A model generated the notes under the pieces. That model was not told the origin of the DNA. It saw only the letters and a list, made by a program, of their open reading frames with translations, and did not search any database. This document shows, piece after piece, positions 1-64,000 of a stretch of 64,000 nucleotides of DNA. The stretch lies in the NCBI RefSeq assembly GCF_964355755.1, contig NC_092678.1:16659881-16723880 (forward strand). The letters run 5' to 3'. Made by a program: the position numbers and the translations under genes. The stretch comes from Antedon mediterranea. Taxonomy: Eukaryota > Animalia > Echinodermata. How positions within the stretch are numbered: position 1 is the stretch's first letter; each line of letters begins with the position of its first letter.

Positions 1-1086
1 ACAAAAGAATAAATACTAGGGCCTACATGCAAGTCAGGATACATCAAAGCATGAACCAATACAAATTCACCCCTCTTTTTATACAGTATATGCTCTCTGT
101 GTGTTTTTGACACAAACTTTCAGAGACTCGTTCATCATTTCATTTGTAATAATTTGCCTTTATTATTTAAATATTGTTCATACCCTTTTCAGTATATTAA
201 CAAATATATCCACGACACTTTATTATTTTATTTAGTCATCAAAGCATGCATTATGAATTGAAAACATTACATAATTGTTATTAATGGGACGTAGTTATGG
301 GATGTTTTGTTCCAAAATCAATCAATCGAACGTTATAATGTACTAGCGTACGCGCGCGCAATATTCTTTGGCGCAAGTGGTTCTGTACGCTGTGCACGTC
401 GATATTCCACCGTAAAATGTGCAATTACATTTTTTTTGATATAAGAAAAAGTTTAAAGTAATTTCTTGCTCCTATACTTTACATGCATTAACGGAGACAA
501 GTTTGACACAAATTGATCTGCATATCACGTGACTTAAATCCAATGTCGTAACTCTTTATATATATTATGGCTCTGCTCATGGATATTGTAATGCGCCCTC
601 TAGTGTATAGTATAATGCGCGGTTTGAAAACTGAGGGCGTCCTACTTATTTACTCGCGGTTGCATGACTGAAACAGTTGTGATAACGACAAAAAAAAGAA
701 AATGAAATGAAACGTTCACAATTTATGAATTATTTTTTAATCATAAGGCTAAAAAATGATAGTTCAGCTAAAAAAAAATCTATATCAATATCCAATATGC
801 AACAACTAAGAAAAAGTGATTTGTTGTAATTTTGTTATGGACGTACACGTCACACCTAAAATTTACAAATTTTGCACAGCCAGAATTTGTAAATTTCTAG
901 GGAAAAATTATAATTATTATGCATTTCCTTTTTAAAAACATTAAAATAAATTGCCCTATCATGTTAGAAAAATATTTTTACATTATATGTTTGTAAATTG
1001 AATTTGTAGCAAAATTCAGAAAAAAAATCTAAAAAAAAAACATTTTTTACATGTACATCATATTGTTGCTGTGTGCATTCACTCTA

Positions 1087-1540
1087 GGGCCATTTTTTAG
1101 CACATGTATCTTTAAAACTATTGATTTTGTTACTTCATTGATTGAAAAAATGGATTCAGGATCAAAAGGTTTGCTAGGATAACAAGTTGTGGTGTGTTCT
1201 AGGGGTTTCAGTATAAAACTTATGTCCATTTAAATATCGCGATTGGAGCAATATGTGCACATTAATTATGCACTTGAGCCATTTTTGACCATGTATATCT
1301 CTTAAACTATTCATTTTGTTACTGTGAATGTTGCAGAAATGGATTCAGGATCAAAAGTTTTGCTAGGATAACAAGTTGTGATGTTCTAGGGGTTTCAGTA
1401 TAAAACTTTATGTCCATTTAAATGTCGCGATTGTAGCAATATGTGCACACTAATTATGCACTTGAGCCATTTTTGACCATGTGTATCTCTTGAACTATTC
1501 ATTTTCTTGCTTTGAATGTTGCAGAAATGGATTCAGATTA
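1087..1540. repeat. ~187-bp tandem repeat, about 2.5 copies, probably inside a larger DNA-transposon-derived repeat
   Basis: The block gccattttt...catgt...ctatt.attttgttact...atggattcagga recurs at ~1089, ~1278 and ~1465. Confidence 0.75.
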
Positions 1541-3014
1541 AAAAATTGTCTAAAATTGAATGAATTGAAAGCACTCAGAGATAAAATGCTGAAATTATGA
1601 TCTTCCGAAAATTGACGATAGCATGTTTTACATGGAAATTGCTATAAATATACACAAAATGGCCTAATTTAATAGTCATATTTGGACATGAAGGAATAAA
1701 GACACCAAACTGGTAATTAGAACATAGCTGAATCATGTATTGATAAACTTACAATGATGAGTTTCAACTTTGGGAATAATTGCCCACAAGGTCAAAGTTC
1801 AAAACGAAAAAGTAATGATTTTTCGTATTTTGTGTCCCGAGTGACTTTTTGACGCACAGTTTACCCATAAGATGCATTTTAAAAATGATGAACTTTTTTG
1901 TATGGATACATTAACACCATATGTTAATAATGTATAGGAAAAAATCAATTTAAAAATGTATTTTCATATTTAAATATGGGGTAAAAATTGCTGAAGCTGT
2001 TCGCGACAAAATAAATTGGGGTCTCTAGGGACCAATATCTCGAAAATGAATTGAGATACAGCATTTTTTTTTTCATATTTTCAATCTATGACCAAAATTA
2101 TGTCAGTGTATCAATATTCAGCTTTAATAGCTTTAATAATTTTTAAAATATGGCTAATTAAAAATGCAACTTTACAAAAAGGTAATTTATTAAGACAAAA
2201 AATTCTACAGACGACACATTTTCAAATGGCGATAACTTTTAAACGACTTGGAGTTGGCAACTGAAATTGTTGGTGTGTTCGTGAGACATATAGTTGCATA
2301 TTATATGTGAGTTTCAAGGAAATCTGAGGTGGTACCCAGCAATCCCATTTGTTGAGTTGTTGGAATGAAATGACCCTAGTAGAAAATCACATTGATGGGT
2401 GGAACTATATTGGAGGTGACTGTGTAATCTGTTTAATAGACCAATCAGAATACGTTTAGCTTTTGTCTGTTTTTTTTTTTATAAGAAGTGGAATATCCTG
2501 TATGAGATGTTTTTTGTTTGAATGAAATGCTTTTCTGAAGTTGACACACACTTTGTATTATTGTAGTGTTTTAATAGAAAAATTAAGCTTGTTTTATGAC
2601 ATTTTGTTTTGTCAAAATAGTTTTGCGCAGAAAAAAAGAAATCTCGCATTTTCGCACAATTTTCAATTACAGTATCAGGCGTTTCCACAGCTGCCGTATA
2701 TGGCAGTTAGCGGAATCCAAGTTACAAGAAATCGCGTTTGTAGTGATAAATTGTCGATAATTTTTTTTGTTTAATAATGGCTATGGTGCCTTCCAAGTTG
2801 GCCTTGCTGGCCCTAATTTAATGAAAAACTGGATGCTAACTGGCCTTGCCCCTAAAATCCCCAAATTCGGGGCCTGCAACACAATAACCTGCTTTCATTT
2901 GATAAATTAATATATTGCATACTTTTGTAAGAAATCTTCGCTTGTAATATGTTATTTTCAAATAATGACACAGATATTGTGATTTTTTTTTCATTAACAT
3001 AATAATTGTAAAAA

Positions 3015-4346
3015 CTAGATGGTACGCGAGCGAAGCGAGCGTACCATCTAGGTCGTACCCACAGATGGTTCTCGAATACACAGTAATTTCAGCGTAACAA
3101 AACTGGCAATTTCAAGTGTACGTACCACAGGACTATAATACATTGTCGTTTACAGAAACGAATAAATAGAACACAATGATTTATGTAGTCAACTAAAATT
3201 AGCACCCTGGGAATTACTTCCGAAGTAGAAACTTTTCACAAAATGAGTCCAAATGTTTGATTTGGACTCATTTAAAGAAACCCAATTTGTGTTTTGTATG
3301 TAACATTAGGGTTGAGGGATGGGAAAGCGGATAGGTTCAAAGAAGAACAATTTTTAAATATATTCTTTATCCACTCAGTAACGAAATATTTCTTTCATGT
3401 TTTATAGGCCTATAAATATATAGGCCTACATCTAAATACAGTAAAACATTTGCGATTTAATACTTTGTTAAAACTGTCACTGTCATAATTAATCGATTGA
3501 AATATTAAAGTACATGTCACGATACACCACTACGACGTTTATATTATTGGTAATTATTAATTAATACAAACGTTGAGAAGGAACTGTCAGTATAAAGTTT
3601 ATTTGTATATAATAATGTGTTTATATATCTAACAGTAGAGCCTATCCACAATCTCAGTAATAAAGTTTATTTGTATATATTTTTATATTACATCTAACAG
3701 TACGAACATTCACAGTAGGAAATGTTCGATTCAAATGAGGAGCAACAATAGTTAATAGGTATTTACAGTTGTCAAAGTATTGCAAGTCTATTCTCAAAGG
3801 GCCCATATATTTACCTACCGTATGTGTTAAACGAAGGGCTCATCAATTTACCTACTTGTGTTAAACTCTGGCAGACTGAGAGATTGGGATGTTCCATTCT
3901 TCGCAAATCAATACATTTGTAGAATTCTATATTAAATCTATCAAAATAGTATTTTTTTTTTAAATCGGCCTGTCTTCAACAATATGATGCTGTACTCTAG
4001 CTATTCAACCGGTTTTCAGCTATTAAAAACAATTATCGTAGGAGGAGATAGGAAAATGCAAAGCCTCCTCGCATTTTTGTGGCGGGTATTTTTCAAGATG
4101 GACATCCATTAGACAGTGTATACCACGATCGGAAAACACCCCTCTTTGGGGCAAATCGTTGAACCTAAATTCGTTTTAATCGTCAATAACTAATTATCTA
4201 ACTTAATTTAATTAGTAAACAGGGTTACATCAGGTGGTTCAAATCAGTACCGAAAGTACGAACCAACTTTATATACCATTGAGTACAAATTCTAAAAGTA
4301 AGGCGCGATTTACCGAATTTTGCCCTTACGTAAATTTATATATAGA
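3015..4346 (-). mobile_element. Non-autonomous Helitron
   Basis: The minus strand begins TC(TATATATAAA) and ends with hairpin GATGGTACGC-n11-GCGTACCATC followed by TAG (CTAG terminus). It sits between A and T with no TSD. The paralogous empty site gtaaaaa|taaagggaatc is at 11604/11605, and a second copy is at 48929-49946. Confidence 0.9.
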
Positions 4347-6211
4347 TAAAGGGAATCTGATTTTTTTTCTTTTTGAATCACCTCACCTTTTCGCCTTAAT
4401 ACCAGAAGGAAGCATTGTTTGTCATCATCCAAAGATATCTTCCATTTCCTGAAACTGAAAGGTCATAATTAGTTTTAAGGAGCGCGTGCTTGATCGCGCT
4501 CCTCCTCGCTCCTTATTGACCTCTAAGGAGAGAATTAATTGTTCTCTTAAAATCGGCAATCAGCTTTTTGCCAAAATGGGAATTCCCTGTCTGCTTTCAA
4601 GCGCGGATTTACTTCCATTACCTCACAGTGTATCCAATGCGGTGTCATAGAAACACCTCTAGAGCAAGCAGAGCAAGTACCAACAACATGGTTTCTTTTA
4701 TTAAACAAAGCAATTTAGATAAAAAATATAATTAATAAAAACAATATTAATTGTAGCCCTAAATACATGCTTAATATTTGGAGAGAGATTCTTCTTCTTC
4801 TTCTCTGTCTTTATTTTGGAGATGACTTTTTTGTGATTTATTATCAATAAGACTATTGCTTGTTACTTTGTGAAATACAGGTAAATACATTTTTAGGCCC
4901 TAAGCTCCTAGCTAGTTAGGCTAAGCCTAGGCCTATAATAGTAGGCTAGCCCAGCAAGGTCAAGTAGACCTAATTGGCAAATGACTCCCAGCCAAGTTAG
5001 GACCTGATTTCTTTAAAAAAAAGTTGTATGACTGTAGTATGTCTCCCAACACAAGAAGAGCAATTTGGTTCTAATTTCACACGTGTCGATCAGTTAGTGT
5101 AAGATATTGTGCTTTCTTTAACAATCAGTTGAACAAATAATGTTGCATGTTGTTTTTTTTCCTTTTAAAATTACCTCACCTTTTCGCATTAAAACCAAAA
5201 GGAAGCAATTGGATTATAATTTATTAGAAAAATTGATCTTTACTTCTCAAAACTTCCTTAATGTAATGCATATTAAACAAGAACACATTGTTTTTTTTTG
5301 TGGTGAGGAAAACCAACAATATATTGCTTTACTGTAGTTATGCTTTTTTCTCTATTGCCCTGGTTTTGCATTATCCTCAAATACCGTATTTTATCCACAA
5401 ATTAGGTGGGGAAAAATTATGCAAGTTTGGTGTAATGTTTATATGCATCTCATGCATGTTAATGTTCAAATCTTGCTGATGATAAATCTTTTTTTTTTTT
5501 TTGGTTCTACATTCTCTTTTTGTGGAATTTTATACTGAATTTTGAGTACCGCTGTTTCTGCTAGAAGTACTATCTTGGGTGGTCATGTTAAAATTTATCT
5601 TTTTTAACCAGCCCGCCTTTCGATCCCCTAAAATGGGGAAAAGTTATTCCTTCCTTGCCGGAATTAGAATTAGTTTTAGAATTTGTTGTCTTTGGCGATG
5701 TTGTAGCCTCTACTTTCACAGTCTCTTTTTGTTTTTATATTGACTTGTTTCAACGACAAGTCCGCATACCCCATACTTTCCTTTAATTTTTGCTAAATTT
5801 CCTTTCTAAATCTGGCTGTCCTGTTTGTTCCTTTTTAATTTTTCCGAAATGTCTGTTTCCCCAACAGATTATTTGCAAATGCTGTGATTTTGTTCCTTAC
5901 TTTCATTCACTATAGGCTATCCATGTGTAAATACTTACAGAAAATCAAAATATACGGTATCAAAACATGCTGCTATGCCGGGATGAACCCAGTCATTTTC
6001 GGAGTCGTCCTCAAAACTTTTTCATAAATGCACTTTTTAAGAATAACAGACTGAATTTTTAAAAGTAGGTGGTCTATGTTTTATTTATGTTCATTTGATA
6101 TTAAGAAAAACATTTTGTAAATTCTCACACTTGGCAGGCTATTGTAAAGTACTGTAGTTAGAAAATCACTTTGGTGGGTGGAACTATTTACTGGAGGTGT
6201 AATCTGTTTAT

Positions 6212-6275
6212 AGACCAATCAGAATGTAGGATTACATTGGCTTAAAGTCTGATTGGTTATAAAAGGTGATATTGG
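6212..6275 (+). promoter_or_regulatory. Candidate CCAAT/TATA promoter upstream of the Ig gene
   Basis: CCAAT at ~6215, ATTGG at ~6236, ~6252 and ~6271, and TATAAAAG at 6258. The block is retained upstream of copies 2 and 3 (~14100-14160, ~22576-22640). No expression data. Confidence 0.4.
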
Positions 6276-6623
6276 TAGGAACATCATACAGTATGTGAGA
6301 TGATTTTTGTTTGAATAGCTGTTTTTAAGTGGACTACTATATTAAACTTTGTATTTTTAGTGTATTCGAACAATTTCATGAAAGGCTTTCCCTTCAGAAA
6401 GAAGTTATATTTTGAAGTTGAGCATTCCAGCACCAATTGAGGATAACAATTTACATTGTATGCCTACATTCTCTTGGCTAATTGTGTACTCTGAAATCAG
6501 AAGGTTCCTGATTTGAGGATTACTTACTATCCGTATCACACTTGTTGTAACCAAAGTTTGTCTAGTGGTGCTAATATTCTGTTTACTAATCATCTTAGTA
6601 CCCTAGGAAGATACTCAACAAGT

Positions 6624-7541
6624 ATGGAAACGTATAGATATCTATACCGTTTTCCGATGATTTTAATTCTTGTTGGCTTGGTTGTTGGTGTTAATTCTCA
6701 GTTTTTAATAGATCCACAATCTGCTGAAGTGACACAGGGTGCAGACCATGGGTTGGAATGTGTTGTCAACAGAACCTATCTTGCTGGTTATTATTTTGTT
6801 GCATGGACTAAAGATTCTGAGGTTTTCTCGGCACGTAACCAAATTGATAAGGTTGCTTTAGAAAATATAAATGGTGAAGACCCCGAAGATCGATACACAA
6901 TTACCAAAATTGACCAAGGTAACACAGGAACGTATAAATTGATTATTGATTCAGTAAAAGGTGTAGATTCTGGAAATTATCAATGTGTAATTTGTCAACA
7001 TCCGCCAACTTCATATGAGTGTACAGCCATTACAGATTTTAAATCTACTGTAGCAACATTGAATGTCTTGTATACCCCATCAGTCCCTGAATATCCAGAA
7101 TGTACTGGTTTGGACAGTTCTGCAACCGTGTCTGTTGGAACTCAAGTTGAGGTGACATGTGTGTCGGAAATTGGTGATCCAAAGGTTCAATTGCAATGGC
7201 ATAAGGATGGGGTACCGTTATCAAGTACAATAACTGAAAGAGAAGATAATAACAGACTTTATCTTATATACACTTTTACAGCAGAACTCTCTCATACTGG
7301 TATGGTTTTAAGCTGCTCTTCTACAAGCTCATATTTTACATCATACTCTGAATCGTGTCGCTTTAATGCGCTGAATGTTGTTGACATGCCAGTGGTGGCT
7401 GCTACTTCAGGAGCTGCAGAGGATGAAGAAGGATCGCAAACAACACCTGTATCAGAATATAGTAGTGATTCTTGTGCAGCGGCTATTAATAAATCTATAA
7501 AATGTTTGCAAATTTTTGGTAAATTTTTAGAGGGTAATTAA
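6624..7541 (+). CDS. Ig-superfamily protein copy 1: signal peptide + V-type Ig + second Ig domain, no TM segment (nephrin/Kirre/nectin-like, predicted secreted), 305 aa
   Basis: ATG 6624 follows a branch point and acceptor (tactaat...cttag). Hydrophobic signal MILILVGLVVGVNS; Ig motifs LECVV..VAWTK..DSGNYQC and VTCVS..LQWHKDG..LSC. The ORF is uninterrupted. Confidence 0.85.
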   Translation: METYRYLYRFPMILILVGLVVGVNSQFLIDPQSAEVTQGADHGLECVVNRTYLAGYYFVAWTKDSEVFSARNQIDKVALENINGEDPEDRYTITKIDQGNTGTYKLIIDSVKGVDSGNYQCVICQHPPTSYECTAITDFKSTVATLNVLYTPSVPEYPECTGLDSSATVSVGTQVEVTCVSEIGDPKVQLQWHKDGVPLSSTITEREDNNRLYLIYTFTAELSHTGMVLSCSSTSSYFTSYSESCRFNALNVVDMPVVAATSGAAEDEEGSQTTPVSEYSSDSCAAAINKSIKCLQIFGKFLEGN

Positions 7542-10131
7542 TTTTGTTTTTATAGTCTGTTTTGGATTGACCAATAGCAGACTGTGTTTGAAGATTCTGT
7601 TTGGCATTTCCTCACATTTTGTATCTGTTTTGTACACTAGAAATTTAGTTAAGTAAGCTACACTCTGAACTTATATATTATAAAATGTGAAGATATTTTT
7701 CCTTTTTTAAATTCAATAGAGAGTAGTGTGTTGTATCATCCTCAGACTTAAAATTGTATTGTCTTGAAAAAAAACAAGAAAAATGGAGATTAATAAAATT
7801 AGTCTTTGAATATGTCATTTTTTAATTTTAATCAAGTTAATCACTTTTGTAGAAAAAATAATAACAATTATGTTTTTACTTTATAAATAGACAAAATAAC
7901 AGTTAAATTCAATTAAAATCAATTGGCTGGCAGCCAATTTGACTATTTTTGCCTAAATTACAGGGTTTTTTTTCAGATAAATAAAATAAAATCAAATAAA
8001 TGTTTTTTCGTGATCCAATTTTTGGTCAAAGTAATAACTATTATGTGACAATAAATTGAATATTAAAAAATATATATAAACAATAAAACAATCTTAAGCA
8101 AAAAAACCATATATATATATAATCTATACTGTACTTTTATATTCTTTTCATACTTTTTTATATTGCATAATTTTGTAAGAAATTTAACATGTAATTTGGT
8201 AAAAATGACATAACTAAACAAATATATTGTGTTTTTTTTCTTTAACTTCAATTGTAAAAATTAAGGAATATGTGATTTTTTGTTTGTTTACCTTTTAAAA
8301 TTACCTCACCTTTCTCCTTAATACCAGAAGGAAGCAATTGCACTTGATTTTTTAGAAAAACTGATGTTTACTTCTCAAAACTTTCTTAATAAATGTACGC
8401 ATATAACAAGAAAACATTGCGGTTTTTATGATAGGAAAATTACAAACAATAGTTATTACTGTATGTATGTTGAAGTTCTTTTTTCTCTATCAAAGATTTA
8501 CATTTAATATCTTTTGACACTCCCTTTTGTTGTACTGTATGTCACTGATGAATATAAGAATATCAATAAATATTATTATAGTTCAATTATGGTCTATCTG
8601 AGTTGCAATTGCAGTCTATACGGCTTTTTCTCGAAACGGAAGACATCCTTACCATCGATGATGAACAATGTTGTGCAAGGAAGAAAATAGAACAGAAATA
8701 ACATTTTCAGGGGATTTCAGGACACCATGTTAGTTAAAACATCTACTGTAAAATGTCCTTAAAAGATTGACTTACTTTCTGAATTATTAAAAAAGAATGA
8801 GAACATTTTTTAGATCACCTAAAATTCAACGTAAAGAAGACAAAGTGTTTAAGCATAGACACACTCTCCATTTGTGACAGCACCGTTTTATCACAGTGCA
8901 TTAATAATCGTGCTCTTCAAATCAGCAATCAGCGTCGCTAAAATGGGAATTCCCCTGCCTGCTTTCAAGCGCGAATTTTCCTCCATTACCTCACAGTGTA
9001 TCCAATGCGGTGTCATAGAAACACTGTGCTCGCACTGGCCGATCGCCAAGTCGCCATGGGCGAAAACGTTTCTAGATTTGCGAAAAATAAAACGGCTACT
9101 TTAGCCATTTTGGCCAATGACTCCCAGCCAACTGATATCTTAAAAAACAACTTGTATGACTAGCATGCAAAGCAAGCAAAATGCTCTCCTCGAAAACACA
9201 AGGAGAGCAATTTATTACAATGATTCATTCTCAAACATATCAACAGTGCTGTACTGTATATCAGAGTTATATCTTGGTTGACAAATCTTGAGGTATAAGG
9301 GAGTTAACTGATCACATAAAGCTCTTGGAGAAAAATCAGTTGTAATATGTCTGACCAGGTGTACAGTAATTATTCCATTTAGTAAGGCTTTTTTGGCAAA
9401 TTATTTCAAACAACAATCAGACAAACGTTATAGAGATGCGTTTGGCAGACCGTTTGATGGAACAGTGTTTGGATGCCTTTATTCATGTTTGGCATGTTGC
9501 CCCCCCCCCCCTACTCTCCCCCATTGAACATTTGACTGAGCAGCATATTGTTTTTCCTTTTGTACGATTCCTTCATTGAGTAATTAAGGACTTTACGAAA
9601 CACGATGGTTAGGGGAGGACGACGAATATCCTGTGTTTGCTAGAGCATAAAATCATATACAGGCAACATAGCCGCTTTATTAGTTATGCACCGTTTCCCA
9701 AAGACGACGACCAGCAGTCTCTCCCTCCCCTCTCATAACATAAGTATCCGATATAATAAACTGCAGAGTGTATTCGTGTGCCCGAAAAAAAATAGTTTAA
9801 AGGGCAGCAATGCTGTTGTGTGGAAACGCCAAAACTGAGAGCGAAATACTGTACACCATGGTATTATACACAGTACCTCTTCAAGCTCGAGCAAGCGGTA
9901 TTTCTAATTTGTGAACAACAATGTTGTGAAAACGCCCGATATTGAAGTTGAGCATGAAAATATGTGGTTTATTCTTGTCTTTCCTTCACCTACAGTATGT
10001 CTTGTAGCTCAAGCGCAAATCGGAAACAGAATGAAATGCATTAATGGTATTGTGAATGATTGTATGATTCTTTTGAAAATGAGAAAAAATATGGCTAAAC
10101 ACTACTTTTAAAATTGTTGTTTTTTTTTGTC

Positions 10132-10840
10132 TTTTTAGTCGCGTGGACGCGACTCTATAGTTCACTATGTCTGTCGGTCTGTCGGTCCGGTATCACTATG
10201 CGTTTTATCGCTTTCTGACCTTATCTTGATATCAGTTTAATCTATAGCTAAGTCAATTTTTCACAGTATATTCCTTATGGCCAGGAATCGATGTGGTTAT
10301 GTTTTCACGGTGCGCAATAAAAAATTACGCGGTCTACTCACGATTTAACGAAATCACGTTTGTAATCATATCTTCACAACCATGAATCACAATTAAATAA
10401 AATTTGGTACTCATAAATTTCAGGGCATAAATCATCATATGGCAATACAATTACGTGCGTAGCGCATATAACGCATGCGTACGCACGCTTAAAATTTTCC
10501 AAATTTATTTGCGATGAAATAAGAGTACGTTTCAGGCAATTTTAAGCGTTTACAAAATTGCCATGAGTGCGCAGATTTTTGCACGCGCACTGCGCGTCAA
10601 ATGTTATTGCGCACTCTTTTTGCCCGATTTCTGTTTTCTTGATTTTTCAACTCAAAATTACGTTATACGAGCACATCAAAAGTAACAGGCTACGCACGTG
10701 TAAATTAAAAAAATATAAATGTATTTAAACATTTCAACATTTTTAAACATGTTCAGTAATTTCAGTCAGTTGGTAGGTTGGTCGGTCGGTCGGTAAACAC
10801 TAATGAGCACGCGACTGCAGCCATCTATATGGCCTTGTTT
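10132..10840 (+). mobile_element. Helentron-associated (HINE/DINE-1-like) non-autonomous element
   Basis: Starts tttttagtcgcgtg, has (gtcg/gtct)n microsatellites, an inverted subterminal cacgcgact and a ggccttgttt end in T-rich flanks. A short internally deleted copy lies at 44883-45002 (-). Confidence 0.7.
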
Positions 10841-11469
10841 CTTGTTGGAAATATAAATCAATGTCTTTATTATTAACTAGAGATATTAATGCTGTCATAA
10901 AAAATATAATAAATATGAAGGTACGATTTAGTTATGCGTATAAGCCTGTTGTTTGGAATGAATGTCAAACACGAATTGATTCGTGTTAACATGAGTTGGC
11001 GTCAAGTAGCAAAATAGCCCTAGGGTAAACAAAGTGACGATGCTTCGTGATCAATTAGACCTACAGTATAGCATCATGTAGAATTTCGGTTATTTTTATA
11101 ATAAACGTTTTTTGAATTGTCGATTGGTCAAACTTAATATAATATAATAACGAAAATGTATAACCAAATCTGTAAATTTCATTTAACTTTAAAAAAAAAT
11201 CTATTTTTTTGATACATTTTTTTGGCTTCACAGTATTATGGCCGAGGTTTAGTAGTTATTCTACCGTAATGTCATGTTGTTTGCCGCAAAAGGGGTTTCC
11301 CCGATTTGTTTCCAAGAAGAGTCCAAGATAATAGAGAAGACAACATTTTTTGTGCAAAATTGATTCCCACTCACTAATTTCCCACCTGTCGATCAATTAG
11401 TGCGCATAGAATAAGATATTGTGCTCTCTTAAACAATCAATTGTACAATTAAAGGCATGTCATTTTTTT

Positions 11470-14400
11470 CACAATAACCTGCTTTCATTTCATAACTTTA
11501 TTATATTGCATACTTTTGTAAGAAATCTTCGCTTGTAATATGTTATTTTCAAATAATGACACAGATATTGTGATTTTTGTTGTCATTAACATTAATTGTA
11601 AAAATAAAGGGAATCTGATTTTTTTTCTTTTTAAATCACCTCACATTTTCGCCTTAATACCAAAAGGAAGCAATTGTATTACTTTATAAGAAAAACTGAT
11701 CTCTACTTCTCAAAACTTCCTTAGTGTAATGTATGAATGTAACAAGAAAACAGTGTGGTTTTTATGATAGGAAAACCAACAATAGATCGACTGTAGGCTT
11801 ACAAGTTCTTTGCTCTATTAAAGTTGATTTAAAAGAAAACAAGCAAGAAAACATTGTGGTTTTTATGATAGGAAAATTACCAACAATAGTTACTATATGT
11901 ATGTTTAAGTTCTTAACTTTTTACTCTATCAAAGTTTATGGGCGAATCCAAGGGGGTGGTCCACAGGTCCCCGCCCCCCTTAAATTTGAAAGGTGCCCTT
12001 TTTTAGATTCAATATTTTAATCGTGTGACATATTTGTTTTTATGTTAGTATACACAGACTAAGTAGGCTACATCAACGGCAAAAATGCCCTGATGTGCTA
12101 ACCTTTTACAGTAAACATTTTGTCCATAAGAATGTCCGTTAAGGAATTAGACATTTTTCAAGTAAACTTGTGCTTCAAAAATATCCATTTCTCGCTATGT
12201 TACTGTATTTCTGTTATCCTTTCCTGCACAGCATTGTTTGTCATCATCCAAAGATATCTTCCATTTCCTGAAACTGAAAGGTCATAATTAGTTTTAAGGA
12301 GCGCGTGCTTGATCGCGCTCCTCCTCGCTCCTTATTGACCTCTAAGGAGAGAATTAATTGTTCTCTTAAAATCGGCAATCAGCTTTTTGCCAAAATGGGA
12401 ATTCCCTGCCTGCTTTCAAGCGCGGATTTACTTCCATTACCTCACAGTGTATCCAATGCGGTGTCATAGAAACACCTCCTCTAGTGAATTTACATCCATT
12501 AGCTCACAGTGTATCCAATGCGGTGTCATAGAAACACCTCCTCTAGAGCAAGCAGAACAAGTACCAACAACATGGTTTCTTTTATTAAACAAAGCAATTT
12601 AGATAAAAAATATAATTAATAAAAACAATATTTAATTGTAGCCCTAAATACATGCTTAATATTTGGAGAGAGATTCTTCTTCTTCTTCTCTGTCTTTATT
12701 TTGGAGATGACTTTTTTGTGATTTATTATCAATAAGACTATTGCTTGTTACTTTGTGAAATACAGGTAAATACATTTTTAGGCCCTAAGCTCCTAGCTAG
12801 TTAGGCTAAGCCTAGGCCTATAATAGTAGGCTAGCCCAGCAAGGTCAAGTAGACCTAATTGGCCAATGACTCCCAGCCAAGTTAGGACCTGATTTCTTTA
12901 AAAAAAAGTTGTATGACTGTAGTATGTCTCCCAACACAAGAAGAGCAATTTGGTTCTTATTTCACACGTGTCGATCAGTTAGTGTAAGATATTGTGCTTT
13001 CTTTAACAATCAGTTGAACAAATAATGTTGCATGTTGTTTTTTTTCCTTTTAAAATTACCTCACCTTTTCGCATTAAAACCAAAAGGAAGCAATTGGATT
13101 ATAATTTATTAGAAAAATTGATCTTTACTTCTCAAAACTTCCTTAATGTAATGCATATTAAACAAGAACACATTGTTTTTTTTTGTGGTGGGGAAAACCA
13201 ACAATATATTGCTTTACTGTAGTTATGCTTTTTTCTCTATTGCCCTGGTTTTGCATTATCCTCAAATACCGTATTTTATCCACAAATTAGGTGGGGAAAA
13301 ATTATGCAAGTTTGGTGTAATGTTTATATGCATCTCATGCATGTTAATGTTCAAATCTTGCTGATGATAAATCTTTTTTTTTTTTTGGTTCTACATTCTC
13401 TTTTTGTGGAATTTTATACTGAATTTTGAGTACCGCTGTTTCTGCTAGAAGTTGTAGTTGTTGGGTGGTCATGTTAAAATTTATCTTTTTTAACCAGCCC
13501 GCCTTTCGATCCCCTAAAATGGGGAAAAGTTATTCCTTCCTTGCCGGAATTAGAATTAGTTTTAGAATTTGTTGTCTTTGGCGATGTTGTAGCCTCTACT
13601 TTCACAGTCTCTTTTTGTTTTTATATTGACTTGTTTCAACGACAAGTCCGCATACCCCATACTTTCCTTTAATTTTGCTAAATTTCCTTTCTAAATCTGG
13701 CTGTCCTGTTTGTTCCTTTTTAATTTTTCCGAAATGTCTGTTTCCCCAACAGATTATTTGCAAATGCTGTGATGTTGTTCCTTACTTTCATTCACTTTAG
13801 GCTATCCATGTGTAAATACTTACAGAAAATCAAAATATACGGTATCAAAACATGCTGCTATGCCGGGATGAACCCAGTCATTTTCGGAGTCGTCCTCAAA
13901 ACTTTTTCATAAATGCACTTTTTAAGAATAACAGACTGAATTTTTAAAAGTAGGTGGTCTATGTTTTATTTATGTTCATTTGATATTAAGAAAAACATTT
14001 TGTAAATTCTCACACTTGGCAGGCTATTGTAAAGTACTGTAGTTAGAAAATCACTTTGGTGGGTGGAACTATTTACTGGAGGTGTAATCTGTTTATAGAC
14101 CAATAAGAATGTAGGATTACATTGGCTTAAAGTCTGATTGGTTATAAAAGGTGATATTGGTAGGAACATCATACAGTATGTGAGATGATTTTTGTTTGAA
14201 TAGCTGTTTTTAAGTGGACTACTATATTAAACTTTGTATTTTTAGTGTATTCGAACAATTTCATGAAAGGCTTTCCCTTCAGAAAGAAGTTATATTTGAA
14301 GTTGAGCATTCCAGCACCAATTGAGGATAACAATTTACATTGTATGCCTACATTCTCTTGGCTAATTGTGTACTCTGAAATCAGAAGGTTCCTGATTTGA

Positions 14401-17400
14401 GGATCACTTACTATCCGTATCACACTTGTTGTAACCAAAGTTTGTCTAGTGGTGCTAATATTCTGTTTACTAATCATCTTAGTACCCTAGGAAGATACTC
14501 AACAAGTATGGAAACGTATAGATATCTACACCGTTTTCCGATGATTTTAATTCTTGTTGGCTTGGTTGGTGTTAATTCTCAGTTTTTAATAGATCCACAA
14601 TCTGCTGAAGTGACACAGGGTGCAGACCATGGGTTGGAATGTGTTGTCAACAGAACCTATCTTGCTGGTTATTATTTTGTTGCATGGACTAAAGATTCTG
14701 AGGTTTTCTCGGCACCTAACCAAATTGATAAGGTTGCTTTAGAAAATATAAATGGTGAAGACCCCGAAGATCGATACACAATTATCAAAATTGACCAAGG
14801 TAACACAGGAACGTATAAATTGATTATTGATTCAGTAAAAGGTGTAGATTCTGGAAATTATCAATGTGTAATTTGTCAACATCCGCCAACTTCATATGAG
14901 TGTACAGCCATTACAGATTTTAAATCTACTGTAGCAACATTGAATGTCTTGTATACCCCATCAGTCCCTGAATATCCAGAATGTACTGGTTTGGACAGTT
15001 CTACAACCGTGTCTGTTGGAACTCAAGTTGAGGTGACATGTGTGTCGGAAATTGGTGATCCAAAGGTTCAATTACAATGGAATAAGGATGGTGTACCGTT
15101 ATCAAGTACAGTAACTGAAAGAGAAGATAATAACAGACTTTATCTTATATACACTTTTACAGCAGAACTCTCCCATACTGGTATGGTTTTAAGCTGCTCT
15201 TCTACAAGCTCATATTTTACATCATACTCGGAATCGTGTAGCTTTAATGCGCTGAATGTTGTTGACATGCCAGTGGTGGCTGCTACTTCAGGAGCTGCAG
15301 AGGATGAAGAAGGATCGCAAACAACACCTGTATCAGAATATAGTAGTGATTCTTGTGCAGCGGCTATTAATAAATCTATAAAATGTTTGCATATTTTTGG
15401 TAAATATTTAGATGGTAATTAATTTTGTTTTTATAGTCTGTTTTGGATTGACCAATAGCAGACTGTGTTTGAAGATTCTGTTTGGCATTTCCTCACATTT
15501 TGTATCTGTTTTGTACACTAGAAATTTAGTTAAGTAAGCTACACTCTGAACTTATATATTATAAAATGTGAAGATATTTTTCCTTTTTTAAATTCAGTAG
15601 AGAGTAGTGTGTTGTATCATCCTCAGACTTAAAATTGCATTGTCTTGAAAAAAAACAGGAAAAATGAAGATTAATAAAATCAGTCTTTGAATATGTCATT
15701 TTGTAATTTTAATCAAGTCACTTTTGTAAAAAAAATAAAAACAATTATGTTTTCACTTTATAAATATACAAAATAACAGTTAAATTCACCATCATCATCA
15801 TGACTATTTTTGCCTAAATTACAGTTTTTTTCAGATAAATCATTTTTTTTTCTGATCAATTTTGGGTCAAAGTAATAACTATTATGTGATATTAAATGGA
15901 ATATTAAAAAATATATAAACAATATATCTTAAGCAAAAAAACCATATATATATATATATAATCTACACTGTAGTTTTATATTACTTTTTTATATTGCATA
16001 ATTTTGTAAAAAATGTAATCATGTAATTTGGTAAAAATGACATAACTAAACAAATATATTGTGTTTTTTTTCTTTAACTTTAATTGTAAAAATCAAGAAA
16101 TATGTGATTTTTTGTTTGTTTTCCTTTTAAAAGTTACCTCACCTTTTCTCCTTAATACCAGAAGGAAGCAATTGCACTTGATTAGAAAAACTGATCTTTA
16201 CTTCTTAAAAGTTCCTTATAATGTATGCATGTAACAAGAAAACCGTGTGGTTTTTATGATAGGAAAACCAACAATAGATCGACTGTAGACTTACAAGTTC
16301 TTTGCTCTATGATAGGAAAATTACCAACAATAGTTAATACTGTATGTATGTTGAAGTTCTTTTTTCTCTATCAAAGATTTAAATTTAATATCTTTTGACA
16401 CTCCCTTTTGTTGTACTGTATGTCACTGATGAATAAAATAAGAATGTCAATAAATATTATTATAGTTCAATTATGGTCTATCTGAGTTGCAATTGCAGTC
16501 TATACGGCTTTTTCTCGAAACGGAAAACATCCTTACGATCGATAACGAAAAGTGTTGTGCAAGGAAGAAAATAGAACAGAAATAACTTAGCATTTTCAGG
16601 GGATTTCATGACACCATGTTAATTAAAACCTTTACTGTAAATGTCCTTAAAAGATTGACTTACTTTCTGAATGATAAAAAACGAATGAGAACATTTTTTA
16701 GATCACCTAAAATCCAACGGAAAGAAGACAAAGTGTTTAAGCATAGACACACTCTCCATGTGTGACAGCACCGTTTTATCACAGTGCATTAATAATCGTG
16801 TTCTTTAAATCAGCAATCAGTTTAAGGGAGTTAACTGATCACACAAAGCACTTGGAGAAAACTCAGTTGTAATATGTCCGACCAGGTGTACAGTAATTAT
16901 TCCATGTAGTAAGGCTCCTTCGGCAAATTATTTCAAGCTACAAAAACGCTTTCAGAAAATGTCATAGAAATGCGTTTGGCAGACCGTTTGGTTAAACACT
17001 GTTTGGATGCCTTTATTCAAGTTTGGCATGTTGCTCCCCATCATTTAACGTTTGACTGAGCAGCATATTGTTTTTTCTTTTGTACGATTCCTTCATTGAG
17101 TATTTGGGACTTTACGAAACACGACCGGCAGTCTCTCCCTCCCCTGTCTCTTGGCACGGTGCCCTTCTAAATCGCTTGGCTCTGGTGATACAGCATAAGC
17201 CTTCCTAGCTAGGGCCTCACATTCAAACGCAACTTTTAACACAGCAATTTGAACCCAATAAAAATGTTGTTTCATTAAACAATTAAATTAGAAGTTCAAA
17301 TAATATTATTAGAATTTTTAAAATTCCACGTTAAGTGTAATTTGAACGGTATTTATGTACTTTATTTTTAGTCGTTTTCCGTAAACGGGAAAATGGCAAC

Positions 17401-17685
17401 TTCATCGTTCTCCAAAACTCAAGATGATGTAATTTCATGCTAAGCTCCGCCCACTTTGTTAAAGCTCATGCATAATAGTAGTTATTCTGCCGTGATGTCA
17501 TGCTGTTTGCCTTGAAAGGGAGTTCCCCGATTCGTTTGCAAGAAGAGTACGAGATAATAGAAAACAACATTTTTTGTGCAAAATTTTTTCCCCACTCACT
17601 AATTTCCCACGTGTCAGTTTTAGCGCGCATAGAATAAGATATTGTGCTTTCTTTAACAATCAATTGATCCAATAAAGGTAGTGTC
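11470..17685 (+). repeat. Segmental duplication unit 2 of the Ig-gene cluster
   Basis: Near-identical to unit 1; the spurious ORF translations recur at an offset of about 7.88 kb. Confidence 0.85.
14508..15422 (+). CDS. Ig-superfamily protein copy 2 (2 Ig domains, no TM), 304 aa
   Basis: Near-identical to 6624-7541, with a few substitutions and one codon indel in the signal peptide. Confidence 0.85.
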   Translation: METYRYLHRFPMILILVGLVGVNSQFLIDPQSAEVTQGADHGLECVVNRTYLAGYYFVAWTKDSEVFSAPNQIDKVALENINGEDPEDRYTIIKIDQGNTGTYKLIIDSVKGVDSGNYQCVICQHPPTSYECTAITDFKSTVATLNVLYTPSVPEYPECTGLDSSTTVSVGTQVEVTCVSEIGDPKVQLQWNKDGVPLSSTVTEREDNNRLYLIYTFTAELSHTGMVLSCSSTSSYFTSYSESCSFNALNVVDMPVVAATSGAAEDEEGSQTTPVSEYSSDSCAAAINKSIKCLHIFGKYLDGN

Positions 17686-19025
17686 GTTTTTTAGGTGATC
17701 ATTTAGAATAAAATGATCACCTATTGTTATTGTATGAAATCTTATTCCGCTTTATTTCTTTCTGTACAGATTTTGTGTGTCAATTATCTCATAAAGTAAA
17801 ATGTCAATGATCACAAAAATGTCACAATATCTTCCAAATACTTAAACTTAATCCTAATAAGCTTTTCAGCGTGATCACTCAACCGTGACGTCATTTATAC
17901 GCCATTTTGTGAAATCACATTATCAATCATATCTCCATAATTCATTATCACAAATAAATTAAATTCTTTGCCTTTAAAGGCTAGGTGCGGGTAAAAAATT
18001 TCTATTGATCATACATTCCAATAATTATCAATCTATAGATTCCCTTATGTTTCATAATTTTTGGGATTTTATTTGTGTTACACGAGCTTGTTGAAAATAA
18101 GCACTTTCTAATCAGTAATTATAGTACCGGTAATTAGAGTTCAAATTACACAGTAAAATATCTATTCTTTTGTACACAAATTTGTAAATAAAAAGGCGTT
18201 TTAAAAAGCTATGAAAAATAAATGGTGTGGTAAAAAAATGTTATCAGATGACTAAATATAGGTAATATCACTTAAATATTACATTTCTGATATTTTTATT
18301 CAACTTCAGATTTTTATTTTCATGCTATAGCAAAAATTATCCACTGTATATCCACCATCTTTTTTCACCATCTAGGGAGTCACCAGACATGTTATTACAT
18401 TAGGTTAACTACCTAACTACTGAAAAAACATTATCCTGGTTTTTATGGAAGAATTTTGCCAAATTTTGTATTTGTCCATATTACGGGAAATTGATGTTTT
18501 TTCGTCATGATTTCTGTTACAAATATTTGATTTATGTACAATTAACCAAATATTATATTTTAAATTCATGCCTGTACCTGAGCTTTAAACTTCAGGTCAG
18601 GGGTAAAAATATTAGCAAATAAAAACTCACGCGTACGTAGGGTCATGCGCGTGAAATTGCGCGTTAAAAATTTAAAAAGCTCAAAATTAAGTTTTGATCA
18701 ATTTAGAGCATGAATTAGGCCATTTGCGTGTTTCAAAAAATTAACACGTTTTTGCGCACGCGATTCGTAAAATGCGTAAAAAATAAAATTTGATGTATAA
18801 ATCACATTCTACTCACAATCCTGAGTACATTCACCAAATGTGAGCCCATTTCGACTTAAAATAATTCTATACGAGCATGTTATTAAAATGAAAAAATGCG
18901 CAAATTAATTGTACAAAAGTGCTAAAAATGGTAAAAAATATGGCCTTTTTAAAATGAATATAACTCTTCAGAATGGAAGGTGACCCCCAATTTTTTTAAC
19001 TTTTTATGGAAGCCAATGAGTTGTA
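17686..19025 (+). mobile_element. HINE/Helentron-like repeat containing a nested MITE
   Basis: Begins ttttt + hairpin aggtgatcattt-n-aaatgatcacct + attgttattg. Internal 18620-18890 resembles 10450-10680. The right boundary is approximate. Confidence 0.5.
17978..18584. mobile_element. Kolobok-like MITE (duplicated at 20199-20805)
   Basis: TTAA on both sides; imperfect TIRs aggctaggtgcggg / cctgtacctgagct. Confidence 0.5.
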
Positions 19026-19055
19026 GATATAAATGTATATAATAATGAAGCCAAA

Positions 19056-19262
19056 ATGATATATAAAATATTCCATAATCAAGCACCACCATATCTAAAC
19101 GAACTATTTACACCCAAACTAGACACATACAATACAAGATCAAAGGATGTATTAAAATTGGATAAACCCAAAAGAGAATATAAAAAAAAATTATGGAATA
19201 CTCTAGAAAAACCAATACAAAATGCCACAAATTTAAATACTTTAAAAAAATTATTAGTGTGA
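19056..19262 (+). mobile_element. 3' fragment of CR1/L2-group LINE ORF2
   Basis: IYKIFHNQAPPYLNELF..YNTRS..LWNTL..IQNATNLNTLKKLL matches the typical C-terminal tail of this LINE group. Confidence 0.75.
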
Positions 19263-21276
19263 TTTATTATTTATTTTGTACTCTTAGCATAAATGTAATT
19301 AAGGTTTCTGTTCATATATTTTTATCGCATTAAAACCAAAAGGAAGCAATTGGATTATAATTTATTAGAAAAATTGATCTTTACTTCTCAAAACTTCTTT
19401 AATGTAATGCATGTTAAACAAGAACACATTGTTTTTTTTTTTGTGGTGATAGAAAACAATAGCTTTACTGTATTTATGCTCTTTTCTCTATGGCCCTGTT
19501 TTTGCATATCCTCAAATACCGTATAAAATATATTTTATACTGTATTTTGACTAACATGTTTCTGCTAGAAGTACTATCTTGGGTGGTCATGTTAAAATTT
19601 GTCTTTTTTAACCAGCCCGCCTTTCGAATTAGAATTATTTTTAGAATTTGTTGTCTTTGTAGCCTCTACTTTCACGGTCTATTTTTGTTTTTTTATTGAC
19701 TTGTTTCAACTACAAGTACCGTACTTTCCTTCTTTGATAAATTTCCTTTCTAAATCTGGCTGTCCTGTTTGCAATTTTTCCGAATTGTCTGTTTCCCCCA
19801 ACAGATTAGTTGCAAGTGCTGTGATGTTGTTCCTTACTTTCATTCACTATATGCTATCCATGTGTAAATAGCTTAAACTTACAGACAATCAAAATATATG
19901 GTATTTTTTATTGGCAGCAGAAAAGTCTACACAAAATATACGGTATAAATTTAAAAATACCGTATTTTATCCACAAATTAGGTAGGGAAAATTATGTGTG
20001 TCAATTATCTCATAAAGTAAAATGTCAATGATCACAAAAATGTCACAATATCTTCCAAATACTTAAACTTAATCCTAATAAGCTTTTCAGCGTGATCACT
20101 CAACCGTGACGTCATTTATACGCCATTTTGTGAAATCACATTATCAATCATATCTCCATAATTCATTATCACAAATAAATTAAATTCTTTGCCTTTAAAG
20201 GCTAGGTGCGGGTAAAAAATTTCTATTGATCATACATTCCAATAATTATCAATCTATAGATTCCCTTATGTTTCATAATTTTTGGGATTTTATTTGTGTT
20301 ACACGAGCTTGTTGAAAATAAGCACTTTCTAATCAGTAATTATAGTACCGGTAATTAGAGTTCAAATTACACAGTAAAATATCTATTCTTTTGTACACAA
20401 ATTTGTAAATAAAAAGGCGTTTTAAAAAGCTATGAAAAATAAATGGTGTGGTAAAAAAATGTTATCAGATGACTAAATATAGGTAATATCACTTAAATAT
20501 TACATTTCTGATATTTTTATTCAACTTCAGATTTTTATTTTCATGCTATAGCAAAAATTATCCACTGTATATCCACCATCTTTTTTCACCATCTAGGGAG
20601 TCACCAGACATGTTATTACATTAGGTTAACTACCTAACTACTGAAAAAACATTATCCTGGTTTTTATGGAAGAATTTTGCCAAATTTTGTATTTGTCCAT
20701 ATTACGGGAAATTGATGTTTTTTCGTCATGATTTCTGTTACAAATATTTGATTTATGTACAATTAACCAAATATTATATTTTAAATTCATGCCTGTACCT
20801 GAGCTTTAAACTTCAGGTCAGGGGTAAAAATATTAGCAAATAAAAACTCACGCGTACGTAGGGTCATGCGCGTGAAATTGCGCGTTAAAAATTTAAAAAG
20901 CTCAAAATTAAGTTTTGATCAATTTAGAGCATGAATTAGGCCATTTGCGTGTTTCAAAAAATTAACACGTTTTTGCGCACGCGATTCGTAAAATGCGTAA
21001 AAAATAAAATTTGATGTATAAATCACATTCTACTCACAATCCTGAGTACATTCACCAAATGTGAGCCCATTTCGACTTAAAATAATTCTATACGAGCATG
21101 TTATTAAAATGAAAAAATGCGCAAATTAATTGTACAAAAGTGCTAAAAATGGTAAAAAATATGGCCTTTTTAAAATGAATATAACTCTTCAGAATGGAAG
21201 GTGACCCCCAATTTTTTTAACTTTTTATGGAAGCCAATGAGTTGTAGATATAAATGTATATAATAATGAAGCCAAA

Positions 21277-21483
21277 ATGATATATAAAATATTCCATAAT
21301 CAAGCACCACCATATCTAAACGAACTATTTACACCCAAACTAGACACATACAATACAAGATCAAAGGATGTATTAAAATTGGATAAACCCAAAAGAGAAT
21401 ATAAAAAAAAATTATGGAATACTCTAGAAAAACCAATACAAAATGCCACAAATTTAAATACTTTAAAAAAATTATTAGTGTGA
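21277..21483 (+). mobile_element. Duplicate of the LINE ORF2 3' fragment
   Basis: Identical translation to 19056-19262. Confidence 0.75.
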
Positions 21484-22740
21484 TTTATTATTTATTTTGT
21501 ACTCTTAGCATAAATGTAATTAAGGTTTCTGTTCATATATTTTTATCGCATTAAAACCAAAAGGAAGCAATTGGATTATAATTTATTAGAAAAATTGATC
21601 TTTACTTCTCAAAACTTCTTTAATGTAATGCATGTTAAACAAGAACACATTGTTTTTTTTTTTGTGGTGATAGAAAACAATAGCTTTACTGTATTTATGC
21701 TCTTTTCTCTATGGCCCTGTTTTTGCATATCCTCAAATACCGTATAAAATATATTTTATACTGTATTTTGACTAACATGTTTCTGCTAGAAGTACTATCT
21801 TGGGTGGTCATGTTAAAATTTGTCTTTTTTAACCAGCCCGCCTTTTGAATTAGAATTATTTTTAGAATTTGTTGTCTTTGTAGCCTCTACTTTCACGGTC
21901 TATTTTTGTTTTTTTATTGACTTGTTTCAACTACAAGTACCGTACTTTCCTTCTTTGATAAATTTCCTTTCTAAATCTGGCTGTCCTGTTTGCAATTTTT
22001 CCGAATTGTCTGTTTCCCCCAACAGATTAGTTGCAAGTGCTGTGATGTTGTTCCTTACTTTCATTCACTATATGCTATCCATGTGTAAATAGCTTAAACT
22101 TACAGACAATCAAAATATATGGTATTTTTTATTGGCAGCAGAAAAGTCTACACAAAATATACGGTATAAATTTAAAAATACCGTATTTTATCCACAAATT
22201 AGGTAGGGAAAATTATGCAAATTTTGTCTAATGTTTTATATGCATGTTAATGTTCAAATCTTGCTGAAGAAAAATCTTTTTTTTTTTATTTTTTGGTTCT
22301 ACATTCTCTCTTTGTGGAATTTTGATTGATTCCAAACATGCTGCTATACCGGGATGAACCCAGTCATTTTCGGAGTTTTTTTTTCATAAACGCACTTTTT
22401 AAAAATAACAGATTGAATTTTAAAAGTAGGTGGGTCTATGTTTTATTTATGTTCATTTGATATTAAGAAAAACATTTTGTAAATTCTCACAATAAGCAGG
22501 CTATTGTAAAGTACTGTAGTTAGAAAATCACTTTGGTGGGTGGAACTATTTACTGGAGGTGTAATCTGTTTATAGACCAATCAGAATGTAGGATTACATT
22601 GGCGTAAAGTCTGATTGGTTTATAAAAGGTGATGTTGGTAGGAACATCCTACAGTATGTGAGATGAGTTTTGTTTGAATAGCTGTTTTAAAGTGGACTAC
22701 TGTATTTAACTTTGTATTTTTAGTGTATTCGAAAAATTTC

Positions 22741-23270
22741 ACTAACAGGCTTAAGATACTAAATTTACCAGATATGGTTCAAAGAATGAAATTTCATAGT
22801 ATAATTTTTGTAGTTAAGTGTTTGCATAATTTAATTGATTTTGATATATTTGAATACCTTACAATTAATTCTCGGTATCCGAGAGTCCCTCACCTTTAAA
22901 CACATGTATGCTAGAACTAATGCGTTTAAATACTCCCTGTTTGTTAATTTCCCTCGAATATGGGAATGTATCCCGCATGAAGTTCGTAACAAAGTCCTGT
23001 TTAACTTTGGGGGGTTTAGAAGGGATTTGAAAAAATGTATTACTGATATCGAATTCATCTAGACTATCACTGTGTTTTTATGTCTATTGCGTTTTTCGTA
23101 CTATTAGTTGGGAAAGCCACTCGACAGTGCAGTTCTTTTGAACTGATCCACTTTTGGTTACCCGCAGGTGCTGATAGTACTTTTGTTCTGTTTTGTTGAA
23201 TGATGCCGTACCTTGTTTATGATTTTTTTATGTTACCTGGAAATTGAATAAAATAAAATAAAAATTAAAA
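22741..23270 (+). mobile_element. 5'-truncated LINE upstream of Ig copy 3 coding exon
   Basis: Reads ..VVKCLHNLIDF..ARTNAFKYSLFVNFPRIWECIP..FRRDLKK, then a 3' UTR and a (TAAAA)n tail. Absent from copies 1 and 2, where other sequence occupies this position. Confidence 0.7.
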
Positions 23271-23317
23271 TTCTGTTTACTATTCATCTTAGTACCCTAG
23301 GAAGATACTCAACAAGT

Positions 23318-24597
23318 ATGGAAACATCTAGATATCTACATGGTTTGCCGATGATTTTAATTCTTGTTGGCTTGGTTGGTGTTAATTCTCAGTTTTTAAC
23401 CGAGCCACAATCTGCAGAAGTGACACAGGGTGCAGACCATGTTTTGGAATGCATTGTCAACAGAACCTATCTTTTTGGTTTTTATTTGTTGCATGGACTA
23501 AAGATTCTGAGGTTTTCTCGGCACGTCATCACATTGATAAGGTTGCTTTAGAAAATATAAATGGTGAAGACCCAGAAGATCGATACTGGATTATTAAAAT
23601 TTACCAAGGTGACGTAGGAAAGTATAATTTGGTTATTGATTCAATAAAAGGTGTAGATTCTGGAAATTATCAATGTGCAATTTGTCAACATTCTTCAACC
23701 TCATATGTGTGTACAGCCATTACAGATTTTAAATCTACTGTAGCAACATTGAATGTCTTGTACACTCCATCAGTCCCTGAATATCCAGAATGTACTGGTT
23801 TGGACAGTTCTGCAACTGTGTCTGTTGGAACTCAAGTTGAGGTGACATGTGTGTCGGAAATTGGTGATCCAAAAGTTCATTTACAATGGAATAAGGATGG
23901 TGTACCGTTATCAAGTACAGTAACTGAAAGAGAAGATAATAACATACTTTATCTTATATACACTTTTATAGCAGAACTCTCCCATACTGGTATGGTTTTA
24001 AGCTGCTCTTCTACAAGCTCTCATTTTACATCATACTCGGAATCTTGTAACTTTAATGCGCTTAATGTTGTTGATATGCCTGTGGTGGCCGTTACTTCAG
24101 GAGCTGCAGTGTATGAAGAAGGATCACCAGCAAACTTTACCTGTTCAGCCTTCAGTTCTACTTCTACAGCAATAACTTTTGAATGGTTTGTGGGTAATAT
24201 ACCAAAGAGCAGGTATACACAGAATGATACGAGAATGGAATCTGTTTTGACAATCACTTCAGTTATAGCTAGTGATCATCAGACTGCAATCAAATGCGTT
24301 GTAAGAAATGAGCAGGGACAAACTGCACAGGACCAAGTATTTTTGGAAGTTATCAGTAGGCCTACAAATATGATTCCAACAAGCAGAATTGATGAACAAC
24401 CACAATTAACCATAACACGTGTACCAGATGATGGTAACGAGTCTTGTTCAGTCGCTATTGGTGGCACTGTTGTTGTATATAGTATAGTTCTTTTGATAGT
24501 ATTTCCTTTCCTATAATATTTCTGTAGGAAAAGGAAACAAAAAAAAGATGTTTTATCAGTAGAGCTTAAAAAAAATGACCTAAGACCTCTAATGTGA
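23318..24597 (+). pseudogene. Ig-superfamily copy 3: signal + 3 Ig domains + TM + basic cytoplasmic tail, disrupted
   Basis: 1-nt frameshift near 23485 in a T-run. Third Ig: ANFTC..FEWF..SVLTI..IKCVV. TM: VAIGGTVVVYSIVLLIVFPFL. An in-frame TAA at 24514 precedes YFCRKRKQKK...PLM* (stop at 24595-24597). Confidence 0.8.
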
Positions 24598-24797
24598 TCT
24601 GGTTTTTCAATCGTATTTACCATGAAGGTATCCACCAATGGGATGGACAGATGGACATATAGTCTTTTAGAGGTTTCCGAATTGAAAGGTAGATACTGTA
24701 TGTCAAGAAAATTATGAATTTTAGCAGTTTTTTTAAATAGCACACATTTAAAAAAAATATTAAGTCATTATTATAAGAAGTTTGTTTATTATTAACT

Positions 24798-26013
24798 TTG
24801 AAGAAAATGATACAATTATCGGCTTGTTATCAATATCATTTATCAGTATAATAACTGTACATTTCCAATATGACCGTTTTGTATTGTAGAGTATCTTATG
24901 CTTTTTATTTGTTTTTATAAAATGCATTCCACAAAAACATAAATAATGCGAATATAATAAATATGTGTTAAGAGATAGGCTACATAAAAAAAATATACCA
25001 TTTCTATTTTATATTTGTTAGAAGAATCTAGAAATAGAACTGTAGCTATTAATTGTACTTTTCATTTCATTTGTCCTTTTTTTCTTTAGCCTAATATATA
25101 ATAATAAACGCAAACGTGAATGCTTTGTTTTTTTAAATCACATCACCTTTTCGCATTAATACCACCAGAAGGAAGCAATTCATTTCTTTATTAGAAAAAC
25201 AGATCTTTACTATACTTTTCAAAACTTCCTTAATAATGTGCATGTAACAAGAACACATTGTGGTTTTTAATAATCCTCAGGTAAAAAACCAACATAGCTA
25301 TTTTGTACTGTACATGGTCTTGTAAAATTTAAAGTTGAATTTCAGTCTTAAAAAAGTACCGGTACATTGTGGTGTAGCTTGTTCTACAAAAAATTATTCA
25401 AGAATTGAAGAAAATGATACAATTATCGGCTTGTTATCAATATCATTTATCAGTATAATAACTGTACATTTCCAATATGACCGTTTTGTATTGTAGAGTA
25501 TCTTATGCTTTTTATTTGTTTTTATAAAATGCATTCCACAAAAACATAAATAATGCGAATATAATAAATATGTGTTAAGAGATAGGCTACATAAAAAAAA
25601 TATACCATTTCTATTTTATATTTGTTAGAAGAATCTAGAAATAGAACTGTAGCTATTAATTGTACTTTTCATTTCATTTGTCCTTTTTTTCTTTAGCCTA
25701 ATATATAATAATAAACGCAAACGTGAATGCTTTGTTTTTTTAAATCACATCACCTTTTCGCATTAATACCACCAGAAGGAAGCAATTCATTTCTTTATTA
25801 GAAAAACAGATCTTTACTATACTTTTCAAAACTTCCTTAATAATGTGCATGTAACAAGAACACATTGTGGTTTTTAATAATCCTCAGGTAAAAAACCAAC
25901 ATAGCTATTTTGTACTGTACATGGTCTTGTAAAATTTAAAGTTGAATTTCAGTCTTAAAAAAGTACCGGTACATTGTGGTGTAGCTTGTTCTACAAAAAA
26001 TTATTCAAGAATT
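24798..26013 (+). repeat. Perfect tandem duplication, 607-bp unit
   Basis: ttgaagaaaatgatacaattatcggc occurs at 24798 and 25405; 2-nt TT microhomology. Confidence 0.95.
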
Positions 26014-27154
26014 CAGAAATTTAACCGATTAAACATTTAGTATACATTCTGAAACCTATAGGTAGGTACAACTAATAAACAGGAGCAGACTATAATGTTT
26101 TAAAGTATTTCCCAACGTGTAATACACAAGCTCCGCCCACTTTGTAACCAACCCTATATGCGCAAGCTTTATTAAAACTTAAGTTATATGTATAGAAAAC
26201 CTTATTTCTGAAAAATAGCATCAAAGAAAAATGTTAACCAAAGGGTATCGAAAATATAATAAGAAAATATTTGAGAAAACAAATGGTGAATTTAATGTTT
26301 TTGCTTAAGCCACACAATTAGAATTGTTCATCGCAATACGCTATTTATTAAACATGCTTGCTAAGCCTAATCTCTAGGCACAAGGTATTCATGCATTGTG
26401 TTCTACACTTCTTGTAGAAGAAAAATCAAAACGAAGAAGTATATTATAGCAACTGCTCGCTTGACTACGCTGTTATGCAAATGAGTAGAATTCAAATTCA
26501 AAATTTAAAAAACTGTTATAGTCCAATTACATACACAATATATACAATTGGAAATGTGTCGTTTGATACACAACAAACATAACAAATATAAAATAATATA
26601 GAATTATACTGAACATCATTCACACAAAACTTGTTACAACAAAAATATAAAAGAGCACCTCTATTAAAAACATTACATTGGTTGTAAACCACTGAAGCAT
26701 ATCTGAGGTACTCTATGTCTGGATGTTTTAGTTTTTCATTGCTATGCCTTCTGAAGTAATGGTTTTCGTATTTAACAACCAACACCTGAAAACTTCCTTT
26801 TTTTGGAACCATGTTGCAGACATTACTTTAATAACTAAGTGTTTCTTCACCTTTATTGTTACTGTTCTTGATCAGTGTTTTTCATGACAGTTTCCATACA
26901 GTTAGGAGAAAAATGGCAAAATTAACATTGTGGTCACGTTACAGAGTTGTCAAAACAATATAGACTACTGTATTTCATAACTTAAACAAATAAAACTCCT
27001 AGAAAGTAGGAACCCTTTTGCCATTTTCCCCCTGACTGGTTATTTTACTCTAGTAGCTAGATCAACTTTCGTATGCACTTTGAGGTCCAGAGAATTTGAC
27101 TTCAGAAATTGGTTTAGGGTGGTCAAACAATCATTTTTTGTCTTGGTTACACAT

Positions 27155-27770
27155 TTTGAAAATGTGGCGAAAGGTCAAAAGGTCAGGGTGAAAGGTCATA
27201 AGACCAAACACCAATATGTCCTTAAATCTTAACAACCACTGGTCACAGCGAAGTAATTTTGGTCTCAAATTGATCAGAAGGTATACATTTATATTCAGTC
27301 TAATGGGACATTTTAGTCAAAAATTACCAGAAATGCCATTTCTGACCTTTGACCCACACCTCAGGGCATGTATGTATCTCCGTAACTACTGATCGTAGAC
27401 ACTTAAATTTGGTCTTAAATTGTTTGAAATAAATATTTATTATTTGTAGCACATTTTTAAAAATGTTACAAAAGGTCAAAGGGTCAAGGTCAAAGGTTAT
27501 ATGAACAAATAAAAATAGATACTTGTATCTCGGCAACCACTCGTCGCAGCAAGTCAATTTTAGTCTCAAAATGTTCAGAAGGCATGCTTTCATATTCAAT
27601 CTAATGGGACATTTTAGTCAAAAATTATCAGAAATGCCATTTCTGACCTTTGACCCACATATCATGGCATCTTCATATCTCTGTAAGTACTGGTCGTAGA
27701 AACTTATATTTGGTATCAAATTGTTCGAAATATACATATTTACATTCATTGTAAAAGAAAATGTGGTTAA
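27155..27770. repeat. ~302-bp diverged tandem repeat rich in AAGGTCA/TGACCTT, probably internal to an interspersed repeat
   Basis: ctaatgggacattttagtcaaaaatta.cagaaatgccatttctgacctttgacccaca at ~27300 and ~27601. Confidence 0.7.
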
Positions 27771-28295
27771 AAGATGAACAGAAATACTATTACTAACGTT
27801 TCAAACAAAAAACATATCTCTACATAACTTATCCTTAGACAGTAATGTTGTATGCAATAACTGATACTTTAAATTGTTTCAATTTCAAGTACTAGTTATT
27901 GCTGTCCCCAAGAACATTTTGATAGAAACGTCAAGCTCAACAGTTCTTTTCAGAATGCTAGAAGTAACTTGCCATGTGTATCCGATTAAACTCCCCAGGC
28001 ATTTATTGTTCAAAGGGGTTTTTAGGGGCAGGGGAGGCATCTTTATTTGTGGTATAATATGGTAATATGTATTTATTTTTTTTTTGGATGCGTATGAAAT
28101 TATGTAAAAAACTAATTTACTGTTTTATGGCATACAGGAAAGGTGAGCATAGACCAGACAATAGAACTAAAAAAATAAAAACTTGAGGTCTAAAAACTAA
28201 ACATGACTAAGAAAAGCGGGACAGAGGCAGTTGGCCTAAGTAGTAAATAAGGTACTTCAGTCCACCCTAGCATTTCATTAATTAATTAATTAGAT

Positions 28296-28452
28296 TAATT
28301 TCCTGTTATTGTAATAATTAAATTATTCCTAATTAATGAAGGTCATTCTTTTCCTGGTTTCGTAATAATTAAATTATTCTTAATTAATGAAGGTCGTTCT
28401 TTTCCTGATTTCGTAATAATTAAATTATTCTTAATTAATGAAGGTCTTTCTT
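28296..28452. repeat. Left subterminal ~51-bp tandem repeat, about 3 copies
   Basis: taattaatgaaggtc.ttcttttcctg.tttcgtaataattaaattattct repeated. Confidence 0.9.
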
Positions 28453-29327
28453 TGTTAGGGGCGTTATTTATTAATATATTTATTTATATTTTAATGGTGT
28501 TTTGCAATGGATTATAAATCGTCCTTGCTGGAGGTTAATTAATCTAATTATTTCGGGTTTCCGTTCTGACCTTTAGTAATTATTTTTTGCTGGTAAAAAT
28601 TTAATTAGCATATCCTACAGATGATCCTTTATTTAATTATTTGTTTTATGGCGCAATTTGTAATTCTTTTGTTTAGTTTTGATTGAAGGGTATGTTTTTA
28701 TCTGGTGTATTATAATTATTGTTTTCTTTTGCAAGGGGTACCCTCCATTGTCCCCTCCATTTTCCCCAATCTTTCTTATCGCATTGTCCATAATGATTGT
28801 ATTGTTATTTCAAGATATATATTTTGACTGTTCAGACTCCCCCAGTCACTTTCAAATCTCCATTACTGACTTAACATCTCATGGTTACCAGTTCAAGTGG
28901 ATTTTGTATAATATATTTTCTACTTTTCTGCGTTCCTGTTTTCGATTTTGTATAATATATTTTCTACTTTTCTGCGTTCCTGTTTTCTAATATTGTAAGT
29001 ACTACTGTTGTTGTCTCGGTATAGTATATTTTTTATTTAGTAATTCTTATTGAGTCGTACTGTCACGTAAAAGGCATTTAATTATCGTTTTTCCTCGGTT
29101 CTTTTAATTATTTTTCGCTGTCTCTTTTTGTCTCTCTAGATCCCTTGCTGTACTCGATTCATTTGTCTCGTTTTTTGGATTTACCAATTTGTTTGGGTGT
29201 ATATTATTTCTATAGCCTAATGTGAGTTTCTTTTTTCTGTTTATTTTCTATTTCGTTATATTAGAGTAGCTCTCAACTTTTTTTATTTTTTTTTCAATTA
29301 ATTTATTGTTATTGTATCGTTGTATAG

Positions 29328-29522
29328 ATGGATATTTCTTACATCCCCACAAGTATGTTAGAAGAGGTGGTTAAGCTCCTCGTCTACGCCGCCTGTAGGC
29401 GGTACATTTTGATGGCAGTGCCTGATTCCACGCTGTGGTATCTGCTAAAGGTTGCCATAGAGGAAATGGAGGAGGAGTTTTACGGGGAGCCTGCGATGTA
29501 TCACCCCTATCCGCCGGCATAA
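29328..29522 (+). CDS. Small ORF or terminal exon of unknown function, unique to the left arm (64 aa)
   Basis: GC-richer island in T-rich DNA, preceded by a pyrimidine tract and AG, oriented inward like all other element genes. No family recognised. Confidence 0.45.
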   Translation: MDISYIPTSMLEEVVKLLVYAACRRYILMAVPDSTLWYLLKVAIEEMEEEFYGEPAMYHPYPPA

Positions 29523-29704
29523 TGCTTGTCGAAGATATCATATTTTTACAGGTTATTTTTGTTCACAAAAAATTTCATCTGGTTTTTATTGTTTTGTATT
29601 TTATATATTTTTTCATTAATTTTTTTTGAGAAATTGATTTTGTAAACAATTGTTTCCAGTTGTTTCCTTTTAATTGTTCAGTGCTTCCCGTTTAGGTATA
29701 ATAA

Positions 29705-29975
29705 ATTATTTTTCTGGCGCGTATTTTTGATTTGTCCTTTCTCCCATCTCTCCATTTTTTCCCTTTGTTGTTTAATTAAGGTGTTTCCTGGGTCCATGTT
29801 TTTCATTTGGTCGAAGGTTATATCTAATGGTCACTGCTGTGGGAAGGTCTTCCTAATTATGTAAGGGTTGTTTGACCAATCTTAATAGCGGACACATTTC
29901 CTAAAGGAAGTTCTAAGTACCTTTGTTTGTTTGTTTTTTAATTTAATTAGTGTCATGGGATGGTATAAAACAACG
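29705..29975 (+). promoter_or_regulatory. Candidate polB promoter (E2F-like site, CCAAT, TATA), mirrored at ~41665-41940 on the minus strand
   Basis: ttttctggcgcg at ~29710, gaccaatc at ~29874 and TATAAAA at 29964, about 70 nt before ATG 30038. All are conserved in the right arm. Confidence 0.5.
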
Positions 29976-30037
29976 TAAGTGTGGATAATTCTTTATTCGC
30001 CTACTGATTATCCAAGACTTATTACTGATTTTTTACA

Positions 30038-33000
30038 ATGGCTCATTACGCATCATCATCATCATCTTCCGATTCTAACGATAGATTGTTTAACGAATGC
30101 CAGAGAGCAGTTGACGCTATCGTTAGCTTATCGCGGAATAATGTAGAAAATATTGATACCCACGATTTTATCCCCGATATTGGACTACTAGAAGATTTCG
30201 TATTTAATGATCAGGACCTTGATTTTGCAGTTAGCCAGAGTGTTTCTGAAGCCGATAGCCTCTTACTTAAATGGATATTTGCAATAATGCTATTGAGATA
30301 GTGCAGGAGCTATCGGCTAATTTGCGTATTGATCACGTAGAAGTAAGTGTTTGTTTAATTTATTTTTTACGTAATATTTATTTTACCGTGTATAATTCTA
30401 AAAAAGTAGATTGTGTGTAACCGAACGTGTGTTTACAGCGTTTTACGGCTTCTTTGTGTTTCTTTCTAATTTATTTATTTATTTATTTTTAAATTTTTTT
30501 GTTTACCGTGTATATCTCATAAAGTGTTTCTGCGTTTACGGTTTATACGCGTTTTCCTTTCTAATTTATCTATTTATTTTTTTCTGTATATAGTACGGTG
30601 TTGGTGCTCACACCAAATGTTTAAGATTGAGAGGAAATGTCGAGATTAATGATTCAGTGGAGTCTTCGATTACTGAGGTAACTATCGTTTTATTTTCTTT
30701 ACTACTGTTGTTGTTGTTGTTGTACCACGTCTTTTATTTCTTTTTCTTTACCGTTTTTCTCTGTTTGTTTTCAGCCTGCACCCATACAATACGGAAGGGG
30801 CGTTAATAGAAAGAGGCTCAGAATCGAAGACGGAGAAGAATTTGCCGATATTGATACTGTTGAAGACGAGAACCTTAATCTGGATGAGGTAGAGTTGAGT
30901 CACTTCTGTAGTATTGTTCAATTAGCTGATAGGTATAATCAACGTTTTAACGCGACTATTAGTGATTTTTTAGTTAATTTTTTTAATGTTGATCATTTAA
31001 GTTTAGAGGTGTTTCTGCCCACACTGTATCGAATTTTCGAGCATGTCGTCGATAATGTCTGCGTTAACGTGCATGTCGACGACATGCTTCGAATAGTCAT
31101 ACAGGCTGAGGGGTTAGATTCACCTATCTCTATCCCTTTTGGACGGAGGGGCCATCTTACGGCTGACGTTATTTTTGCAGCCATTATGAAGGTCCTTCAG
31201 TCCAAAACGGATATTTTTATTAATAACAAGTTTAAATTTAACGTTCTCCACATGAGAATGCCTAGGGGTGGGGGCTATAGAAGAAACGGTATCGACATAT
31301 TGTTAAATGCTAAATGTATAATTAAGATTAAGAATGATGATAACGAAACTATCTGCTGCGCACGCGCTATTGTTACGGGTATTTCTATGCTCGAAGACAA
31401 AATTAACAACGTAACTAGATGGAATAACGTTAGGCAAGGTTGGCGTCAGCAAAAAATAGCCGCCCTTCATTTACTTAGAGATTCGGGGGTTAGGGAGCAG
31501 ACATGTGGCATCGAGGAAATAAAAAAGATGCAATCAAAATTACCAAATTACCAAATTATTGTCATTTCAAAAGACAATTTAAATTCTGTCATTTTTAGCG
31601 GCGATTATAGAAAGAAGCAGATATATCTTTATCACCATTCTAATCATTACGATCTCATAACCACAATGACAGGTTTTCTAAAATTTGACTATTTCTGCGA
31701 TAGATGTCATAAGGGGTATAATCACAAATACCAACACAATTGTCAATTTACGTGCGTGCTGTGTAAGCACAATGACTGCCCCTCTTCTAATTCTTTTGAT
31801 AATAGAGAGAGTAGAATAGAATGTAAAGAATGTAATAGATTTTTTAAGGATAAGCAATGTTTCACCAATCATAAACAATCTCCTGATTCTAAAGTTTCAG
31901 TATGTGGCAAAATTAAAAATTGTTCAACTTGTAATAGGATCGTTCAAAAAGATCACAATTGTCAAAACCGCTTTTGTAGAATTTGTAGGACTTTCGTTTC
32001 ATACGATCATCAATGCTACATGGAACCGGTTGTAGCCCCTAAGCATACTGAAAGAAAGTTTAAGAATCAGGAGACCCGTAACAGAGCTGTCACCAAATAT
32101 TTCTTTTTTGATTTCGAATGCACGCAAGATACAGGCGAACACAAACCAAATTTATGCGTTCTTCAAAAAACTTGTCTTAATTGTATCGACGGTGCTAATG
32201 ATTCCGCCGATTGTGACGTGTGTGGGGATAAAACAGTGGTTTTTCACGGGGGGTCTGCATGCGAAGATTTCTGCAATTACGTTTTCAAAGATTACAAATT
32301 TAACGAAAATAGTACGTGTATCGCTCACAACTTCCAGGGTTATGATAGCTACTTCGTGCTCAACTACCTGTACGAAAACTCCATTGTACCGGATGTAATT
32401 GCTCGCGGTTGTAAACTTATTTCGATTAGGACTAAAGAAACGAGCATTCGATTCATCGATTCCCTTTCATTTCTGCCCATGCCTCTATCCAAATTGCCCA
32501 AAACTTTTGGGATCTCCGAACTTAAAAAGGGTTACTTTCCTCATTATTTTAATTCTTTAGAAAACCAAAATTACGTAGGTCCTTACCCCGATTCTTCAAA
32601 TTATTCCCCCGATAAAATGACTACTTCAGGTCGAGAATCTTTCTTTAAATGGTACAACCAGAAAATTGAAAGTAATCAAATATTTGATCTTAAAAAAGAA
32701 CTCGTCGAGTATTGTATCAGCGATGTAGATATTCTCAGAAAGTGTTGTCTTACTTTTAGACATCTTTTTTTGAAAGTAACTATATCGCCGAAAGACCCTC
32801 TACTCGGCGGTGTTGACCCCTTTTCAAATAATTTAATGACAATTGCCTCAGCGTGTAACCACGTATTTTCTAGAAATTTTTTAAAACCATCCACCATCGC
32901 TCTATTTCCATCATCAGGGTATCTAACAACCGTTAACCATTCTCACTCTAGCATGGAATGGCTGTGCTACGAGTCGCATAAAAGGGGGTCTTTATCCATC

Positions 33001-34693
33001 ATGCCAGAAATGGAGGGGAAAAAATGTTTGGGCCTTACTCCGTCGACGGCGCATGTTTAGAAAACAAAATAATTTTCGAATTTATGGGTTGTTTTTTCCA
33101 CGGGTGCCAAGATTGTTATAGACCCGATTCCATTAATCCCTTCAATAACGAGACCATGTTGGAATGCTTTGTCAAGACAAGCAAGAAAACACGGTTTCTG
33201 AAGGAACAATTTCCAGATTTCGAGTACGTCGAAATTTGGGAACACGAATGGAAACGGATCAAACAATCGTTGGCCCCAAACATTAAATCTATCGTCTCCA
33301 AAGTTCCTTTAATTAGGCAAACTTTGAATCCAAAGACGCGTTTTTCGGTGGGAGGACTAATGCCAGTTGTTTGTTCTATAAGGTAAAACCGGGTGAAGAA
33401 ATTAATTACATAGATTATACTTCCTTGTACCCTTATGTAAATAAATACGGTACCTACCCCGTAGGGCATCCTGAAATCAATGATCGCAACGACATGTCCA
33501 CAGATATCAACGATTATTTCGGCTTGATAAAGTGTACAATCGAAGCGCCTAAAAAATTATTCCATCCGGTCTTACCTTATAGATCAAACGGTAAATTAAT
33601 GTTTGCTCTCTGTAGAACATGCGCCGATTCTCAACAACAAACCGCTTGCAATCATTCCGGTACAGATAGAGAATTTACGGGTTCTTGGGCAACGATCGAA
33701 GTCGCTAAAGCCGTGGAAGTTGGGTACGAGATACGTAAAGTTCACGTAGTATGGCACTTTAAAAATAAAAGCGCGTACTCTGCAGATTCTCCCTCGTCCG
33801 GTATATTTGCCTCTTACATTAACACCTTTTTAAAATTGAAACAAGAAGCTTCGGGTTGGCCTGAATGGTGTAAAACGCCCGAAGATAAACAAAAATACAT
33901 TTCGGACTATCGAACCGTAGAAGGTATCGACTTGAATCATGACGACATTGCGTACAATCCTGGGCTTCGATCTCTGGCCAAATTAATGCTAAATAGTTTT
34001 TGGGGTAAATTTGGCCAGCGTGAAAATCTCACGAAAATTAAATACACGCAAGATCCTAACGAGGTTTACGATATTTTATCGAACCCTGGGATAACCGTTC
34101 ATGACATAAATTTTGTTAATGATGATTTGGCGGAGGTAAAATACGAGGACGAGGAACAATTTGTAGAAGTTAACCGAAAGGTTAACGTTGTCATTGCCGC
34201 ATTTACCACAGCGTTAGCGCGTTTAAAATTGTACGAGCTGTTGGAGCAATTACAGGAGCGCGTCCTGTATTATGATACCGACAGCGTAATCTTCGTATCA
34301 AAACCCAGGGAATGGGACCCTCCCCTGGGCGACTATTTGGGTCAGTTAACGACCGAGGTCGATCCTAAAGATGGTAAATTCATCGAGTCCTTCGTTTCTG
34401 GAGGGCCTAAGAACTACGCCTATAAATTGGATACGGGGAAGACCGTTTGTAAAGTTAAGGGTTTTACCCTTAACTTTACAAACGCTCAGAAAATTAATTT
34501 TGACACCGTCTCCAATATGGTAAGGGGTGTTGGTCCCGATACAATTAAGACGGTTGAGAAGAATCGCATAACGCGCAAGCCAAAAACACGAAAGATAGTC
34601 AACGAAACATCGACTAAAGACTATCGAATCGTGTACGACAAAAGAATTATTATCGAAAATTATCGTACAGTTCTTTACGGGTATGTTTGGTGA
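30038..34693 (+). CDS. polB: Protein-primed family B DNA polymerase (Polinton type), left copy; spliced join(30038-30342,30594-30677,30775-34693); frameshifted as assembled
   Basis: Exonuclease motifs FFDFE, AHNFQGYD and YCISDV; polymerase motifs YIDYTSLYP, KLMLNSFWGK, YYDTDS, KNY and KVKG; OTU-like ICCARAI..HYDLI; Cys clusters; Vsr-like insert VDG..EFMGCFFHGC..WEHEW. Frameshifts near 30265, 32985 and 33333 relative to the right copy. Confidence 0.93.
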
Positions 34694-34879
34694 ATCACGG
34701 CCATAAATTTCTTTTCAAAAATGTAAACATACTTTGTTATAGATAATTATTTGTTACTCTTTATACATTCTTTACCGTACTCTCTCTTTTTTTTTTTTAT
34801 AGTTTGAACAAAATATATTTGTAGTTTTAATGTAAATATTTTTATACCTGTTTTAATATAAATAATTTTTATACCCGTT

Positions 34880-35430
34880 TTTTAAAGTCGAATTTTTGCG
34901 GGGTTAAGTACATATATTTTTAAATATTTTTCCGCTTGATTTTCTTATGTCGATGCCGTTTCTCTTTTTGTAGATTAAGTACATATATTTCGTAATTTTA
35001 ATTTAAATATTTTACCACTTGAATTCTTATGTCGATACCGTTTCTCCTTTTTGTAAATTAAGTAAATATATTTTTCCACTTGAATTTCTTATGTCGATAC
35101 CGTTTCTCTTTTTGTAGATTAAGTAAATATTGTTATAACTGTTTTAATGTTAATAAATTTTATACTTATAAAAATCGATTTTTGTAGGTTAAGCAATATT
35201 GTTGTAATTTTAATTTAAATATTTCTCCACTTGAATTCTTATGTCGATACCGTTTCTCTTTTTGTAGATTAAGTAAATATTGTTATAACTGTTTTAATGT
35301 TAATAAATTTTATACTTATAAAGTCGATTTTTGTAGATTAAGCAATATTTTTGTAATTTTAATTTAAATATTTTTCGACTTGAATTCTTATGTCGATACC
35401 GTTTCTCATTTTGCGGATTAAGCAAATACA
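34880..35430 (+). repeat. Degenerate tandem array downstream of left polB, 5 copies of core tatgtcgataccgtttct
   Basis: Cores start at 34946 (1 mismatch), 35028, 35090, 35240 and 35389. Confidence 0.92.
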
Positions 35431-35637
35431 TGTTTGTAAAGTTATTTTGTTTTATGCGAAATTTGAAATAAATTTAATCACTGTACTTGTTTATAATATA
35501 TATACTTGTCTGTTTCTTAATGTTGACGTAGACGATGATGATAACAACAACAACAACAAAAGACGTACGTAATGGTGACTGTAATTTTTATTTTATCGTA
35601 TCCAATATAAATATTGTAATCTCTCCTCTTTCTTGTT

Positions 35638-36101
35638 CAGTCCAGTCGATCAAGTACCATGCTTTGTTAATTCCTAGCTTCGTACTACATAGAACAAGTT
35701 CCTATAAAAATAATAATAATAAATAAAAGATAATATAGAAATTAACCATGAACTCTGAACGTGGGAAAAAAGACTTGTGTCAATTGACACTTGAACTTGA
35801 CCTCTATACAAGGACGAATAGACTGTGACAATTAACCATGACCTCTGGTCCCAAAAGCATGGGGGTTTCAGTTTTCGACTTCGTCGAAATTTGAGAGCCT
35901 CCCAATAAAACGGTTGACCAGAGGTCATGGTTAATTTCTATATTATCTTTTATTTATTATTATTATTTTTATAGGAACTTGTTCTATGTAGTACGAAGCT
36001 AGGAATTAACAAAGCATGGTACTTGATCGACTGGCTAGTAGGCATTTATAAGGCCTTGCTGGAACGAATTGTTTGGTGACGTTGGATAAATAAAAAATTT
36101 A
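35638..36101. other. Branched imperfect hairpin at the symmetry axis of the element
   Basis: Stem 35642-35750/35926-36034; alternative inner stem 35831-35850/35916-35935; apical TTTCGAC-TTC-GTCGAAA at 35873-35889; side palindrome GTGTCAATTGACAC at 35777-35790; right-arm bulge 36035-36101. Confidence 0.85.
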
Positions 36102-36309
36102 AACAAGAAAGAGGAGAGATTACAATATTTATATTGGATACGATAAAATAAAAATTACAGTCACCATTACGTACGTCTTTTGTTGTTGTTGTTGTTATCA
36201 TCATCGTCTACGTCAACATTAAGAAACAGACAAGTATATATATTATAAACAAGTACAGTGATTAAATTTATTTCAAATTTCGCATAAAACAAAATAACTT
36301 TACAAACAT

Positions 36310-36710
36310 GTATTTGCTTAATCCGCAAAATGAGAAACGGTATCGACATAAGAATTCAAGTCGAAAAATATTTAAATTAAAATTACAAAAATATTGCTTA
36401 ATCTACAAAAATCGACTTTATAAGTATAAAATTTATTAACATTAAAACAGTTATAACAATATTTACTTAATCTACAAAAAGAGAAACGGTATCGACATAA
36501 GAAATTCAAGTGGAAAAATATATTTACTTAATTTACAAAAAGGAGAAACGGTATCGACATAAGAATTCAAGTGGTAAAATATTTAAATTAAAATTACGAA
36601 ATATATGTACTTAATCTACAAAAAGAGAAACGGCATCGACATAAGAAAATCAAGCGGAAAAATATTTAAAAATATATTTACTTAACCCCGCAAAAATTCG
36701 ACTTTAAAAA
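36310..36710 (-). repeat. Mirror tandem array downstream of right polB, 4 core copies
   Basis: agaaacggtatcgacata at 36333, 36482, 36544 and 36626 (1 mismatch); one ~150-bp unit fewer than the left array. Confidence 0.92.
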
Positions 36711-36893
36711 ACGGGTATAAAAATTATTTATATTAAAACAGGTATAAAAATATTTACATTAAAACTACAAATATATTTTGTTCAAACTATAAAAAAAAAA
36801 GAGAGAGTACGGTAAAGAATGTATAAAGAGTAACAAATAATTATCTATAACAAAGTATGTTTACATTTTTGAAAAGAAATTTATGGCCGTGAT

Positions 36894-39800
36894 TCACCAA
36901 ACATACCCGTAAGGAACTGTACGATAATTTTCGATAATAATTCTTTTGTCGTACACGATTCGATAGTCTTTAGTCGATGTTTCGTTGACTATCTTTCGTG
37001 TTTTTGGCTTGCGCGTTATGCGATTCTTCTTAACCGTCTTAATTGTATCGGGACCAACACCCCTTACCATATTGGAGACGGTGTCAAAATTAATTTTCTG
37101 AGCGTTTGTAAAGTTAAGGGTAAAACCCTTAACTTTACAAACGGTCTTCCCCGTATCCAATTTATAGGCGTAGTTCTTAGGCCCCCCGGAAACGAAGGAC
37201 TCGATGAATTTACCATCTTTAGGATCGACCTCGGTCGTTAACTGACCCAAATAGTCGCCCAGGGGAGGGTCCCATTCCCCGGGTTTTGATACGAAGATTA
37301 CGCTGTCGGTATCATAATACAGGACGCGCTCCTGTAATTGCTCCAACAGCTCGTACAATTTTAAACGCGCTAACGCTGTGGTAAATGCGGCAATGACAAC
37401 GTTAACCTTTCGGTTAACTTCTACAAATTGTTCCTCGTCCTCGTATTTTACCTCCGCCAAATCATCATTAACAAAATTTATGTCATGAACGGTTATCCCA
37501 GGGTTCGATAAAATATCGTAAACCTCGTTAGGATCTTGCGTGTATTTAATTTTCGTGAGATTTTCACGCTGGCCAAATTTACCCCAAAAACTATTTAGCA
37601 TTAATTTGGCCAGAGATCGAAGCCCAGGATTGTACGCAATGTCGTCATGATTCAAGTCGATACCTTCTACGGTTCGATAGTCCGAAATGTATTTTTGTTT
37701 ATCTTTGGGCGTTTTACACCATTCAGGCCAACCCGAAGCTTCTTGTTTCAATTTTAAAAAGGTGTTAATGTAAGAGGCAAATATACCGGACGAGGGAGAA
37801 TCTGCAGAGTACGCGCTTTTATTTTTAAAGTGCCATACTACGTGAACTTTACGTATCTCGTACCCAACTTCCACGGCTTTAGCGACTTCGATCGTTGCCC
37901 AAGAACCCGTAAATTCTCTATCTGTACCGGAATGATTGCAAGCGGTTTGTTGTTGAGAATCGGCGCATGTTCTACAGAGAGCAAACATTAATTTACCGTT
38001 TGATCTATAAGGTAAGACCGGATGGAATAATTTTTTAGGCGCTTCGATTGTACACTTTATCAAGCCGAAATAATCGTTGATATCTGTGGACATGTCGTTG
38101 CGATCATTGATTTCAGGATGCCCTACGGGGTAGGTACCGTATTTATTTACATAAGGGTACAAGGAAGTATAATCTATGTAATTAATTTCTTCACCCGGTT
38201 TTACCTTATAGAACAAACAACTGGCATTAGTCCTCCCACCGAAAAACGTGTCTCTTGGATTCAAAGTTTGCCTAATTAAAGGAACTTTGGAGACGATAGA
38301 TTTAATGTTTGGGGCCAACGATTGTTTGATCCGTTTCCATTCGTGTTCCCAAATTTCGACGTACTCGAAATCTGGAAATTGTTCCTTCAGAAACCGTGTT
38401 TTCTTGCTTGTCTTGACAAAGCATTCCAACATGGTCTCGTTATTGAAGGGATTAATGGAATCGGGTCTATAACAATCTTGGCACCCGTGGAAAAAACAAC
38501 CCATAAATTCGAAAATTATTTTGTTTTCTAAACATGCGCCGTCGACGGAGTAAGGCCCAAACATTTTTTCCCCTCCATTTCTGGCATGATGGATAAAGAC
38601 CCCCCTTTTATGCGACTCGTAGCACAGCCATTCCATGCTAGAGTGAGAATGGTTAACGGTTGTTAGATACCCTGATGATGGAAATAGAGCGATGGTGGAT
38701 GGTTTTAAAAAATTTCTAGAAAATACGTGGTTACACGCTGAGGCAATTGTCATTAAATTATTTGAAAAGGGGTCAACACCGCCGAGTAGAGGGTCTTTCG
38801 GCGATATAGTTACTTTAAAAAAAAAGATGTCTAAAAGTAAGACAACACTTTCTGAGAATATCTACATCGCTGATAAAATACTCGACGAGTTCTTTTTAAG
38901 ATCAAATACTTGATTACTTTCAATTTTCTGGTTGTACCATTTAAAGAAAGATTCTCGACCTGAAGTAGTCATTTTATCGGGGGAATAATTTGAAGAATCG
39001 GGGTAAAGACCTACGTAATTTTGGTTTTCTAAAGAATTAAAATAATGAGGAAAGTAACCCTTTTTAAGTTCGGAGATCCCAAAAGTTTTGGGCAATTTGG
39101 ATAGAGGCATGGGCAGAAATGAAAGGGAATCGATGAATCGAATGCTCGTTTCTTTAGTCCTAATCGAAATAAGTTTACAACCGCGAGCAATTACATCCGG
39201 TACAATGGAGTTTTCGTACAGGTAGTTGAGCACGAAGTAGCTATCATAACCATGGAAGTTGTGAGCGATACACGTAATATTTTCGTTAAATTTGTAATCT
39301 TTGAATACGTAATTGCAGAAATCTTCGCATGCAGACTCCCCGTGAAAAACCACTGTTTTATCCCCACACACGTCACAATCGGCGGAATCATTAGCACCGT
39401 CGATACAATTAAGACAAGTTTTTTGAAGAACGCATACATCTGGTTTGTGTTCGCCTGTATCTTGCGTGCATTCGAAATCAAAAAAGAAATATTTGGTGAC
39501 AGCTCTGTTACGGGTCTCCTGATTCTTAAACTTTCTTTCAGTATGCTTAGGGGCTACAACCGGTTCTATGTAGCATTGATGATCGTATGAAACGAAAGTC
39601 CTACAATTTCTACAAAAGCGGTTTTGACAATTGTGATCTTTTTGAACGATCCTATTACAAGTTGAACAATTTTTAATTTTGCTACATACTGAAACTTTAG
39701 AATCAGGAGATTGTTTATGATTGGTGAAACATTGCTTATCCTTAAAAAATCTATTACATTCTTTACATTCTATTCTACTCTCTCTATTATCAAAAGAATT

Positions 39801-41593
39801 AGAAGAGGGGCAGTCATTGTGCTTACACAGCACGCACGTAAATTGACAATTGTGTTGGTATTTGTGATTATACCCCTTATGACATCTATCGCAGAAATAG
39901 TCAAATTTTAGAAAACCTTTCATTGTGGTTATGAGATCGTAATGATTAGAATGGTGATAAAGATATATCTGCTTCTTTCTATAATCGCCGCTAAAAATGA
40001 CAGAATTTAAATTGTCTTTTGAAATGACAATAATTTGGTAATTTGGTAATTTTGATTGCATCTTTTTTATTTCCTCGATGCCACATGTCTGCTCCCTAAC
40101 CCCCGAATCTCTAAGTAAATGAAAGGCGGCTATTTTTTGCTGACGCCAACCTTGCCTAACGTTATTCCATCTAGTTACGTTGTTAATTTTGTCTTCGAGC
40201 ATAGAAATACCCGTAACAATAGCGCGTGCGCAGCAGATAGTTTCGTTATCATCATTCTTAATCTTAATTATACATTTAGCATTTAACAATATGTCGATAC
40301 CGTTTCTTCTATAGCCCCCACCCCTAGGCATTCTCATGTGGAGAACGTTAAATTTAAACTTGTTATTAATAAAAATATCCGTTTTGGACTGAAGGACCTT
40401 CATAATGGCTGCAAAAATAACGTCAGCCGTAAGATGGCCCCTCCGTCCAAAAGGGATAGAGATAGGTGAATATAACCCCTCAGCCTGTATGACTATTCGA
40501 AGCATGTCGTCGACATGCACGTTAACGCAGACATTATCGACGACATGCTCGAAAATTCGATACAGTGTGGGCAGAAACACCTCTAAACTTTTATGATCAA
40601 TATTAAAAAAATTTACTAAAAAATCGCTAATAGTCGCGTTAAAACGTTGGTTATACCTATCAGCTAATTGAACGATTCTACAGAAGTGATTCAACTCTAC
40701 CTCATCAAGGTTAAGGTACTCGTCTTCAACAGTATCAATATCGGCAAATTCTTCTTCTTCTTCTCCGTCTTCGATTCTGAGCCTCTTTCTATTAACGCCC
40801 CTTCCGTATTGTATGGGTGCAGGCTGAAAACAAAAAGAGAAAAACGGTAAAGAAAATGAAATAAAAGACGTTGTACAACAACAACAACAACAGTAGTAAA
40901 GAAAATAAAACGATAGTTACCTCAATAATCGAAGACTCCGCTGAATCATTAATCTCGACATTTCCTCTCAAACTCAAACATTTGGTGTGAGCACCAACAC
41001 CGTACTATACAGAAAAAAAAAAAAAATAGATAAATTAGAAAGGAAAACGTATATAAACCGTAAACGCAGAAACACTTTGTAAATGCCCCAATTACATAAA
41101 CTACTACTTTATGAGATATACCCGGTAAAAAAAAAAAAATTTAAAATTAAATAAATAAATTAGAAAGAAACACAAAGAAGCCGTAAAACGCTGTAAACAC
41201 ACGTTCGGTTACACGCAATCTACTTTTTTAGAATTATACACGGTAAAATAAATAGTACGTTAAAAAAAAATAAAATAAACAAACACTTACTTCTACGTCA
41301 TCAATACGCAAATTAGCCGATAGCTCCTGCACTATCTCAATAGCATTATTACAAATATCCGAAAGTGAGAGGCTATCGGCTTCAGAAACACTCTGGCTAA
41401 CATCCAAATCAAGATCCTGGTCATTAAATACGAAATCTTCTAGTAGTCCAATATCGGGGATAACATCGTCGGTATCGATATTTTCGACATTATTTTGCGA
41501 TAAACTAACGATAGCTTCTACTGCTCTCTGGCATTCGATAAACAAGCTATCGTTAGAATCGGAAGATGATGAAGATGATTCGTTATGAGCCAT
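36894..41593 (-). CDS. polB: Protein-primed family B DNA polymerase, right copy; spliced complement(join(36894-40823,40921-41004,41291-41593)), ~1438 aa if repaired
   Basis: Same motifs as the left copy, plus FFGGRT. A -1 indel (~38893) and a compensating +1 indel (~38820), both in homopolymers, create a stop at 38862. GT-AG phase-0 introns. Confidence 0.93.
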
Positions 41594-41727
41594 TGTAAAA
41601 AAAAAAAAATCAGTAATAAGTCTAGAATAATCAGTAAGCGAATGAAGAATTACCCACACTTACGCTGTTTTTATACCATCCCATGACACTAATTACATTT
41701 AATAATATATGCAAACAAAGGTACTTG

Positions 41728-42148
41728 GAACTTCCTTTAGGAAATGTGTCCGCTATTAAGATTGGTCAAACAGCCCTTACATAATTAGGAAGACCCTCCC
41801 ACAACAGTGACCATTAGATTTAGCCTTCGACAAAACGGAAAAACATGGACCCCGGAAACACCTTAATTAAAACAACAAAGGGAAAAAATTGAGAGATGTA
41901 GTGAAAGGACAAATCAAAAATACGCGCCAGAAAAATAATTTATTATACCTAAACGGGAAGCACTGAAAGCAAGAACTTCCTTTAGGAAATGTGTCCGCTA
42001 TTAAGATTGGTCAAACAGCCCTTAAATAATTAGGAAGACCTTCCCACAACAGTGACCATTAGATTTAGCCTTCGACCAAACGGAAAACATGGACCCAGGA
42101 AACACCTTAATTAAAACAACAAAGGGAGAAAATTGAGAGATGTAGTGA
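41728..42148. repeat. Direct duplication of a ~176-bp upstream block (41728-41904 / 41973-42148) at the edge of arm homology
   Basis: gaacttcctttaggaaatgtgtccgctattaagattggtc...gagagatgtagtga occurs twice. Confidence 0.9.
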
Positions 42149-42194
42149 TACCTTTTTCCGGTCAATCGTTTCCGTGACACGTGCGAAACACAAC

Positions 42195-42749
42195 TTAAAT
42201 GTCCTCGCACAACAGCTTAAAAATAGCCTCTGAATTAATCAGGATATTTACAAGAAAATAAACGAAATGTCTATACCGAGGCAATGAACATTCTCCGTGC
42301 ATATTTAGTTCGTTGTAAACGGTATCGGCTGAAACATACTTCTTATCCAGAACCTCCCGATAAAAATAGTCAATCTGTTCTTCTAGAGACTTCATACAAC
42401 AAAAAACATGATCTTTTTGACTGCTCCTGTCAAATTCACAACCATAACAAGCCGCTTTACTTAACAACCAACACTGGCCTAACACTTGAGCAACAAACAA
42501 TTTTTTAATCAAACGTTCCATTTTCAACAAAAATTCTCTCTCCACCTCGTCCACGTACGTAAATATACAACTTGTAGGCCTGTTACTCTTCTCGACTCCT
42601 TCATCTATACCGGCGGGGATAACCTCTTCGGCCGCCATGTAACGATCATCTATATCACTGCCTGGAACAACAACACTATCCTCGTCATCGCTAATTATTA
42701 TAACAGTATCTACACAACTCCCTTGCGAAAAATATATACTTCCAGACAT
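42195..42749 (-). CDS. Uncharacterised 184-aa protein with a SIM-like motif and a CxGC..SQxxH..CC putative zinc site
   Basis: Intact ATG ORF oriented inward, with motifs VIIISDDEDS and CYGCEFDRSSQKDHVFCC. A paralogous N-terminus occurs at 43893. Confidence 0.7.
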   Translation of the reverse strand: MSGSIYFSQGSCVDTVIIISDDEDSVVVPGSDIDDRYMAAEEVIPAGIDEGVEKSNRPTSCIFTYVDEVEREFLLKMERLIKKLFVAQVLGQCWLLSKAACYGCEFDRSSQKDHVFCCMKSLEEQIDYFYREVLDKKYVSADTVYNELNMHGECSLPRYRHFVYFLVNILINSEAIFKLLCEDI

Positions 42750-42919
42750 AATGAAATACTGTAAAGAGATACTCTACGCAAAAATAGACAAAACAACTGG
42801 AGAATAGTACAACAATAACCGATTCACTTTGTTACACCATCTTAAATCGTAAATAAAGTAATGACGTCACTCACCACGTACCAGAACCTCGCGCCGAAAA
42901 ATTAATAAATATGAGACAA

Positions 42920-43195
42920 AGAAACACCTGGCGGAAATTACATAACTAATACAATAACAGGAAAAGAACGACCTTCATTAGAAACACCTGGCGGAAATTA
43001 CATAACTAATACATTAACTGGAAAAGAACGACCTTCATTAGAAACACCTGGCGGAAATTACATAACTATTACAATAACAGGAAATGAATGACCTTCATTA
43101 GAAACACCTGGCGGAAATTACATAACTATTACAATAACAGGAAATGAATGACCTTCAATAGAAACACCTGGCGGAAATTACGTAATCAGGAAATA
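42920..43195. repeat. 60-bp tandem repeat, about 4.5 copies
   Basis: agaaacacctggcggaaattacataacta.tacaataacaggaaa.gaa.gaccttcatt repeated. Confidence 0.95.
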
Positions 43196-43326
43196 CACAA
43201 GGTCATTTTCTGTCTGAAGTCCCACTACTTCTACTCCTACAGGTCCAGGTTTGAAGGCACCATTTTCTTCCGTTTGATAAAATTCTCTGAGGCAAACATA
43301 AACAACTTCACCCCAGCGCTGGGCCA

Positions 43327-43893
43327 CTACATGGCGTTTTTCAGACAGAAAATCCTGTTTGTTGATGTTATTGTAATCTTTGGTTCAGCACCGGTCATTT
43401 CGGCATAATCCTTGGCGCTCATTCCTGGGGCAGAGTGAAATGTTTTTTTACTTGTTGACGGCTTCGTTGCTTTACTCAAATCGTTAGATTGACCGTTGAA
43501 AAATTTTCTAGGATCCAATAATTTCGAGGAGTTAGAAGTCATCGTTGGTACTTTAAAACTGCTACACTCGTCAGTTTTAGAGCTCCTCATAACTCTTTTC
43601 ATAGTCCTACGAGCCTTCTCACCAATTGCTAATTTTGGAGCAGGTACTTTTTTTAAACTCATATTGAGCGATTGTATGTAGAGTGATGTACAGAGAGAGT
43701 GAAACGAACGTAAATATACAACTTGTATCGCGGCTACCCCTCTCAACTCCTTCATCAACACCGGTATACCCTCATTGGTCCGCATGTACCGATCACCGAT
43801 ATCGTTACCTGTAACAACAGTCTCCTCATCATCGGTAATAATTATAACTGTATCTACACAGCTACTTAACGAAAAATCTATACTTCCAGACAT
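43327..43893 (-). pseudogene. Chimeric ORF: degraded paralog of the 184-aa ORF N-terminus fused to a basic, Lys/Ser-rich ORF
   Basis: MSGSIDFSLSSCVDTVIIITDDEE matches the 42749 ORF, then shifts frame. From MSLKKVPAPK onward the sequence is unrelated and basic. Confidence 0.5.
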
Positions 43894-44249
43894 AGCGAAA
43901 TACTGTAACTCTACGTTAAAATAGACGAAACAACTGAAAAGGTCACAAAAAGCAGTCCCTCTTCTTACAATGTCTAAAAAGAAACGGCTCTAAAATATCA
44001 AAAACAAAACTATTGTACCAAACAAAAAGACCAATGAACAAAAGAAATTAGGATATACTAAACAAAGGTGACCTATGCAATAGTCAAACCGCCTAAAAAT
44101 AACAACAGCAATCCTCAAACAAAGAACTACCTTCACTAATATATTTAAATTACAAATTCATCACCAACTACAATTATAACCCAGGCCAAAACGAAAACCC
44201 CGCCAAAATAACAAACCCCCTTCTCTAACAAAGAATGACCGCTAATTAA

Positions 44250-44428
44250 TATTACAATAACAGGAAATTAAACAATAGAAAATATAATATAAACCCTGGG
44301 GATATGACATTCCTTTCGGGTCTGGTACAAAGAGTGACCTTTCACTAATTATTATTACAATACCTGGAAATTAAACAATAGAAATATGAAATATGCCCTG
44401 GGGGTATGACATTCCATTCGGGTCTGGA
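44250..44428. repeat. Right subterminal ~103-bp tandem repeat, 2 copies
   Basis: attacaata.c.ggaaattaaacaatagaaa...ccctgggg.tatgacattcc.ttcgggtctgg occurs twice. Confidence 0.85.
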
Positions 44429-44882
44429 ATACTTCTGCCCTGGGTGTATAAACTTATATTTTGGCCTGGTTTACTCCCTATACTACTCGCATAGTGTATA
44501 AATAGGAATGTTATCGCTATTATTGATACATTTTAGACATTTTGCGAAAAATCGCTGTACAGACATTCCTTTTCTTCAAACAATGGCCATGCGCATGTTA
44601 TATAATGTGACAATTTGTTTTGCACATCAACTTAGAAATTAATGGGCACATTTTGTTTTGAAAAAAAGCAAAGCGACACAAAAATTAAATCAACCGACAA
44701 CACATTAAAAAAAAATATACTGTAAAGGCCTGCTTATTATAATCTATAACAATATGGCAAAATAATTGAATTTTGAAATTAATTAACATAACATACGGTA
44801 TATATTTACCGATGTAGATTGGTAAAAGATAGTGTAGTAGGAAGATAAGCCGCCTCTCACGACGAGTAGGGATACAATCATT

Positions 44883-45002
44883 AACAAGGCCATATACATG
44901 GCTGCAGTCTCGTGCTCAAGTTAGTGTTTACCGACCAACCTACTACCGACCGACCAACCGACCGACACTGAGCTGTAGAGTCGCGTTGCACACGACTAAA
45001 AA
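44883..45002 (-). mobile_element. Short HINE-like element, same family as 10132-10840
   Basis: Reverse complement matches both ends of the 10132 element, joined through the (gtcg)n tract. Confidence 0.75.
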
Positions 45003-46179
45003 TCATTATACAGGCATACACATTGTATTTGTTTATTTCCTCTGATGAAGTCTTAATTATATGTATATATAAGTTAGTATACAGTAGTTTAATATTTATT
45101 ATCTTGCAAAAAAAAAAAAAACTGTTTTTAGTACATTTCTATTCTTTCATGCATACTATTAAAATAATTTGTTTTATAATTTTTAAAGGGTGCCACAGTT
45201 GCAAAGCTTTGCTTGTTCGTGGTTGCCCATTCCTTTTCATATTATAGCATTTGTTTTAAAATTGTTAAGAAAAAAAATATGATTTGGAATAAAGTGAAGG
45301 CAATTCAAAACAGATTGTGCTTGATCGAACGTTGATCTTATATATAATTGTGTGTGTATGTACAATAGAGGGTTTAAATATGTATAATTATTACAAAAAA
45401 ATGTCTCTAGTAGTGTAAATAATAAAATAAAATGGTTCAGTTGATTTGTAATAAAATAAAAACATTAAAATAAAAGAAATAAAAATAAAAGAAATAAAAA
45501 TATGGTAGATAGTACCTAAACAATTCTAGGTAATTAAACACAAATTTTTATTCCAAATCATAAAAATATGATTAATTTGCACTGTTTCGTCCCTAACTCG
45601 ACGTGCGAGGCGCCCTTGAAATAGTTTCTCGTGTTTATTTTCATTGATCGAATGGGAAGTGTGATATCTTAGGTCTGGTGTATTGTATTTGTTGTATGTA
45701 AGATTCCATAGATAAAGTAGGCCTATAATACTGCATTATTATTATAATTAATGTTCGCTTTTCAGTAATTATTAAAAGATAAAGTTTATTATTATGAGCA
45801 TTCCATAGGCCATGTAAAACAATAATTTGTTCAGCATCTCGATCCCAACTGATGAAATTAATTCCTAATTCCGAATTTCAGGAGCTCATGTGGGCCACTG
45901 TCCGTTTTGATGATATACCGTAACATCTCAAAAAGTAGCGCACCTCGAAAAAAGAACACCTCGAAAAGAAGCCGCTCCTTAGTTTGACAAAAAAATGTTA
46001 TCGGAAAGAAGCCCATCGAAATAAAGCCTGTTGGGATTATCGGGGCTTCTTTAAGGCTTCTTTAGGCCTATTAGTGTTTTTACCCCCATGTTGTGACAGT
46101 GCAACGGATGCTAGGCGAAGAAATTTGCTGACCGCTCGTTTTCCGTTGCTTTTACATTGCAATTTGCCAAGTAACATTA

Positions 46180-46281
46180 AGCCTGTTTCCTGTCGACGTT
46201 ATTCGACGCGCAAACGGTCGTCGTTGAACTGTTAACGATCAACGATGATAGCGTCGAATAACGTCGACAGGAAAACAGGCT
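46180..46281. mobile_element. Palindromic PIF/Harbinger-type MITE
   Basis: ~30-bp TIRs agcctgtttcctgtcgacgttattcgacgc with a TTA target duplication. Confidence 0.8.
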
Positions 46282-46977
46282 TTAGCAACGTGGATTACTA
46301 TAGTCTATATAAACTTTTAAATTAACAATTTAAAAATCAATTAAAGACTTTTATTTCAACTAATGTTATGACAGTATGTGAAGCGCCACTATAGAAAAGT
46401 GCGCTAAATAAGTGTTAATGTTAATACCTTAATTGATAATACTGTAGGCATATAACAGATGGTAACATGAACAGAATCATGGTTCAAGATTTGTTTGGCT
46501 GCTGCGATATATATTATTATAGTGGAATTGTATAACAGTAATTTAGTGATAATTGACCTATGACCTCTATCGTTCGTTTAACGTTGCTGGTACCAAATAT
46601 ATTGGATATGACGAATACTGACGAATAGACAGACGGTAGGCCTACTTACTTGCCGTGTATCTAATTATTTCCTTAGAAAAAAAACTTTAAAAACTTAAAC
46701 ATTTATTTATTTGGCCTTAACAAAAATATTGATGTAATTGTTGGTAACCGTATTGTTACAATTATGCCATACACGAGGTTTTGATAGGGTTGGTGAACCT
46801 ATTCTAACCTAGTCTATTATTAGTATAGCGTCATTATAGTAATGGGCTTTATTTGTCCATACTGGGAATTTTCTGTCCACAACGGAAAGAACAATAATTA
46901 TAATGGAAAAAAATACAACCTTCATAATTACAGATTTCACCAACCCCGATTTGTAACTTTGTTTGCTGTATCATGTT

Positions 46978-47490
46978 GTTATTAATTATTATTATTATTA
47001 TTATTTTATTTATATAGCGCTTTTCCAAATTAGTGTAAAATGATCAAAGCACTTTACATCAGCAGACCCAACAATGAGTTACTTCTTAGGAAATAGATGT
47101 GTATTGAGGGCTTTTTTAAATTTTAAAACCGTGGTTTGTCCCCGGATCACATACGGGAGTTCATTCCACATCACCGGTCCAAATTTTGAGAAGGTATTAT
47201 TTCCAGAAGTCTGCTTTTCGAGACAGTGATCCAATTTAGTGTGATCTATCTCGGACCTCAGGCCTCTCTTAGCACATCTAAACACCCGTAAGAAATTGCT
47301 CAGATAACAGGGCGCATTATTATTTATACAATTCTAGACATGAAGTAACACTATAAAAGTGATTCTACTTTCAACAGGTAACCAATGCAATTCATAAAGC
47401 AGAGGTCTAGAACTAACAAACATAGGTACTTGGTAAATTAACCTTGCAGCCCGATCCTGAAGCTTTTGTAATCTCGAAATGTAAGAGCCG
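46978..47490 (-). mobile_element. L2/CR1-group LINE 3' end
   Basis: Minus strand reads ISRLQKLQDRAARLI..LYELHWLPVESRI..APCYL..GPVMWNELP..FKKALNTHLF, followed by a tgtaaagtgcttt..agcgctatataaat 3' UTR and (AAT)n tail. Confidence 0.85.
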
Positions 47491-47579
47491 TATCAATGTA
47501 TAGTCTGATAAATATTCTGTGAAGAAATTATTACTGCATGCTTGGTATTGCTAATGCTTGCCCCCCCCCCCCCCCCCCG

Positions 47580-48165
47580 CTAGATAGATGCAATGTACGT
47601 TACGCAACGTTAGTGACCAATCACAAGCAATGGATTTTATGATTGTATTACTCACTTGCGCTGTGTATGCATTACGTCTCTAGTGGGAATCACTATTTAC
47701 TGTATGTAAACATTTATTAATGTTATAGATTTAAATAAATCAATAAATACAATTTGTTTTTTTGTTATTGTTATAAAATTGTCTGGTAATAAGGTAGGGC
47801 GCTGCTGTCTCATGTAAATATAATACTATTTCTGTATAATTATTTGATAAATGGCAATTAGGCCTACACTGATGCCCCTGTCGAAAGACAATCTCTAACT
47901 TAGGCGTGTGGCGCAGTGTGTTTGACGTTGGAATACTGATCGTGAGACCGAGGTTCGAATCCAACTCTCGCCGCATTGTTTGTATCTGTAGGCAAGATAC
48001 TTGACTTACGTTTGCCTCTCTTCACCCAGGAGAATTAATAATTGTTTGAATTAATAAATGTTTAATTAAGTAAGTAAGTAAATCGTGATTCCCACTAGAG
48101 ACGTAATATATACACAGCGCGAGTGAGTAATAACATCATAAAAACCATTGCTTGTGAATGGTCAT
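47580..48165. repeat. Two inverted partial copies of a Harbinger-type MITE (47580-47692 and 48085-48165)
   Basis: ctagtgggaatcac and gtgattcccactag with adjoining ~80 nt are reverse complements, related to 63372-63550. Confidence 0.65.
47903..48030 (+). mobile_element. Truncated tRNA-derived SINE
   Basis: A box TGGCGCAGTG, B box GGTTCGAATCC, then a non-tRNA body (ggcaagatactt..tgcctctcttcacccagg). Confidence 0.75.
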
Positions 48166-48928
48166 CAAGATCAAGACACAACTTTGCGCTGATTACTAGC
48201 TGTATTATGGAAGTATGTTTCCATACGTGTTTGATCCAAAAAAATGACTGGGGTAATAATGTTCATCGCATAGAGGTTTCATTACATTAGGCGCTTTATA
48301 AATCCTGGATATTATTATTATTAACTTAAAGACACTGTCAGTCTGCTTGATTGGATTGAAGTAGGCCCAGAATATTGGGACAGACAGACAGACAGACAGA
48401 CTTATTAATACCGAAATGAAATTGTAACAAAGCCTCTACCAAAAAAATGTAAAATCTCTAAATATGTAAATGAATTATTAACAAGTTAAGACGATTTAAA
48501 AACAGCTACGCCCGAATTACTTTATAAACTTGAAAACGATGAATCAAGCCTTTGTGTGAGTAGAGTAGTGTGTTGCAGAGAAGGATTGTATGTAGGTCCC
48601 TAATTTGTTGAGAAGTATCAGAGTAAAGACAGTATGTGAGTTGCTGATTGGAGGACAAGTGTGCATATGAATACATTTTGTTGAATAAGAGAGTTGAATG
48701 AAAAAAGAATGAGATAGAGAAGAGTGGCCATGTTGAGCAAAGAAACAACAAAATAATTTGATTTATTTATCCACCAGCAGATTAGCTAAGGAGTGAAATG
48801 TGGTTTATCAAATCAACATACATAAACATAAAAAATAACAATGTTTATGTGTGTTCAATATGAACATAATGAACGTTTGCTTAAACATAGATATTTTATC
48901 TGAAGCAGATAAGAAGAATTAATAATTA

Positions 48929-49946
48929 CTAGACTATGGTTCGCTCGCGTACCATCTAGGTCGTGTTCACAGATGGTACTCAAATACACAGTAATTTCAG
49001 CGTAAAAAAAACTGGTGATTTCAAATGTACGTACCGCATGCCTATAAATACATTGTCGTTTTCAGAAACGAATAAATAGGCACGATGAAAAATGAGTCCA
49101 ATTTTTTTATCTTAACTCATTTAAACAAACCCAATTTGTGTTTAGTATATAACATTAGAGTTGTGGGATGGGGAAGAGGATTGGAAGAACAATTTTTAAA
49201 TATATGTTCTATCCACTCAGTGACGAAATATTGTTTTAAATGCTATATCAATAATATACCACTAAACACAGTAAAACATTTACGATTTATAATACTTTTT
49301 TAAAACTGATTCAAAAGGCGACTAAAAATGGTTAATACGTATTTACAATATTGCCAAAGTATTACAATATTATATCTCCGTTGTAAATTTATTCTCCAAG
49401 GGCCCAAAATGTACTTGTGTTAAACCAAGGGCCCATAAATGTACCTACTTGTGTTAAACCAAGGGCTCATAAATTTACCTACAAACTGAGAGTCCGAGAG
49501 ATTGGAATGTTCCATTCATCGCAAATCAATACATTTGTATAAACGTATAATATTAAATCTATCAAAATAGTATTTTTTTAAAGAAAAATCGGCCTGTCTT
49601 TAACATTATGATTCTGTACTCGAGCTGTTCAAACGGTTTTTCAGCTATTAAAATCAATTATCGTATTATTGTGTGCAGGTGTTTTTCAATAGGACATCCA
49701 TCTAGACAGTGTATACCACGATTGGAAAACACCCCTATTTGGGGCAAATCGTTGAACCTAAATTCGTTTTAATTGTCAATAACTAATTATCTAACTCAAT
49801 TTAATTAGTAAACAGGGTTACATCAGGTGGTTAAAATAAGTACCGATATTCTAACCAACTTTATATACCATCATTGAGTAAACCTTCTAGAAATAACGCG
49901 CGATTTACCGAATGCACTTGCACTTACGTAAATTTATATATATAGA
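48929..49946 (-). mobile_element. Non-autonomous Helitron, second diverged copy
   Basis: Colinear with 3015-4346, with the same TC...CTAG termini between A and T; the hairpin is partly deleted. Confidence 0.85.
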
Positions 49947-50199
49947 TTATGTGTAACAACTAATGACAAAATGGAGACTTTAACATATGTACTCGTATAC
50001 AATCAATCAACTTCTCTCAACGGTTTATAAACAAATAAATAATTAATCAAAGGATATGTCTGACAATTCAATTAAACGTTTACAAACTTAACAACACGTA
50101 TCGGAAGTGATTATTTCAGGTGTGTTTAGTGGCGATTGAACGGTAAAGTAAACATTATTGAACAAACGCTTTTGTATCAGCGGCACACGTTTATAAGAC

Positions 50200-50219
50200 C
50201 ATGGAGGTATACCTCCATG
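50200..50219. mobile_element. 20-bp perfect palindrome flanked by a 7-bp direct repeat, possible transposon remnant
   Basis: ataagac|catggaggtatacctccatg|ataagac. Confidence 0.5.
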
Positions 50220-53055
50220 ATAAGACCCACCAAGACGGTTGGTCCTCCCCTCCCATTGAATTCGCCTCTGAATTTTGTCACATTATAGTTACTCAACAGT
50301 TATTTTACCTTCTTTTAATTACTCTGGGATAACAATCCTGTCAGTCCCACTACAACTCTGTATGCAAAGCCGTGTAGGCCTACGTCACCAGTTAAGTTAA
50401 GTAACTAAATCTTATTCACATCGCTTCTAGATCTTAGTTAGCGTATATCGTACAAAGTTTAGAATTATTGTAGATAACATAATGCAAGCAACATCAGTAA
50501 CAGACTCATAATTTATTAGGTAGGCCTATAGGCCTGGTGATACGATTTATCTAATCAATTTTGTAAATTGTCTAAAAGCAATATCATAATTTAATGAAGA
50601 CCACCGAAAACAAGTATAAGTTGGAAAGAATCATAGAGGTAAGTTGAATTCGCGAAAACGAGTGAGTGAACTTACGGAATTGCGTAAAATCGTCAAGGAA
50701 TCAGTACAGAATTACGTAACAAGATGTTTATCTTTAGCGTTATCATGTTGTTGGTTGTTGTACCGTTTTCAAGCTGTTCTAGTCGTGAGTATGCTTTCAA
50801 GTACTTCAACTTGTTTTACTTTTTATCTTAGAATTGATTTAAAGTCGTAATTCTCCACAATTTTACACAGTCGTTTCTTCCTTGAACAATTCCCCACCGT
50901 AATTCTCTTTCTACAGAAAACATAGTAACAACAATTGCCCGACTGATTTGAAAACAACTTATAGACCTAATGTGTGGATTGAAAATTTTAATTCTCTGAA
51001 ATTTTACACAATCATTTCAATCTTAACCAACCGTAATTCTCTTCTACAGAAAACTGGTTAATTCTGTAAAACATATTAAAAACAACAATTGCCCGACTAG
51101 TTTTTTTTAACTTTTTAAATAAACAACGTTTGAGAGTTCATTGGAAATCGTAATTCGCTTCAATTTTACACAAATTAATGTTTTATCTCTCTTTATCAAT
51201 CGTGATTCTCTTTCTACATAACATAGGCCTACTAAAAAGTGTATGACTATGAGTTAAATATTAACATGAACAGACGATTGTGAATGTGTATGTAATTTTA
51301 CATAAGTAAAGAAGAAGACGATAGGCATGTTATTTGTAAATTTGATTTACCTGGTAGAAGTAGTCGCTGTTGTTTGTTTTTATCCATGTTTCACCCACAT
51401 TTGTAGAACACCAAGCTTTTGCGCATGTGCAGATTCAGGTTTTGGTGTAAGAGTAGATTTGGTGCTGACTTTCCTTGTTCGGTTAAAACTGGACACCTGG
51501 TAAACGGAAATCGCTAACCATTATTATTTACCGAAATTCATTGAAATCAAATTAATAGGTAATTCATAAAATGGCATGCATTCTATACGGACACCTAACA
51601 TAAAGCACACTCACCCAAAAGTAATTAAAAAAAATAATTGTTATTCCTGTATTTAATAGAAATACCTACGTTAAGCGGACAATTCACGTAATCGTACACT
51701 TTCTTATAATAATTTGTACAAAATACTGAAAATACATTACTGAACCAATATTATTGTACACTAATGAATATGTTATAATAAGAACGCCAAGAAAATTGAA
51801 AGGATCTCCCTCTGCGCTTTTACACCACGAAAACTACTCTATATATACAACGGAAACATGTAGGCTTACATAGCCTACAGCATTCATTATTAATGATACT
51901 TTGTTTACAATCGAAATTGAATAAAATGTTCGGTCTTGTCTTATATTTAAAAAGTCCAGTGTTTTAAAATTGATAATCATAAACCAGAAAAAGAAAGGGT
52001 TTAGTAGTGGTTTAATGTGCGACCAACTTAGTAACAAACACTCGTTATCCAAAATTTGTACTTTTTATTGTGGTAAGCATAAAGCAGATTAAATAAGAAA
52101 TATTTCTTACAAAAAACGCTGCTCGCTTATTGAAAAATATTTTTTATTTCAAATGTTTTTGAATGTGTCATTTTATTGTCACATAATAGTTATTTTACCT
52201 GAAAAAATGTAATTTAAAGCAACAAATACTTAAATTGTCTGTCAGGCAGACAATGGTTTTTGGGTTTCTTTTCTCTTTTTATATGTGAATAAATATTATT
52301 TTTTTGTTACAGAAGTAAATACTCAATATCTGTCACTTTAGTTAATTTCATTGCTAAGGTCAAGTCTGGGGGTCACTTCATCACCTTAGATATTTCAAGT
52401 GTGAAGTATCATATTACAGACACAAACTTTAATGGACTGTTTCGATAATAATTCAATGAATATCTGACAGTAAATTACAATCAAAAGTCATAAATACCAC
52501 AAATGCTTTGGGATTTGTAATTTTAGCATGACATGTCCTAATACGTTTTCTGGGTCTACAGTAGGTACCATAGCAGCTGGAAATCTATAAATTATAGTCG
52601 AGTTTCCATTTTCGCAAAACTGTCGTCCTTAGAACTATAACTGCTGCTTGCTTTAGCTTCTGATTAAGTAGTCCTAATGGGACGTAGCGGACTAGAGCAG
52701 CAGCATGAAAAATGTATAAACATTGACACTACTTAACTGTGATATATGTGTAATGCTTGTATCTGTAATGGTATAGGCCAAAATGATGACGTATAATAGT
52801 GACGACGATGATAATTGGATATAAATAAAACATTAATTTGACTGAATATTATAATATCATTATGAAAGATAAATTATTAAAATCATTGTTCGGATGTTAT
52901 AACATAATATGCCTACTCATGCCTACTTTATTAGATTATTTCACAAAATCTGTTGTGAATATTTCATATTGACATGTTTAAAACAAATGTTCAAGATACT
53001 GAGCAGAAGGCCTACAAGTTATGCATTATCGAAGGTCAACGATGGCTTTCCAACT

Positions 53056-53250
53056 CTCTGATTCGCACTGATTCGCTCTGATTCGCTATGAATCGCTCTG
53101 GTTCGCTCTGATTCGCACTGATTCGCTCTGATTCGCTATGAATCGCTCTGATTCGCTCTGATTCGCACTGATTCGCTCTGATTCGCACTGATTTGCTCTG
53201 GTTCGCTCTGATTCGCTCTGATTCGCACTGATTCGCTCTGATTCGCTTTG
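53056..53250. repeat. 10-bp minisatellite (attcgctctg)n, about 19 copies
   Basis: Directly visible. Confidence 0.97.
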
Positions 53251-53625
53251 ATACTTTTTGTTGGTTATTTATTCTACACTACATCAGTACAAATACAATT
53301 GCATGATTTTTTATTTCTTTAATAATCCACAATTTTTTTTAAAGGGATAAAATACGCCGGCAATCCGCATATGCATACCAGTCACTTTAATAAGTATTCT
53401 GCATTTCTAAAAGCTAATATTGTTCAGAAATATATAGGTCAATTTTGCAAAATGAAATGATAACATTTAATCTCTTAAAATGAAAATCAGTATATTTAAA
53501 TCTCATTCTAATCTGATCTAATCCGCTTCTCGAGATGAATTTACTGCTACTTTTTATGCTATTAGTCATAATATAATAATGATTATAATATTTATTATTA
53601 TCGAACTAATTCTACATTTTTGCAG

Positions 53626-53967
53626 AATGTAACAGGGATATTCATCTTGAATCTGAGAACTCATCATATGTATTTTGGTCTCCTAATTATCCGAAGAACT
53701 ACGACAACAATTTAAACTGTGAATGGATGGTTACAACCTCTCCAGAGTTGTTAATTCATCTTGAGTTCAACGAAGTTCAACTGGAAGATGGATATGATTA
53801 TTTGAAAATAGCATTTGCAGAAAATGAATATAATTTTAAGTTTACAGGTTCAATATTTGATTCTCTAGTTTCCACCAACAACACAATGTGGATTGCTTTA
53901 TCTACTGATAAGACTGTAACAAAGAGAGGATTTAATGCAACAGTTACAGCAGTAATTGTTACACAAG
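53626..53967 (+). CDS. CUB-domain exon of a CUB-LRR gene (possibly a GRL101/LGR-like receptor; 5' and 3' ends not located)
   Basis: tttgcag|..|gtaaat, phase 1-1; C..SPNYPKNYDNNLNCEW..LEF..LEDGYDYL..STD..KRGFNA. Confidence 0.9.
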
Positions 53968-54539
53968 GTAAATAAACGTTGACCAAATTTAACAAAATAT
54001 TTTAAAATAATTGAATTGGTTCAAACATGTATTCACATTTTAGGCTAACCTGTGAGTTTACACGCATCAAAAATAAGTGAAATGAAAATTAGATAAGGAT
54101 ATATCTCTCTCCGGAGAAGGTAGACAAGGAGCCAACGCTATGATGGTGCATTGTTATAGACTATACCAATATTTCCATCGGCAGACGAAATTGGACACTG
54201 AATTGAGAGACCTTTGAAGTAACAAGAGATTTCTTTTGTAATCAATATTTATCCAGTGTGCTGCAAATCCACACATCCAAAATTAAAGATGTACAACAGC
54301 AGTGTTTTAAAAAAAATGATATTAGTTCATGATATCTTTGAAGAATTAAGATACATCTGCATTTTAAACAACGTCCAGTCCTACTAAAGAGCCAAGTCAT
54401 ATACCAGTAATAGTTAAATGACAAACATAGTTAATACATAGTTAATTTTGTTGCTATTTTTAAATCAGTGTTTTACTGTCCATTTAAGTAAATTCGAAAC
54501 TATTAACTAGCTATTTTAACAATCATATTTTTTTTACAG

Positions 54540-54672
54540 AACAATTATTCCTAACACAGATATGTCCAATCAAATGCACGTGTTCATTAAGCTATTTAAG
54601 ATGTCAGAAATATATTAATAAAACAGCAAAATCCGTCAGGAACTACAACAATCATCAACCAATAACATTCTT
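54540..54672 (+). CDS. LRR N-terminal cap (LRRNT) exon
   Basis: ttacag|..|gtaagt, phase 1-2; ICPIKCTCSLSYLRC. Confidence 0.85.
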
Positions 54673-56142
54673 GTAAGTATCATCCAAGAACCTGTTTTGT
54701 GCAAAGCGTAGTTACATTGAAACGTTAATCGCAGTTACGTTATTTTTACAGTGTATATTATTTTTTTTTAAATATTATAATTTATAATATTTTTATTATT
54801 ATAGAAATGAGAATCATACAACGGAAAATTTAAATTAGATAATGTAACATTGAAACGTTGATCGCAGTTACGTTATTTCTTAAGCTTATATTTTAAAAAA
54901 TAGTTTATTATGATTATATTATTTGATTTAAAATTATAGAAATGAAAGTGATACAACGAAAAATTAAAATTAGTTAATAGTAAAAATTATATATAGATAC
55001 AGGACTAGCGTAAACGAATCATTCCAATTAGCACCATCCACACAAAACCTCGATTTCAGTCCGTGGTTCATTTTCGATACGTAAGTTCCATAAATCGGTT
55101 GATACATTACATTTACGGATTGAACGGCCTGCGGGTCAAAGTTTTATTTTACACATTCCATGCCATCTTCTTGGACTATTTATTTTTTTAAAATTTGTTT
55201 GGCTAATAAAGAAATGAGATACATCGTGTACCGGTACTCATTTGAATAACAAATGTGTTTCCAAAATGCCCCTCATCTTGTCACTATCTCAAATCGTAAC
55301 AAATAGAATAATACAATCGTGGGAGAACAGAATTAAAAAATCCTCAATTGAAAAACCAGCATTGCACCGCGCAATTAACCACGGGAACAGGCAATATTAT
55401 TATTACACAGTGGGTTAACTCATAAAGTAACGGATGTTAGAATCAAAGGCACTAAATAACGATTAATATGTACATGCAATTTTATTATTATTTTGGCACT
55501 TGACGATAATATTCATAATTAAAAAAACTCTTTGAATTGGATCGATGTGTGAGTGTGTGTAGATGCACCGTTTGATCTCATCGAGCTAGTTATCAGATAA
55601 CATCTATATTCTGTATAGGCCTACATTTCTTTATCTATCGTTTTGTTATACACTTTAATTATTGTAGACTACATACCCTCAGATTACATCAGCTGTGTTG
55701 GTTTGAGTCTAAACATGTACTATTTTGTCTCTATTCTATAACAAATAAGTTACCCATACTGTTGCTACGTTTCTGCTTATAGCAAGGGATCGATTATTTA
55801 TCAATTGCCCTAAGATATATTAAAATGTTGATATATCTCTCAGTCTTAGAAACGTTTTTCCTGTTAGTGATTATATAAACTAACGATCTATTCCTGACGT
55901 ATTACGTACACTCAATGAATACATTTTGTATTTTATTTTGAATAAAATGTTATTGTTTGTACCGTTATCGACTCTCTTTAGGTTTCACTGACACGTAATA
56001 CACAATAATAGTACATTACAGACAAAGGGTTTTACCTTCACTAATTCATCCACTGACATATAAACACCAAACTGTAACTATCCCTAAAGAAGAAAATTTC
56101 AACTCATGAACTGTTATTTTACCAACTATTTTTATTTTGAAG

Positions 56143-56198
56143 GGATTTAGAAAGTAACGGCAAAATGCATTTGTTGGTTTGACGTCATTGGTTACACT
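56143..56198 (+). pseudogene. Defective LRR exon (56 nt rather than 72)
   Basis: gaag|g DLESN..NAFVGLTSLVTL|gtaagt, with the two halves out of frame (16 nt short). Confidence 0.7.
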
Positions 56199-57776
56199 GT
56201 AAGTGTTTTTCCCCATTTTTTTTTCTTACTTGTAAAAATTCAAATAAATCATGTTAATTGTGAAATTATACATTTAACGGTAGGTTAAACTGTTTAATTT
56301 TACTTCTAAAATTATGGTACGTTAGAGTCTGTTAATTAAAGTGAAGCGTTATGGTGGTATGACTGTGAACAATAACAACTTCTTTGATTTATTCTTTATT
56401 GTCAAAGCGGATAAAAGGGTATGTTAGTTGATGATTTTAAGTTTTATTAGGTTAAGTGTTTTCCTTAAATCCACCGATGTTATTCTTCCAGGTGTTGATC
56501 CTTACATACGTATTATTTTGATATAGAAAAAAACCCTTCGTATCTTTCAGTATCTGCTTAAATTATTAAACAAATGATGTGCGAGTATGTAGCGGCGCTA
56601 TAAAAAAAATAATTCGTTAACCTACGAAAACTACCTAATCTAGACAAACATCCAAAGATCTACTTTATCGATAAACTTTACATTTTTTTGTTCATATTAT
56701 TATAGGCTAACGTTCGTATTGTTATGGACCTTCTATAGGTAAAATAAATAAAACAATAATTATCCTAGAAGAATTGAAATTAAAAAAAAAACAGCTCTAC
56801 AGTTGCACAGTGGGTTAACCTAGGCCTAATATGGACCTAATAAATATCATAAATAAAGGCACTAAGATATGTGCGTATCATTTTGATTTTGAGGCTTCCT
56901 ACGTTCGTAAATTATAGCTTGGGATCATGTTGTATCATTACGTGACCGCCAAATGCCTGGACATCGTTTTGCTGTATATTTAGGTAGTTTATTCAAAAGA
57001 TCGACGACCAAGCAATGGTTAGGATGCTCCTTTTAAGTTACTAAAATGCCTTTGTCCAACTTAAAACTAACTAACGCTAAGTACCAACATCAACGACGTG
57101 TTCAGCGATTAGCAAAATGTCCCGTCATAACATAATAGGTTCATTTTTTCAACGGAAAGGCCTAATAATAGAAGTTTTTTTTAGAACATGAACCACATGA
57201 AAGCGTTTACATTGGTATAGGAAAATCTATTCTTTATATGAACAATTACTTAATGGCATGGTAAGGCTGTTTTGAAAGTTCATACCCAAATATTTCGATA
57301 AACGTGACGCAATGTTCCCGGATATAACTTCATGCGTAACATCAATCGACGTTTTGGGAAACGTTTAAATTCAATTTAAGTATATTACTAATACTTTTAC
57401 AACGTTTTTGCTCATGTATAATAACGGCTTGACTGTTTATCAATTAAGTTTCAGATGAATGACAGCAGACGAGTTTGATGTCTATCTCTCCATCTTAGAA
57501 CCCTAACACTATTCGATTAATACACTTTACATTTTTATTTGTGTAATAACCGAACGTTCGTAACGTTATCTCGGTCATAATATTAATTTCCACTGACACC
57601 TATTCTATACATTGTTTTAATAAGTGGCACATTTGCGTAATAACCGAACCAACATATTGTTATCACTGGCAAATACGCAAATGTAACTATTTTTTGGCCC
57701 CAATCAAAGACGACATCCTTAAAAACAGCTCGTGAATGTTTTATTACTAACTGCTGTACGTTTTTTGTTGTTGAAG

Positions 57777-57848
57777 CTCTTTACACGACAACGACTTACA
57801 ATCATTGCCTGCAAATGTATTTGATGGTTTGAAATCTTTGCAGACGCT
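57777..57848 (+). CDS. 72-nt LRR exon
   Basis: SLHDNDLQSLPANVFDGLKSLQTL, AG/GT boundaries, phase 2-2. Confidence 0.9.
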
Positions 57849-58267
57849 GTAAGTGTTTTTTCTTATAATGTTATACTTCAAAAAAATGTCAATGCTGCAG
57901 ATTTACATTGCAAATTAATCATGAAATTAGACATGATATATGATATGTGTAGGTGTACAGTTTGAACAGTGTAAATTTACTTAGGAAAAACTAAAATTAT
58001 AAGTCTAGTTTATTTGATTTAACTTTTAGCTTTGTTTACTTAAAAATATATCCTAACAAATGACAGTACATAATTAATATGGAGTACACTACTCACGTCA
58101 ATATTGATTGTTGACCACCAAGAAACCAGTTTTAAAACGTTATTTTTGTAATCAATTTCATATGATTCTATGAGTCTATTCAAATAATAATGTGATCGCT
58201 TTATCATAAAAGATTGGGTGTAGTATATTCTGATACTTTTATTACGTTGGTACTGACAATGCAATCA

Positions 58268-58462
58268 AGTAACTACATAAGCTGGGAGGCTATTTTCGTT
58301 ACTACATAAGCTGTTGACCGTTTCTACATCATAGTTGGTGTTGATTTTTATTTACTACATAAGCTGTTGGGGTTTCTACATTAGCTGGAGGTTTTACTTA
58401 TTAGTGGGTGGATTGTTCTACATTAACGGTTGTTTCGACATTAGCTGGAGTTTTCTACATTG
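58268..58462. repeat. Degenerate ~27-30-bp intronic tandem repeat
   Basis: The core ctacat(a/t)agctg recurs about 7 times. Confidence 0.65.
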
Positions 58463-58543
58463 TAACAGAGCACTCTTTTTTGGTTGTTTACTGTACCTTG
58501 AAACTATACATATCATTATTATACCTTTTTTCACGGTTTTCAG

Positions 58544-58615
58544 GGATTTGGGCAGTAATCAAATAACAACATTACCATCAAATGTGTTTGGTGGTTTGAC
58601 ATCATTGATAGGACT
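58544..58615 (+). CDS. 72-nt LRR exon
   Basis: DLGSNQITTLPSNVFGGLTSLIGL; ttttcag|..|gtgagt. Confidence 0.9.
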
Positions 58616-58761
58616 GTGAGTGCTTCGTTTTGTTTATCATACTTTTGAAAATAGTATATTTTCGTTACTTGTTATGCTTTACAATTACAGAATATTCATT
58701 CAAATCTAAAATAATATATCAGGTGTTTTTTGTTGTTTTTTTATTATTATTATTATCTTAA

Positions 58762-59285
58762 AGATGTTTTTTCCCTTGAAACACAAACAAAATGAAGGTA
58801 AAAATATTTAAATTGGCCATATCAAATTATTATTAAAGTTATTCACTTTAAGTCGAAAATTCGAGCCAAAAACAACAATTTTACGTAATTAACAGCTTTA
58901 TTTTGATTACATTGTCTGGAAAATCGTCGCGAGCAAAAGTAAACACAGATTTCAAACTATGAGTACGCATTATGCATGATGCTAATTAGGATTGTTTACA
59001 ACTCGTCACGGTGGTGTTTTCACACAGATTCCGAGGAAGTTTTATGATTAATACATACAGAGTAGCCAAATAAGCGGGTTGCATTATGAGATATGTTTTG
59101 ATCGAAAACTTTGACTGGAAGTCAAAGTTATTTTTTGAACCAAAAAACATCTGTATTTCAGTTAAATGATTTCGACTAATTTTTTGTGAAAGTTAATAAC
59201 TATTTATACTTCAAAATGAGCCACTTTTTTCGAAATCTTTTTTTTTAATTTTTTTTTTGGAATTTGACAAAGGGACAATACATCT
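58762..59285. mobile_element. Kolobok-like MITE
   Basis: TTAA duplication; TIRs agatgttttttccctt / aagggacaatacatct. Confidence 0.65.
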
Positions 59286-60935
59286 TTAATGATATAATAT
59301 AATAACATCTGTAATATTTTACCACAATGTAGTTTGCTTGGATTCGGTTGTTGTATTACAGTACGGTAATTTGTTATTATAACTGGTATGTTTTATTAAA
59401 TGAGAAATTACATAATAATTATAAAATGCATATTAATTCATCATTCATAAGAGTTTGCAGAAAATATGTCACACTATGTTCAACGCTGTGATAATAAAAA
59501 CTAATTTACAAATCATGTAATTCTTTAATAACTGCACCACTACTAGCATGGTAAGGAACATTTCGCATTATGTTACAATTATACAATTCGTATAAAATCA
59601 GTAGTACTGTGTTATATCTATCGACAAGTTTCTGAAAGGATTTAGCTATTAGACAATATATATGTCTCTACGGTACCTTATCCATGTGTACAAGATACAA
59701 TTTTTGCCTCACAAAATTGTACAGTCACATTTCAGAAGGTGGTCAAAGCTAAGACCTCCATTCCAAGCCGAAGTAACGTCTAACATACACCTGATTATTG
59801 GTAGTGTATTTCGATTTCTCTAGTATCACAGTATTCACATGTTTCATATGTATCACCTACTATAATAGACTATAACCTAATTCATAAGCTAATGATACAT
59901 GCAAAACATGTGATATACGTGAGGCTTTGTATTACCAAATTATCCTATATACTGGGGAAATAATTGTCATACGTGAAGACTGAGAACAGGGTAACATAAT
60001 GGGCATTTCAGACGCACGACGTTAAGTTTGCGTTCACATGTTCAAGTTTCTCTATGTGGTTGTCCACACGAGAAGGAATGCTCGACATTGTTCCATTCAC
60101 CTAAAATATGCTGCAATAGTGTAATAAGCTTATTGAGCACGCGGAACAAATGTTATATATCTCTTATGAAATCGTCATCGGTCATGAGATGCATCTGTTA
60201 CGTAGGCCCTGCCCGTATATCGTTATCGGTATTTAGGTGAATTTAGGACGTATCAATTGTATCGGCACAAATGTGAAAATAATCATCCTTATAATTATCG
60301 AAAATGTAGTATGCCATTATTCATAAACTTTGTGTCTCTTTTTGTATATTCGTCGTTTTGTTCCGCATACAATTGTATCGGCTGAACAATGTGTTTCAAC
60401 CAGGGAGCTCAGCTGTGTAGTGCTTTGAATCAGGTTTATTTTCTGGCAAAGTTTTACACTAAGCCGAATACTAATTATTGTATTTTTACATTAATACTTC
60501 TAAAGTATCTGTTTCATGTGCAATACGTGCAAGCGTAATATCTTTCATTTTGTTCTTCTATGATGAAATAATCCTACAATGAAAAATAAAATAGCAGAAC
60601 GAATGCATCATCTTCATTTAATAATATGGTAATAAGGACCAAAGTAACATCAACAAGTATTATTTTTTTCCTTGTACACATTTTAGTGACTTTTTGATGA
60701 CTTGGTTCACCTTGGAATGTTGGAATGGCACACTTAATCGGCTACAAAAGCTCTTTGGTTCTTTTAGCACAATAATACAGCTATCTGTGTTTTCAAGAAT
60801 AAAAAAATAAATAAATGTTGATCGTAATGTACCTGGGAACTGTAGTAATTATTATTTAACGCATTGTTCACGGTTTCAGGTACTATCCTTTGGTACTGTG
60901 TATACTTATTTATATTATTTTTCCACGGTTTTCAG

Positions 60936-61007
60936 GGGTTTATCCTTTAACCAGATAACTACAATACCAGCAAATGTGTTTGATGGTTTGACATCATTGA
61001 CAGTACT
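60936..61007 (+). CDS. 72-nt LRR exon
   Basis: GLSFNQITTIPANVFDGLTSLTVL; ttttcag|..|gtgagt. Confidence 0.9.
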
Positions 61008-61675
61008 GTGAGTGCTTTCTATTGTTTATCATACTTTTGAAAATAGTATATTTTCGTTATAATATACATTTATTTCATTTGTAGGCTAATCCTTTGCAAT
61101 ACTGGATTATTTTTTTATGATTGATGTAACCGTTATTCTATAACATAGGCTCCTGTAGTTGTATTGTGTGTATTGATGCTTGGATTCGTTAGTTTTACAG
61201 TAAATTATTATTATCACTTACATGTTATTGAATGAAAAGTAATGTAATTATGACATACATCGGTTATTTATCCCTCCGTACGGAGGAATAGCACTATTTC
61301 TTTCTTCGCACGCGCAAAAAATCGGACCTTATTTTGATTGTAGGTCCAGATACATTATTCACGTTATCCGTCCGTAATATTAACCTAAGTTAAAATGTAA
61401 ACATACCATTTTCCTAAGTTTAGCCATTTTTCTGATTTTCAAGTTTTTTATTCTCTTTATTTCTTCCCTCATGTTGTATGGTTCAGTAATAGCTTGCTTG
61501 TGAGGTGATAATTCGTGTGTCAGAGAAAGTCTAAATCGGCAAAATGATGAAAACAATTACATAACTGTACTATGAAATATAGCAGAAAAACTGGATTGTT
61601 ATTCTAGTTATTGTATTGTTATATAGTAGTATCACTATACTTCTTGGAAATGTGTGTATATTGATTTATTTGCAG

Positions 61676-61750
61676 GTATTTAAATGACAACGGTATAACT
61701 ACCATAGAACAAGGTGCATTTTCTGCGTTTGCTTCGTCACTGTTAAAACT
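61676..61750 (+). CDS. 75-nt LRR exon
   Basis: YLNDNGITTIEQGAFSAFASSLLKL; ttgcag|..|gtaagt. Confidence 0.88.
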
Positions 61751-62681
61751 GTAAGTTAATACTTAACTGTGTAGCAGTCTAATAATCTAAATGCAGTTGT
61801 TTGTATGCATGCTCTAAACAATTCATTGGACTACCAAATTCTATTTTACATACAACACACTACGTATCGTAGACATAGCAAGAAAAAAGTTAACATTTTT
61901 TAATAGTTCGAAATACACGTATGCTTTAGGCCACTGGCTTTGGACACCGACTCGTACGGTTGTACGTTTATAGGAAATAAACAACGACAACAGTTTCTCC
62001 TCCTACCTCTACACACTGCATTCATTTCAAGTACATTGGACCGTATTAAACACATTGTTACGATGTCATATAAATCTTAATCCAATATAAAGATAAGTCA
62101 AAACTAGGGTGAATCTAGAACAAATTGCAAAATAATTTGTTTTTTGGTTTGTCTGTTGATATTGTTAAAATGAACATCATCTAAAGTTAACCAAAAGGAA
62201 AATAATATTATTAAATTTAAATTAAAGTATATGACGTCATAAGCTAGTTAAAACTATCTGTTTTGTAATGAAATTAGTTTAATTTATTGTAAATATAATA
62301 GTAATAACATAGGCTTATATAGTATCTAAAATGAACTGATGGAAAAAAATAGTATAATATGCCTTACCTTGTCGATTAGCAAATTATCAAATATACTACT
62401 TCAAATCTAGGTTTCCACTACTTGACGGCGTAGGAAAAACGCAAATAAGTTGACACATCCCGTTCGGATGACCTATTATGTTATGTCGTATAGTCAAATT
62501 ACTTCCTTTTACGTCCTTGCGTTAAGTGTGAACAAAGACAACCAATCACCTTACGGTTAGTAACGCACACGGTTTAACCAGGAATGAGAAATGTCCACAG
62601 CGACCCCAACTTAACGTTGGCCTTTTTCATGACCTAGCACCACTACATCTTTACTTTTACGATTCTCAAATGTTTTTGCAG

Positions 62682-62753
62682 GTTGATACAAGGCAACGGA
62701 TTAAAAAAATACAAAGATAGTACTTTTGAAAACTTGATCAACTTAAACGAATT
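62682..62753 (+). CDS. 72-nt LRR exon
   Basis: LIQGNGLKKYKDSTFENLINLNEL; ttgcag|..|gtaagt. Confidence 0.85.
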
Positions 62754-62774
62754 GTAAGTATTCACATGGCTTTT

Positions 62775-63365
62775 TAACTTCCAATGACTACCAATTTGCA
62801 TTTAAAGCGAAAAACTCGACTGATACGTGTATCTTTGTATTAAAACATGTAATTGACTACTACAATTAAAAACTAACTAAAGCTAAACTAAACTAAACTA
62901 TTAACAATGTTATTAATCTTTGATAAATTGCTCAAATGTTGGTATGAGAAACAGAGTTTTATGATACGTTGGGGAAACTCTGTTTCCAATGCATTTACAG
63001 TATCCATTGGGAGTTAGTCAGGGTGGGGTTATGTCCCCTTTTCTTTATAACATATATATTAGTACTCTTAATTGTAGACCAAGTGGTTTGTATCAGGGTT
63101 GCCAACGTAGAAACATCTTGAACCATCTTAGTTATGCGGATGATCTTGTTCTACTTCCCCCCTCAGTTGCTGGCTTCCAGCAATTGGTACATGATTGTGA
63201 AGAGTTTTCGCAAGAGAATGATATTTTATTTAATAATCTTTAGATCTTGCTGTATTAATATGTATTGTGCAGCCCTTTGGTGTATCTATCGTATGAAGAA
63301 TATTAGATCTCTTAATGTATGTTACAATAATGCTCTGCGCTGTATACTTAATGTCTCTATAAGTG
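62775..63365 (+). mobile_element. Decayed non-LTR retrotransposon reverse-transcriptase fragment
   Basis: NQFAFKAKNSTDTCIFVLKHVIDYY, GVSQGGVMSPFLYNIY and NHLSYADDLVLL, with deletions and frameshifts. Confidence 0.85.
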
Positions 63366-63371
63366 TCTTTA

Positions 63372-63550
63372 AGCTTGGTTCCCACTAGAACGTAACGCAA
63401 GGACGTAAACGCAACGCAAGCGTTTTAACCAATGACAAGCGAAGTTATAGACAGTTAGCAATCACAAGCGAATAAGCCATCGCTTGTGATTGGTCAATTC
63501 ACTTGCGTTGCGTTACGTCCTTGCGTTACGTCGCTAGTGGGAACCACGCT
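63372..63550. mobile_element. PIF/Harbinger-type MITE
   Basis: TIRs agcttggttcccactag / ctagtgggaaccacgct with extended internal symmetry and a TTA duplication. Confidence 0.8.
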
Positions 63551-64000
63551 TTAATGAGTACATTAGTAGAAAATCTACCTATGGTTTCATGCAATGTATG
63601 TTGAATAGTGGTAACACATTTGTTGCTTGTGTTTGCAAACATATGCTCCATAACTCCAAAATGTATTGTAGATGGAGAAGCACTCTATATACTTAAGTCT
63701 AGAGTTTACGATTTTTCTTTTTCTGTTGATGATTTTATTATTAATATGGATGATATTTCCGAAATAAAAAGAAATTAAATTGAATTGAAAGCTAGAATCA
63801 TCTCCAAAGGTGTGCAATTTATTAATATATACAATCCATGAACAAAGATAGAAAAAAGTTTATATATTGATATTGTTATTGGTTCAAATTGGTTAAATTA
63901 ACTTAAACAAATAGAATTTCACATAAAATATAAGATAACTTAATTCTATAAGTATTCAAAGTGAATAACTGTCATGTGATATCAAAATAGCATATTCAAC

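Follow-up and report, generated by a model that had tools for sequence, protein, structure and literature searches.

How could a Polinton-like locus come to carry two polymerase genes that face each other across a mirror? This question was raised by a 64,000-nucleotide stretch of Antedon mediterranea DNA (contig NC_092678.1, positions 16,659,881 to 16,723,880; hereafter the window, whose own numbering is used throughout). A first-pass annotation had described inverted arms of ~6.1 kb in which all genes point inward, and had proposed an ~8-kb replicon with one protein-primed end and one hairpin end; as a mundane alternative, it named a one-off fold-back rearrangement or a fusion of two truncated Polintons. 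The mirror, and for both pPolB regions the inward orientation, were verified: when aligned arm to arm, 29677-35757 (+) and 35919-41967 (-) showed 99 substitutions in 5919 aligned bases. The mundane alternative, taken as a single fold-back linked with another truncated Polinton, proved the better fit. On balance, we regard the locus as a dead composite Polinton remnant, probably produced by one template-switch fold-back and recombination with a second copy. Its Polinton origin, the loss of the integrase/capsid module and the fold-back centre are supported; the order of events in the fold-back history is one that we infer. The arms and neighbouring features are as follows:

29328..29522, + strand: 64-aa ORF in the left-only part, without a Pfam match
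29677..35757, + strand: left arm of the inverted repeat, from the arm alignment
34824..35428, + strand: AT-rich tandem repeats (27, 61, 83 and 149 bp) behind the left pPolB
35919..41967, - strand: right arm of the inverted repeat, from the arm alignment

Divergence between the arms was found to change abruptly. In the outer left arm (29677-30998), 73 of 1313 bases differ from the right arm (5.6%), compared with 26 substitutions in 4606 bases (0.56%) in the inner part. The change point lies at 30999 (about 31000; 2dLL 121), and the inner thirds are alike, with 12, 6, and 8 differences per 1535 bases each. This jump from 0.56% to 5.6% suggests that the left end derives from a second variant. Coding differences between the arms were non-synonymous and synonymous at 19:14 in the outer part and at 17:3 in the inner part (the synonymous share of sites being 0.20), which points to two selected variants outside and neutral drift inside. 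In addition, about 63 bases of the right arm (36036-36101) are absent from the left arm but present in other family copies, and the left-arm tandem repeats hold one 150-bp unit more than those of the right arm. A Pfam search with the 64-aa ORF and an Rfam search of 28000-44700 returned no matches.

Each arm contains one pPolB region (PF03175, E 4e-21 to 9e-12 for long pieces). The genes were previously called full-length, which holds for their span but not for their integrity, given that frameshifts or indels and a stop interrupt the two copies:

30038..34693, + strand: left pPolB pseudogene, predicted exons 30038-30342, 30594-30677 and 30775-34693
36894..41593, - strand: right pPolB pseudogene, predicted exons 41593-41291, 41004-40921 and 40823-36894

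The gene structure of three exons and two introns is predicted throughout. In the left copy, the predicted exons are preceded by a TATA box, and TP-like and OTU domains as well as exonuclease and polymerase motifs are present; three frameshifts lie near 30270, 32983, and 33333. In the right copy, a stop lies between the two indels (near 38900 and 38820). To judge from their sequences, both genes are frameshifted and drifting neutrally. In the predicted model, residues 60-164 resemble Y-family little-finger domains (Z about 6, rmsd 3-4.6 A) and residues 170-298 resemble OTU proteases (Z 10.3, rmsd 3.2, 122 aligned), with Cys194 and His291 of the OTU region invariant across 69 rows. The locus has the protein-primed PolB of autonomous Polintons, TP and vOTU domains included, though both gene copies are broken. 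An insert near 38277-38660 of the right pPolB was modelled at pLDDT 95, and its best Foldseek matches were E. coli VSR 1vsr (E 0.022, prob 0.99, TM 0.48) and then 1cw0 (E 0.04). No structural match reached E 0.001, Pfam gave no match, and a sequence search of this region against the PDB returned nothing below E 0.8; on the modelled fold, the insert is likely a VSR-type nuclease.

The absence of recognisable integrase, packaging ATPase, adenain protease and capsid genes, noted earlier from the letters, was borne out in all six frames. When 2863 six-frame pieces covering the whole window were searched with profiles built from related Polintons, the best E was 2.5 for integrase (13 relatives) and 0.26, 0.19, 2.3, and 1.7 for the ATPase, the protease, and the capsid proteins, major as well as minor, respectively (11-14 relatives each); the ATPase, integrase and protease clusters were named via Pfam, and the capsid clusters via size and gene order only. 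Related pPolB genes are mostly located upstream of normal capsid/integrase modules: among relatives with at least 3 kb behind pPolB, module genes were there in 18 of 22 loci, and in the nearest locus with context (L015) the ATPase lies 685 bases behind pPolB. A second inverted pPolB was seen at none of 147 related loci, mostly short-read contigs, which break at palindromes. Inspection of the module-less loci L046, L112, and L096 revealed no long mirror. Among viral contigs, a single-protein scan found no relative, and the 19-base centre motif had 0 matches. The nearest homologues are just 49-55% identical, so a capsid/integrase module in intact members of this family is presumed from relatives.

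The ends of the locus were then compared, and three rather than two were recognised:

28239..28453, + strand: left end, variant A, which opens with AGTAGT; its 51-bp subterminal repeats occupy 28299-28453
42195..42749, - strand: 184-aa Cys-motif accessory gene
42920..43235, - strand: inner right end, variant B, with an AGTAGA start at 43235 followed by 4.4 copies of a 60-bp subterminal repeat
43236..43662, - strand: PC4-domain gene, 5' part only, with a frameshift near 43350 and an exact cut at the inner end
43704..44487, - strand: outer end of a third element (C), with an AGTAGT end and 102-bp subterminal repeats

The AGTAGT/ACTACT termini of the first-pass annotation are present at 28239 and 44482-44487, but no TIR or TSD accompanies them, and the hexamer is weak by itself (40 occurrences in 64 kb). 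The Polinton end motif, 5'-(AGT)2 or (AG)3 according to PMC8097293, occurs as AGTAGT at 28239 and 44487 and as AGTAGA at 43235. The outer ends agree over 7 bases only; overall, the ends have 5-7 bases and diverged subterminal repeats in common, and a TIR of 100-1500 bp, as expected of autonomous Polintons, is absent. No TSD of 5-8 bp was found: the 6-base flanks of 28239/44487 match at 4 of 6 positions (chance about 6%), and 28239/43235 share a 4-base match only. A decayed TSD for 28239/44487 was rejected as less likely than chance (0.0005-0.02 vs 0.06). Against both right-hand ends, the left-end subterminal repeats give alignments that exceed host controls, with a score of 134 against a host maximum of 52 for the inner right end; the left end matches 43235 at 16 of 24 bases, which is not significant alone. 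Because the PC4 gene is cut exactly at 43235 and end-type repeats are found there, we place a third end at this position. Compared with P0134, the PC4 piece is identical at 39 of 39 residues up to 43235, where the AGTAG start and end-type repeats take over. Relatives of this gene have two PC4 stretches each, and some have AlkB too; the remainder of the gene is absent from the left flank. Since the third end cuts the PC4-domain gene, 43236-44487 likely belongs to another element, of which 43704-44487 carries the 5' piece of a second Cys-motif gene. The 184-aa Cys-motif protein has relatives in 11 unnamed proteins and in one accessory gene carried by a complete Polinton (L094); its best ESM Atlas hit (0.76) was uninformative, and a word-based search yielded none. 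The remaining ORFs are small, as had been noted, but among them are this accessory gene and the cut PC4-domain gene, and PC4 and Cys-motif genes likewise accompany the complete Polintons L027 and L094.

The centre of the mirror consists of two features, neither assigned to a strand:

35749..35829: fold-back junction and unpaired spacer, a remnant of the parent's onward sequence
35830..35936: built-in hairpin, a perfect 21-bp inverted repeat (35830-35850 / 35916-35936) with a 65-base loop

The hairpin folds better than shuffled sequences (z -5.35, 0 of 200 shuffles). Both arms stop at the identical base of its stem, and the centre contains a duplicated 18-base piece of that stem; the switch point lies near 35749-35757, where a short stretch of microhomology duplicates a portion of the 21-bp stem, and a single base, 35752, interrupts a 116-bp inner repeat. 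Such a short microhomology would explain the centre junction. Public contigs, which do not span the element, were compared over 35440-41000. By eye, contigs of three of four public runs leave the window at 35767, where their loose letters match 35749-35765 at 16 of 17 places (35752 included) and then diverge from the left arm; related copies in three runs thus continue beyond the centre into non-mirror sequence. In runs X1 and X6, one contig each, again by eye, links the other side of the loop to spacer-like sequence, which suggests hairpin rearrangement in further copies as well. Run X9 gave no cover over the centre.

Mutations private to the locus were examined at 23 coding sites, drawn from 40 of 404 rows of differences between the window and the runs (17 of the 40 being non-coding, minor-variant only or adjoining indels). 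Among sites at which the window stands apart from every covering run, the non-synonymous to synonymous ratio was 5:2 for those common to both arms and 6:0 for right-only ones; sites polymorphic among runs gave 2:8. Against the polymorphic sites, Fisher tests on this sample of 23 yielded p 0.05 for shared and 0.003 for right-only sites. That the shared private mutations are mostly non-synonymous suggests a template already decaying when it was mirrored. As a point against a one-off event, a palindrome inserted ready-made, with later gene conversion between its arms, could also have produced such mutations.

In the reconstruction that we favour, copy B would have been the left half of a Polinton (end, Cys gene, pPolB, repeats, 21-bp hairpin and onward sequence), sitting within the PC4 gene of element C and starting to gather unselected mutations. 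A replication or repair polymerase ~70 bases beyond the hairpin would have jumped back at the stem-repeating microhomology and copied 4.7 kb of B in reverse. Near 31000, homology would have carried it over to copy A, a variant that lay in host DNA and differed in its terminal 1.4 kb. All intervening sequence would have been lost, and with it the packaging and integrase genes found behind pPolB in related elements. For the jump and the move onto A, a chromosome setting seems preferable to free replicating DNA. The net event would be an inverted duplication with deletion, which would account for the dissimilar ends, the missing TSD and the near identity of the inner arms.

An ~8-kb replicon, in contrast, predicts two identical ends, a TSD and working polymerases, and this model fits less well with the unlike ends, the missing TSD, the broken state of both pPolB genes and the arm-shared private mutations. 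A looser form of it is possible, though rather unlikely: the locus may be one recombinant copy of a recurring, polymerase-only snap-back family. Displaced single strands might conceivably fold at the hairpin, and copying with the terminal protein as primer might turn them into ~15-kb palindromes; a helper Polinton's integrase might insert these, gene conversion homogenise the arms and an adjacent deletion remove the TSD. It is rather unlikely that Polintons spawn such defective palindromic genomes, retaining only the terminal-protein-primed polymerase and spreading as satellites of intact Polintons, or that the class folds at a built-in hairpin, with a loop that inverts from copy to copy, while its ends recombine with other variants. 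Only tentatively could this locus be called an integrated recombinant of that class, its fold-back junction readable to the base. The similar size of the halves (7.5 against 7.3 kb), the strong hairpin already in place at the centre, with its loop joined differently in other copies, the TP-like and OTU folds apparently retained in the modelled polymerase, and the mostly synonymous family variation among runs (8 of 10, among the 23 sites from 40 of 404 rows) speak for it; against it stand the ends, TSD and broken genes, the mostly non-synonymous private mutations shared by the arms in that same sample, the three runs that pass the junction into non-mirror sequence and, as a weak, short-read-biased test, the 0 of 147 loci. 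Palindromic forms of protein-primed linear plasmids are said to exist: a pGKL1 hairpin plasmid was reportedly described by Kikuchi in 1985, and a kalilo derivative reportedly by Vierula and Bertrand in 1992. As in those derivatives, half of a protein-primed replicon is here folded back into a palindrome; they are reportedly free molecules with identical ends, whereas this locus is integrated, with broken polymerases and unlike ends whose terminal 1.3-1.4 kb are not homologous apart from repeats.

That two Polintons inserted independently face to face, with a plain deletion between them and gene conversion equalising the inner arms, is improbable. The unlike ends in unlike target sites and the derivation of the outer arms from two variants suit it well, but a random deletion would not yield arms that end at the same stem base or a duplicated 18-base stem piece, and the single sharp divergence step and the alike inner thirds argue against it. 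An assembly artefact (fold-back reads or a collapsed repeat) is very improbable: although coding indels lie mostly within short homopolymer or repeat runs and none of the contigs listed (32 of 676 pieces) bridges the left junction, the 26 inner substitutions, the 63- and 150-base asymmetries, the asymmetric spacer and the variant switch are unlike a mirrored read, and base calling looks accurate, given that recent tandem duplicates at other places in the window show 2 differences in 2227 bases and 1 in 616.

Compared with the animal Polinton/Maverick pPolB2 group with VSR insert, as portrayed in the available parts of 10.1101/2023.08.22.554363, PMC8097293 and PMC11161782, the locus has in common the pPolB, TP-like (little-finger fold) and OTU domains, a candidate VSR insert, the AGT-type ends and the overall size; unlike the elements in those parts, it has two inverted pPolB genes and three ends and lacks integrase, ATPase, protease, capsid, TIR and TSD. 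Inverted duplications with deletion, formed via template switching and ectopic recombination, are described for human and yeast chromosomes in the portion of PMC10766186 at hand. Like those events, the locus combines an interrupted palindrome, a short spacer and asymmetric erosion near the centre, with one junction at microhomology and the other in a homologous repeat; here, unlike in that portion, the element is virus-like and the repeats are Polinton copies. At C. elegans eri-6/7, Polinton-driven rearrangements by ectopic recombination (10.1101/2024.01.15.575659, in its accessible sections) likewise left several pPolB-end Polinton remnants at one locus, including pPolB plus an end without integrase, but those sections describe no multi-kb two-polymerase mirror. 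Full-text searches, mostly of non-subscription papers, brought up no work on a palindromic two-polymerase Polinton.

A junction traceable to a hairpin and a microhomology shows a route to virus-module loss and to multi-kb palindromes in animal genomes. Knowledge of Polinton replication so far derives largely from sequence inference. Should the form turn up again, it would represent, for Polintons, an equivalent of defective-interfering genomes, and strand-displacement replication would have left a direct trace in it; taken as one dead locus, it amounts to an instructive rearrangement, not to a new replicon. Given that Polinton pipelines (PMC8097293, 10.1101/2023.08.22.554363) demand pPolB and integrase within 20-40 kb, a mirror form would be missed by them. 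The third end at 43235, the divergence step at ~31000 and the two predicted pPolB introns are additions to the first-pass annotation, which had missed them.

The inverted arms described in the first-pass annotation were recovered by self-comparison of the window at 29677-35757 and 35919-41967, the two differing by substitution at 99 of 5919 aligned bases, and each arm contained one PF03175 region (protein-primed PolB) with exonuclease and polymerase motifs. The description of both pPolB genes as full-length held for their span only, and both copies are frame-broken: the left has frameshifts near 30270, 32983, and 33333, and the right has two indels, near 38900 and 38820, which flank a stop. 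At the right-arm indel sites, contigs of all four compared sequencing runs disagree with the window, so these breaks are peculiar to the window copy. The annotated absence of the integrase, packaging ATPase, protease, and capsid genes of normal Polintons (the module) was upheld; profiles derived from 11-14 related Polintons apiece gave no match to integrase, ATPase, protease, or either capsid protein in the window's 2863 six-frame pieces (best E 0.19).

No start codon is present in the long pPolB ORF itself. Upstream of it lie a TATA box and a pair of short GT-AG-bordered exons, in frame in the right arm, and pPolB is predicted to be spliced, with both exons joined to the long ORF. The upstream regions are as follows.

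30038-30775, left arm: promoter and short exons of pPolB (ATG exon of 101 acidic residues, 84-base exon)
41593-40823, right arm, reverse strand: the same promoter and short exons

Upstream of the right promoter, at 41728-42148, a ~245-bp piece occurs as a tandem duplicate (the copies 97% alike over 177 bases) and is single in the left arm. When the N-terminal 352 residues were modelled (pLDDT 84), residues 60-164 matched Y-family little-finger domains and residues 170-298 matched OTU proteases (Z 10.3); this is the TP-vOTU layout given in excerpts of PMC11161782. A 128-residue insert is also predicted to fold well. Its best match, E. coli VSR, is weak (E 0.022), and the insert would be in line with the pPolB2 group in excerpts of 10.1101/2023.08.22.554363. 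The closest pPolB homologues, from sea cucumber, molluscs, and lancelets, are ~50% identical.

Divergence between the arms changes in a single step at ~31000, with 73 substitutions in 1313 bases outside and 26 in 4606 inside. Outer coding differences were 19 non-synonymous to 14 synonymous; inner ones were 17 to 3, near neutral expectation. By the step and the coding ratios, the outer left 1.3 kb is derived from a second variant, and the inner 4.7 kb goes back to a single template. We lean toward an inverted duplication with deletion, in which a template switch at microhomology in the centre would have been followed by backward copying of 4.7 kb and a second switch, via homology, onto the left-end variant. 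This mechanism would be of the same class as the inverted duplication with deletion in excerpts of PMC10766186, a rearrangement with one microhomology junction and one junction in a repeat; Polinton remnants are presented as drivers of rearrangements in part of 10.1101/2024.01.15.575659.

At the centre, a 65-base loop sits between the two halves of a perfect 21-bp inverted repeat. To the left of this hairpin the sequence is unpaired for ~72 bases, and an 18-base stretch of the stem is repeated where the left arm begins. Among the pieces listed (32 of 676), contigs of runs X1, X4, and X6 depart from the window at 35767. Compared by eye, their loose letters agree with 35749-35765 at 16 of 17 positions, include base 35752, the sole interruption of the 116-bp inner repeat, and then run into other sequence. 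Since these contigs match the spacer and then go elsewhere, the parent ran on past this point, and the mirror begins at microhomology. In related loci, module genes were found behind the polymerase in 18 of the 22 with at least 3 kb there (somewhere in 20 of 22), often facing pPolB across a non-coding gap, so that a fold-back within this gap would lose exactly the module. The continuation of homologous polB copies into normal modules, also raised in the first-pass annotation, held for most of these related loci.

A snap-back satellite family is a less likely reading. One contig each in X1 and X6 connects the other side of the loop to spacer-like sequence (by eye, 24 of 30 letters agree in X6); the loop is flipped, or the centre of another palindrome, in some copies, and this rearrangement is the main hint of a recurring form. 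A second inverted pPolB was seen in 0 of 147 fetched loci, where short-read contigs break at palindromes; this set documents what is normal in the clade and is no proof against mirrored forms. Hairpin derivatives reportedly exist for pGKL1 and kalilo. A two-polymerase palindromic Polinton was not described in the literature searched, mostly without subscription papers, Repbase, and supplements, and "palindrom" had zero occurrences in passages of PMC6431247, PMC8502044, and PMC11131425. One fetched locus, L096 (9.3 kb), is a contig of host type from a bacterial bin. Its 1280-aa pPolB is intact, with 200-bp tandem repeats upstream and short inverted repeats downstream; ACTACT stands near the contig's end, and module genes are absent within 2 kb. 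Loci L091-L137 are eukaryotic Polinton contigs in many GTDB bins from animal-associated samples, probably through binning contamination.

The AGTAGT/ACTACT termini fared less well: the hexamer is present at both outer ends, but it occurs 40 times in the window, the outer ends are identical for 7 bases only, and there is a third end at 43235. The outer flanks agree at 4 of 6 bases, a level that random flanks reach 6% of the time; two mismatches would be rare in a genuine TSD of this age. Polinton criteria in excerpts of PMC8097293 are the end motif, TIRs, and perfect 6-bp TSDs. Related subterminal repeats adjoin every end, and a third block at 42920-43185 scored 134 to the left end, versus 81 for the outer right end (host controls ≤52). 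Identity to the PC4-domain protein P0134 (39 of 39 residues) runs up to 43235 and breaks off at the AGTAG start; the remainder of the gene was not found at the left flank. This break and the subterminal repeats place the fold-back unit at 28239-43235; a different element, in which the unit sits, likely ends with 43236-44487. Target sequences differ between the left end and the inner right end. Two separate insertions, followed by deletion and conversion, are an unlikely origin. In its working the locus is like a defective, folded-back protein-primed replicon, but it failed the tests for an autonomous Polinton and for a palindromic replicon with identical ends.

An assembly artefact is very improbable. 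Parts of the stretch are present in 9 of 11 listed public runs (four studies, three organism codes), and no piece crossed the window's left junction among the 32 of 676 shown, with repeats skipped. Contigs of four runs were compared with window 35440-41000, and several variants of the family were seen among them. Of 40 of 404 difference rows, 23 coding sites were used, the other 17 being non-coding, minor-variant only, or beside indels. Within these rows, non-synonymous and synonymous changes numbered 2 and 8 at sites polymorphic among runs; at sites where every covering run departs from the window, the ratio was 5:2 for letters common to both arms (p 0.05) and 6:0 for letters in the right arm only (p 0.003). 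Judged from these sites, selection has acted on the family and not on the window copy, part of whose decay predates the mirror or spread by conversion.

Outside the element, a direct ~1.3-kb repeat (79-89% identical) flanks it at 3039-4344 and 48947-49942, and immunoglobulin-domain genes form a tandem cluster at 4607-26019 (ORFs at 6495, 14379, and 23386), with recent exact duplications at 17770-22217 and 24798-26019 and some copies that look truncated. One accessory ORF matches an Antedon mediterranea protein at 95% identity, which makes a crinoid the likely host. The cut PC4 gene (43236-43662) has four annotated relatives in this species, P0134-P0137, on three different long contigs. An AlkB-type 2OG-Fe(II) oxygenase domain also occurs in 2 of 3 scanned PC4 relatives, and these genes, annotated in the host as "ALKBH2-like", may be cargo carried by Polintons. 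Finally, for the Cys-motif homologue P0121 and the pPolB homologue P0028 the longest contig listed is in each case 5489 bases and of the same source, which hints that these genes may lie side by side in other places as well.

Follow-up and report, generated by a model that had tools for sequence, protein, structure and literature searches.

A repeat core in an array behind a Polinton polymerase gene of Antedon mediterranea is exactly antisense to a site in that gene, and antisense polB pieces recur in other Polintons

Behind the protein-primed polymerase gene (polB) of a Polinton derivative in a 64-kb stretch of Antedon mediterranea DNA (the window), a tandem array repeats an 18-nt core that is the exact reverse complement of a site within polB. 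Pieces of polB, in antisense orientation only, recur 3' of polB in other Polintons, and the array is one case of a habit found in several Polinton lineages. Our preferred reading, held tentatively and at a little less than even confidence, is that a polB piece was captured in inverted orientation, was amplified five-fold, and probably acts as antisense RNA that would damp the polymerase RNA of the element and of its sisters.

Results

Complementarity between the array and polB

The features are listed in Table 1. The 18-nt core, TATGTCGATACCGTTTCT, was exact in the last four long units and had one mismatch at 34946, and the reverse complement of TATGTCGATACCGTTTCT is the plus strand of polB at the target. 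These positions, the perfect complementarity and the mirrored arrangement in the right arm had been described in a sequence-only reading of the window, and all were confirmed by sequence match. Nothing else in the rest of the 64-kb window lay within three mismatches of the core. The core/target pair was the longest inverted match of the polB CDS with the DNA downstream, followed by a 16-nt (TTG)n microsatellite and then a 13-mer. When the CDS was codon-shuffled 1000 times, no inverted match to the DNA downstream exceeded 17 nt, a length reached once, which bears out the earlier judgement that a chance match was very unlikely. The complementarity of the core to polB is exact and not due to chance.

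The linker encoded at the target separates the terminal-protein part of polB from the OTU-like domain; in the structure model the target corresponds to residues 169-174, within a segment (164-177) of pLDDT<50. The first reading had extended the pairing past a 3-nt bulge with two G:U pairs. With RNAduplex, this held for units 35090 and 35240 (-34 kcal/mol), but units 35028 and 35389 paired differently with the target, and the extension was poorly kept in other copies (31275 C>T in X6, X8 and X9 contigs; 31275-31277 all changed in one X3 contig). A duplex of core and target in cis would have about -31 to -36 kcal/mol.

The periods of the left array were 61, 83 and 149 nt, and the right array was shorter by one 149-nt period, with four cores against five. 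Since the first AATAAA past the polB stop is at 35152, three cores precede it, as had been noted before. Most long units had a pyrimidine run and AG at their end, followed by ATTAA; the AG was present at that place in three of the five. Read in frame, the reverse complement of the unit gave Y-K-K-R-N-G-I-D-I, against Y-R-R-N-G-I-D-I in the linker. The repeat reads as a captured, inverted polB piece of about 28 nt with a 3-nt bulge, probably amplified afterwards. The suggestion of a guide array did not hold for a pre-miRNA or other structured guide: the five units did not fold (z -1.3 to +1.7), the core was mostly in a loop, and the array units matched no Rfam family.

Table 1. Coordinates of the array, its target and the surrounding element (positions of the window)
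Feature	Position	Strand	Basis or remark
Left-arm protein-primed polB, three inferred exons	30038..34693	+	PF03175
Left polB exons	30038-30342, 30594-30677, 30775-34693	+	Antedon protein P0121 matches, GT/AG borders
18-nt target, encodes R-N-G-I-D-I	31282..31299	+	polB CDS, flexible linker after PxGG motif
Perfect 19-bp hairpin VCKVKGFTLNFT	34444..34484	+	within polB CDS; z -5.5 against synonymous recodings
Tandem array, five long and three short units	34880..35430	+	253-713 nt past polB stop
Long array units with antisense core	34946, 35028, 35090, 35240, 35389	+	sequence match
Short array units	34887, 35174, 35323	+	GTCGA/ATCGA and T-rich end; core middle missing
Unpaired centre of 12-kb fold-back	35758..35918	.	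between the two arms
Right-arm array copy	36311..36700	-	four cores: 36333, 36482, 36544 exact, 36626 with one mismatch
Right-arm polB	36894..41593	-	PF03175; broken near 38820-38900
Right-arm copy of 18-nt target	40290..40307	-	sequence match
Two related small ORFs near element end	42195..43893	-	no Pfam match
ACTACT, likely right terminus of element	44482..44487	.	terminal motif

The element around the array

The array lies in half of a Polinton, duplicated as a 12-kb fold-back, with its nearest proteins from crinoids and PF03175 in both halves. The left-arm polB is inferred to have three exons and is frameshifted near 32980 and 33330. Frameshifts in both polB copies were absent from the first reading. 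The polB protein was 45-52% identical to invertebrate homologues, and the best 11 Foldseek rows for its model were all OTU domains, with E values of 0.002-0.011. The protein-primed family B polymerase of Polintons/Mavericks (TP-vOTU-Exo-Pol) was thus found, with the OTU rows at E>0.001. No integrase, packaging ATPase or capsid ORFs were present in 28000-45500, whereas the relative L053 does carry integrase and ATPase; the window element is a truncated Polinton derivative.

Polintons/Mavericks have terminal inverted repeats ending in AG...CT and a 6-bp target-site duplication. ACTACT, which we take to be the Polinton terminal motif, also stands at the ends of L040, L051 and L072, and AGTAGT at 28239 may be the left end of the element. 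The two ends (44482 and 28239) showed weak end-to-end similarity, their flanking 6-mers differed, and no target-site duplication was seen at them. The two small ORFs had no Pfam match; the C..C..Q..H..C pattern of the one at 42195-42749 presumably resembles Maverick PZ proteins. An assembly artefact was rejected as the source of the fold-back, as 50 substitutions, several indels and one array period distinguish the arms, and an X3 contig spans the right-arm-specific junction.

The hairpin within polB had zero G:U pairs and was the strongest among 72 loci. Among these loci, L040, L053 and the window had the three strongest CDS hairpins (post hoc, p 0.0008), a pattern that a lineage tendency to fold-back copying would explain as well as selection would.

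Variation at core and target

Compared with unit 35240, the four other units together showed 1 difference in the core, but 10 and 5 in the 18-nt flanks on its two sides, and the single core change turned an A-U pair into G-U. In one diverged X3 contig, 31251-31312 held 12 differences, all of them outside 31278-31297; the p value of this clustering was about 0.02-0.07, varying with the choice of window. In X6 and X8 contigs, unlike AT-rich flanks abutted the core directly, the first three core letters being replaced in the X6 flanks, and T31298A in three X3 contigs removed one terminal pair. The RNA-level pairing proposed at first is thus supported by a core better kept than its flanks and by recurrence in other Polintons, but not by compensatory change of core and target, of which none was shown in any comparison, the close relatives being seen as unlinked contigs. 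The peptide [RK][RK][NK]G[IL]D was partly retained in Anneissia, and therefore conservation of the target may be at the protein level. Because X3 contigs span polB introns and had no target-to-array joint among the joints listed (15/30), they were taken as DNA-like and not as evidence of expression.

Antisense polB pieces in other Polintons

The flank tests took in 98 of the first 114 loci, the other 16 being without the C-terminus or very distant. For the orientation test, 76 other polB 3' flanks of 600 nt each were searched in both orientations at E<=1e-3. L026, L052 and L037 were excluded from the 76, their sense matches being real polB beyond a frameshift, and so were L005, L007, L008, L009, L075 and L109, in which the match stops short of the polB stop. 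Antisense polB matches were found in 5 of the 76 flanks (L072, L053, L085, L051 and L028) and sense matches in none; the 71 blank flanks included those of L025 (sister of L053), L056 (empty cassette) and L050. L040 had two further antisense pieces, 3.0-3.7 kb behind polB. All seven clear pieces were antisense (sign test 0.008, with pieces that are not independent); weak matches in L042, L111, L039 and L063 stood outside this count. The L028 match was AT-rich and doubtful. Five candidates were dropped, in L108 (terminal-repeat DNA), L096 (tail of a neighbouring gene), L106 (poly-G), L058 (microsatellite) and L097 (promoter-like motif).

The pieces were 30-75 nt long, lay at differing polB sites and were often nearer a sister family than the carrier; the window, L053 and the L040/L063/L072 group stand apart on the tree. 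The 73-nt piece of L040 was 93% identical to L051 polB and had no match to its own polB, and the second piece of L072 matched L050 at 45/53 positions against 34/53 for its own polB. L072 also carried a 31-nt piece in three tandem copies, at 92-96% identity to sister polBs, so tandem amplification of the best-matching part recurs in a second lineage. The complete element L053 had three segments antisense to its own polB unit, all in the 460-nt gap between polB and ATPase (two exact, of 23 and 17 nt, and one of low complexity). Many pieces were just 74-85% identical to the best sampled relative; the differences between pieces and best matches comprised 37 transversions, 17 G:U-compatible changes and 8 not G:U-compatible (p 0.054, one piece mis-registered). 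In the cassettes of L051, L063, L072 and L085, short repeats alternated irregularly with variable pieces. All of the seven other cassettes had at least one piece before the first A(A/T)TAAA, or no A(A/T)TAAA. The donor was polB in every clear case; a preference for polB over other donor genes was not significant after target-length correction (p 0.15).

Covarying complementarity had been proposed as a check, and in distant relatives it failed: none of the 72 other de-duplicated loci pairs with the target position of the window. The target site is thus not common to distant relatives, yet the habit of carrying antisense pieces recurs. Convincing covariation was not found between L025 and L053, and repeats spaced by 148 nt behind polB of L031 had no complement in the gene part compared. 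A profile scan of flank translations detected L072 only (33 bits), with no general antisense excess (Wilcoxon p 0.46). Among viral contigs, a single-protein search gave 0 loci and an N-terminal search 2 distant loci, and neither the exact 18-mer nor the L072/L085 repeat motif had a match.

Discussion

Origin and possible role of the cassettes

An inverted capture that was later amplified, named earlier as the outcome that would speak against a role, is the best account of the origin, but "one-off" was wrong, as the habit recurs. Capture would have occurred by template switching during protein-primed strand-displacement replication. Transcription of polB, or else of whichever plus-strand gene comes last, would read through into the cassette, and the cassette RNA would pair with polB mRNA in cis, across 3.6-4.1 kb; alternatively, it may be cut into guides of piRNA or siRNA size that act on polB mRNA in trans. 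By either route, the element and its sisters would make less polymerase. The cassette in the window is a family trait and no working switch, because neither polB copy is intact and RNA reading through would fold into one long hairpin. A broader proposal, which we consider rather unlikely, is that spacer-like cassettes behind polB in animal Polintons continually acquire antisense pieces of their own and sister polB, multiply those that are of use and supply them to the host small-RNA machinery, as a protein-free means of self-restraint and of warfare among the virus-like transposons of one genome.

The same pieces may be a functionless by-product of replication, which we regard as quite possible but on balance improbable. 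Long single strands left by strand-displacement replication would fold back, brief template switches would copy short inverted pieces and slippage would amplify them; the pieces would land in tolerant non-coding DNA, and switches would re-copy, and so perfect, their centres. The whole element is itself a fold-back, its coding hairpin lacks any G:U pair, and hairpin strength correlated with the presence of pieces, which are patchy, missing in sisters and decayed-looking. Intramolecular switching alone would yield inverted copies, and the pieces of L053 and L040 are in mirror order, as expected of a much-deleted inverted copy. However, the two pieces of L072 are out of mirror order, nothing fixes the orientation of pieces taken from sister families and yet all are antisense, and the core was retained while its flanks changed. 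Self-comparison also gave non-simple inverted matches in polB flanks (window, L053 and L072; 22 kb), but none in the 117 kb of non-coding DNA elsewhere, whose matches at E<0.01 were microsatellite or AT-rich.

That the core is a protein-binding or promoter element, with a site in all array units and a single one on the opposite strand of the CDS, its complementarity being a mere effect of orientation, appears distinctly unlikely. TATAAA stands directly before GTCGA in the short units and in X6 variants, an 11-nt part of the core was found again at 42315, and a 15-16-nt motif of L097, located before TATA boxes in both orientations, scores as "antisense". On the other hand, the linker-like frame in the reverse complement of the unit is as expected of a copied coding piece, the pieces of other elements differ in sequence and match different polB motifs, and the 15-nt core was missing from 930 kb of related loci, with one 2-mismatch match. 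Least probable of all, in our view, is a role in splicing, in which the duplex would place an acceptor in the array next to a weak donor at the border of terminal protein and OTU domain. The polymerase would then be looped out and the mRNA would encode only the terminal protein; alternatively, the duplex would mask a splice of this kind. Splicing of the gene is predicted, some long units end in AG as an acceptor would, a stop codon comes next in the phase of a nearby Gly-codon GT, and the target is at the border of a proposed terminal-protein cleavage (available part of bioRxiv 10.1101/2024.03.18.585575). But the donors are weak (an X3 contig has lost one, by 31269 T>A), two long units have no AG, and the pieces of other Polintons target polB elsewhere and have no acceptors after them.

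To our knowledge, almost nothing is known of polymerase control in integrated Polintons or of how their families coexist in one genome. If functional, the cassettes would let one read from sequence which family targets which, and each would give a direct small-RNA prediction. If neutral, they would still record fold-back template switching by protein-primed polymerases, and would offer hosts an inbuilt supply of double-stranded RNA with which the elements could be silenced.

Comparison with known systems

We found no earlier report of antisense polB cassettes in Polintons in the literature; tandem repeats, palindromes and small RNAs are unmentioned in PMC10748475, as are antisense and piRNA in PMC11131425. 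As far as the available parts of the sources go, Polintons with a VSR-containing pPolB likewise have a PF03175 polymerase after an OTU-like domain (PMC10748475; bioRxiv 10.1101/2024.03.18.585575); these relatives carry ATPase, integrase and terminal repeats, whereas the copy in the window, half an element in fold-back form, lacks ATPase, integrase and capsid genes. In MIMIVIRE, R349 of mimivirus lineage A also holds 4-5 copies of a 15-18-nt match to a mobile element, but these are placed within a gene that has a helicase and a nuclease as neighbours, and their match is to a foreign virophage (PMC6538805, in the part seen). The window repeats are non-coding, their match is to the polB of an element of their own kind, it is their constant part that matches, and nuclease or helicase genes do not flank them, unlike in a CRISPR/MIMIVIRE-like array, in which variable spacers alternate with constant repeats.

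EBV miR-BART2 is, in the accessible text of PMC2241876, perfectly complementary to the message of the viral DNA polymerase BALF5, and damped replication was proposed. It is a hairpin-derived miRNA with a 3' UTR target and is made from the opposite strand at that target's own locus, whereas the complement in the window is a separate, repeated copy at the distance given above, is aimed at the CDS and has no hairpin; the five units form no stable pre-miRNA hairpin of the kind found in microRNA clusters.

By analogy, the closest parallel comes from telomeric retrotransposons of Drosophila, which capture gene fragments. In the available part of PMC13534243, fragments of host genes (nxf2 by TART-A; aub and piwi) were captured repeatedly and give antisense piRNAs, with amplification up to eight-fold, 76-95% identity and lengths of 140-235 bp; no piRNA targeting was directed in the 74-85% identity range. 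TART is a LINE whose donor is a host silencing gene, whereas the donor here is the own or a sister polymerase, in every clear case polB and in none a host silencing gene, and the pieces are 18-75 nt and known from DNA. Both share independent short captures in a non-coding part of the element, differing regions per lineage and amplification, and captured pieces in the non-coding part recurred across the Polinton lineages compared here.

The fold-back and its polymerase gene

Half a Polinton-type element stands in the window as a 12-kb fold-back. It has a PF03175 polymerase (polB), a pair of small ORFs and a likely terminus, and ORFs for integrase, ATPase or capsid are absent. The fold-back is genuine, since 50 substitutions, several indels and one array period distinguish its arms. 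Arm identity was ~99% near the centre and ~90% at the edges. If read through, the fold-back would be a likely source of long double-stranded RNA. Both polB copies are frameshifted, each at different places. Among named proteins, the nearest were crinoid ones, with 89% identity for Antedon mediterranea across the searched region and 52% for Anneissia japonica; the Antedon protein aligned to three segments that look like exons and are bordered by GT/AG. Near the element ends, the tandem repeats of the left and right sides are ~70% alike in inverted orientation.

Features of the window (window positions)
Feature	Position	Remark
Fold-back	29677-41967	
Likely terminus	44482-44487	
Target in polB CDS	31282-31299; 40290-40307	left; right arm
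Core, left array	34946, 35028, 35090, 35240, 35389	
Core, right array	36333, 36482, 36544, 36626	
First AATAAA behind left polB stop	35152	
Perfect 19-bp hairpin in polB CDS	34444-34484	codons for CKVKGFTLNFT
60-nt tandem repeat	42920-43185	near element end
102-nt tandem repeat	44242-44427	near element end
51-nt tandem repeat	28299-28453	near element end
Ig-domain single-ORF genes (3)	6624-7541, 14508-15422, 23449-24516	tandem, near-identical, in 8-9-kb duplicated blocks
10-nt tandem repeat	53050-53250	~20 copies

Antisense core and its target

The left array carries an 18-nt core, the reverse complement of a polB target, in four perfect copies and a fifth with a single mismatch; these cores lie 253-696 nt past the polB stop. 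The sequence-only reading had located the cores, the target and the first AATAAA correctly, and the right arm mirrors the layout with four cores, as it described. Its view that the match exceeds chance was borne out: when the CDS was codon-shuffled 1000 times, inverted matches to downstream DNA reached 17 nt at most, in a single shuffle, and never 18 nt. It further proposed that pairing continues across a 3-nt bulge with two G:U pairs. The sequences would allow this pairing, but a copied ~28-nt coding piece that has a one-codon indel, one synonymous change and one conservative change fits equally, because the long unit read in reverse in the target frame gives Y-K-K-R-N-G-I-D-I versus Y-R-R-N-G-I-D-I in the gene. 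The full core occurs in long units; three short units lack its middle and share GTCGA/ATCGA and a T-rich end. Compared with unit 35240, the other four show 1 difference in the core, as opposed to 10 and 5 in the two flanking stretches of 18 nt, and the sole core difference creates a G:U pair. The units matched no Rfam family.

In the modelled segment the target corresponds to residues 169-174. They fall in a linker modelled with low confidence (164-177), which follows the PxGG motif and precedes a domain for which the top 11 Foldseek rows were OTU proteases (E 0.002-0.011). Terminal-protein cleavage is proposed to occur at this border (bioRxiv 10.1101/2024.03.18.585575).

The element family was present in all four sequencing runs of close relatives compared (organisms A-C), with target and array always on separate contigs. 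The target was identical in runs X6, X8 and X9. One diverged X3 contig had 12 listed differences across 31251-31312, all of them outside 31278-31297; three X3 contigs carried T31298A. So few target changes had a probability of 0.07 when the whole 18-mer was considered and of 0.02 when only its first 15-16 nt were. In the Antedon protein YRRNGID is retained and the following residues are changed. A similar peptide is kept in Anneissia, so protein-level constraint may contribute. Contigs of X6/X8 join differing AT-rich sequence straight to the core, at 34949 and 35243-35244, in place of the three letters with which it starts. One X6/X8 contig joins 30369 to 35064, linking intron 1 to an array unit; organism B thus has either a derivative without the polymerase body or a unit in the intron.

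Antisense pieces in other Polintons

We fetched 114 loci with a polB alignment (the metagenome part being the best 80 of 408 matches), of which 98 were used in flank tests. Among these distant relatives, pairing at the window's CDS position was found in 0 of 72 other de-duplicated loci. Antisense polB pieces with other targets were found. L053 is a complete element of 17.9 kb that has terminal repeats and encodes integrase and ATPase. It has a 39-nt piece (23 nt exact) 59 nt past the stop, with its target just before YxDTDS, and two further pieces, one of 17 nt exact and one of low complexity, with targets further upstream; all three are confined to the 460-nt polB-ATPase gap. Its sister L025 had no convincing antisense match.

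In L050, L051, L056, L063, L072 and L085, the polB stop and a conserved terminal block are separated by a hypervariable cassette (90-550 nt); short A-rich repeats alternate with unique segments, some common to several elements. L072 has two antisense pieces, out of mirror order, and the best part of one of them also stands there as a 31-nt unit in three tandem copies. A single piece is present in each of L085 and L051 and a weaker one in L063; none was detected in the L056 and L050 cassettes. L040 has two, 3.0-3.7 kb behind polB, one of which is 93% identical over 73 nt to the L051 polymerase and gave no hit to its own polB. A 1.1-kb non-coding cassette precedes the L040 terminus (9452-10560); the polB pieces in it are most similar to those of other families, and its minus strand has more segments that look like coding sequence.

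In a fixed test (E<=1e-3) of polB flanks against polB, 5/76 were antisense (one doubtful) and 0/76 sense; among 281 non-coding pieces from elsewhere, 4 had antisense hits (two from L040, two otherwise explained) and 1 a sense hit. Strong antisense matches occurred in 0/278 of other genes' own 3' flanks versus 3/77 for polB (one of the three poly-G); corrected for target length, the preference for polB as donor was not significant (p 0.15). Clear pieces were antisense in 7/7 cases (p 0.008), but L040, L051, L072 and L085 have the same assembly prefix and belong to a related clade. Since the window, L053 and that clade stand apart on a quick-method tree of 78 rows, it is safe to count three lineages.

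Origin and candidate function

The antisense complementarity is real and recurrent, and its function is putative. Most likely the pieces are polB segments that were captured in inverted orientation and, in some places, later amplified in tandem; the route may have been a switch of template during strand displacement. It is quite possible that the pieces are carried on read-through RNA and would base-pair with the polB message, either in cis or, as small RNAs, in trans, so damping the element and its sisters. This is favoured because all pieces have one orientation, some come from sister families, the best-matching part is amplified in two lineages, the core is kept, and pieces precede the first poly(A) signal. 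A perfect core of 15-18 nt is close to the length of pairing required for PIWI slicing. Against it, 71/76 polB flanks were blank, no compensatory change was seen between core or piece and target, a G:U bias in their differences was not clear, array units folded no better than shuffles, and many pieces are 74-85% identical to their best sampled relative. That range did not direct targeting in Drosophila (PMC13534243).

That the pieces are neutral by-products is possible, though somewhat less likely. In favour of this reading, the whole region is itself a fold-back, polB contains a perfect hairpin, and the strongest three CDS hairpins of 72 loci (a post hoc ranking) belong to the window, L040 and L053, all carriers of antisense pieces. 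A spacer-like anti-polymerase cassette deployed between Polinton families is unlikely. A DNA-binding role for the core, for which a repeated motif in L097 offers a comparison, is improbable, and a splicing bridge giving an mRNA for the terminal protein alone is very improbable. A hairpin at the CKVKGFTLNFT motif is also found in L040, L053 and L015.

A full-text literature search, covering the main texts of mostly open-access papers, returned no report of Polintons that have arrays of this kind or antisense pieces of a polymerase gene. The closest working analogue is the Drosophila telomeric retrotransposons, where fragment capture is repeated, amplified and piRNA-producing, although those captures aim at host genes, unlike the Polinton pieces (PMC13534243); miR-BART2 (PMC2241876) shares the target type and MIMIVIRE (PMC6538805) the repeat layout. 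By membership, the window array belongs to none of the three.

Two minor observations concern the other loci. In L097, AAAGTAGGTCAATCC is repeated before the TATA boxes of small genes (3138, 4031 and 4484, both strands) and resembles a nuclear-receptor half-site element. Loci L094-L114 are Polinton polymerase contigs within GTDB bacterial MAGs (Endozoicomonas, Sedimenticola, Dysgonomonas and others), probably through host contamination.
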